A DNA stretch of 32,000 bases, taken from contig NC_010296.1 in the NCBI RefSeq assembly GCF_000010625.1, forward strand, positions 210,001-242,000, in the 5' to 3' direction. Every line of letters begins with the position of its first letter. Within the stretch, counting starts at the first letter, position 1. The stretch comes from Microcystis aeruginosa NIES-843 (lineage in GTDB: Bacteria > Cyanobacteriota > Cyanobacteriia > Cyanobacteriales > Microcystaceae). The translations under genes were made by a program, and so were the position numbers. The notes under the pieces were generated by a model. That model did no database searches, had not been told where the DNA came from, and saw only the letters and a list, made by a program, of their open reading frames with translations. Of this stretch, positions 1 through 32,000 are shown one piece after another.

Positions 1-465
1 GGAAAAACCGAACTTTTAGAATTACAATATATTCCCAATGTGCCTTGGGTAGAAGATGATGTCAATGGGGTACAAAGGGCTTTTTTAGATAAGATTGAAA
101 CCCGTCGTTTGGCAGAGAAACAACTAGGGACATCGGTAGTCGGTCCGCACCGGGATGAAGTGGATTTTTTAATTAACCAAAACCCCGCTAAATCCTACGG
201 TTCCCAAGGACAACAAAGAACTTTAGTTTTAGCCTTGAAATTAGCGGAATTACAGTTATTAGAGCAGATTATCGGGGAACCTCCCCTACTACTCCTCGAT
301 GATGTTTTAGCGGAATTAGATATCGAACGACAAAATCAATTATTAGATGCGATCGAAGACCGTTTTCAAACTTTAATTACCACCACTCATCTCAGTTCTT
401 TTGAGTCCCGTTGGTTGCAATCTTCCCAAGTATTTTCTGTCAAAAAGGGACATATTTTTTATTAG
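1..465 (+). CDS. recF: DNA replication/repair protein RecF, C-terminal part (5' end lies outside the window)
   Basis: Frame 1 is open from base 1. The translation carries the RecF/SMC-type signature SYGSQGQQRTLVLALKLAE and the Walker B-like LLLLDDVLAELD. Stop at 463-465. Confidence 0.85.
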   Translation, partial: GKTELLELQYIPNVPWVEDDVNGVQRAFLDKIETRRLAEKQLGTSVVGPHRDEVDFLINQNPAKSYGSQGQQRTLVLALKLAELQLLEQIIGEPPLLLLDDVLAELDIERQNQLLDAIEDRFQTLITTTHLSSFESRWLQSSQVFSVKKGHIFY

Positions 466-811
466 CCTATAGCCACCAGCCTTCAGCCATATTCAGTTAT
501 CAGTTATCAGGTTTTTCTCCCTATCTTTCCACTCTCTAGTCACCTCAGCAGTTTAACCCTAAACTAAAGCTACTCATTCAGTAAATAGCTGCGATATCTC
601 GGTAGTTTGCTCTAGAAAATTTCTCATATCTTCTGGTTTAATTGTTTGGTTTAATTTATAAATTACTAACCATTCACCACCAGCTTGCAAATACCAACCA
701 TGGTTCTGTCCAAAAAATTGTCAGGTGTCAAAATTAAAGATTTCTCGGATAGTAGATTCTTACCATAATACGATCTCAAGCTTATGAACCTTTATTTACA
801 GACCATTGCTG

Positions 812-1261
812 TCAATCGCGGTCATCCTGATTGCTGGCTAAATTGTTGCTGTTAGAAAGTCCGTATAGCTCCTTAACCGATTGGCGGGAAAGGACGATAA
901 TTGTGAAGACTCCGAGAATTGTACCCAACGGGGTGAACAAGCAGAGGATGCAAGCTATCACAAAAGAAAACCAGTATTTCTTGTGACGGCTGAGAAATCG
1001 ACCCGAAAAAATCGCAGAAATCGCTAAAGCTTCTCCTAGCAGTACTGTTGTTGCACCTAGAGCGGCGAATAGATATCCAAATGCTTTGGGGGGTAACTCT
1101 CCCGACGGCTCCATCGGGAATGATTCAGGGGAGGTAATCATGCTTATTCCTATAAAAAAATGACCCAAGAAAATAAGAGAGAAAAAAGCAATTACTCCTC
1201 CCACAATGTAATGAAATATTGACAATAATCTTAGGTGTTTTCGGTCGTTATTTGTGTTCAT
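812..1261 (-). CDS. hypothetical integral membrane protein (about 4 hydrophobic helices)
   Basis: 149-aa ORF with several long hydrophobic stretches (IVGGVIAFFSLIFLGHFFIGI, GYLFAALGATTVLLGEALAISAIF, WFSFVIACILCLFTPLGTILGVFTIIVL). No family recognised. Confidence 0.45.
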   Translation of the reverse strand: MNTNNDRKHLRLLSIFHYIVGGVIAFFSLIFLGHFFIGISMITSPESFPMEPSGELPPKAFGYLFAALGATTVLLGEALAISAIFSGRFLSRHKKYWFSFVIACILCLFTPLGTILGVFTIIVLSRQSVKELYGLSNSNNLASNQDDRD

Positions 1262-1301
1262 ATAGGTAACTCATAATAGAAATCTACATAATATTATATC
1301 G

Positions 1302-1423
1302 GGGAGCATCTCATTTATCCAAGTGAGTAATTATACTTATCCCTAAAACTGTTTTCTAGCAAGGCTTTCAAAATAGCTTGACATAAAAACCTGATTTAAG
1401 GGTTACAAAGGTGAGATGCTCCC
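1302..1423. repeat. 12-bp perfect inverted repeat (GGGAGCATCTCA / TGAGATGCTCCC) with a 98-nt spacer; MITE-like or structured element
   Basis: Arms read directly at 1302-1313 and 1412-1423, each flanked by ATAT-rich sequence, inside a 630-bp ORF-free gap. Confidence 0.4.
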
Positions 1424-1843
1424 ATTATATCTTATATCATTATATCGAAGCTGAAAACTTTTCTAGTCAAGGGATTTACTCGAATAGAAATGATTCTAAT
1501 TCTCCCATAGTTTTTCGATGAAATTGAATTAGTAACGAAAGACATACAGTTCAGCTATCGAACTATTTTTATTAGTATAGATGAGAAAAGCAGACCGTGA
1601 TTGGGTTGTCGCTTTTGGGGATATCTCGTGTAATCATCTCGACATCACCTCCCTTGCCTAGCTTCAGGTAATTCCGATTCTGAGGGTTAACTCTCGAAGG
1701 TATTGACTTCTGGCAATAGCTAGAGATTTGTTATTAGCTAAAAGCAAATATTATTTGAGCCAAAATTGCTCGATTCCCCCTAACGATGGGTCTGGTAAAA
1801 CGTCCTTGACTTTTTTCTTTGTCTGTATATACCCATAATAACA

Positions 1844-1864
1844 AAACAGGCCGCAGGCCTGTTT
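1844..1864 (-). terminator. stem-loop directly downstream of rpiA (AAACAGGCC-GCA-GGCCTGTTT)
   Basis: 9-bp perfect stem with a 3-nt loop, 27 nt past the rpiA stop. On the minus strand it is followed by GTTTTGTTATTAT. Confidence 0.5.
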
Positions 1865-1890
1865 CACTGTTAGATTAAGAATAATTAATC

Positions 1891-2610
1891 CTACCTAATC
1901 TCGCGCACTACCGGCTTACCGTCAATAATTTCACCGACGAGAATCAGATCAGCAACCCCGACAAATAAACCATTTTCTAAAACCCCCGGCATATTATTAA
2001 TAGTTCTTTCCAAATCAGCTGGATCATCGATACTATCAAATTTAACATCGATAACTAAATTGCCTTGATCTGTCACCACGGGGCCAGCTTTTTTCACTCC
2101 CATGCGGAGAGAAGGTTTACCACCGAGTGCCTCCAATTTTCGCATCACCGGAGTCATGGCCATGGGTAACACTTCCACCGGCAAAAGAAAAGTCGATCCC
2201 AACTTGTCCACCAGCTTATTGCCATCCACTACCACGACAAAAATATCGGCGAGACTATCGACAATTTTCTCCTGAGTATGGGCAGCACCGCCGCCTTTAA
2301 TCAGGTTTTTCTGGGGATCCACCTCATCGGCCCCATCGATAGCGATATCCATCTTTGCGATGACATCGAGGGTAGTGAGGGGAATTCCGTACTTCCTAGC
2401 CAAAACTTGCGCTTGAAAAGAAGTAGGAACCCCGACAATATTGCTGATTTCCCCGCTTTGCAGTCTAGCGCCCAGATACTCGATCGCGTAGGCCGTCGTT
2501 GAACCAGTTCCCAATCCCACGACCGAATTAGATTGAACTAGATTAGCGGCGGCCTTACCGACCTCCTGTTTCATGATAATGACCGGATCGATTGCTGTCA
2601 TGATGCACAT
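1891..2610 (-). CDS. rpiA: ribose-5-phosphate isomerase A
   Basis: Motifs [23 protein letters not shown] and [11 protein letters not shown]. The second ATG at 2601 has better spacing to an AGGA and may be the true start. Confidence 0.9.
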
Positions 2611-2673
2611 TCCTAAAAGCGATGTTTTGAACCTCTTAGTTATCGGCTATCCCTTGCCCTCTTGTCAATGGAA

Positions 2674-3201
2674 TTAGGGATTAGTGGCCTGAGCTGCTAA
2701 CATTTCCTTGAGTTTAGCCAATTCATTAGCCCAACGGGGATCTGGCTGTAAAGCGTCACCATCGCTGGTAACTTTCGGGGCATTATTGCCACCCCGTTCA
2801 GCCTTGCGTTTTTTGCCGCCGCCGCCACCACCACTGGATTTGCGCGGTGCTGCCGTCGTCGGTTTCGGAGTCGGTCTTTCGACTTTTTCCGGGGTTTCTA
2901 CGCTGGCCTCCGGCCCTTCTGCTTCTTCTCCTTCTTCTTTACCTCCCTTGCTGCGGGGGAGAGCTTTCTCGATTTTGATCGGGTTTTCCATGAAGGATTG
3001 GCCGTTGTATTTTTCGATAAACTGGTCGGCTAGTTCATCACTAGGGACGGTAACGAAGGCAAAACCGCGACATTTGCCAGTTTTGCGATCTTTGATGACT
3101 TTAGTGGTGATCGTATCCCCTTCATCGGCAAAAAGCGCCTGTAATTTTTCGCGCTCGACGGATTCTTTGGGCAAATTACCAACGTATAGACGAACGGACA
3201 T
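2674..3201 (-). CDS. RRM-type RNA-binding protein with a Gly/Lys-rich C-terminal tail
   Basis: RNP motifs LYVGNL and KCRGFAFVTV. The ATG at 3201 is preceded by GGAGGA; the longer track ORF begins at an upstream TTG. Confidence 0.85.
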   Translation of the reverse strand: MSVRLYVGNLPKESVEREKLQALFADEGDTITTKVIKDRKTGKCRGFAFVTVPSDELADQFIEKYNGQSFMENPIKIEKALPRSKGGKEEGEEAEGPEASVETPEKVERPTPKPTTAAPRKSSGGGGGGKKRKAERGGNNAPKVTSDGDALQPDPRWANELAKLKEMLAAQATNP

Positions 3202-3674
3202 GATGGATTCCTCCAAGTATAGGGTGATGTAAAAACTTGTGCGACATTCCGTGCCTGTATCCTGATTTTTTTAAGGCAAACAGAGCTAAGGAGGATGTTT
3301 CCCAGCGATAAGCTTGTAGTTTCTGCACGATAGCGGCTGTGGCCGTCAATTTCGACTATCCTTAACGATTTCAACGAGAGTAACGGAATCTAGGAGTTAC
3401 GCTTTTTAGCTTTTAACAGGGCTAATCATTCAACTTACCCGATTTATGTCGCTCTCTTCGATTATTACAGAATGTTTACACAATTTGTCAAATATTTTCT
3501 CTCGCTCCGGGCTGCCATGGAAAAAAATAAGTATAACTACTTAAGTATTTGTTCACAGTAAGCAAAATTTTATTAAAACTCTTGCTAAATGTATCATTAT
3601 ATGCTTCTTTCCTTTTGGCGGCGGGGTATCCTAGCTAACGGGAGGGAAAAAGCAAAACCCTCTTTACAGATACA

Positions 3675-3703
3675 TTGACACTTTGTCAAGTATTTGTTAC
3701 ATT
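3675..3703 (+). promoter_or_regulatory. candidate sigma70-type promoter for nblA (TTGACA-17 nt-TACATT)
   Basis: -35 at 3675-3680 and -10 at 3698-3703, about 70 nt upstream of the nblA ATG. The -35 is part of the palindrome TTGACA-CTT-TGTCAA (3675-3689). Confidence 0.3.
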
Positions 3704-3774
3704 AGTTAAAAAAGGTGATACCCATCACCCATCTCGCTTGTTATCAACCACTGTCTTCATCGAGGAGGAACACC

Positions 3775-3975
3775 ATGTCTCAACCGATCGAACTTTCCTT
3801 AGAACAACAGTTCAACATTCGTTCTTTTCAGACTCAGGTAGAAAAAATGAGTCAGGAGCAAGCGCAGGATTTCCTGATCAAGCTCTACGAACAAATGATG
3901 GTCAGAGAAAATATGTACAAAGCTTTTCTCAAACACCAGTGGGGTCTAGATTCTAATCCCTGGGCTCCCCAATAA
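3775..3975 (+). CDS. nblA: phycobilisome degradation protein NblA
   Basis: 66-aa product MSQPIELSLEQQFNIRSFQTQV...LYEQMMVRENMYKAFLKHQWGLD closely resembles NblA from other cyanobacteria as I recall them. GAGGAGGA lies 6 nt upstream of the ATG at 3775. Confidence 0.85.
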   Translation: MSQPIELSLEQQFNIRSFQTQVEKMSQEQAQDFLIKLYEQMMVRENMYKAFLKHQWGLDSNPWAPQ

Positions 3976-4108
3976 CTCATTTCACCCCTGTGGGCGACCT
4001 CTTTCTCCGGCTGGGTTTCTCCGGAAACGAGCTAGGGATGCGGGGCGCATTTCTTCACCTTTTTAGCTATTCTTAGGGAAGGATAACCGAATTGCTAGGG
4101 GTTAATTT

Positions 4109-4990
4109 ATGTTCGAGCGCGCTTTGATCTGTACAGATCTTTTCGATGGTCTCCATCGTCTTGTCCATTGTGTGCCACACTTAGCCCTGAGCGGCTTAAA
4201 ACAAGTTATCTTCCTCCACAGTATTCCGGTTTGGGAACAACCCACCCTAGCTGCCGTAAATCAAGCGAAAATTGACGCGGCCAAAGAAAAATTATCCCCA
4301 GCTTTAGCAAATATTCCCGACGGTATGACAGTTAGTCTGGAAATCTCTAACCGTCGTCCCGTGGATGCCGTACGGGAAATCCTCGCGCATCACTCTATTG
4401 ACGTGATTTTGATGGGCAATCCCATGCGCGGTGCTGTCCAAGAAAAATTGTTCGGTAGTACCAGTTTAGCGATCGCAGGTATTACCGATATTCCGCTGCT
4501 GATTTTCCGACCGCAATTATTATCAGTTTATACTCGCGATGAATTAGCCCTGCGCTGTCAGCATCTCTGGAAACATTTATTAATTCCCTACGATGGCAGT
4601 CCCGATGCGATTTATCTAATTGAACAGATGGAAAAATACGCTCAAACCCGCGCCCCTGGGTCTTTTGAGCAATGCCTCCTCGTCCGGGTAGTGGAAAATA
4701 TCAGTCGCGATCCCGGTGTCACCGAATCTCGTTTAAATGATGCCCGTCGGGAATTAGAATCGGTGCAAGTGCGACTAGAAAAACTCGGTTTGCAAGTACA
4801 GAGCGAAGTGCGACAAGGAACACCTGTATTAGAAGTTTTGACGGCAGCAGAAGAAGATGATATCAGTGCGATCGCTGTGGCCACCTGCCATCGTTCCAAT
4901 ATGTTGGAATGGTTAGCCGTGCGTCGGATTAATGAAGATATTCTTCATCAACTGTGGTTCCCCTTATTATTTTTCTCCCCCAAGGGATAA
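4109..4990 (+). CDS. universal stress protein family protein (tandem Usp domains)
   Basis: Length fits two Usp domains. The first carries the ATP-binding pattern G-x2-G-x9-G-S/T (RGAVQEKLFGSTS). Confidence 0.6.
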   Translation: MFERALICTDLFDGLHRLVHCVPHLALSGLKQVIFLHSIPVWEQPTLAAVNQAKIDAAKEKLSPALANIPDGMTVSLEISNRRPVDAVREILAHHSIDVILMGNPMRGAVQEKLFGSTSLAIAGITDIPLLIFRPQLLSVYTRDELALRCQHLWKHLLIPYDGSPDAIYLIEQMEKYAQTRAPGSFEQCLLVRVVENISRDPGVTESRLNDARRELESVQVRLEKLGLQVQSEVRQGTPVLEVLTAAEEDDISAIAVATCHRSNMLEWLAVRRINEDILHQLWFPLLFFSPKG

Positions 4991-5001
4991 GCTAGAAAAA
5001 A

Positions 5002-5106
5002 GGCTCTCTTGGTTTAGCTGGGTTGGATAAACCACAGAGACACAAAGAACACAGAGAGGAAGACAGATTCGATCAGTAAATCTATCACACAAACCACAAG
5101 AGAGCC
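5002..5106. repeat. 105-bp element with terminal inverted repeats GGCTCTCTTGGTTT / AAACCACAAGAGAGCC
   Basis: Arms at 5002-5015 and 5091-5106 (one 2-nt indel), followed by a T7 run at about 5112-5118. Lies just after the usp stop. Confidence 0.4.
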
Positions 5107-5130
5107 GAAGATTTTTTTGGGAAAATTAAC

Positions 5131-5236
5131 TTAAGTAAGTAGTTATAATTAAATTAAAAATAGATTTTGCCTCTGATCCCCCCTGCCCCCCTTAATAAGG
5201 GGGGTGTCTGACAACTTTTAACAACTACCTACTTAA
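5131..5236. mobile_element. MITE-like element, copy A (TIRs TTAAGTAAGTAGTT / AACTACCTACTTAA, internal C6-TTAATAA-G6 palindrome)
   Basis: 13/14 matching terminal inverted repeats. Shares the blocks TTATAATTAAATTAAAAATAGATTTT, GATCCCCCCTGCCCCCC and TCTGAyAAyTTTTAAC with the copy at 27782-27936 and partly with 15089-15166/16754-16800. Confidence 0.65.
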
Positions 5237-5623
5237 CTGCTCGATTAATCCAATAACTTTAGCCTTAATTTCATCGCGAACTCGGCGAAAAGTTTCGATG
5301 GGTTGACCATCGGGATCATCAATTAACCAATCCTCGAAAATTTCCTGTAAAACCCATCCTTCCGGCAGATTGACACCGCAACCACATAGGGAGATAACGG
5401 CATCGTAATCTTCAGGATTAAAATCCCTAATTGATTTGGAAGTTTGGTCAGTAATATCGATGCCAATTTCCTGCATAACTTCGATTGCCCCGGGATGAAC
5501 TTTGGCCGCTTCTAATCCAGAACTGGTGACAGCAATTTTACCCGCACCTAAAGTTTTAGCGAAACCTTCGGCGATTTGGGAACGACAGGAATTTTTTCTA
5601 CAGGCAAACATGACTTTTTTCAT
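5225..5623 (-). CDS. arsC: arsenate reductase, LMW-PTPase-type ArsC
   Basis: N-terminal CX5R P-loop (FACRKNSCRSQIAEG) and size as in Synechocystis-type ArsC. Last gene of an ars operon. Confidence 0.85.
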   Translation of the reverse strand: MKKVMFACRKNSCRSQIAEGFAKTLGAGKIAVTSSGLEAAKVHPGAIEVMQEIGIDITDQTSKSIRDFNPEDYDAVISLCGCGVNLPEGWVLQEIFEDWLIDDPDGQPIETFRRVRDEIKAKVIGLIEQLSR

Positions 5624-5646
5624 GATTTTAACTCCTAGAAATTGAT

Positions 5647-6294
5647 TTAATTAATAGCTTTATGGGCAATTGTGGCTATTTCTTGGGCGGCTTTTTCCTT
5701 CCTTTCACTATAGCGATCGGTCAGATAATCTACCTGATCCCGCAGGAGAATGGTAAACTTATAAAGTTCCTCCATCACATCAATAACCCGATCTCGATAG
5801 GGGGAATCTTTCATCGTGCCATCCTCGTGAAACTCCTGATAAGCTTTAGCCACAGAAGATTGATTAGGAATAGTAAACATTCGCATCCAACGACCAAGAA
5901 TTCGCAGAGTATTAACCGCGTTAAAAGATTGGGAACCTCCGCTTACTTGCATGACTGCTAAAGTGCGGCCTTGAGTGGGACGAATCGCACCAATACTTAA
6001 GGGAATCCAATCAATTTGGTTTTTGATAATGCCGCTAATATTGCCGTGAAGTTCGGGAGATGACCAGACTTGACCCTCAGACCATTGACTTAATTCTCGT
6101 AATTCCTGTACTTTGGCATGAGTATCGGGAACACTGCCATAAATCGGCAATTCACGGGGATCAAAAAAGCGCACTTCTGCCCCATATTCAGTGATAATTC
6201 TGGCCGCTTCTTCTGCTAGTAAACGACTGTAGGAACGTTCCCGCAAAGAGCCATACAGAAAAAGAATCCTTGGTTTGTGAGTCGATTGGAGCAT
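5647..6294 (-). CDS. arsH: arsenical resistance protein ArsH (NADPH-dependent FMN reductase family)
   Basis: [22 protein letters not shown] motif, about 215 aa, located between acr3 and arsC. Confidence 0.9.
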
Positions 6295-6303
6295 GGTGAA
6301 TAA

Positions 6304-7449
6304 TTATTTGTAAGAACTCAAGCAACGAGGATCGAGAAGGGTGGCTTTTTCTGGATCTCTGGGAAACCAAAAGGCGGTTTTTTTACAGAATTCTACCAAC
6401 ATTAACATCACAGGTACTTCAATCAATACCCCCACTACTGTCGCTAAAGCGGCCCCCGAATTCAATCCGAATAACATCACCGCAGTGGCGATTGCGACCT
6501 CAAAATGATTACTAGCACCAATTAAAGCAGCGGGAGCCGCATCTTCGTAAACTAAATTGAGTTTGAGAGCGGCCACATAACTAAGTAAAAAAATCAGATT
6601 AGTTTGAATAAACAGGGGAATAGCAATCAGGAAAATATGCAGGGGATTACTAACAATTAAATCGCCTTTGAAAGCAAAGAGGAGGATTAAGGTTAACAAT
6701 AAGGCAGTGATTGCCACAGGACTGAGATAGTGAAGAAAACGCGATTCAAACCAGGCGCGTCCTTTATGTTTAAAAATCCAGTGACGGCTATAGATACCAG
6801 CAATAAGCGGTAAACCAACGTAGATTAACACAGAAAAAACAATGGTCTGCCAAGGGACTACAAAATTATTAGCTGCCAGTAACCATTTACCTAGAGGAGC
6901 GTAGAGAAAAAGCATCGCTAGGGAATTGACTGCTACCATAATTAGGGTATGACCCTGGTTACTGTAGGAAAGATAGCCCCACATCAAGACCATGGCCGTA
7001 CAGGGAGCAATTCCTAGTAAAATAGCTCCAGCAGTGTAGGAACTAGCTAAACTTACCGTCTGTCCTCGGATAATCTCCGTTTGACTCAACCAAGGCAGAA
7101 ACAGCCAGCCGAGAAAAAATTGAGCCAGCGCCACCATGGTAAAGGGTTTGATCAGCCAATTAACCACTAAAGTTAAAATAACTGGTTTGGGAGTACGGGC
7201 AGCCCGAAGAGCTTGAGAAAAGTCGATCTTAACCATGATCGGATACATCATGAAGAAAAGACAGATGGCGATCGGAATAGAAACGTTATAGATACTCATG
7301 GCATCTAAAGTCTGCGCTACGTCCGGAAATGACCGACCGAGGGCAATTCCCGCCAAAATACAGAAAATAACCCAAAGGGTAAGGTATTTTTCAAAAATAC
7401 TAAGGCTACCGCCAGCTTTGGCGGCTTTAGGATTGATTTGATTAGTCAT
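6304..7449 (-). CDS. acr3: arsenite efflux permease, ACR3 family
   Basis: Polytopic membrane protein with an ACR3-like N-terminus ([20 protein letters not shown]). ATG at 7449 preferred over the upstream TTG at 7488 used by the track. Confidence 0.9.
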
Positions 7450-7496
7450 CGCACAAAGGTGGAAAGGGAATAATGGGAGATTGGGCAACCCACCTT

Positions 7497-7525
7497 TATT
7501 ATTTCAAAAAAAGTTGATATGTCAA
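7497..7525 (-). promoter_or_regulatory. candidate acr3 promoter (minus strand TTGACA-17 nt-ATAATA) overlapping an imperfect palindrome TTGATATGTCAA
   Basis: -35 is the reverse complement of 7520-7525 and -10 of 7497-7502. The palindrome at 7514-7525 is a possible ArsR operator. Confidence 0.3.
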
Positions 7526-7574
7526 GGGTAAAAGCTAGTCATAAAGCTTTAATATTTCTAAAAATCTTGATCGG

Positions 7575-7913
7575 TTACTGATTTTCCTCGCAGAAACGAG
7601 CGGGGACGAGGGCGGCAAAACGACGATATTCGGATAGATATTCTTCTAGGAGAAGAAATTGAGATAGATTCAGGCTGTAGTAGATCCAACGACCCTCTTG
7701 ACGACTGCGGACTAAATTAGCTTCTTTTAGCGTTTTTAGGTGAAAAGATAATTTAGATTGGGCGATATCGAGATGGTCGCGCAATTCACAGACGCATAAT
7801 TCCTGATGTCGCAACAGTTGCAAAATTTGCAGCCGTAGGGGATCCGAGAGTGCCTGAAAACCAGTGTAAATTTGGGTTAACGAGTCGGGAGATGTGGTCA
7901 GAGAGTTGAACAT
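7575..7913 (-). CDS. arsR: ArsR/SmtB family metalloregulator
   Basis: Winged-helix region LSDPLRLQILQLLRHQELCVCELRD with the ELCVC As(III)-binding cysteine pair. Directly upstream of acr3-arsH-arsC. Confidence 0.85.
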   Translation of the reverse strand: MFNSLTTSPDSLTQIYTGFQALSDPLRLQILQLLRHQELCVCELRDHLDIAQSKLSFHLKTLKEANLVRSRQEGRWIYYSLNLSQFLLLEEYLSEYRRFAALVPARFCEENQ

Positions 7914-8088
7914 TGAGATGGTCCCTCGGTGGGAAGGAAAGAGGAAAGCGGGAAAATTCAGAATTGCAACAAAACTTTATGTATTTTTGTATCGAATCAG
8001 GAAAACCAGCGAATCATCCCCTGTATGATAGACAATGGTTTTGACCAGATTAGCCCTTAAAATCATTGTAAACAGGTTAGGAGACATC

Positions 8089-8208
8089 ATGGAATTATTT
8101 GCGGCTCTCAATTTAGAACCCATTTTTCAACTCACCTTCGTGGCGCTAATCATGTTAGCTGGCCCCTTTGTCATTTTCCTACTAGCTTTTCGTGGTGGCG
8201 ACCTATAA
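8089..8208 (+). CDS. psb30: photosystem II reaction centre protein Psb30/Ycf12 (39 aa; absent from the ORF track)
   Basis: Hand translation gives [39 protein letters not shown]: one TM helix and the conserved C-terminal motif (AGP..I.LLA.R.G.L). AGGAGA upstream; a terminator follows. Confidence 0.8.
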
Positions 8209-8248
8209 AAACCGCCTCCCCCCCATTGTTATTCGTGCTTTTTTGACT

Positions 8249-8276
8249 TCTCTCCTCTTTAGGGAGAGATTTTTTG
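8249..8276 (+). terminator. rho-independent terminator after psb30
   Basis: TCTCTCC (8249-8255) pairs with GGAGAGA (8263-8269) across a 7-nt loop, followed by T6. Confidence 0.6.
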
Positions 8277-8282
8277 TCTAAA

Positions 8283-8405
8283 AGTCAGGAGTCAGGAGAT
8301 AGGAGTCAGGAGATTGCTTTTATTTATTCTCCCCACTTCCCCACTTCCCCACTTCCCCACTTCCCAATTCATAATTTATAATTCATAATTCATAATTCAC
8401 AATTC
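8283..8405. repeat. three abutting short tandem repeat arrays: (AGTCAGG)~4, (CCCCACTT)4.4, (AATTCAT)~5.7
   Basis: Read directly: 8283-8312, 8331-8365, 8366-8405. Confidence 0.85.
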
Positions 8406-8490
8406 CCACTCCCCCTCTCCTAACAATCGACTGCTAAGATCGAACAGAGCGATCGATCTCTCGCTCCCACGATACCTGATAAAACTATCT

Positions 8491-10047
8491 ATGATCATTA
8501 AAAATAACCCCTATTATCGGGCTGTAATCGGCTTTTGGGTGGCTTTCCTTGTGTTTTGGGGTTTTGGGAGTTTCTCACCCCTTCTTGCCCAAGCGAAAGA
8601 GCAATCAGCCGATGTACAATCGATTACCCCCTACCTTAAGCAATTTCAACAAAAAATTACCGAATTTCGCCTCGACAACGGACTAAAATTCATTATCCTA
8701 GAAAATCGCGATGCCCCGGTTATTTCCTTTGTCACCTACGCGGATGTGGGAGGTGCCGATGAACCGGACGGTAAAACAGGAGTTGCCCACTTTTTGGAAC
8801 ATTTAGCCTTTAAAGGCACAAAAACCATCGGTACTAGCGATTATCTTAGCGAGAAAAAAGTCCTCGATCGCCTTGAAGCTATAGACAAAGAACTACAAGC
8901 GGCCAAAAAAGCGGGTAAAAGCGCAGAAGTGACCAAATTAACGGAAGAATTTCAAAAAACTAAGGCAGAGTCCGAGAAATTCGTCCAACGCAACGAATAC
9001 GGGCAAATCGTCGAAACTCAGGGAGGAGTCGGTTTAAATGCCACCACTTCCAGTGATGCAACTAGCTATTTTTACAGTTTCCCGTCGAATAAATTGGAAT
9101 TGTGGATGTCTTTGGAATCGGAAAGATTTTTAGAACCGGTGTTCCAACGGGAATTTTACAAAGAAAAAGACGTAATTCTGGAAGAAAGACGGATGCGGAC
9201 GGATAATAGCCCCTTGGGTCTATTAATCGAAGCTTTTCTCGATCAAGCTTATACTGTCCATCCCTACAAACGTCCCGTTATCGGCTACGATCGAGATATT
9301 CGCAATCTGGAACCCTCAGATATCCAAAACTTTTTCGATAAATTTTATGCTGCCAGTAATTTAACCATAGCTATCGCCGGGGATGTGGACCCAGAACAGG
9401 TCAAACAGTTAGCTAAGGTTTATTTTGGTCGTTTTCCCGCTAAACCGAAACCCCCACAGGTGACGGTAGTGGAACCGGACCAAACCAAAACAAAGGAAAT
9501 TACCCTAAAATTAGCCTCGCAGCCTTGGTATTTAGAAGGATACCATCGTCCCGCCCTCAATCATCCCGATCATGCGGTTTACGAGGTTATCGCCACTTTA
9601 ATGAGTGAAGGAAGAACTTCGCGACTGTATAAAGCTTTAGTGGAGGACAAACAACTTGCCCTCGCTGCCCAGGGATTTAACGGCTTTCCGGGAGATAAAT
9701 ACCCGAATTTGCTGTTATTCTATGCTCTTACCGCTCCTAATGCCAGTGTGGAGGAAGTAGCGCAGGGTTTGAATTTGGAGTTGGAAAGATTGAAAAATGA
9801 ACCGGTTTCGGAACAGGAATTAGAACGGGTTAAAAATCAACTACGGGCAGCCCTATTAAGAGGTCTTGATTCTAACATGGGCATGGCGCGATCCTTGATT
9901 GAATACGAGGTAAAAACCGGCGATTGGCGTAATTTATTCGCCCAATTAGATGCTTATAATGCTGTCACCGCAGCTGATATTCAACGGGTGGCTAAAGAGA
10001 CTTTTACCCCCGAAAATCGCACTATTGGCCGAATTTTACCGAAATAG
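8491..10047 (+). CDS. M16 (pitrilysin/insulinase) family zinc peptidase, catalytic type, with N-terminal signal/anchor
   Basis: Inverted zinc motif HFLEH (HxxEH) followed by LAFKGT. Hydrophobic N-terminus. Confidence 0.85.
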   Translation: MIIKNNPYYRAVIGFWVAFLVFWGFGSFSPLLAQAKEQSADVQSITPYLKQFQQKITEFRLDNGLKFIILENRDAPVISFVTYADVGGADEPDGKTGVAHFLEHLAFKGTKTIGTSDYLSEKKVLDRLEAIDKELQAAKKAGKSAEVTKLTEEFQKTKAESEKFVQRNEYGQIVETQGGVGLNATTSSDATSYFYSFPSNKLELWMSLESERFLEPVFQREFYKEKDVILEERRMRTDNSPLGLLIEAFLDQAYTVHPYKRPVIGYDRDIRNLEPSDIQNFFDKFYAASNLTIAIAGDVDPEQVKQLAKVYFGRFPAKPKPPQVTVVEPDQTKTKEITLKLASQPWYLEGYHRPALNHPDHAVYEVIATLMSEGRTSRLYKALVEDKQLALAAQGFNGFPGDKYPNLLLFYALTAPNASVEEVAQGLNLELERLKNEPVSEQELERVKNQLRAALLRGLDSNMGMARSLIEYEVKTGDWRNLFAQLDAYNAVTAADIQRVAKETFTPENRTIGRILPK

Positions 10048-10052
10048 AGAGA

Positions 10053-10243
10053 TGGGGAGATAGGGAAGTGGGGAAATGGGGGAAGTGGGGAAGTGGGGAA
10101 GTGGGGGAAGTGGGGAAGTGGGCGAATTTCAACTAAAACCCCATCACCCCCCGCAACGCGCACGCAGTGACCACCCCAACACCCCAACACCCTAAAACCC
10201 CAACACCCTAAAACCCTAACACCCTAACACCCAAAACCTAAAA
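10053..10243. repeat. G-rich octamer array (GGGGAAGT-like, ~10053-10127) followed by C-rich octamer array (CCCyAAmA, ~10171-10243)
   Basis: Read directly. Together they fill almost the whole gap between the two M16 genes. Confidence 0.85.
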
Positions 10244-10254
10244 TAAATATAATC

Positions 10255-11703
10255 ATGAAAAAACGCTTACAATGGCTAGGTTTAATCCTGATCACCCTGA
10301 TAGGTGTCCTAGCTTTTCGTTCCCCGGCAATTGCCCAAACCCCGCGACATTTTACCGATTTAACTTTTCCTCCTCTTCCTGAAGTGACAGTTCCCCAATA
10401 CGAACGTTATCAACTAGATAATGGTATGGTGGTTTATTTAGTGGAGGATCGGAGCTTACCTTTAGTGAGTGGTACGGCGATGATTCGGACAGGAGGGAGA
10501 TTAGAATCCGGGGAAAAAGTCGGATTAGCCGATATTACTGGAACCGTGCTGCGTAGTGGTGGCACGGAGAAACATCCTTCTAATGTCTTAAATCAGTTAT
10601 TAGAACAAAGAGCAGCCCTAGTAGAAACCTCGATCGATCTTAACGCTGGAACTGCTAGTTTTAGCGCTCTTAGTGAAGATTTAGAAGCAGTTTTTAATCT
10701 CTTTGCCGAGGTTTTGCGTTCCCCAGCTTTTGAAAGTCAGAGGGTAGAATTAGCCAAAGTTCAGGAAAAAGGCGCGATTGCCCGACGTAATGATGATCCT
10801 GATGATATTGCTAGTCGGGAGTTTAAAAAGCTAGTCTATGGTGATAATAGCCCCTACGCTCGTACTGTAGAATATAGCACTTTAGCTAATATTGACCGTC
10901 AGGATTTAATCGATTTTTATCGTACCTATGTCCGTCCCGACCAAATAATTTTAGGAATTGTCGGTGATTTTGATTCTCAGTCGATGAAAGCATTAATCAA
11001 TAAAACTTTTGGCGATTGGAAAAATCCCGCCACTGCCACTAAAATTGTCACCCCTTCTGCAACCCAAAAAAATCTTCAAGGTGTCTTTGTTGTCAATCAA
11101 CCCCAATTAACCCAGAGTAGCGTTTTATTAGGTCATCTTGGGGGTCGTTTGGATAGTCCAGACTATCCCGCTTTAACGGTATTGAATGAGATTTTAAGCG
11201 GTTTTGGTGGTCGTTTATTTAATGAAGTGCGTTCCCGTCAAGGATTAGCTTATTCTGTCTATGGTATCTGGAATAGTCGTTATGATTATCCCGGTTTATT
11301 TATTGCCGGAGGTCAAACTCGCACCGATGCCACCGTACCTTTTATTAAGGCAATTTTAGGCGAAATCGAGCGACTTCGCAATCAACCCGTTACTGCCAAA
11401 GAATTGGAAGATGCTAAAAATGCTATTCTCAATTCTTTTGTTTTTAAGTTTGAGAAACCTGCTCAAAATTTATCGCGATTGATGACCTATGAATACTATG
11501 GTTATCCCCAAGATTTTATCTTCCGTTATCAACAAGCGGTAAAAGGGGTGACAATTGCCGATATTCAACGAGTGGCCCAACAATATCTACAACCGAATCA
11601 AATTGTGACTCTTGTGGTGGGTAATGAACAGGAAATTCAACCTCCCTTATCCAGTTTGGGAACTACGGTTAAAACTGTTGATGTCACCATCACACAAATA
11701 TAA
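10255..11703 (+). CDS. M16 family peptidase homologue lacking HxxEH (probable non-catalytic partner subunit)
   Basis: Same domain length and layout as the upstream gene, signal-like N-terminus, no HxxEH at the equivalent position (GLADITGTVLRSGGT). Confidence 0.75.
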   Translation: MKKRLQWLGLILITLIGVLAFRSPAIAQTPRHFTDLTFPPLPEVTVPQYERYQLDNGMVVYLVEDRSLPLVSGTAMIRTGGRLESGEKVGLADITGTVLRSGGTEKHPSNVLNQLLEQRAALVETSIDLNAGTASFSALSEDLEAVFNLFAEVLRSPAFESQRVELAKVQEKGAIARRNDDPDDIASREFKKLVYGDNSPYARTVEYSTLANIDRQDLIDFYRTYVRPDQIILGIVGDFDSQSMKALINKTFGDWKNPATATKIVTPSATQKNLQGVFVVNQPQLTQSSVLLGHLGGRLDSPDYPALTVLNEILSGFGGRLFNEVRSRQGLAYSVYGIWNSRYDYPGLFIAGGQTRTDATVPFIKAILGEIERLRNQPVTAKELEDAKNAILNSFVFKFEKPAQNLSRLMTYEYYGYPQDFIFRYQQAVKGVTIADIQRVAQQYLQPNQIVTLVVGNEQEIQPPLSSLGTTVKTVDVTITQI

Positions 11704-11776
11704 ATAAATCTAGGTTGGATTGAGCTAAACTAGGTGAAATCCAACCTAGAAAAATGGGACAAATATAGCACGATAT

Positions 11777-12031
11777 ATGACTTTACAACTCACCATAAAT
11801 TATCCTGAAAAATTACCCGACTTTCTTCAAAAAACACGAGAGGAATTCGAGAGAGAAGCAACCTGGGCTATGGTAGTAAAACTCTTTGAGATGAAACGTA
11901 TTTCATCGGGTATGGCTGCCAATTTATTAGGAGTGGATAGGGTTAATTTTTTATTGAGATTGACCGATTTTGGCGTAGGGATGATTGACTTAACAGAAGA
12001 AGAACTATTATCAGACCTTGAAAATGCCTAA
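11777..12031 (+). CDS. UPF0175 family protein (putative antitoxin), apparently orphan
   Basis: 84 aa. The C-terminal half KRISSGMAANLLGVDRVNFLLRLTDFGV...LTEEELLSDLENA is typical of UPF0175. No intact PIN/DUF3368 partner follows. Confidence 0.6.
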   Translation: MTLQLTINYPEKLPDFLQKTREEFEREATWAMVVKLFEMKRISSGMAANLLGVDRVNFLLRLTDFGVGMIDLTEEELLSDLENA

Positions 12032-12381
12032 AGCTAAATTACAGCCCTTCTCATAAAAAAAAGTATAACCTAATTTGGTATTGACTCCTGACTGCTGACG
12101 ACCGACTCCCCAAAACGAAAACTTCCTATCTCACCATTGAGATAACTGCTGTAACTATTTTGAGATAACTAAGGCTATCATTCAGGAAAGTTACTGTTGA
12201 GACTCCTGATTAGTTTGTTAATTTTTGTGTTAAGTAGCTAGACAATTAAACCCTTTAGAGATAGGGTGATCGTAGCTGAGTTTGCTATTATATAGTTTTG
12301 TAAATAAATATCAAACTCAAGGGTTTTTGAAGATGGTATGTCGCTAAACTGAAAGTATAAAGTACAGAGGTAAAAATACTT

Positions 12382-14823
12382 ATGATGCTACTACAAGATG
12401 TTGCGAGAACCTCTAGAGAACAAGCATTAATTCTGTGGTTTGAAGAAGTAGACAGCAAAGACGTGGGATTAGTCGGTGGGAAAAACTCCTCATTAGGCGA
12501 AATGATCCAACAATTAACCCCGAAAGGGATTAATGTCCCCACAGGATTCGCCACCACCGCTTACGCTTACCGTCACTTTGTCGAAAAAGCCGGACTAGAC
12601 GCACAATTAAGACAAATTTTCCAAGATTTAGACGAAAACGATGTCCAAAACTTGCAAGAAAAAGGTAAACAAGCACGCACATTAATTCTCAATACACCGT
12701 TCCCCGATGATTTAAGTCATGCGATCGCTATTGCCTATCGCCGACTCTGTGAACGTTATGGCGATGATCTCTATCATTCCATAGATGTGGCCGTTCGCTC
12801 AAGCGCCACTGCCGAAGACTTACCAGAAGCGAGTTTTGCCGGACAACAGGAAACCTATCTCAACGTGCAAGGGGTAAGGGGAGTTTTAGAAGCTTGCCAT
12901 AAATGTTTTGCCTCTTTATTCACCGATCGCGCTATTTCCTACCGTCATCATAACGGTTTCGATCACTTTGCCGTCGCCCTTTCCGTCGGTGTCCAAAAAA
13001 TGGTGCGTTCAGATCTAGCCACCTCCGGGGTGATGTTTTCCATCGATACGGAAACAGGGTTCAAAAATGCCACTTTAATCACGGCAGCCTACGGTTTAGG
13101 GGAAAATGTCGTGCAAGGAGCCGTTAACCCCGACGAATATCTGGTTTTTAAACCCACTCTTAAAAACGGTTACAAACCCATCCTCGACAAACGCCTCGGC
13201 AGTAAAGCCATCAAGATGATCTACGATGATGGAGGATCGCGTCTAACCAAGAATATCCGAGTTAACAAGCTAGAACAGGATCAATTCTGCATTAGTGACC
13301 AAGAAATCCTCACTTTAGCCCGTTGGACGACCCAAATCGAGGAACATTACTCGCAAGTGCGCGGAACCTACACCCCCATGGACATCGAATGGGCAAAAGA
13401 TGGGATCACGGGAGAACTCTTTATCGTTCAGGCGCGTCCAGAAACCGTACAATCGCAAAAAGCAGCTAATATCCTTAAATCCTACGAAATTAAGCAAAGA
13501 AGTCAAGTTTTAGCGGTGGGACGGAGTGTAGGTGCGGCAATCGGTCAAGGAAAAGCCAGAGTCATCCTCAGTGTAGACAAAATCAACAACTTTAAACCGG
13601 GAGAAGTTCTCGTCACCAATCGCACGGATCCCGACTGGGAACCGATTATGAAACAAGCAAGCGCGATCGTTACTAATCAGGGTGGTCGTACTTGCCATGC
13701 CGCTATTATCGCACGAGAAATGGGCATTCCGGCGATCGTGGGTTGCAATAATGCCACGGAAACGATTAAAACCGGTCAGGAAGTCACCGTTTGCTGTGCG
13801 GAGGGGGATGAAGGGAAAGTTTACCTCGGATTGCTACCCTTTGAAATTATTGAAACTCCCCTGGACAATTTGCCCCAAACTCGGACAAAAATCCTCATGA
13901 ATATCGGTAATCCCGAAAAAGCCTTCGCTTTTGCCGATATTCCTGCTCAAGGGGTCGGTTTAGCGCGTCTAGAGTTTATTATCGCTAACCATATTCAGGC
14001 CCACCCCAGCGCCTTGCTGAAATTCCACGAATTGGAAGAAGGAGACGTAAAAGACCAAATCGCCGAATTAACCAAACACTACGAGGATAAACCCCAATTT
14101 TTCGTCGATAAATTGGCCCGGGGAATTGCCATGATTGCAGCCGCATTCTACCCCAAAGATGTAATTGTGCGGATGTCCGATTTTAAATCCAATGAATACG
14201 CTAATTTATTGGGTGGCAAACCCTTTGAACCCAAGGAAGAAAACCCGATGATCGGTTGGCGCGGCGCTTCCCGTTATACTGATCCTAATTATCGCGAGGC
14301 TTTCGCTTTGGAATGTCGGGCGCTGAAAATGGTACGGGAAGAAATGGGATTAACTAATGTGATTCCGATGATTCCTTTCTGTCGTACTCCCGAAGAAGGG
14401 ATGAGAGTCCTCGAAGAAATGGCGAAAAATGGTCTCGAACGCGGGGTTAATGGTTTGCAAGTTTATGTGATGTGTGAGTTACCAAGTAATGTAATTCTTG
14501 CCGACCAATTTGCTCAGGTGTTTGACGGATTTTCGATCGGTTCTAATGATTTGACCCAATTAACCTTAGGATTAGATCGGGATTCTGCCCTAGTTGCCCA
14601 TCTTTTTGATGAACGGAATGAGGGAGTTAAACGCATGGTGAAAATGGCCATTGAAACCGCTAAAGCCCAAAATCGCAAAATCGGTATCTGTGGTCAAGCT
14701 CCCAGTGATTATCCCGAATTTGCTCAATTTTTAGTGGAATTAGGCATCGATTCTATCAGTCTTAATCCTGATTCTGTCCTCAAGACTTTATTGATGGTGG
14801 CAGCAGTGGAGCAAGGACAATAG
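12382..14823 (+). CDS. ppsA: phosphoenolpyruvate synthase (pyruvate, water dikinase)
   Basis: 813 aa. N-terminal ATP-grasp (VGGKNSSLGEM), phosphohistidine swivel motif (GGRTCHAAIIAREMGIPAIVG), C-terminal PEP-utilising domain (GSNDLTQLTLG). Confidence 0.92.
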   Translation: MMLLQDVARTSREQALILWFEEVDSKDVGLVGGKNSSLGEMIQQLTPKGINVPTGFATTAYAYRHFVEKAGLDAQLRQIFQDLDENDVQNLQEKGKQARTLILNTPFPDDLSHAIAIAYRRLCERYGDDLYHSIDVAVRSSATAEDLPEASFAGQQETYLNVQGVRGVLEACHKCFASLFTDRAISYRHHNGFDHFAVALSVGVQKMVRSDLATSGVMFSIDTETGFKNATLITAAYGLGENVVQGAVNPDEYLVFKPTLKNGYKPILDKRLGSKAIKMIYDDGGSRLTKNIRVNKLEQDQFCISDQEILTLARWTTQIEEHYSQVRGTYTPMDIEWAKDGITGELFIVQARPETVQSQKAANILKSYEIKQRSQVLAVGRSVGAAIGQGKARVILSVDKINNFKPGEVLVTNRTDPDWEPIMKQASAIVTNQGGRTCHAAIIAREMGIPAIVGCNNATETIKTGQEVTVCCAEGDEGKVYLGLLPFEIIETPLDNLPQTRTKILMNIGNPEKAFAFADIPAQGVGLARLEFIIANHIQAHPSALLKFHELEEGDVKDQIAELTKHYEDKPQFFVDKLARGIAMIAAAFYPKDVIVRMSDFKSNEYANLLGGKPFEPKEENPMIGWRGASRYTDPNYREAFALECRALKMVREEMGLTNVIPMIPFCRTPEEGMRVLEEMAKNGLERGVNGLQVYVMCELPSNVILADQFAQVFDGFSIGSNDLTQLTLGLDRDSALVAHLFDERNEGVKRMVKMAIETAKAQNRKIGICGQAPSDYPEFAQFLVELGIDSISLNPDSVLKTLLMVAAVEQGQ

Positions 14824-14833
14824 TTTAGTGATA

Positions 14834-14860
14834 AAGGTGGGACTTGCCCACCTTTTTTTG
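14834..14860 (+). terminator. rho-independent terminator after ppsA
   Basis: AAGGTGGG-ACTTG-CCCACCTT followed by T7. Confidence 0.65.
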
Positions 14861-14967
14861 TACTAAGCCAACTAACTTCATCATACTGAAAATACATATA
14901 GCCCAATGGCTATTTTTTAGTTGTCTCTTAACAAAGATTAACTTTAAACTGCGATCAAGAGATAAAC

Positions 14968-15084
14968 TTAGATTTCGTCAGGATTAAGGCCTAATTCCCG
15001 CAGTTTATTGGCTAATCGTTCCGCTCGTTGTTTTTCCTGATTATAGCTAGTGAAAGCTTGTCCATCGGGATAAAAAAGCGACAT
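14968..15084 (-). pseudogene. 38-codon remnant resembling the C-terminal tail of cyanobacterial Uma2/DUF820-type proteins
   Basis: MSLFYPDGQAFTSYNQEKQRAERLANKLRELGLNPDEI. The ...ERLA..LRELG(I/L)(D/N)PD tail is recalled from that family. The ATG abuts a repeat element, suggesting truncation. Confidence 0.25.
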
Positions 15085-15088
15085 TTCC

Positions 15089-15166
15089 GGTTCGATCCCC
15101 CCTGCCCCCCTTGATAAGGGGGGTGCCGATCCCCCCTTAATCCCCCCTTAATCCCCCCTTGATAAG
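15089..15166. repeat. left part of MITE-like palindromic element, copy B (split by the IS4-family insertion)
   Basis: GGTTCGATCCCCCCTGCCCCCCTTGATAAGGGGGGTGCCGAT...CCCCCCTTGATAAG is collinear with the reverse complement of 27782-27897. Confidence 0.65.
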
Positions 15167-16753
15167 CTATCCATTAGTCGGATCTTTCTTAACAAAAAGA
15201 GAAGAAACTTAAAAAAAGGGGAAACGATTGATAGGTATAGTTTTGAAAGAAGGAATTAAGGTGGAGGTAAGCAAAAAAATGGAGAAATGGGCAGCCCAAG
15301 AATTACAGTATGCAGACCTAGGGGACACCAGAAGAAAGAAAAGGTTAATCAGTATCGTGGAAAACTTGGCCAGTCAACCTAGTACAAGTGTGCCACAAGC
15401 TTCAGGAAATCTAGCCGCAGCGAGTGCCACCTACGACTTTTGGAATTCCCCCTATTTTCACCCCTCAGATATAATTGCCGCCCAGGCCAAAAGTACAGTA
15501 GAAAGAATCAAAGAACATCCAATAGTTTTGGCAGTGCAAGACACAACAAGTTTAGACTTTACGACGCAAAAAGCCAAAAAAGGCATGGGTTATCTAGATT
15601 ATAAAAAATCCTTTGGTCTCAAAGTTCATACCACCTTAGGAGTGTCCCCAGTCGGAATACCTTTAGGACTGATTAATCAATATGTCTGGGCAAGAGAAGA
15701 AAAGAATTTAGGGATTGCCAAGCAACGCAAAAAAAGAGAAACCCAAGAAAAAGAAAGTCAAAGATGGTTAGATTCTTTGTCAGAAACACAACAACAGATA
15801 CCCGAAGATATTCAAGTAGTAACAATCGGAGATTGTGAGGCAGACATATTTGATTTATTTGCCCAATCAAGAAGTCCTAACTCTCATTTATTAATTCGAG
15901 GAACTCATAACCGAAAAGTTAACTATCTCGAAGACAAGCAAAGGTCAGGGCATTCAGAGCCTAAATATTTACATCAATCCATCAGAGAAATAAAAGCCTG
16001 TGGGACCTTAGATGTGCAAGTAAAACGCAATCCTAATCACGAGGCTAGACTAGCTAAACTAACAGTTAGATTTGCCAGTTTTGAAATACAAGTACCTAGC
16101 CATCACTCCAAGGCGACCCCTCGTCAACCGGTCAAATTACAGGTAATTTTAGCTGAAGAAGAAAATCCGCATAGCGGAGTTAATCCTATCAGTTGGCTGC
16201 TCTTAACTAGCCTAGACATTAGTAGCTTTGAATCAGCGATAACCTGTGTGCGCTGGTATAGTTATCGCTGGTTAATAGAACGCTATCATTTTGTTTTAAA
16301 AAGTGGTTGTGGATTAGAAAAACTGCAATTAGAAACGGGTAGGAGAATTGAGATGGCCTTAGCTACCTATTCAATTGTAGCTTGGAGATTACTTTGGTTA
16401 ACCTATCAAGCACGCTTACACGGAGAGGAGAGTTGTGAAAGTTTTTTGGAAGAACATGAATGGCAATCTTTGTGTGCCACTATTCATAAAAAGAGTCCGC
16501 CACCTGAAAAGCCGCCCTCCTTTCGAGAAGCGGTCAGAATGATTGCTTCTCTTGGGGGGTTTTTAGGTAGAAAAGGTGACGGTGAACCTGGTGTTAAAAC
16601 TATTTGGTTGGGACTGCGAAGGTTACATGATATCAGCCAGACTTGGAAACTATCTCATCAAATTAGTCCCCCTATAGAACCCCCTTGAGCCATCTGGCAC
16701 ACTTTTCTCTTTTTGTCAAATTTTATGTTAAGAAAGATGTGACTAATGGATAG
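15167..16753 (+). mobile_element. IS4-family insertion sequence (1587 bp) with ~28-bp imperfect IRs and a 9-bp target duplication CTTGATAAG
   Basis: Left end CTATCCATTAGTCGGATCTTTCTTAAC; reverse complement of the right end CTATCCATTAGTCACATCTTTCTTAAC. The direct repeat CTTGATAAG sits at 15158-15166 and 16754-16762. Confidence 0.85.
15279..16688 (+). CDS. IS4-family DDE transposase
   Basis: Tn5/IS4-like N-terminus (ADLGDTRRKKRL) and an exact Y-x2-R-x3-E-x6-K signature (YSYRWLIERYHFVLK). ATG at 15279 follows GGTGGAGG; the track ORF starts at an upstream TTG. Confidence 0.85.
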   Translation: MEKWAAQELQYADLGDTRRKKRLISIVENLASQPSTSVPQASGNLAAASATYDFWNSPYFHPSDIIAAQAKSTVERIKEHPIVLAVQDTTSLDFTTQKAKKGMGYLDYKKSFGLKVHTTLGVSPVGIPLGLINQYVWAREEKNLGIAKQRKKRETQEKESQRWLDSLSETQQQIPEDIQVVTIGDCEADIFDLFAQSRSPNSHLLIRGTHNRKVNYLEDKQRSGHSEPKYLHQSIREIKACGTLDVQVKRNPNHEARLAKLTVRFASFEIQVPSHHSKATPRQPVKLQVILAEEENPHSGVNPISWLLLTSLDISSFESAITCVRWYSYRWLIERYHFVLKSGCGLEKLQLETGRRIEMALATYSIVAWRLLWLTYQARLHGEESCESFLEEHEWQSLCATIHKKSPPPEKPPSFREAVRMIASLGGFLGRKGDGEPGVKTIWLGLRRLHDISQTWKLSHQISPPIEPP

Positions 16754-16800
16754 CTTGATAAGGGGGGTGTCTGATAATTTTTAACGCCTACCTACTTATA
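16754..16800. repeat. right part of MITE-like element, copy B (includes the 9-bp TSD)
   Basis: CTTGATAAGGGGGGTGTCTGATAATTTTTAACGCCTACCTACTTATA matches the tail of copies A and C. Confidence 0.65.
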
Positions 16801-16862
16801 AGCCAATAACACCACTCTAAAGGGGTCTAGTATAATTAGAAGAGGTTGATCAAAGGGGGTTT

Positions 16863-19241
16863 ATGGACGATAAAACCACAAAGCCAGAAGCATCCGAATC
16901 TGAAGAGAAAAAAGAATCAGATTTTGAACAGGAAAGTAAACAGGCTGAAGTTTGGACGGGAAAAATCACTGCTTTTGTTGCCCATCAACTCCGAACCTCC
17001 GCTCCTTCCCTTCCAATTGTCGGGGGTAGCATTACAGGCATCTTAACTTGGCTTAGTCAACATGACACGGTTAAGGCGATTATTGTCGGGGGAGTCACCT
17101 TTATCGTCACGGGCTTTTTTACCTAAGGATCAGCCTGGAGTCAAGGGTTTTTAGAAACAGCAAGAACCAAAGGTAAAAATCATGGTAAAGGTACAGCCTT
17201 AAGCTTTTTTGTTTGGCTAGACAAAGGACTGGAAAAAATACGTTGGCAATTAGCCAATCCTGACGGGAAATATTTAATTAAATTACGGGATTCAGATTGT
17301 CGTTATGATGATATTGAAGGGATTGAAGATGCAATCTTTGGTTTTTCTACTCCGGAACTAGAAGAAATTTTTATTAATTTGGATCTGAGTCAATTAGAAC
17401 TGCGCTCAGAAGAAGAGTCTAAAGGTACGGGGGATGATATTTGGGATTTATTGCGACGGGCTAAAAAGAGGACAAATTTACGGTTGTTAATTCTGGCTCC
17501 TGGTGGACGAGGAAAAACAACTTTATTGCGTCATTTAGCCTATAACTACGCTCTAAAACAACCGAAACAAAATGCACCTTTTTTAATTCCTGTCTTTTTA
17601 CGTTTACGGAGATGGCAGGAAGTGATTACCACCACAGAAGGATTAGATTTACCGACTTTAATTGAGCGACATCTTAAACAAGATATTTCTCAAGAATTAG
17701 ATTTACCTCAGAACTGGGCTAAAAGTCATTTAACCCGTCAGCGAATGTTAGTGATGTTTGATGGTTTTGATGAAGTTAAACCCGAATATGCCGAAAAAGT
17801 CAGTCAATGGATTGGCAAACAGTGGCATGATTTTCGCCAAAACTATTTTATTTTAACCTCTCGTCCCAAAGGCTATCAAGCGTTTCGCTCTGAGCATAAA
17901 CCTCGGCAAAAGGTGTTTATTAATGAATTTACCGATAAAAATATTCGGGATTTTGTGTATAAATGGTATTTCTGGCAAGAGCAGGAAACCAGAGTTAGCA
18001 GAAGTTTAAAAGCTAAACAAGAAGCTGCCGACAATAAAGCAAAGGATTTAATTAATCAGTTATTTGCTCTCGATGATTCCGAGGAAAGTTCTACTCTATT
18101 AGCCTTGGCGAGAAATCCCTTAAATCTGAATATGATAGTACAGTTACATCGGGCAAACTTTGGCTCGGGACAAAAATTACCTCAGCAACGAGTGGATTTA
18201 TTTCGCCGAATTTTTGATCTGCAATTGATCACTCGCCCTCAAGCTAGGGGCATTGATATGATTTTAGATAATAATGAGGAAAATCATCGTCAACGGGTAT
18301 TACAACAATTAGCCCTGAAAATGGGAAATACAACCACGATTGAATATTCGGAATTACTGAGTTCTATACAAAATTTTATTCAGGAATTGGGTTATCCTGA
18401 AAGCACTTCGGCTAAGGATTTTGTAGAGCGGTTAATTCATGTGAGCGAGTTAATTTTGAAAAGGGATGAATACTATGAGTTTGCCCATAATTTTTTTCAA
18501 TCCTATTTAATTGCTTTGGAAGTTAAACGGTTAAAGCAGGAAAATTTACTCTGGGAAAATTGGGAGCAAAATCTCTGGTACGAGGCTTGTATTATGTATG
18601 CCACTTTATTGATTAATCCGACTGATTTTATTGTGTATTTCTATAATAAAGAAGATAATCCTAAAGCTCAGGGATTAGCGGAGCGATGTTATCGAGAATT
18701 ACCTGTTAAAAAACGTCGAGGTTTGGAATTTTTAGAACAAAAACGACAGACTTCTCTCTTTACCCAACTAGAAACCTATCTGAAAAATGGCCAATGGCGC
18801 GAAGCCGATGAGGAAACGGCGCGGTTAATGTTGTTAATTGCTAAAAGGGAAGATGAAGGCTGGCTAGATGAAGAAAGCATTAACAACTTTCCCTGTGAAG
18901 AGTTACGCACGATTGATAAGCTCTGGGTAGATAATAGCGGCGGCAAATTTGGCTTTTCTGTGCAGAAAAAAGTCTGGCTGGATTGCGGTGGTGTCCCAGG
19001 GAAGTACGATTATGAGGTGTATGAAAAATTTGCCGACGAGGTGGGTTGGCGCAGGGGCGGAGACTGGTTGAGCTATGATCAGCTAACTTTTTTATTAGAT
19101 GGTAGTAAACACGCACACCTACCTCACCTGATATATGGTTGGGATATAAAAGAGTGGGTAGATCGAGGGGTAGAAGTTAGAATCTCTTTTCTCGCGCAGC
19201 GACTTGTAACCTGTAATATATCACAGACTTATACATCTTAA
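16863..19241 (+). pseudogene. NACHT (STAND) NTPase with a C-terminal GUN4-like domain, interrupted by one in-frame TAA at 17124-17126
   Basis: The 16863-17126 and 17379-19241 ORFs share a frame. The 84 codons between them are open and contain no ATG/GTG/TTG. Walker A APGGRGKTTLL, Walker B LVMFDGFDEV. C-terminus WREADEETARLML...FPCEELRTIDKLWVDNSGGKFGFSVQKKVW...VGWR matches the GUN4 porphyrin-binding domain. Confidence 0.7.
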
Positions 19242-19400
19242 ACCAGTAAAAAGCCCCCCTTATCAAGGGGGGTTGGGGGGATCAAACCTATGCAATTAAC
19301 CAATTATTTTAAACCAGTAAAAAGCCCCCCTTATCAAGGGGGGTTGGGGGGATCAAATTCAACCAGTAAAAAGCCCCCCTTGATAAGGGGGGCTAAGTAC
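19242..19400. repeat. three copies of AACCAGTAAAAAGCCCCCCTT(A/G)AT(C/A)AAGGGGGG... palindromic units
   Basis: Units start at about 19242, 19312 and 19361. The spacer after the first unit repeats the first ~18 nt of the downstream gene (ATGCAATTAACCAAT). Confidence 0.75.
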
Positions 19401-19429
19401 GGTAACATGACTAACCAGAAAGTAAGCTT

Positions 19430-19864
19430 ATGCAATTAACCAATCATCATCATCTACCCTACAATCCCAAACTCGTAGAACGAGCCAAAGAACTCCGTAA
19501 AAATATGACCAAAGCTGAAAGAAAACTTTGGTATGAATACTTAAAAAATTTTCAATATAGAGTTCATCGTCAAAGACCGATTGATCAATTTATTGTTGAC
19601 TTTTATTGCCCAGAATTAAAATTAGTGATTGAAATTGATGGTGATAGTCATAATAGGGAAGATGCTCAGAACTATGACTTAGAAAGAACCCAAATTTTAT
19701 CAGGTTATGGATTAACAGTAATCCGCTTTACTAATCAAGAAGTTTTGAGTAATTTTGAGGGAGTTTGTGGAGTAATTGGAAGTTTGATCCCCCCAACCCC
19801 CCTTGATAAGGGGGGCTTTGATCCCTCCTTATTAAGGGGCTTTGATCCCCCCAACCCCCCTTGA
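19430..19864 (+). CDS. DUF559 endonuclease-domain protein (Vsr-like restriction-endonuclease fold) with a repeat-encoded C-terminal tail
   Basis: Typical DUF559 pattern: MTKAERKLWYEYLK...HRQRPIDQFIVDFYCPELKLVIEIDGDSH...D..RT..L...GL.VIRFTNQEV. The last ~25 codons (PPTPLDKGGFDPSLLRGFDPPNPP) are read from palindromic repeats. Confidence 0.7.
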   Translation: MQLTNHHHLPYNPKLVERAKELRKNMTKAERKLWYEYLKNFQYRVHRQRPIDQFIVDFYCPELKLVIEIDGDSHNREDAQNYDLERTQILSGYGLTVIRFTNQEVLSNFEGVCGVIGSLIPPTPLDKGGFDPSLLRGFDPPNPP

Positions 19865-19928
19865 TAAGGGGGGCTTTGATCCCTCCTTATTAAGGGGGAT
19901 CTGACAATTTTTAACACCTAACTAATTA
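19783..19928. repeat. two tandem ~53-bp palindromic units plus a TCTGACAATTTTTAAC tail, inverted relative to 19242-19400
   Basis: TTTGATCCCCCCAACCCCCCTTGATAAGGGGGGC is the reverse complement of the unit core at 19242-19400. The tail resembles MITE copies A, B and C. Confidence 0.75.
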
Positions 19929-19952
19929 GAGAGGAAAAGAATACCCAAAAAG

Positions 19953-21374
19953 GGCTCTTCGGGAATTGTTATGCAAATAATTAACTTAAAATAAAATTCG
20001 ATGAGAGCGCCTACGCTCAAAAGTAGCTGAAATCCATACAGGGAAGGACTTAAGGCACAAACAGGTTAATACCAAAAGATAGACAATTGAGTTAAGATTT
20101 GATATAATAGCCAAAAACGAGATTATTTTACTTATGATACTTGACAAATTTTTGAACCTAAAAGGAACCTGTATTCAAGGCTATCTACACCTAGAAAATA
20201 TCGGTATAGTTTGCCGAATCGAATCGAAAAATCAAAAAGCAACCTGTCCTCGTTGTGGGTTAGAGAGCGATAAACTCCACCAAAATCATCGACATTTAGT
20301 CAAAGATTTACCAATCTCAGGTCAACCAGTATACCTACAAGTTAATCGTCGTCAATTTAAGTGCGATAATTGTCAGAGACCCTTTAGCGAAGAGTTAGAT
20401 TTTGTCGCCAAGAAACGAACCTATACGAAAAGACTAGCCGCAAATATACTCGAACAATTAAAAGAAGGAGATATTTTAAATGTTAGTCGAATAAATGACG
20501 TAACGGAAGAAGAGATTCAAAGAATGATAGAGGACATCGCCGAAGAAATTACAGAGCCAGACCTATCGGAATTAAAAAGACTAGGAATTGATGAAATCGC
20601 TCTAGTCAAAGGACAAAAAAATTACTGTGCGGTTTTAGTAAATTTAGATACGGGAAAACTAATAGCTATTCTAGAGAAGCGAACACAAGAAGAGTTGAGA
20701 GAAACGCTTACGGGCTGGGGAAAAGAGGTGTTAGAGCAAATTGAAGAAGTGAGCATAGACCTTTGGTTGCCTTATAAAAATTTGGTGAAAGAATTGATGC
20801 CATCGGCCGAAGTAGTCGCCGATAGATTCCATGTAATGAAACAAATTAATCAAGAGTTAGACGAACAGAGAAGAGCAGAAAAAAGAGCCGTAGAAGCGCA
20901 GAAAAATAAAAAACAGAAAGCAGAAAAAGAAGCCAAGCTAGAAGTTTTAAAGCGAAGTAAATATAGCCTGTTAAAAAATGAAGAAGATTTAACGGAACCC
21001 CAAAAAATTAAACTAGAAGCTATCAAAGAAAAATTCCCAAATTTGAAAAAGATGCAGGAATTAAAGGAAGAATTTAGAAAGATTTATGAAACCTCAGAGA
21101 ATCCGACAGAGGGAATGCTATCCATCTCGGAATGGTTGGCAAAATCCTCCAGTGTTTTTACCAAGAGTTGTCAAACAATCCGAAACTGGTTTGGAGAAAT
21201 AATTAGTTATTTCGAGCGAAGGACAACGAATGGGGTGGTCGAAGGAATCAACAATAAACTTAAACTAATAAAACGGAGAGGCTATGGCTTTAGAAACTTT
21301 CGGAATTTTTGGGTTAGAAGTATGTTATCTTGGCATCTTGTATGTTGATTTAGCATAAAGGGTAACGAAGAGCC
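19953..21374 (+). mobile_element. ISL3-family insertion sequence (1422 bp) with GGCTCTTCG terminal IRs and an 8-bp target duplication CCAAAAAG
   Basis: Left end GGCTCTTCGGGAATTG; reverse complement of the right end GGCTCTTCGTTACCC. Direct repeat at 19945-19952 and 21375-21382. Confidence 0.85.
20134..21348 (+). CDS. ISL3-family transposase
   Basis: N-terminal zinc-finger pattern (CPRCG...CDNCQ), DDE region (GIDEIALVKGQKNY...VSIDLW...VADRFHV) and C-terminal NGVVEGINNKLKLIKRRGYGFRNF. Confidence 0.9.
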   Translation: MILDKFLNLKGTCIQGYLHLENIGIVCRIESKNQKATCPRCGLESDKLHQNHRHLVKDLPISGQPVYLQVNRRQFKCDNCQRPFSEELDFVAKKRTYTKRLAANILEQLKEGDILNVSRINDVTEEEIQRMIEDIAEEITEPDLSELKRLGIDEIALVKGQKNYCAVLVNLDTGKLIAILEKRTQEELRETLTGWGKEVLEQIEEVSIDLWLPYKNLVKELMPSAEVVADRFHVMKQINQELDEQRRAEKRAVEAQKNKKQKAEKEAKLEVLKRSKYSLLKNEEDLTEPQKIKLEAIKEKFPNLKKMQELKEEFRKIYETSENPTEGMLSISEWLAKSSSVFTKSCQTIRNWFGEIISYFERRTTNGVVEGINNKLKLIKRRGYGFRNFRNFWVRSMLSWHLVC

Positions 21375-21429
21375 CCAAAAAGTTCTATATACAACTTTTG
21401 CCACAGAGATCAAGGACAAAATCAAGGAT

Positions 21430-22698
21430 TTACAATCTCGGTTTCTGAACAGTCCACTGGGTTACGGGGGCCATGGCTTTCCAACCTAAAAACTTGCCGA
21501 CCGGTTCGGCTTTTTCAATGCCAATTCGCAGCAGTTCCCCTCCTAATTTACTATGCCATTGCAAGAGGACTAATTCGCTTTCAATTGTAACAGTGTTGGC
21601 AACAAGACGACCCCCGGGGCGCAGGGCTAACCAACAGGTTTCCAATAGGTGGGGTGTGGTGATACCGCCACCGATAAAAATAGCATCCGGTTGCGGTAAA
21701 TCTTCCAGGGCGCTCGGTGCGATTCCGGCGACGATTTGCAGGTGGGGCGTTCCCAGGGCGGCGGCATTATCGGCAATGTATTGTAATCTGGTGGGATGAT
21801 GTTCGATCGCAATAGCCTGGCAACGGCGATCGCTACGCAGCCACTCAATGGCAATGGAACCACAACCTGCCCCCACATCCCAGAGCAATTGTCCGGGTAG
21901 GGGAGCCAATGTACTCAGAGTGATAGCACGAACTTCTCTTTTTGTCAACTGTCCGTCATGATGGTAAGCAGAATCCGGCAGTCCGGGAAGGCGCGGCGCC
22001 AGGGTGGGGGGATGGGAGGAGATGCAGCTAATGGCGATGACATTTAGATCCGCCAGATATGTAAACTGCCAATCGTTGGCGATGCCTTCAATGTGGCGTT
22101 CTAGGGTTCCCCCTAGATGTTCTAAAACCGTGATGCGACTCTCGCCAAAACCTCCCTCCCTGAGAAGCCGAGCAGCGATCGCTGGAGTCTGGGCATCGGC
22201 ACTCAGTACCAGCAGTTTAGCGCCGGGATAAAGCACCCCATTCAACCAAGCCGGAGGCCGACCGCACAAACTCAAAGTTTCCACTTCACTCAGAGGCCAA
22301 CCCAAACGACTACAGGCAAGACTGAAGGCAGAAGGAGAGGGAATAATCGTCATTTCCTCAAGGGGAATCTGACGGGTGAGGGTGACACCAATTCCGTAGC
22401 ACATGGGATCACCACTGGCCAAAACACAGACGGATTGACCACGACGGCGGATAATCTCGTTAACAGAGTCTTGGATGGGAGAAGTCCAGAGCAGTTTTTG
22501 CCGTTGATCCTCTGAGGGTAACATTGCCAGATGACGTTCACCACCGACAATAACTGATGCTAAAGAAAGCAGACTTCGCCCTACCGAACTTAACCCTTCT
22601 AAGCCATCTTCACCAATTCCTATGATCGATAGCCATTTCGACTGACAATTGCGATCCGCCATATTAAAAAAAATCGCTACTATTTCATTATCTGCCAT
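21430..22698 (-). CDS. cobL: precorrin-6Y C5,15-methyltransferase (decarboxylating), fused CbiE/CbiT type
   Basis: N-terminal tetrapyrrole methylase half (WLSIIGIGEDGLEGLS...VLASGDPMCYGIG) and C-terminal SAM-MTase half (LWDVGAGCGSIAIEW). Alternative ATG at 22662. Confidence 0.85.
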   Translation of the reverse strand: MADNEIVAIFFNMADRNCQSKWLSIIGIGEDGLEGLSSVGRSLLSLASVIVGGERHLAMLPSEDQRQKLLWTSPIQDSVNEIIRRRGQSVCVLASGDPMCYGIGVTLTRQIPLEEMTIIPSPSAFSLACSRLGWPLSEVETLSLCGRPPAWLNGVLYPGAKLLVLSADAQTPAIAARLLREGGFGESRITVLEHLGGTLERHIEGIANDWQFTYLADLNVIAISCISSHPPTLAPRLPGLPDSAYHHDGQLTKREVRAITLSTLAPLPGQLLWDVGAGCGSIAIEWLRSDRRCQAIAIEHHPTRLQYIADNAAALGTPHLQIVAGIAPSALEDLPQPDAIFIGGGITTPHLLETCWLALRPGGRLVANTVTIESELVLLQWHSKLGGELLRIGIEKAEPVGKFLGWKAMAPVTQWTVQKPRL

Positions 22699-22761
22699 CA
22701 GGCTCTATCCTTCAAACAAGATATAATCAGGTTATTGTCAAGTTAATTCAGAGGAAAAATT

Positions 22762-23408
22762 ATGACCACCACCGCCGATGACGTTTGGAGATTATTAGCC
22801 GAATTAGTAGAAGCTCAAAAAGAGACAGAAAGATGCTTTCAAGAAACCGAGCGACGCTTTCAAGAAACCGAGCGGATTCTCAAAGAACAATCTTTAGAAA
22901 CCGAGCGACGCTTTCAAGAAACCGAGCGGATTCTCAAAGAACAATCTTTAAAAACTGATCGCCAAATTACCAGAGTCAGTCAAGAAATTGGTAATCTTGG
23001 CGGTAAATGGGGACGTTTTGTCGAAAATATGGTAGCCCCAGCTTGTGAGACTTTATTTTTAAATCGTCAGATTCCCGTACATCAAGTTAGTCAAAGAGTC
23101 AGAAAACGTCTCGACGGTAAAACCTTAGAAATTGATGTGTTAGTAACTAATGAAAATCATGTGCTAGTAGTGGAAGTCAAAAGTAGTTTAAGTGTAGATG
23201 ATGTCAAAGAATTAATCAAGAATCTAACAGAATTTAGACAATTTTTCCAGAATATAACCACAAACAATTATATGGGGCAGTAGCAGGCATTGAAATCGAA
23301 GAAGGAGCAGATAAATATGCCTATCGTCAAGGTTTATTTGTCTTGGCACAAAGGGGTGAAAATGTAGCGATTCTTAACGATACTGAGTTTCAACCAAAAA
23401 CTTGGTAG
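22762..23408 (+). pseudogene. tandem paralogue 1: coiled-coil / PD-(D/E)XK-like protein, frameshifted by a 1-nt deletion in a T tract
   Basis: Nearly identical to copies 2 and 3. T5CC at 23242-23248 versus T6CC in copy 2 truncates the ORF at 23283. The out-of-frame remainder to 23408 still matches copy 2. Confidence 0.75.
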
Positions 23409-23465
23409 GGGCTTTAAAAACAAGATGTAATCAGGTTATTGTCAAGTTAATTCAGAGGAAAAATT

Positions 23466-24080
23466 ATGACCACCACCGCCGATGACGTTTGGAAATTATT
23501 AGCCGAATTAGTAGAAGCTCAAAAAGAGACAGAAAGATGCTTTCAAGAAACCGAGCGACGCTTTCAAGAAACCGAGCGACGCTTTCAAGAAACCGAGCGT
23601 ATTCTCAAAGAACAATCTTTAAAAACCGATCGCCAAATTACCAGAGTCAGTCAAGAAATTGGTAATCTTGGGGGTAAATGGGGTCGTTTTGTCGAAAATA
23701 TGGTAGCCCCAGCTTGTGAGACTTTATTTTTAAATCGTCAGATTCCCGTACATCAAGTTAGTCAAAGAGTCAGAAAACGTCTCGACGGTAAAACCTTAGA
23801 AATTGATGTGTTAGTAACTAATGAAAATCATGTGCTAGTAGTGGAAGTCAAAAGTAGTTTAAGTGTAGATGATGTCAAAGAATTAATCAAGAATCTAACA
23901 GAATTTAGACAATTTTTTCCAGAATATAACCACAAACAATTATATGGGGCAGTAGCAGGCATTGAAATCGAAGAAGGAGCAGATAAATATGCCTATCGTC
24001 AAGGTTTATTTGTCTTGGCACAAAGGGGTGAAAATGTAGCGATTCTTAACGATACTGAGTTTCAACCAAAAACTTGGTAG
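23466..24080 (+). CDS. tandem paralogue 2: N-terminal ETERRFQ heptad coiled coil plus a C-terminal PD-(D/E)XK-like domain (204 aa)
   Basis: Intact ORF with its own AGAGGA SD. LEIDVLV...LVVEVKS gives a D...E-x-K pattern typical of the restriction-endonuclease fold. The function call is inference. Confidence 0.7.
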   Translation: MTTTADDVWKLLAELVEAQKETERCFQETERRFQETERRFQETERILKEQSLKTDRQITRVSQEIGNLGGKWGRFVENMVAPACETLFLNRQIPVHQVSQRVRKRLDGKTLEIDVLVTNENHVLVVEVKSSLSVDDVKELIKNLTEFRQFFPEYNHKQLYGAVAGIEIEEGADKYAYRQGLFVLAQRGENVAILNDTEFQPKTW

Positions 24081-24137
24081 GGGCTTTAAAAACAAGATGT
24101 AATCAGGTTATTGTCAAGTTAATTCAGAGGAAAAATT

Positions 24138-24707
24138 ATGACCACCACCGCCGATGACGTTTGGAAATTATTAGCCGAATTAGTAGAAGCTCAAAAAGAG
24201 ACAGAAAGATGCTTTCAAGAAACCGAGCGCCGCTTTCAAGAAACTGATCGCCAAATTACCAGACTCAGTCAAGAAATTGGTAATCTTGGGGGTAAATGGG
24301 GTCGTTTTGTCGAAAATATGGTAGCCCCAGCTTGTGAGACTTTATTTTTAAATCGTCAGATTCCCGTACATCAAGTTAGTCAAAGAGTCAGAAAACGTCT
24401 CGACGGTAAAACCCTAGAAATTGATGTGTTAGTAACTAATGAGAATCATGTGCTAGTAGTGGAAGTCAAAAGTAGTTTAAGTGTAGATGATGTCAAAGAA
24501 TTAATCAAGAATCTAACAGAATTTAGGCAATTTTTCCCAGAATATAACCACAAACAATTATATGGGGCAGTAGCAGGCATTGAAATCGAAGAAGGAGCAG
24601 ATAAATATGCCTATCGTCAAGGTTTATTTGTCTTGGCACAAAGGGGTGAAAATGTAGCGATTCTTAACGATACTGAGTTTCAACCGAAAACGTGGTATAA
24701 TATTTAA
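24138..24707 (+). CDS. tandem paralogue 3: same family, shortest coiled coil (189 aa)
   Basis: Intact ORF, near-identical to copy 2 except for missing heptad modules and a different last 3 codons. Confidence 0.7.
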   Translation: MTTTADDVWKLLAELVEAQKETERCFQETERRFQETDRQITRLSQEIGNLGGKWGRFVENMVAPACETLFLNRQIPVHQVSQRVRKRLDGKTLEIDVLVTNENHVLVVEVKSSLSVDDVKELIKNLTEFRQFFPEYNHKQLYGAVAGIEIEEGADKYAYRQGLFVLAQRGENVAILNDTEFQPKTWYNI

Positions 24708-24830
24708 GCTTGTCTTTGGGAAAGTCCAGTGCAATTCTGGTACTGTGCCGCAGCTGTAATCAAGTAAAAAGTAAAAAGAGTACATCTTCCCTTTTTCCTT
24801 GCGAGTCAGAATGCCAATTACAAGTTTTTA
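24707..24830 (+). promoter_or_regulatory. probable cobalamin (B12) riboswitch upstream of cobG-cobH-cobI
   Basis: GGGAAAGTCCAGTGCAATTCTGGTACTGTGCCGCAGCTGTAA fits the conserved core (GGGAA..GGTG.AA.TCC...CCGC.ACTGTAA). B12-box-like GAGTCAGAATGCC. Possible P1 pairing CTTGT (24709-24713) with ACAAG (24819-24823). Sits in front of B12 biosynthesis genes. Confidence 0.6.
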
Positions 24831-24892
24831 ATCGGTAGATAGACAAATAATTTTCTAACTACTTCTCTGCGTCGCATGGAGAACACACAAAG

Positions 24893-26317
24893 GTGAATTG
24901 GTTAGTTGAAGCAAATGCTTGTCCCGGTTTGTTTTATGGAACTGCTGCCCAGGATGGGTTTTTAATTCGTCTCCGCACCCCCGGTGGATGGCTCAATTCT
25001 CAACAGGGAAAAGCGATCGCCACTTGGCTCGAACAATGGCAGACGACAATACAAGTTACCAATCGGGCAAATCTGCAAATTCGCGGACTGCAAAAATCCC
25101 CCACTTTAGAAGAATTTCAAACCCTGCAAAAATTAGGGTTAGCTGCCCATAATCCCAGTATCGATCATCTGCGTAATATCATGTCCAGTCCCACGGCTGG
25201 AATTGACTGCCAAGAATCGATCGATACTCGTCCATTAGTCCAAGAATTAGATAATTTTATCCAAAATTATCCATCAATTGCCGAACTAAGTCCTAAATTT
25301 AGTATCGGTATCGATGGCGGTGGTGCAGTGGGAATTGGCACTGGTTCAACTATGGACTGGCAACACCGCTATAACGAGATTCAGCTATCGGCAATTACCG
25401 TCAATAATCCGACAAATTTAACTTCTCTTGTTTGCTTTCGATTAGCCCTCGGAGGAGATAAACAATTCTATGACACGGACTTATTAATTGAGCCAGAAAA
25501 CTGTTTAGCTGTGGTGAAAGCTCTAGTAAAGGTTTATATCGATTATGTTCAACAAAACCCCAATATCAAGGGTAAAAAACCGAGGATGAAACACCTGCTT
25601 AAAGATTGGGGATTAGCAAAATATCTCGAACAAGTTAACTCTCAATTACATCGGACTTCTACCGGCATAATAAAAGGGCAAGAATACCGGCAGGCTGCCC
25701 ATTCTACTCAACCCTATTTTCATCTGGGAATTCATCCTCAAAAGCAACCCGGATTATCTTATATTGGTCTATCATTAAGATTAGGGCAATTGACGGCTAA
25801 TCAACTATGGGGATTAGCGACACTATCAGAAACTTTTGGCAGTGGTCAGTTACGATTAACCCCTTGGCAGACTGTTATATTACCCGATATTCCCGATGAA
25901 AAAGTGTCAGAATTGTTGCCAAAACTGGCATTCTTAGGATTATCCGCTTCTCTTGGATGGGATGCGGGGATAGTTGCCTGTAGCGGTAAACCGGGCTGTG
26001 CAGCGGCGGCCACTGCAACTCAAATTCATGCTTCTCTCTTGGCAGATTATTTGAAAGAACGCTTAACCTGCAATTCTCCTGTTAATATTCATTTGACAGG
26101 TTGTGCTAAATCCTGCGCTCAACCGGGTCCAGCCGAAATTACCCTTTTAGGAACCACCATCGAGGAAAATGGCCAAATACTAGAAGCTTATCAAGTCTAT
26201 GTGGGTGATAGTCAAAAATTCTTAGAAACACCTATATTTGAGGGAGAATTTACCAAGATTCCCCCCCTCATAGCCCAAATTTTAAGCTCCCAAAACTCGA
26301 AAATTTTAGATAAATAG
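24893..26317 (+). CDS. cobG: precorrin-3B synthase-like protein (nitrite/sulfite reductase ferredoxin-like fold)
   Basis: N-terminal ACPGLFY...DG.LIRLRTPGG, C-terminal Cys clusters (CSGKPGCAAA, LTGCAKSCAQP), about 470 aa, immediately upstream of cobH/cobI. GTG start. Confidence 0.65.
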   Translation: MNWLVEANACPGLFYGTAAQDGFLIRLRTPGGWLNSQQGKAIATWLEQWQTTIQVTNRANLQIRGLQKSPTLEEFQTLQKLGLAAHNPSIDHLRNIMSSPTAGIDCQESIDTRPLVQELDNFIQNYPSIAELSPKFSIGIDGGGAVGIGTGSTMDWQHRYNEIQLSAITVNNPTNLTSLVCFRLALGGDKQFYDTDLLIEPENCLAVVKALVKVYIDYVQQNPNIKGKKPRMKHLLKDWGLAKYLEQVNSQLHRTSTGIIKGQEYRQAAHSTQPYFHLGIHPQKQPGLSYIGLSLRLGQLTANQLWGLATLSETFGSGQLRLTPWQTVILPDIPDEKVSELLPKLAFLGLSASLGWDAGIVACSGKPGCAAAATATQIHASLLADYLKERLTCNSPVNIHLTGCAKSCAQPGPAEITLLGTTIEENGQILEAYQVYVGDSQKFLETPIFEGEFTKIPPLIAQILSSQNSKILDK

Positions 26318-26318
26318 A

Positions 26319-26945
26319 ATGGAATACATTAAGAATGGTGAGGAAATTTACCGCAAATCTTTTGCTATTATTCGGGCTGAAACTAACTGGGAAAATCTCC
26401 CCGATGATTTAGCTCCTGTGGCGGTTCGTCTAATTCATTCCTGTGGGATGACAGACATAACAAAAGATTTAGAAGCATCACCGGACGCGGTTAAAATCGG
26501 ACGAAATGCCCTCGCTGGGGGTGCAGCAATTCTCTGTGATTCTCAAATGGTCGCTAATGGCATTACCAAAGCGCGTTTACCTAAAGATAATCCGATTATT
26601 TGTACCCTCAATCATCCAGAAGTAACCGAGTTAGCACGGCAAATTAATAATACCCGCTCCGCTGCCGCTTTAGAACTTTGGCGACCTCATTTAGCTGGAG
26701 CAGTGGTGGCCATTGGTAATGCACCAACCGCACTTTTTCGCCTACTAGAATTGCTCGATCAAAATGTAGATAAACCGGCTTTGATTTTAGGCTTTCCCGT
26801 GGGATTTGTGGGAGCGGCAGAGTCGAAAATAGAATTAGCAACTAATAGTCGTGGCGTGCCATTTATTACCCTGCACGGACGTAGGGGAGGCAGCGCAATC
26901 GCAGCAGCAGCAGTCAATGCTTTAGCAAAAGAGAACGAATTATGA
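26319..26945 (+). CDS. cobH: precorrin-8X methylmutase
   Basis: 208 aa with the conserved VRLIHSCGM and GNAPTAL motifs. Confidence 0.9.
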   Translation: MEYIKNGEEIYRKSFAIIRAETNWENLPDDLAPVAVRLIHSCGMTDITKDLEASPDAVKIGRNALAGGAAILCDSQMVANGITKARLPKDNPIICTLNHPEVTELARQINNTRSAAALELWRPHLAGAVVAIGNAPTALFRLLELLDQNVDKPALILGFPVGFVGAAESKIELATNSRGVPFITLHGRRGGSAIAAAAVNALAKENEL

Positions 26946-27646
26946 ATAAATTAGGCAAACTTTATGGATTAGGAATCGGGCCCGGCGATCCCGAATTGTT
27001 GACGCTCAAAGCACACCGAATTCTCACAACTGTTCCGGTAATTGCTTATCCTACCTTAGAAAGTGGCAAAGTTTTGGCACGGGCAATTGTGTCGGATTTT
27101 ATCCGTCCCGAGCAGATAGAAATTCCCATGCCTTTACCTTTTAGTGTCGAGCGCAGTTCTCAACCTCATTATGATATTGCCGCCGAAAATATCGCCGAAC
27201 AGTTAAAATTAGGTCTAGATGTGGCGGTGCTATGTGTGGGCGATCCGATGTTGTATGGCACGTTTATGTATATTTTTAATCGCTTGTGTGATCGCTTTTC
27301 CATTGAAGTCGTGCCGGGTATTTCTTCAGTGATGGCAAGTGCAGCAATGCTGGGTGTACCTATCACTTATCGAAATGACGTATTTAGTATTATGCCCGCT
27401 ACTTTAGAGGCGGAAATATTGCGGGATCGCCTAGCCTTTATCGATGCAGCGGCGATTATTAAATTGGGCAGACATTTCGCTAAAGTTCGCAATATTCTCG
27501 AGGAATTAGGATTATTAGAACGCGCCCTCTACATCGAACGAGCAACCTTACCCAATCAGCAAATTATTCCGATTACAGAAGTCGATCCAGAGGCTGCTAC
27601 TTACTGGTCATTAATTCTGATTCCTAGTAAAACTAAACCTCAATAA
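26942..27646 (+). CDS. cobI: precorrin-2 C20-methyltransferase
   Basis: LYGLGIGPGDPELLTLKA N-terminus and GDPMLYGTF motif. 4-nt overlap with cobH. Confidence 0.9.
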   Translation: MNKLGKLYGLGIGPGDPELLTLKAHRILTTVPVIAYPTLESGKVLARAIVSDFIRPEQIEIPMPLPFSVERSSQPHYDIAAENIAEQLKLGLDVAVLCVGDPMLYGTFMYIFNRLCDRFSIEVVPGISSVMASAAMLGVPITYRNDVFSIMPATLEAEILRDRLAFIDAAAIIKLGRHFAKVRNILEELGLLERALYIERATLPNQQIIPITEVDPEAATYWSLILIPSKTKPQ

Positions 27647-27781
27647 CTCTATAGACACTAAGTTAAATCTTCTATCCCCTACCTGACAGAACCTATAGGG
27701 TTTAGATAATATTATGAAAATGTCTTTTCTTCGTTGCTTTTTTTGTTGCATAGGAGGCTATATACAGCGTTTCTCGGATTG

Positions 27782-27936
27782 ATAAGTAGGTAGGCGTTAA
27801 AAATTATCAGATGCCCCCCTTATCAAGGGGGGATTAAGGGGGGATCCCCCCGCCTATCGGCACCCCCCTTATCAAGGGGGGCAGGGGGGATCGAACCTAA
27901 AATCTATTTTTAATTTAATTATAACCAGCTACTTAA
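27782..27936. mobile_element. MITE-like element, copy C (inverted relative to copies A and B; two C6-TTATCAA-G6 palindromes)
   Basis: Its reverse complement is collinear with 5131-5236 (TIR, A/T-rich block, GATCCCCCCTGCCCCCC) and with 15089-15166 plus 16763-16800. Confidence 0.65.
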
Positions 27937-27983
27937 GGTAATCTATTTTATTCTCCGTTCTCTGTCACCTAAAAATAACTACC

Positions 27984-30641
27984 ATGTCCGATTCTCCTGA
28001 ATCTATCCGCAATACTAGCGTCAGCGATCAAGCTACTAATAATGATGCTCTCGGATTTGAGCCTTATGTAATAGCGATCGCTGAATTTTTGTTGCATCAG
28101 CAGACACAACCACCCCTAACTTTATCGGTTGAGGGAGAGTGGGGTAGTGGCAAGTCTTCTTTTATGAAAATGTTAGAGGAATATTTACGAAAAAAGGGAG
28201 GTCGGACGGTTTGGTTTAATGCTTGGCGACACGATAAGGCGGAGTCGGTATGGGCAGCCTTTGCGCTGTCTTTTATTAAGCAGATTTCTACGCCCAAAAA
28301 TTGGCGAGATTTGCCTCGAATTATCCTAGTACACTTTAAATTACAATTATTGCGTTTTAACTTAGAAAAAGGCTTGTTTGAATTAATTAAAGCTTTACCA
28401 GTAATAATTTTTGTGATTTGTGCCTCAATTGCCATTCCCTTTATTTTAATCGGTTATGGCGTTGAAGGAATTAACGAATTAATCAGAGCAACAACCTCTC
28501 AAGATGTTTTTTGGAGCAAAATTAATTCAGTTTTTAAATTATTATTTACTGCGGTCGGTGTCACCTTATCAGGAGCGGGGATTTTCGCTGGTATTAAGAG
28601 TTTATTGAGAAATTTTCAAAGGTTACTCCAAAACCCCAAAAACAACCTAATTAAATATATAGAAGCCCCAGATTATAAAAAACAATCGGCATTTGTAGAA
28701 GAATTTCATGAAGATTTTGCTAAAATTGTCGATGCCTATGTTGGCAATGATCGGGTATATGTATTTATTGACGATTTAGATCGTTGTGAACATCCAAAAT
28801 CAGCGGACTTGATGCAAGCGATTAATTTGATGATTGCTGATGATCCTTCAGTGGTGTTTATTTTAGGAATGGACAGAGAAAAAGTAGCCGCTAGTTTAGC
28901 GGTAAAATACGAAAACATTCTCAAGTATTTACCGTCGGAAACCACAGAAATTGATCCTGATATTTTAGCGAGACGTAGTGCTAATAAAGGGTTAGCTTAT
29001 GGTTATACCTTTATTGAAAAGTTTGTCCAGCTTCCCTTTTTAGTTCCCCAACCATCCCGGTCAGATTTTGAGCGTTTTTTGATTCAGCTTGCTACTTCAA
29101 CTCCTCCCAATTTACAGCCAGCTAAACCTCGTTTTACATTTTTTCAGTCATTCTGGGGTAAGTTTAAGTTAGCTTTACCCTGGAGAAATAATTCGCAAAA
29201 GCATCTCACTTCTGCAACAAGTAATCAGACAAGTGATTTAAAAAACTTGTCTCTAGATAATCCTTCGATAGAATCTGAACAAACCGAAAAAGAGAAAGCA
29301 CGAGCATCTGTAATTAAGCGATTAGAAGCGATTCAAGTCAACAAATCTGATAATAGAGATTCCCAAACAGTGCGGAATATCATTATGATGGTGGCTCCCG
29401 CATTGGATTACAATCCGCGACGGATTAAACACTTTATCAATGTCTTTCGTCTCAAGGTTTATATCGCTAATGAAACTGGTTTATTTTTTGAGGAGCGAGA
29501 TGAGAATGATAATTTGTTAGATCCTTCTTTGACTTTTGAACAGTTAGGTAAATTTACTGCCATTAGTTTAAAATGGCCATTGTTATTATCAGATTTAGAA
29601 AATGATAAGCGAATTTTAGCAAAACTAGAAGAATTTGCACTAGATGAAGAAAAAACCAAAGAATATGAAGAGTCGCTTCGCTATTGGGGTAGTCATATTA
29701 AGCTAAAAGCTTTAATGGCTTACGGTCATGACAAATTGGCAGCTAACTCTAAATTTAGCTTGGCAGAGGTAAATGTTGATAAATTATTACAAGTATCACC
29801 CAAGGTAATTCGGTTAGATAATGAGCCTATTCAACAAAAACAAATTTCCGATATTGAAATTATCCAAAAGATTACCTCATTGCCTCATATTAAAATTAGC
29901 CAAAATATTACCTCATTGCCTCCAGACTTTCACTTAGAAATGGTGGATATACCCGCCGGTAAATTTAACATGGGTTCTAATCAGTATGAAGATGAAAAAC
30001 CGATACATGAAGTAATTGTGCCAGCATTTCAGATAGGCAAATATCCCGTAACCCAAGCACAGTATCAAGCGGTGATGGGATATAATCCTTCGATAGCGGC
30101 ATATTATCCTTTAAAGTTTTCAGGAAATCCCCAGAACCCGGTAGAATCCATTAGTTGGTTTAATGCTCAAGCTTTTTGTGAAAACCTGAGCCAGTTAACT
30201 GGAAAAAACTACCGTTTGCCTACAGAAACAGAATGGGAATATGCCTGTCGCGCTGGTACAGAAACCCTATTTAGTTTTGGCGATGATAAAGATAAACTAG
30301 GAGATTATGCCTGGTTTCGTGCTAATTCAAATAATACAACCCATCCTGTTGGGGAAAAACAGCCTAATCCTTGGGGAATTTATGATATGCACGGCAATGT
30401 TTGGGAATGGTGTGCTGATGAATATCATGAAAGTTATGTTAATAAACCAGAAAATATTAAAGAAAATGGCAGTATTCCATGGTATGGTGGTTATTTAAGT
30501 ACCAAACCATCACTTCGTGGCGGCGCTTGTGACTCCTATCCCGGGCTTTGCCGTTCCGCATATCGCGGCGACAGCGATGTTCACGGCCAGGGACACGGTT
30601 TTCGTGTTGTGTGCGATCTCCCCCAATCAGTTAACAGTTAA
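27984..30641 (+). CDS. KAP-family P-loop NTPase (two inserted TM helices) fused to a C-terminal FGE-sulfatase/SUMF1-type domain
   Basis: Walker A GEWGSGKSSF. Hydrophobic helices at about aa 135-165 and 185-205. Walker B-like VYVFIDDLDRC. C-terminal motifs YPVTQAQY, SWFNAQAFC, RLPTETEWEYACRAG, NPWGIYDMHGNVWEWC, GFRVVC. Confidence 0.8.
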   Translation: MSDSPESIRNTSVSDQATNNDALGFEPYVIAIAEFLLHQQTQPPLTLSVEGEWGSGKSSFMKMLEEYLRKKGGRTVWFNAWRHDKAESVWAAFALSFIKQISTPKNWRDLPRIILVHFKLQLLRFNLEKGLFELIKALPVIIFVICASIAIPFILIGYGVEGINELIRATTSQDVFWSKINSVFKLLFTAVGVTLSGAGIFAGIKSLLRNFQRLLQNPKNNLIKYIEAPDYKKQSAFVEEFHEDFAKIVDAYVGNDRVYVFIDDLDRCEHPKSADLMQAINLMIADDPSVVFILGMDREKVAASLAVKYENILKYLPSETTEIDPDILARRSANKGLAYGYTFIEKFVQLPFLVPQPSRSDFERFLIQLATSTPPNLQPAKPRFTFFQSFWGKFKLALPWRNNSQKHLTSATSNQTSDLKNLSLDNPSIESEQTEKEKARASVIKRLEAIQVNKSDNRDSQTVRNIIMMVAPALDYNPRRIKHFINVFRLKVYIANETGLFFEERDENDNLLDPSLTFEQLGKFTAISLKWPLLLSDLENDKRILAKLEEFALDEEKTKEYEESLRYWGSHIKLKALMAYGHDKLAANSKFSLAEVNVDKLLQVSPKVIRLDNEPIQQKQISDIEIIQKITSLPHIKISQNITSLPPDFHLEMVDIPAGKFNMGSNQYEDEKPIHEVIVPAFQIGKYPVTQAQYQAVMGYNPSIAAYYPLKFSGNPQNPVESISWFNAQAFCENLSQLTGKNYRLPTETEWEYACRAGTETLFSFGDDKDKLGDYAWFRANSNNTTHPVGEKQPNPWGIYDMHGNVWEWCADEYHESYVNKPENIKENGSIPWYGGYLSTKPSLRGGACDSYPGLCRSAYRGDSDVHGQGHGFRVVCDLPQSVNS

Positions 30642-30693
30642 CAGTTAACTTTTATCAGTTGGGGGCCACTATTGGCGCAATAATATTATTGTA

Positions 30694-30714
30694 GGGGCGA
30701 ATTGCATTCGCCCT
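30694..30714. other. GC-rich hairpin GGGGCGAAT-TGC-ATTCGCCC(T), about 55 nt downstream of the KAP-FGE stop
   Basis: 8 perfect base pairs plus a G-T wobble, 3-nt loop, no strong T run after it. Confidence 0.4.
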
Positions 30715-30968
30715 CTTTGAATAACTTCTACTGCTCACCTATAGGTGAGGGAAAGTCACAAATAGGAGATGCAGCCGATAATTTTCTGGAAATATAGTCT
30801 TTAAACCCTTGTCTGGCAAAACTACAAGGAATGATAAGCAATGATTATCACACAAAGTCGAGGAGAGCCATAGGGGGAGCCTGAGAATGGAGATCGCTGT
30901 AGTTAGCCATCACCGCTTTTTATGGTTACTTTAATGTTAGAATCGAATCACTTCTTTTAGGTTTTGCT

Positions 30969-31208
30969 ATGCGTGCGATTGAAACCACTGGTATCCTCAA
31001 TACCCAGGGACAAATTCAACTTGATCATCCTATTCCCCAAGAAAAAGATCGGTTTGTACGCGTCATTCTTTTGATGTCGGAGGATGAACTGAACGAAAAA
31101 AACTGGCTAGATGCCGTTTCCCATAACCCTAGCTTTGCTTTTCTGCAAGATACCGAAGAAGATATTTATACCCTTAACGATGGACAACCTGTAACTAATG
31201 AAGGGTAA
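30969..31208 (+). CDS. putative antitoxin of the downstream MazF/PemK-like gene
   Basis: 79-aa ORF. Its stop overlaps the start of the toxin-like ORF (ATG at 31198). Assignment is by position and size only. Confidence 0.45.
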   Translation: MRAIETTGILNTQGQIQLDHPIPQEKDRFVRVILLMSEDELNEKNWLDAVSHNPSFAFLQDTEEDIYTLNDGQPVTNEG

Positions 31209-31755
31209 AATTGTATTAATTCAATTTCCCTTCGACGATTTATCTTCCAGTAAGGTTCGTCCTGCTTATTGCCTAACCAATCAAATTGGAGGCTATCAAC
31301 ACATTATCTTTGCCCTAATTAGGGTTTGCTGAAAAAGTTTTTCTTGGGGGCAGGGTGTGGGGTGTGGGGTGTGGGGTGTAGGGTTTTACCGATTTTGAAG
31401 GGGTCAATTACCTAATTTTCAGGGAAAAAGTCCCTGAATTTTCCCCCCGATCACTCCCATATCTGGTACTTTTTGATTGACAAAAACTCTAAAAGTCTTA
31501 ACCAACAAGGGTTTTACCATTATTCAGCCAGCCCTAATTACCAGTCGTATTCCAGAAAATCCCCTTCATACAGATATTATTCTGAGACCAGAAAGTCCAG
31601 ATTTTATGATCAGTGGTCTTCGCCAATCGTCAGCCATCAGACTTGATCATTTAGTAACACTTCGATCTTCACTGATTCAGCGTGAACTAGGCTCATTATC
31701 ATTAAAAACACAAACCTTAATTGTAGATATTTTGTCCGATATTCTACGTTCTTAA
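31198..31755 (+). pseudogene. MazF/PemK-family toxin gene split by a 219-bp MITE insertion
   Basis: N-terminal part 31198-31320 (MKGKIVLIQFPFDDLSSSKVRPAYCL...HIIFALI) and C-terminal part 31540-31755 (TSRIPENPLHTDIIL...SAIRLDHLVTL...) join in frame to a typical ~113-aa PemK-like protein once 31321-31539 is removed. Confidence 0.7.
31321..31539. mobile_element. MITE inserted in the mazF-like gene (ends TAGGGTTTGCTGAA / TTCAGCCAGCCCTA; GCCCTAATT present on both sides)
   Basis: Imperfect TIRs read directly. The 9-nt GCCCTAATT occurs at 31312-31320 and 31531-31539, so the TSD/TIR boundary is ambiguous. Contains a (GGGGTGT)n tract. Confidence 0.6.
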
Positions 31756-31913
31756 AAAAAATACAATCACTGATTTCTTCGGGGGCATTATTTAACGCAG
31801 TTTTTGGCTTTAAATTACGATAAATTTGTCTGTTATATACGTTACGCTATGCTAAGATATTCTACCGTTACTGCTACAATTGGCTCCAAAGACCACTATA
31901 ACCAACTAAAACC

Positions 31914-32000
31914 ATGACTCAAGCCACTTTTGCAGAAATACTAGAAGCAACTGAACAACTTCCCCCAGAAGATCAAGAACAACTTATTCACATTTTAAAA
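31914..32000 (+). CDS. 5' part of a small ORF running off the window (MTQATFAEILEATEQLPPEDQEQLIHILK...)
   Basis: Open from the ATG at 31914 to the window end. Resembles N-termini of small antitoxin-like cyanobacterial proteins, but too little sequence to call. Confidence 0.3.
   Translation, partial: MTQATFAEILEATEQLPPEDQEQLIHILK

Follow-up and report, generated by a model that had tools for sequence, protein, structure and literature searches.

The 3′ end of a gene encoding a KAP NTPase-FGE domain fusion in Microcystis aeruginosa NIES-843 (the KAP-FGE gene) raises the question of whether it was ever a target of a diversity-generating retroelement (DGR), and whether it still works as one. An earlier note on the stretch analysed here (the window, 32,000 nucleotides of contig NC_010296.1) had proposed the last ~100 nucleotides as a DGR variable region and, since it saw neither template repeat nor reverse transcriptase in the window, as a remote target. 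Both are indeed missing from the 32 kb. Anatomy, scaffold and a peak of diversity uphold the candidacy as a variable region, but the role of a working remote target finds no support: the searched sequence contains no cognate template, the templates of Microcystis DGRs do not fit, and close relatives carry the cassette without renewed randomisation. The last ~100 bases have the look of a stretch that a DGR rewrote in the past and that is now carried as a fixed, inherited allele, not as a site of active hypermutation. In our view they are likely an orphan DGR-type variable region, relict or quiescent, of which Microcystis keeps several stable alleles. The features discussed below are listed in Table 1.

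Table 1. Features of the KAP-FGE gene and its 3′ flank, in coordinates of the window.
Feature	Position	Strand	Basis and remarks
KAP-FGE gene (KAP NTPase-FGE domain gene)	27984..30641	+	885 aa; ORF list, Pfam, exact-sequence look-up
KAP_NTPase domain, residues 26-311	28059..28916	+	Pfam PF07693, E = 3e-34; conserved half of the gene
FGE-sulfatase / C-lectin-fold domain, residues 652-876	29937..30611	+	Pfam, E = 3e-48
Variable stretch W833-L844, upstream of core cassette	30480..30515	+	Protein and codon alignments; diversity 0.16-0.24
Core variable-region-like cassette, R845-H871	30516..30596	+	Composition, scaffold pattern, diversity peak, allele counts
Conserved 3′ scaffold GGTTTTCGTGTTGTGTGCGATCTCCCC (GFRVVCDLP)	30597..30623	+	Diversity falls to 0.04 at 30605-30623
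Heptamer tandem repeat (CAGTTAA) x 4.7	30628..30660	.	TRF, DNA fold; spans stop codon 30639-30641
G+C-rich hairpin, 8-bp stem and 3-nt loop	30695..30713	.	GGGCGAAT-TGC-ATTCGCCC; DNA fold, alignments

The KAP-FGE protein

The protein is a 100% match to BAG00097.1 / WP_012263976.1 of M. aeruginosa NIES-843 by exact-sequence look-up, and joins a P-loop NTPase of the KAP family to an FGE-sulfatase / C-type-lectin-fold (C-lectin) domain at the C-terminus, both of which Pfam recognises under the name the gene had been given. The translation of the NTPase part contains the P-loop GEWGSGKS and hydrophobic stretches at about residues 130-215, as the KAP family would have them. More than 100 orthologue clusters are present in Microcystis, at 81-92% identity, and the bloom metagenomes SRR3140609 and ERZ27268123 contain the gene in identical form. 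A representative search with the C-lectin domain returned matches dominated by multi-repeat proteins.

A catalytic FGE identity was considered and rejected. By sequence, the solved structure closest to the domain is that of T. denticola TvpA (2Y3C, E = 1.5e-28), and all true formylglycine-generating enzymes score below it. A conserved C-terminal cysteine pair is not found among the orthologous alleles, in which the cysteines vary: there are none in SWFHIPVKSRSASR and their positions are unlike in ACDSYPGLCRSAYR and SWCRDPLVCSSAYR. The KAP-FGE protein is regarded here as a putative ligand sensor.

An adenine-poor cassette on a DGR-type scaffold

The low-adenine segment opens at codon R845 (CGT GGC GGC) and translates as RGGACDSYPGLCRSAYRGDSDVHGQGHGFRVVCD. 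Positions 30516-30617 hold 12 A in 102 nt (11.8%), exactly as had been counted before, with a G+C content of 61.8%, while the gene overall has 31.4% A; for the preceding 90 nt the 38 A reported earlier come to 36 (40%) on recount. By A content the segment falls into the bottom 0.6% of all 102-nt intervals of the 32 kb, and by G+C content into the top 0.24%; only three stretches in the whole window reach 13% A or less. Codons ending in C or T make up 29 of 34 in the segment, against 442 of 851 elsewhere in the gene (Fisher P = 8e-5), which agrees with the NNC/NNT usage that the earlier note had described. When the residues of the segment were re-coded by the codon usage of the gene itself, 18.5 +/- 2.5 A were expected, and 16.7 +/- 2.3 when 12 other ORFs of the window were added, compared with the 12 observed (P = 0.006 and 0.025, respectively); GC3 is 18/34 compared with an expected 8.4-12.3. 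Amino-acid content alone accounts for part of the A depletion, about two thirds. Adenine depletion and NNC/NNT codons, the mutational signature of DGRs, are both present in the segment.

At 30519-30611 the cassette matches the scaffold GGCGG-N31-TCNGCNNNTCG-N25-45-GGNTTTCGNGTTGTG, sharing 25 fixed nucleotides, synonymous positions included, with DGR pairs of distant cyanobacteria and planctomycetes. The residues said to have been kept (GG, CRSAxR, GFRVV) lie on this pattern, and the whole corresponds to an RGG...CRSAxR...GFRVV variable region placed C-terminally in a C-lectin/FGE fold. The scan with this pattern, covering one genome per species and returning at least 120 stretches, served as the calibration set. 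Among the matches listed, 24 adenine-rich templates have an A fraction of 0.23-0.31 and 112 variable regions, poor in adenine, one of 0.06-0.21, the Microcystis cassettes lying at 0.11-0.17; a DGR-type reverse transcriptase is situated within 8 kb in 21 of the 120 scaffold stretches listed. In cognate template/variable pairs (n = 14) a median of 13.5 mismatches fall at adenine sites and 0 at non-adenine sites. Template homology in these real pairs begins where the cassette begins, at L-R-G-G, the codons at which the compositional switch had been placed and which had been named as the usual start of such regions. Microcystis is represented among the matches listed by four loci, every one of them the KAP-FGE gene; the pattern is too general for the genome scan to have excluded a Microcystis template.

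The resemblance fails at the 3′ edge. Compared with the 3′ ends of Crocosphaera, p1FD4 and other variable regions, likeness to genuine variable proteins ends at CTCCCC, so that the homing-site tail (xxxx-R/W-T-L-stop) is missing. Real cyanobacterial and Microcystis targets terminate in GFRVV-C-xxx-(R/W)TL-stop, encoded by GG(G)A(G/C)(A)ACTC and followed by TA(G/A)CCCTTT...; neither this homing signal (IMH) nor a 3′ cis element is seen here, the heptamer repeat coming after CTCCCC instead. None of the 16 Microcystis KAP-FGE cassettes has the GGACTC...TAGCCCTTT element, which 41 of 110 other variable regions and every inspected cis target possess. Its absence is weak evidence, because about 60% of the lone variable-region-like sequences of other genomes are likewise without the element as defined.

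Allelic variation in Microcystis

Across 12 Microcystis loci, nucleotide diversity amounts to 0.004-0.09 in the KAP_NTPase part and 0.03-0.16 in the FGE domain outside the cassette, and peaks at 0.24-0.38 at 30485-30604, with flanks of ~0.04-0.16. The segment is therefore neither invariant nor on a par with the rest of the gene, which were the outcomes that would have spoken against the candidate. Variation also extends upstream into W833-L844 and includes indels. That stretch differs between allele classes, contains indels inside the window's own class and lies beyond the usual template homology; retrohoming does not explain the indels or the variation upstream of the usual template boundary. 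Differences between classes also include third positions of the scaffold.

Alleles are stable. The 127 distinct orthologues carry 30 cassette variants, which fall into about seven deeply different classes; the core cassette, low in adenine, high in G+C and with C/T codon ends, is radically unlike between classes and frozen inside each. Close relatives do not differ in the cassette while sharing flanks: where backbones are at least 98% identical, the cassette is identical in 38 of 39 pairs. The commonest cassette is found unchanged on 32 backbones with a median backbone identity of 90%, and among carriers of one allele the cassette is better conserved than the remaining protein. NIES-102 has the same cassette as NIES-843, and PCC 9432 and NIES-2520 are one residue off, on backbones 93-94% identical to the window's. 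Within classes, differences are single substitutions with no wholesale re-randomisation. In the window's class at least seven variants exist of the 3-4 codons directly before GFRVV, differing at first and second codon positions, and this local hot spot could reflect limited recent homing.

Templates and reverse transcriptases

Three DGR types were recovered from Microcystis, namely p1FD4 (NZ_CP046974.1), NIES-2481 p1 (NZ_CP025929.1) and that of strain LE18-22.4A. The first two are plasmid-borne and the FD4-type reverse transcriptase was seen only on contigs of up to 47 kb; these DGRs are accessory elements, two of the three recovered types residing on plasmids. They resemble the cassette in the C-lectin fold and in the scaffold at GGCGG, TGCCGTTCCGC and GGTTTTCG, but their templates are 99-102 nt long, have CGCCGCGAC (RRD) as an invariant core and carry the homing tail GGGAGAACTCT, whereas the window's cassette measures 93 nt, lacks the RRD core and the tail and shows 16-18 non-adenine differences. 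The same templates differ from their own targets at 14-16 adenine sites and 0 non-adenine sites, and from every KAP-FGE cassette by 16-22 non-adenine differences plus 3-11 gap columns.

An adenine-tolerant search recovered the templates in 3 of 3 positive controls and found none cognate to the cassette in 1.16 Mb of sequence. Among this sequence were the three Microcystis DGR loci and 12 Microcystis KAP-FGE loci, 7 of them with flanks of 10 kb; NIES-843 is represented in it by the 32-kb window, and there no cognate template repeat accompanies the cassette. None of the 12 loci contains a reverse transcriptase or a template, and in those 7 this extends to 10 kb from the gene. The 24 templates among the matches listed have 12-18 non-adenine mismatches to the cassette, where the median of the non-cognate background is 12; none is a closer fit than that background. 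No cognate template was returned by a scan of IMG/VR, a collection that also lacks the known Microcystis DGR templates, and blastn searches of phage and plasmid collections with the cassette gave no match. A metagenome scan with the template-upstream motif and the Microcystis 3′ flank returned solely another variable-region allele, containing AGGC by chance. The best 120 matches to a Coleofasciculaceae reverse-transcriptase query all belong to filamentous cyanobacteria, with no Microcystis among them, and KAP-FGE relatives at 56-61% identity (P0114, P0118, P0120) have no adjoining reverse transcriptase. For NIES-843 itself, seven reverse transcriptases are reported, all of group II intron type, in the one published annotation on which the absence of a DGR enzyme is based (PMC8934634). 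The earlier note had staked its candidate on a template-like copy and a DGR reverse transcriptase being present somewhere in the genome; neither was found in the searched sequence, and that annotation has no DGR reverse transcriptase.

Origin of the cassette classes

On the reading as a relict variable region, mutagenic retrohoming in the past would have used an error-prone reverse transcriptase to copy an adenine-rich template into the C-lectin fold, at the loop that binds the ligand, leaving an adenine-poor, G+C-rich cassette of NNY codons on a DGR-specific nucleotide scaffold. In NIES-843 the machinery would now be unavailable and the homing signal of the 3′ edge gone, the cassette persisting as ordinary, vertically inherited coding DNA. 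Each of the roughly seven classes would be kept intact while homologous recombination moves them between backbones. This is the pattern expected if balancing selection maintains the classes as alternative specificities of a sensor, putatively intracellular or membrane-bound. The origin of the classes by retrohoming is inferred from resemblance, no ancestral template having been identified for any of them.

In an unlikely variant, each class is the mark left by a DGR-bearing accessory element with a template lineage of its own, which would have passed through briefly, rewritten the cassette in trans and then been lost. The frozen specificity would thereafter be maintained by selection and shuffled by recombination, and the scaffold (non-adenine) differences between classes inside the template-sized block would be imprints of different templates.

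It is rather improbable that no DGR was ever involved and that the cassette is an FGE/C-lectin ligand-binding loop, G+C-rich through its Gly, Arg, Cys and Ala and shaped by balancing or diversifying selection acting on point mutations, indels and recombination. The share of A depletion owed to amino-acid content alone, the indels and variation beyond the usual template span, the single substitutions within classes and the failure to find a template for any class in the searched sequence all fit such an origin. Against it stand the residual bias in NNY codons and GC3, the 25 nucleotides held in common with DGR pairs and the reverse transcriptases near a part of the listed scaffold stretches; TvpA as closest solved relative and the sharp edges of the diversity block, which coincide with template boundaries, count against it too.

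It is very improbable that the classes were copied in by gene conversion from C-lectin paralogues (kinase-, TIR- and peptidase-C-lectin genes) and not written at the KAP-FGE locus. Several such paralogues exist per Microcystis genome, with 7 in NIES-2549, and several NIES-843 proteins are among the putative DGR-associated C-lectins (PMC7517822 and its supplements); flanks conserved among paralogues would yield sharp edges, and cassettes are clearly shuffled among backbones. No paralogue with a KAP-FGE cassette was seen, however, the listed Microcystis scaffold matches being of this gene only, and the plasmid-borne Microcystis variable regions are unlike all classes at many scaffold positions.

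Least credible is an active remote target, with a DGR elsewhere in the genome still copying an adenine-rich template into 30516-30617: variable-region anatomy and scaffold are present, remote C-lectin targets are documented in cyanobacteria, DGR reverse transcriptases are reported in M. aeruginosa NIES-2549 and NIES-4285 (PMC7517822 Tables S1, S3; PMC6642488) and the window's class has its small hot spot, but the reported NIES-843 enzymes are of another type, a search with successful controls returned no cognate template from window, flanks or Microcystis DGR loci, the known Microcystis templates misfit at non-adenine sites, NIES-102, PCC 9432 and NIES-2520 share or nearly share the cassette, identical cassettes sit on ~10% divergent backbones and the homing-site tail is missing.

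Relation to known systems

Among the nearest parallels to the KAP-FGE gene are the remote variable proteins, or 'VP homologues', of cyanobacteria (Vallota-Eastman et al. 2020, PMC7517822), which likewise carry a C-terminal C-lectin/FGE domain on a signalling or NTPase N-terminus and whose variable-region-like 3′ end is, as in the KAP-FGE gene, remote from any reverse transcriptase. In that study remote targets were assigned at more than 50% template identity and activity was not assessed. Its supplement gives Microcystis as the top genus for putative DGR-associated C-lectin matches, no Microcystis paralogue is entered under 'C-lectin & P-loop NTPase', and B0JMT3 / BAG00097 is absent from the supplement text. 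Unlike those cases, the KAP-FGE gene belongs to a genome reportedly without a DGR reverse transcriptase, and its alleles are stable.

NTPase-C-lectin 'antigen sensors' of multicellular bacteria, proposed as sensors of conflict systems, join an NTPase (STAND, sometimes KAP) to a single C-terminal C-lectin with a variable region (Doré et al. 2024, PMC10907252; Kaur et al. 2020, PMC7159879). They are found in or near DGR loci and are diversified in natural populations, in contrast to the KAP-FGE gene, with no DGR nearby and fixed alleles. TvpA, structurally the prototype for DGR variable proteins of the FGE type, also has its variable region C-terminal in an FGE-type C-lectin fold, but is a lipoprotein with a cis DGR, whereas the KAP-FGE protein is a KAP NTPase fusion with putative membrane helices and no DGR.

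Composition alone flags this locus as a DGR target, while population data show no present diversification, a distinction between flag and activity that matters for surveys counting 'remote targets' by loose template similarity. If the classes are frozen products of retrohoming, they would be a record of C-lectin specificities kept by a bloom-forming cyanobacterium, possibly against phage or other invaders, and could be used as strain markers and as an entry to the ligands of KAP NTPase-C-lectin sensors.

Hairpins downstream of the cassette

Between the end of the segment and the stop codon lie 21 nt, close to the ~20 nt given earlier. Two hairpins follow, both of which fold as had been claimed, at 30620-30666 and 30695-30713. 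DNA folding of 30596-30730 gave -21.5 kcal/mol (z = -3.85). A role as DGR cruciform was rejected for both. The first, CCCCCAA...TTGGGGG, has the (CAGTTAA) repeat as its middle, the copy number of which differs among strains in a comparison of 80 nt downstream; the second is situated 80 nt downstream, and neither is like the element of genuine targets. An Rfam search of 30300-31000 gave no match, and no consensus terminator was called on that interval, the T tail of the second hairpin being too short for a call. The second hairpin is kept in most of the Microcystis loci examined and is probably the transcript end, not a DGR element.

Gene, protein and genomic setting

The KAP-FGE gene encodes a KAP NTPase fused to an FGE-sulfatase/C-lectin-fold domain, and its product matches BAG00097.1 (WP_012263976.1, UniRef B0JMT3) from Microcystis aeruginosa NIES-843 residue for residue. 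Orthologues in Microcystis form more than 100 clusters, at 81–92% identity. The gene is chromosomal and syntenic between Microcystis loci, preceded by cobalamin genes or else an aminotransferase cluster and followed by a small antitoxin-like ORF, a PemK-type toxin gene and dprA. By sequence, its best solved-structure match is TvpA of Treponema denticola (E = 1.5e-28), an FGE-type variable protein of a diversity-generating retroelement (DGR), which outscores true formylglycine-generating enzymes, and the would-be catalytic FGE cysteines vary among alleles.

In the window the PemK-type gene is interrupted by an insertion of ~210 bp with a ~10 bp duplication at its junction, which from its sequence looks like a miniature transposable element; at four other Microcystis loci (L005, L006, L007, L009) the toxin is intact (112 aa), 3′ of the same 79-aa ORF. 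Further upstream, transposase genes flank a gene whose NACHT (STAND NTPase) product carries GUN4 at its C-terminus; this architecture is among listed cyanobacterial conflict-system effectors. A tandem array of three small paralogous genes (173, 204 and 189 aa) gave weak NERD / PD-(D/E)XK-like matches in the 173- and 204-aa members, the two scanned, and precedes the cobalamin genes in other strains, in variable copy number.

Coordinates of the features discussed (window numbering unless a plasmid, protein or metagenome stretch is named)
Feature	Located in	Position	Detail
KAP-FGE gene	window, plus strand	27984–30641	885 aa
KAP-family P-loop NTPase domain	KAP-FGE product	residues 26–311	
FGE-sulfatase/C-lectin-fold domain	KAP-FGE product	residues 652–876	
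Core cassette	window	30516–30596	R845–H871
Heptamer tandem repeat, (CAGTTAA) x 4.7	window	30628–30660	directly 3′ of last conserved codon; stop codon 30639–30641 within
A- or T-poor, G+C-rich patches	window	2752–3020; 21647–22353	
Tn5-like and ISL3 transposase genes	window	15228–16688; 20134–21348	
NACHT-GUN4 gene	window	17379–19241	
Three small tandem genes	window	22762–24707	
Insertion in PemK-type gene	window	~31322–31530	
(GGGTGTG) x 4.6 repeat	window	31353–31384	inside insertion
Complete DGR locus	p1FD4 (L138)	25692–38360	
DGR reverse transcriptase	p1FD4 (L138)	26945–28003	template GGSWGNNPNNCRSAIRNNNNRRDNRNNNNGFRVV
Second FGE gene + Avd	p1FD4 (L138)	8834–11319	
First variable-region/template stretch	NIES-2481 p1 (L139)	8427–8528	
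Second variable-region/template stretch	NIES-2481 p1 (L139)	12823–12924	
P0114	metagenome stretch L136	10001–12544	
P0114	metagenome stretch L137	2853–5396	

Composition and DNA-level likeness to DGR sequences

The adenine-depleted segment at the 3′ end of the gene is genuine and exceeds chance expectation. A recount returns the 12 A in 102 nt at 30516–30617 claimed by the earlier note (11.8%; G+C 61.8%), with 36 A (40%) rather than 38 in the preceding 90 nt, and a fraction of 31.4% over the whole gene. Compared with all 102-nt windows of the 32 kb, its A content is within the bottom 0.6% and its G+C within the top 0.24%. The segment opens on the first base of codon R845 and encodes RGGACDSYPGLCRSAYRGDSDVHGQGHGFRVVCD; much of the depletion arises because this peptide is rich in Gly, Arg, Cys and Ala. 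The same residues written in the gene's own codon usage would carry 18.5 ± 2.5 A (P = 0.006), a deficit that stays with a broader codon table (P = 0.025), and GC3 is 18/34 where 8–12 are expected. The predominance of NNC and NNT codons was likewise borne out, 29 of 34 having a third-position pyrimidine, compared with 52% elsewhere in the gene (P = 8e-5). The two further G+C-rich patches belong to a minus-strand gene for an RRM_1 RNA-binding protein and to a tetrapyrrole methylase gene; with no FGE domain in either gene, they are not further variable regions.

In a DGR, a template is copied with adenine mutagenesis into a variable region. The pattern GGCGG-N31-TCNGCNNNTCG-N25-45-GGNTTTCGNGTTGTG, built from the positions that eight Microcystis alleles have in common, matched at least 120 stretches in a one-genome-per-species collection. 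The matches listed, mostly cyanobacterial with some planctomycetes and others, form two groups: at least 24 adenine-rich templates (A fraction 0.23–0.31), translating to GGSWNNNPxNCRSAxRNNNN...GFRVV, and at least 112 adenine-poor variable regions (0.06–0.21). Among these matches, at least 21 loci have a DGR-type reverse transcriptase within flanks of ≤8 kb, and 14 cognate template/variable pairs differ by a median of 13.5 template-adenine mismatches and 0 elsewhere. The Microcystis KAP-FGE cassettes (0.11–0.17) lie inside the variable-region range. Homology in genuine pairs begins 6–15 nt 5′ of GGCGG, at L/R-R-G-G codons, the very point (LRGG) at which a compositional switch had been proposed, and extends 25–35 nt beyond GTTGTG into the homing-site tail.

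Genuine targets end in GFRVV-C-xxx-(R/W)TL-stop, with GGGAGAACTCT, then TAACCCTTTTTCC; this 3′ element was present at 0 of 16 Microcystis KAP-FGE loci, and the KAP-FGE ending GFRVVCDLP passes directly into the CAGTTAA repeat. The copy number of the repeat, which we take to resemble the short tandemly repeated heptamers of cyanobacteria, ranges from ~2 to 6 between strains and alters the C-terminal tail (P*, PQSVNS*, PQSVNC*, PQSVISWEPPLAQ*). Both hairpins described after the cassette fold as claimed.

Template, reverse transcriptase and other Microcystis DGRs

As the earlier note had stated for the window, alignment and locus search found no template-like copy in the window (best adenine-tolerant alignment, 22 non-adenine mismatches) and no reverse transcriptase there or at any Microcystis KAP-FGE locus examined (seven with 10-kb flanks). 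An adenine-tolerant search that recovers the template in three positive controls, run with 13 cassette alleles over 1.16 Mb of collected sequence, matched only the alleles themselves. A published census of NIES-843 lists seven reverse transcriptases and assigns them all to the group II intron type (PMC8934634); DGR enzymes are reported in NIES-2549 and NIES-4285 (PMC7517822 Table S1; PMC6642488).

Three Microcystis DGR types, two of them plasmid-borne, were recovered for comparison. That of M. aeruginosa FD4 plasmid p1FD4 is complete, with two Avd genes inside a VMAP(SAV_2336)-MoxR-TIR locus and an IS5 element between Avd and reverse transcriptase; its template differs from two cis targets at 14 and 16 adenine sites and 0 non-adenine sites. 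The FD4-type reverse transcriptase, annotated 'MULTISPECIES [Microcystis]', is on well over 100 contigs, all ≤47 kb, and the FD4-type DGR is an accessory element. NIES-2481 plasmid p1 carries a related template and a degraded reverse transcriptase (truncated, unannotated). The variable region on this plasmid fits the p1FD4 template (14 adenine-site, 0 non-adenine mismatches) but is a poor match to the template of its own plasmid (19/8); this looks like a DGR in decay, with a target that another template lineage wrote. The 99-nt variable region of the second p1FD4 FGE gene fits the NIES-2481-type template with 13 adenine-site and 1 non-adenine mismatch only once one codon is removed. In Microcystis sp. 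LE18-22.4A, Avd comes first, followed by the reverse transcriptase and then the template. Aligned with the p1FD4 template, each KAP-FGE cassette has 16–22 non-adenine mismatches and 3–11 gap columns; the fixed CGCCGCGAC core shared by all three recovered templates is missing from all of these cassettes.

Variation and stability of the cassette

In an alignment of 12 Microcystis loci, nucleotide diversity is 0.004–0.09 in the KAP domain and 0.03–0.19 in the C-terminal half, rises to a sharp maximum of 0.24–0.38 at 30485–30604 and falls to 0.04 at 30605–30623. The earlier note had proposed testing whether strain variation is confined to the segment and to template-adenine positions: the segment is the diversity peak of the gene, and synonymous scaffold positions vary also (class-specific TCC/TCA/TCG, CGC/CGA/CGG/CGT, and GGT TTT CGT versus GGG TTT CGG), as does W833–L844 (30480–30515), with indels inside the window's own class. 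There are about seven cassette classes of 93, 96 or 99 nt (for example SWCRDPLVCSSAYRGRSVAEICNHDI, SWGSYPVNCRSAVRIGIDADDCDGWL and DFNSYPGLCRSADRYSPDAYLRSDF; the window's own is ACDSYPGLCRSAYRGDSDVHGQGH), lengths one or two codons apart; in genuine Microcystis DGRs, template and variable region also show length differences of one codon. Within the window's class, the 3–4 codons just 5′ of GFRVV occur in at least seven states (among them GQG, VQG, SGR, SRQ and AQG), differing at first and second codon positions, while the remaining cassette is identical. Short 3′-proximal homing tracts would yield this pattern; selection on one loop would equally.

Among 127 distinct full-length orthologues, 30 distinct core cassettes were counted. 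Both members share the cassette in 38 of 39 pairs whose backbones, the protein outside it, are ≥98% identical. One cassette, the commonest, recurs unchanged on 32 different backbones (median identity 90%, minimum 82%), and other frequent classes behave likewise. NIES-843 and M. viridis NIES-102 have identical cassettes, and those of PCC 9432 and NIES-2520, with backbones 93–94% identical to the window's, are one residue off. Within a class, the cassette is thus more conserved than the remaining protein, the reverse of what an active DGR would lead one to expect.

Origin of the cassette

The cassette is probably an orphan DGR-type variable region, inherited unchanged, of which several versions are kept and recombined in the population. 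The earlier reading as a variable region stands for composition, scaffold and boundaries and fails for the homing tail, a cognate template in the sequence searched and re-randomisation between relatives. The cassette's composition, scaffold, boundaries and codon bias point most readily to past mutagenic retrohoming into the C-lectin ligand-binding loop, which would have written it. Today the NIES-843 cassette is inherited unchanged, with no template in the sequence searched, no homing tail and reportedly no DGR reverse transcriptase; absence from window and flanks and allele stability were observed here, the missing enzyme being taken from the literature. The population retains several alternative cassettes, recombined among backbones, and this multi-allelic pattern is consistent with balancing selection acting on what is recognised by a KAP NTPase–C-lectin protein whose architecture suggests a sensor.

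Episodic rewriting of the cassette in trans by transient plasmid-borne DGRs is conceivable but unlikely. A non-DGR origin, in keeping with the large share of adenine depletion due to amino-acid content, the indels and the changes that lie 5′ of where template homology usually starts, is improbable; it leaves unaccounted for the residual NNY bias and the nucleotide-level scaffold common to template/variable pairs of distant phyla. That C-lectin paralogues donated the cassette by gene conversion is very doubtful, a donor not being seen among the sequences examined. The cassette as an active target of a DGR elsewhere in the genome, as first proposed, is hardly credible given the stable alleles, the poor fit of known templates and the published list of reverse transcriptases.

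C-lectin proteins classed as remote or 'homologue' in cyanobacterial DGRs, and NTPase-C-lectin targets of DGRs including KAP NTPases, have been described (PMC7517822, PMC10907252, PMC7159879), with Microcystis C-lectins heading a supplementary hit list in PMC7517822, and the KAP-FGE locus belongs to this class. New here are the picture of its cassette as a multi-allelic fossil that is stable and no longer a live target, and the finding that the recovered Microcystis DGR types are not cognate to it.

For P0114, a KAP-FGE relative 61% identical, the contig ends in or just past the variable region in three independent metagenome assemblies, where the called protein stops short of RGG; such breaks would fit real population hypervariation in its host.

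Follow-up and report, generated by a model that had tools for sequence, protein, structure and literature searches.

The locus analyzed here raises two questions: what a membrane-inserted NTPase fused to a lectin-type domain does in Microcystis aeruginosa, and how the 3' end of its gene came to differ so sharply between strains. It lies in a 32,000-nucleotide stretch of the NIES-843 genome (NC_010296.1, positions 210,001 to 242,000), referred to below as the window, whose own numbering is used; features are on the forward strand unless stated otherwise.

Gene architecture, topology and genomic context

The gene is complete, running from an ATG start over 27984..30641 and encoding 885 aa, exactly as delimited in the first-pass annotation and in the ORF list. 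It combines a KAP NTPase, variable linkers and an FGE-sulfatase/C-type-lectin (CLec) domain, an architecture shared by more than 100 Microcystis orthologue clusters. In Pfam profile searches the KAP family P-loop NTPase domain occupies residues 26-311 (28059..28916; PF07693, E 3e-34), scoring 118.9 bits where the cutoff is 20. The FGE-sulfatase/CLec-fold domain takes up residues 652-876 (29937..30611; PF03781, E 3e-48); it scores 165 bits where the cutoff is 23.3, and the match spans positions 4-254 of the 255 in the profile. Both profiles lie well above their cutoffs, and the fusion of a KAP NTPase with a complete FGE-sulfatase domain, as first proposed, is borne out.

The NTPase region is nearly invariant, with a column entropy of ~0-0.15 over residues 1-360 of the orthologue alignment and pairwise differences of 0.026, 0.008 and 0.045 at codon positions 1, 2 and 3, respectively. 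Walker A (GEWGSGKSS, residues 51-59, 28134..28160) and Walker B (VYVFIDDLDRC, residues 258-268, 28755..28787), both read from the translation, are invariant in 50 orthologues. The whole protein has just two strongly hydrophobic segments, and both lie between these motifs, in line with the KAP hallmark recognized earlier: helix 1 at about residues 136-158 (28389..28457, Kyte-Doolittle peak of 2.9 in a 19-residue window) and the Gly/Ala-rich helix 2 at about residues 183-207 (28530..28604, peak of 1.9), transmembrane (TM) assignment being by hydropathy only. With two such helices, the N- and C-termini share one side of the membrane, which we infer to be the cytoplasmic one; hence, in the predicted topology the NTPase and the lectin domain would both be cytoplasmic.

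Among known structures, the closest PDB relative of the C-terminal domain is TvpA, a variable protein of a Treponema denticola diversity-generating retroelement (DGR; PDB 2y3c, E 1.5e-28), followed by PvdO, ToxD and FGE. TvpA has an FGE-type CLec fold in which the variable region (VR) forms the binding site; unlike the gene described here, it is a lipoprotein, has no NTPase and lies inside a complete DGR. The N-terminal 626 residues matched nothing meaningful in the PDB sequence search. A full-length AlphaFold2 model built from a 25-sequence alignment reached a mean pLDDT of 40 and a pTM of 0.28, which makes it unusable, and structural claims do not rest on it.

The domains are joined by segments of low constraint. 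The low-complexity inter-domain segment at about residues 371-465 (29094..29378) shows an entropy peak of 0.44-0.81 and a pLDDT below 50, within a model that is poor overall. Further on, the variable-length linker carries a 36-nt tandem duplication (KITSLPHIKISQ / NITSLPPD..., 29851..29922; TRF period 36, 2.0 copies, 91% match). The duplication pointed out in the first-pass annotation is hence real, with no apparent significance: ITSLP occurs twice in two of the 50 orthologues, once in 15 and not at all in 33, a spread that marks the duplication as a length polymorphism and the linker as dispensable. At the other end of the gene, a 7-nt CAGTTAA tandem repeat spans the stop region (30628..30660; TRF and allele alignments), and a T/C polymorphism just upstream of it sets the end of the protein, either ...DLP* or ...DLPQSVNS*. 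Beyond it, a GGGCGAAT-TGC-ATTCGCCC hairpin can be read by eye at 30695-30713; the terminator scan does not call it.

In many named strains of Microcystis the gene has a fixed place upstream of dprA-trx-ackA, and it sits at the same locus in each Microcystis genome examined, where only small flanking insertions (a toxin-antitoxin (TA) module and palindromic repeats) vary around it. The earlier view of an accessory gene in an accessory context is thus not sustained, and the flanking elements themselves had been identified properly. A palindromic CCCCCCTTATCAAGGGGGG element (repeat families D5/D6) occurs twice at 27795..27895 (unstranded), inside the 337-nt upstream intergenic region, and at least five further sites were found within the window; judged by its sequence, the element is repetitive and MITE-like. 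Downstream, the TA remnant (30969..31755) is composed of a 79-aa ORF (30969-31208) and a split PemK/MazF toxin, whose fragments at 31198-31332 and 31477-31755 are separated by an insertion carrying GGGTGTG repeats (TRF, 31353-31384); the C-terminal fragment gives a weak match to Pfam PemK (E 0.0016). Strain L114 has an intact pair at the same position (79 aa plus a 112-aa PemK), so that the description of the remnant as a decayed TA pair is correct. In the window the neighbours are cob (cobalamin-biosynthesis) genes, the TA remnant and dprA. Genes around the locus vary between strains, and no functional link with the KAP gene was seen among the orthologous loci.

A hypervariable cassette exchanged by recombination

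Sequence variation is concentrated in a cassette of ~115 nt and 56% GC (30482..30596, about residues 834-871), defined by an entropy maximum and by sharp DNA edges. Among the 50 orthologues entropy peaks at ~1.0-1.1 for residues 839-873, versus ~0 for residues 1-360. In the allele alignments the DNA is near-identical as far as CCATGG and again from GGTTTTCGTGTT on, with ~41% divergence in between. The cassette core (30516-30610) has 62% GC and 11.6% A, compared with 37% GC and 32% A in the gene as a whole. Its 3' side is closed by an invariant anchor, GGTTTTCGTGTTGTGTGCGATCTCCCC (GFRVVCDLP, 30597..30623), which is identical in all alleles and sits where the homing (IMH) segment of a DGR would; a GAT to GGT change (D to G) within it, falling on the adenine, occurs in two of the 50 orthologues. 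This DGR-type cassette, the main feature of the gene, had been overlooked in the first-pass annotation.

At least six deeply divergent classes of cassette, all with sharp edges, are found among the 50 orthologues. Divergence between classes is equal by codon position (0.41, 0.40 and 0.415 at positions 1, 2 and 3) and includes indels. Cassette class and NTPase backbone are unlinked, the backbone distance being 0.0235 within a class and 0.0257 between classes: identical cassettes occur on backbones 10-12% apart, and backbones only 3% apart carry cassettes that are 54% different. Cassettes are shuffled across backbones by homologous recombination. Where a recognition surface is under diversifying or balancing selection, such allele classes recombined onto a conserved gene would be expected. 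The alleles recur unchanged in independent samples, and the variable sites of the major class are mostly arranged as biallelic haplotype blocks.

The position of the cassette also bears on whether the C-terminal domain is an enzyme. In public records the orthologues bear the name 'SUMF1/EgtB/PvdO family nonheme iron enzyme', and the conserved position next to cobalamin-biosynthesis and dprA genes would suit a housekeeping role, in which the domain would be a catalytically active non-haem iron or copper enzyme of the SUMF1/EgtB/PvdO type, coupled to a membrane NTPase. We regard this as hardly credible. NCBIfam scores are 103 against 500 for PvdO, 89 against 360 for EgtB and 71 against 420 for SenA, the fourth score in the EgtB/OvoA/SenA/PvdO set being 41 against 400, and Pfam finds no DinB-like N-terminal domain. 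The FGE active-site cysteines lie in the very segment that forms the hypervariable cassette: in the orthologue alignment the candidate columns 895 and 901, which by motif reading rather than by alignment we take to be the active-site pair, are occupied by C27/D11/F5/N3... and C33/Y14/H3. The neighbours, moreover, differ between strains and lack a functional link. Varying cysteine positions and scores far below the equivalog cutoffs speak against an enzyme and agree with the original view that the domain serves to bind a ligand. The public names, including 'serine/threonine-protein kinase pkn1', are misleading, as the sequence supports neither activity.

Relation of the cassette to DGR variable regions

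A nucleotide scaffold common to DGR variable regions and template repeats (TR), CGTGGCGG-N60-90-GGTTTTCGTGTTGT, was found at 94 loci across phyla, 13 of them with two copies, including eight verified VR/TR pairs. The gene matches it at 30516-30610; its hypervariable block begins ~35 nt upstream of the canonical TR-VR homology start, a point against a DGR origin. The A content of the core is comparable to that of real VRs (8-16%). At variable positions, 142 of 156 residue states (91%) are AAY-accessible, against 489 of 638 (77%) elsewhere (p = 3.5e-5), and mismatches to a bona fide Microcystis TR reach 57-70% at TR adenines versus 25-31% elsewhere (p = 6e-5 to 6e-3), an enrichment present in all six alleles tested. 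Codon-equal divergence and indels between classes are not producible by DGR adenine mutagenesis alone. The DGR signature is hence not clean, and it is scaffold homology, composition and adenine-site enrichment that speak for DGR ancestry.

Those same two properties, together with the strong recombination signal, would suit an origin free of any DGR, in which diversifying selection acted along with gene conversion between CLec paralogues or with sequence imported from other cyanobacteria, and the scaffold likeness reflected fold-determining residues (RGG...CRSA.R...GFRVV). In its favour, several CLec paralogues occur per Microcystis genome (seven in NIES-2549), and stand-alone CLec genes such as L034 share the scaffold with no RT nearby. 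Such an origin is nevertheless improbable, since the likeness holds at the nucleotide level, extends to synonymous scaffold positions and is common to TRs, and the cassette is GC-rich and A-poor within a gene of 37% GC. The adenine-site enrichment and the residue repertoire biased toward the AAY-accessible set point the same way, and a near-identical donor copy is absent elsewhere in the four genomes scanned.

A search for the retroelement itself found neither a TR (direct-repeat search) nor a reverse transcriptase (RT; all large ORFs against Pfam) within the window. Long flanks are available for six orthologous loci, none of which has an RT within 10 kb, and the four Microcystis genomes scanned hold no second copy of the cassette. 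The cassette has zero matches in IMG/VR, where no phage-borne TR was found, and in the JGI metagenomes the 23-mer anchor yielded only in-gene copies and one rearrangement remnant (10 anchor copies came from the metagenome collection, in which Microcystis is thinly sampled). NIES-843 itself has only group II intron RTs and no DGR RT (PMC8934634). The distant KAP-FGE homologues P0114 and P0118 show no adjoining DGR cassette within the downstream sequence covered, which is less than 3 kb or zero.

One further copy, L104, was rejected as a TR or silent donor: it is identical to the allele of strain KW, and the differences between alleles show no adenine bias (variable columns by base: A 9/33, C 10/36, G 9/37, T 4/40). 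Its 3' flank matches the rearranged one of BLCC-F210 and its 5' flank is an inverted TA-dprA intergenic segment, so that L104 is either an assembly chimera or what remains of a rearrangement. The cyanobacterial DGR search used the L062 RT as bait; L034, a stand-alone CLec gene, and L039, with a transposase-like ORF after its TR (read from the translation), were discarded as bait sources.

DGRs are nonetheless present in the genus, in NIES-2549 and NIES-4285 (PMC7517822 supplement) and in L118-L121, where a Microcystis DGR cassette with a clean adenine signature adjoins phage-like genes and an integrase; the L118 locus is of the vWA + VMAP-FGE type, with MoxR, vWA and VMAP genes present. Hence the cassette could still be an active target in trans, rewritten, in strains with a DGR (possibly borne by a mobile element), by mutagenic retrohoming from a TR at another site of the genome. 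Diversification of a target in trans is on record for another bacterium (PMC10907252), the identity of 61-68% between the cassette and the L118 TR exceeds the 50% threshold for 'remote VPs' of PMC7517822, and the D to G change in the anchor varies at an adenine. Against this, non-adenine mismatches to that TR (L118:5114-5237) number 22-28 of ~90 in the cassettes and 1-2 of 94 in true VRs (25-31% versus 1-2%), the alignment needs 7-17 gap columns, and the Microcystis DGR TR/VR ends at 3' in GGTTTTCGTGTGGTGTGTTCTGCGTCCAG, a homing segment different from the anchor GGTTTTCGTGTTGTGTGCGATCTCCCC. A TR bearing the cassette's own anchor is absent from the four Microcystis genomes, IMG/VR and the JGI metagenomes. 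The constancy of alleles between samples, their biallelic blocks and a divergence at codon position 3 equal to that at positions 1 and 2 also speak against ongoing rewriting, which we consider unlikely.

The preferred reading, descent from a DGR variable region, would make the cassette a relic or orphan VR kept as standing polymorphism. Cyanobacterial 'remote VPs' and 'VP homologs' have been described (Vallota-Eastman et al. 2020, PMC7517822). The gene lacks an adjacent or detectable cognate TR, Avd and RT, unlike DGR targets; it differs from the single Microcystis TR recovered at non-adenine sites and in the homing end, unlike active targets; and it shows few stable allele classes spread by recombination instead of strain-private adenine mutagenesis. 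The category of 'VP homolog / orphan VR' is in the best reading more suitable for it than that of active DGR target.

Proposed function and its implications

Taken as a whole, the gene is best explained, with a probability of roughly 0.6, as a membrane-tethered KAP NTPase sensor with a cytoplasmic lectin module and a recombining cassette descended from a DGR VR. The two-helix insert would anchor the NTPase in the membrane, and the cytoplasmic CLec domain would be a binding module whose surface is encoded by the cassette. Binding of a ligand, most plausibly a molecule of a cyanophage or other invader, to the variable surface may switch the NTPase, whose output would act at the membrane; besides the TM hairpin no recognizable effector domain was found in the protein. 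The proposed switch is modelled on NTPase-CLec 'antigen sensors' and on KAP NTPases that work as single-gene defence proteins, and the role is probably against phage. Ligand, defence role, output and topology are inferred. The sensing or conflict function first suggested agrees with the literature reading of the class (PMC10907252, PMC7159879).

The claim that no characterized system has this architecture overstated its novelty, since Dore et al. (2024, PMC10907252) already count KAP NTPase + CLec proteins as DGR targets and interpret clade-5D variable proteins with CLec fused to NTPases as putative antigen sensors. The gene shares with these proteins an N-terminal NTPase, KAP being explicitly among the types (PMC10907252), a strictly C-terminal CLec domain whose VR lies at the very 3' terminus, the same nucleotide scaffold and a colonial cyanobacterium as host.

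Single-gene KAP NTPases with diverse C-terminal regions protect against phage experimentally in a Walker B-dependent manner; in EF_KAP and its relatives the variable C-terminal region is needed for function, and EF_KAP requires Walker B (PMC13552941). The present protein resembles them in its KAP NTPase, membrane helices and fused variable C-terminal region, and differs from EF_KAP, PifA (F plasmid) and QatA in that this region is a recognizable CLec domain. Weak N-terminal profile matches to QatA, PifA and PDC-S20 cover ~90 residues (13-104), QatA scoring 98.7 bits against a family cutoff of 600, and QatBCD partner genes are absent among the neighbours.

A third comparison is with the VMAP/MoxR-vWA ternary conflict systems with FGS effectors (Kaur et al. 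2020, PMC7159879), whose hypervariable FGS (FGE-sulfatase) domain is likewise always C-terminal, TvpA-like and frequent in cyanobacteria. Unlike them, the gene uses a KAP NTPase and has no vWA, MoxR or VMAP partners within 10 kb, none of these genes being present in the 32-kb window or the orthologous loci. As DGR targets of KAP-NTPase/CLec type have been published, and so have KAP proteins that defend as single genes, the gene appears to encode a polymorphic intracellular sensor of a published class and not a new system.

A bolder and quite unlikely extension would make it a core-genome, immune-receptor-like gene holding a 'frozen library' of DGR-written surfaces, balanced over long periods, passed among Microcystis lineages by recombination and occasionally rewritten by an incoming mobile-element-borne DGR, e.g. 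a phage-associated vWA-VMAP-Avd-RT element as in L118. If true, the library would resemble the allelic series of MHC or of plant NLR genes, and cassette alleles would track cyanophage genotypes in blooms.

Microcystis is a toxic bloom former whose strain turnover is thought to be partly driven by cyanophages. A genus-wide gene at a fixed locus, in which a cassette of ~38 codons is all that evolves fast, would offer a simple PCR-amplifiable marker of host-parasite co-evolution. To our knowledge, no member of the proposed 'NTPase + CLec antigen sensor' class has been characterized by experiment, and the gene provides a tractable test case for it. It may also illustrate the fate of a DGR target after loss of the retroelement, in which discrete alleles persist and are moved by recombination.

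Domains and hypervariable cassette of the KAP-FGE protein

The main feature of the gene at 27984..30641 (+), absent from the first-pass annotation, is a variable lectin domain of the diversity-generating retroelement (DGR) type. The ORF placement was confirmed, with an ATG start and 885 amino acids, and both domains proposed for it are recovered by Pfam profiles, KAP_NTPase at residues 26-311 (E 3e-34, 118.9 bits, cutoff 20) and a full-length FGE-sulfatase domain at residues 652-876 (E 3e-48, 165 bits, cutoff 23.3). The KAP hallmark also holds, since Walker A (GEWGSGKSS, residues 51-59) and Walker B (VYVFIDDLDRC, residues 258-268) lie on either side of two strongly hydrophobic segments, at about residues 136-158 and 183-207, and the protein has no others. 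The NTPase, intact and highly conserved, carries an insert of two hydrophobic helices; residues 361-650 have no domain assignment, no effector domain could be recognised in the protein, and its AlphaFold model has a pLDDT of 40. The duplicated linker reported earlier is real, a 36-nt tandem duplication at 29851-29922. Two copies are present in 2/50 orthologues and the segment is wholly absent in 33/50, hence the duplication is a length polymorphism of a dispensable linker.

Among solved structures, the C-terminal domain is closest to TvpA, the DGR variable protein of Treponema denticola (PDB 2y3c, E 1.5e-28), followed by PvdO, ToxD and true FGEs. The domain scores far under the cutoffs of the NCBIfam PvdO, EgtB, SenA and OvoA equivalogs, and the cysteines of the C-terminal segment, where motif reading places the FGE active-site pair, vary among the 50 orthologues. 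Judged from its sequence, this lectin-fold domain is a binding module and not an enzyme. Public names for the orthologues are "SUMF1/EgtB/PvdO family nonheme iron enzyme" or "serine/threonine-protein kinase pkn1"; as the protein contains neither a kinase domain nor conserved catalytic residues for either named activity, these names have been carried over in annotation from the FGE-sulfatase domain.

In the alignment of 50 Microcystis orthologues (81-93% overall identity) residues 1-360 are almost invariant, and variability sits in two linkers and, strongest, at the end of the lectin domain, over ~40 residues, where a fixed scaffold (RGG ... [C/S]SA.R ... GFRVVC) is interleaved with positions showing up to seven residues. 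Alleles are near-identical in DNA 5' of this cassette as far as CCATGG (two codons, Pro-Trp), and become so again at GGTTTTCGTGTT. Within the cassette, ~115 nt at 30482-30596, about 41% of sites differ between allele classes; outside it, the figure falls to 6-11% for neighbouring lectin-domain codons and to 1-4% for the NTPase. The cassette core (30516-30610) has 62% GC and 11.6% A, the whole gene 37% GC and 32% A.

Two variants were observed near these regions. Microcystis ichthyoblabe (L096:1900-2075, proteins P0106/P0107) carries a 27-nt in-frame duplication in the 5' part of the cassette (AWRDNNITN twice). In the stop region (30620-30660), a T/C polymorphism turns CCC TAA into CCC CAA and extends the C-terminus by QSVNS, and an overlapping 7-nt CAGTTAA repeat differs in copy number among strains.

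Probable retroelement ancestry of the cassette

A scaffold pattern taken from non-adenine positions only (CGTGGCGG, a 60-90 nt gap, GGTTTTCGTGTTGT) matches once in the window, with 0 matches expected by chance, and finds 94 stretches in species-representative genomes of many phyla. In thirteen of these 94 loci the pattern occurs twice, at a spacing of 200-1300 bp; eight of the 13 are classical pairs of variable region (VR) and template repeat (TR), the second copy being AAC-rich, and in the five of the eight comparable in register all mismatches fall at TR adenines. Real VRs contain 8-16% adenine and real TRs 23-32%, and the window cassette is VR-like in adenine content. AAY-reachable residues make up 142/156 states at variable cassette positions versus 489/638 at other variable positions (p = 3.5e-5).

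No TR and no reverse transcriptase (RT) for the cassette was found in the window, nor any RT within 10 kb in six orthologous loci with long flanks. The four pattern-matching Microcystis species-representative genomes have no second cassette copy, the single match in each lying inside the orthologous gene, and the scaffold pattern gave zero matches in IMG/VR. The 23-mer invariant anchor GGTTTTCGTGTTGTGTGCGATCT has ten copies, 9/10 of them in-gene, in the JGI metagenome collection searched, where Microcystis copies are few. The tenth, a stand-alone copy (L104), was ruled out as a template, being identical to the allele of strain KW and free of adenine bias. It has the rearranged downstream region on one side and the inverted spacer between the toxin-antitoxin (TA) module and dprA on the other, and is a rearrangement remnant or an assembly chimera.

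By myRT, NIES-843 has group II intron RTs only (PMC8934634). DGRs are listed for M. aeruginosa NIES-2549 and NIES-4285 (Vallota-Eastman et al. supplement, PMC7517822), and because of these a cyanobacterial DGR RT was taken as search bait, which brought up an RT cluster that includes an entry labelled Microcystis aeruginosa L111-01. The complete Microcystis DGR recovered from this cluster (L118:388-6274; also in loci L119-L121) comprises vWA, a VMAP/FGE-sulfatase target, the accessory gene bAvd, the RT, the TR (L118:5114-5237, encoding 36 residues) and a second FGE-sulfatase target. Its VRs show 18-20 adenine-specific mismatches, and it directly adjoins an integrase and phage-like genes (ArdC, Sipho_Gp157), a setting that suggests a mobile element as its carrier.

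This DGR served as the control. Its own two VRs differ from the TR at 19/29 and 18/29 adenines and at 1/94 and 2/94 non-adenine positions, with 0 gap columns. Six KAP-FGE alleles are 61-68% identical to the same TR, with mismatches at 13-19 of 23-29 adenines (57-70%), an enrichment significant in each of the six (p = 6e-5 to 6e-3), and at 22-28 of about 90 non-adenine positions (25-31%), with 7-17 gap columns. The 3' segment is GGTTTTCGTGTTGTGTGCGATCTCCCC in the KAP-FGE cassettes versus GGTTTTCGTGTGGTGTGTTCTGCGTCCAG in the L118 DGR. Given the mismatch comparison and the differing 3' segment, the cassette is a homologue of DGR VR/TR sequences that keeps a trace of adenine-focused change, but not a target of the L118 DGR.

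Allele classes and genomic setting

Six cassette classes cover the 50 orthologues (34, 10, 3, 1, 1 and 1 members), and the window allele is one of the ten in the second. Distances between NTPase backbones show no relation to cassette class (0.0235 within vs 0.0257 between), and the lectin-domain sequence beside the cassette is partly linked to it (0.105 vs 0.183); the same cassette occurs on backbones 10-12% apart, and cassettes 54% different occur on backbones 3% apart. Most sites that vary inside the major class have two alleles, and independent samples have them in common as haplotype blocks. Divergence between classes, indels included, is equal across codon positions 1/2/3 (0.41/0.40/0.415), which would be unlike adenine mutagenesis of AAY codons and would fit old whole-segment replacements. 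As read from these sequences, the gene is a recombination-shaped mosaic around long-lived alleles of a putative recognition surface. Rearrangement breakpoints were observed at the 3' end of the gene in BLCC-F210 (L116:12520-13100) and at the 5' cassette edge in L104 (reverse strand 1381-2208), where the cassette copy abuts the inverted TA-dprA spacer. This may point to hot spots of recombination at the edges of the cassette, or else to a chimeric assembly in the case of L104.

The neighbourhood survey overturned the earlier reading as an accessory gene: the locus is fixed, with orthologues in many named strains. In 5/6 long-flank loci dprA and the genes for thioredoxin, acetate kinase and a sigma factor lie a short way downstream, and the upstream side holds cobG/H/I-like genes in the window, in KW, in L113 and in BLCC-F210; in BLCC-F210 the downstream region is rearranged. 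Variation at the locus is small: the TA module before dprA, which can be missing, intact or broken, the palindromic repeats, and rearrangements of the genome. Distant homologues (56-61% identity) lie among housekeeping genes, with no DGR within their limited flanks. After clustering at 50%, full-length matches are confined to a few representatives (P0330, P0350, P0383), and many share the KAP and middle region only.

The decayed TA pair proposed downstream is indeed present, as a 79-aa ORF with a PemK/MazF toxin in two pieces, and is intact in another strain (L114). The toxin (31198-31755) is interrupted by a ~145-nt insertion with a GGGTGTG x4.6 repeat (31353-31384); the antitoxin-like ORF is intact, and is kept in several strains even with a DUF433/DUF5615 pair in the toxin's place. 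The supposed upstream MITE corresponds to two MITE-like palindromic CCCCCCTTATCAAGGGGGG copies in the intergenic region, of an element that recurs across the window. The palindromic family around CCCCCCTT(A/G)ATCAAGGGGGG is intergenic and often in tandem pairs (5172-5235, 15091-15154, 16754-16798, 19235-19406, 19783-19928, 27795-27895).

Elsewhere in the window, a 620-aa NACHT + GUN4 fusion protein (17379-19241), an architecture linked to cyanobacterial conflict systems (Kaur et al. 2020, PMC7159879), is followed by a DUF559 endonuclease-like gene (19430-19864), and KW and BLCC-F210 have this pair upstream of their KAP-FGE locus too. At 22714-24831 a ~670-nt unit, each encoding a NERD/PD-(D/E)XK/DUF3782-like protein, stands in three tandem copies with 97-100% identity over most of the unit; KW has 3 copies and BLCC-F210 (L116) 6, so copy number differs among strains. 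Apparently intact transposases are of Tn5 type (15228-16688) and of the ISL3 family (20134-21348), the latter missing from the matching interval of KW (L003). An arsenic-resistance-like cluster (5225-7913, minus strand) comprises an ArsC-like low-molecular-weight phosphatase, an ArsH-like FMN reductase, an SBF/ACR3-like transporter and an ArsR-family regulator.

Proposed sensing and related systems

The best explanation, with a probability of about 0.6, is a membrane-tethered KAP NTPase that would act as a cytoplasmic ligand sensor, its DGR-VR-derived lectin cassette varying through recombining alleles. From hydropathy, the two helices would place both termini on one membrane side; because the NTPase needs NTP this side would be the cytoplasm, and the ligand sensed by the lectin domain would be an intracellular one. 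Ligand binding would then switch the NTPase, with output at the membrane. This proposal is an analogy to the NTPase-CLec (C-type-lectin-fold) "antigen sensors" (PMC10907252, PMC7159879) and to single-gene KAP NTPases, in which phage protection requires both Walker B and the C-terminal part (PMC13552941).

The architecture had been considered without characterised counterpart, but the NTPase + CLec class is published, with KAP NTPases among the types named (Dore et al., PMC10907252). A C-terminal, TvpA-like, hypervariable FGS domain is described in cyanobacterial conflict systems (Kaur et al. 2020, PMC7159879), and remote targets as well as CLec "VP homologs" without TR match have been reported (Vallota-Eastman et al. 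2020, PMC7517822). The protein falls outside Qat, PifA and PDC-S20, to which its matches are N-terminal only, and the gene outside the VMAP ternary systems, whose partner genes are absent. The KAP-FGE gene belongs to the published NTPase-CLec kind, and its own traits are the KAP NTPase, a genus-wide fixed locus, an orphaned cassette and discrete recombining allele classes.
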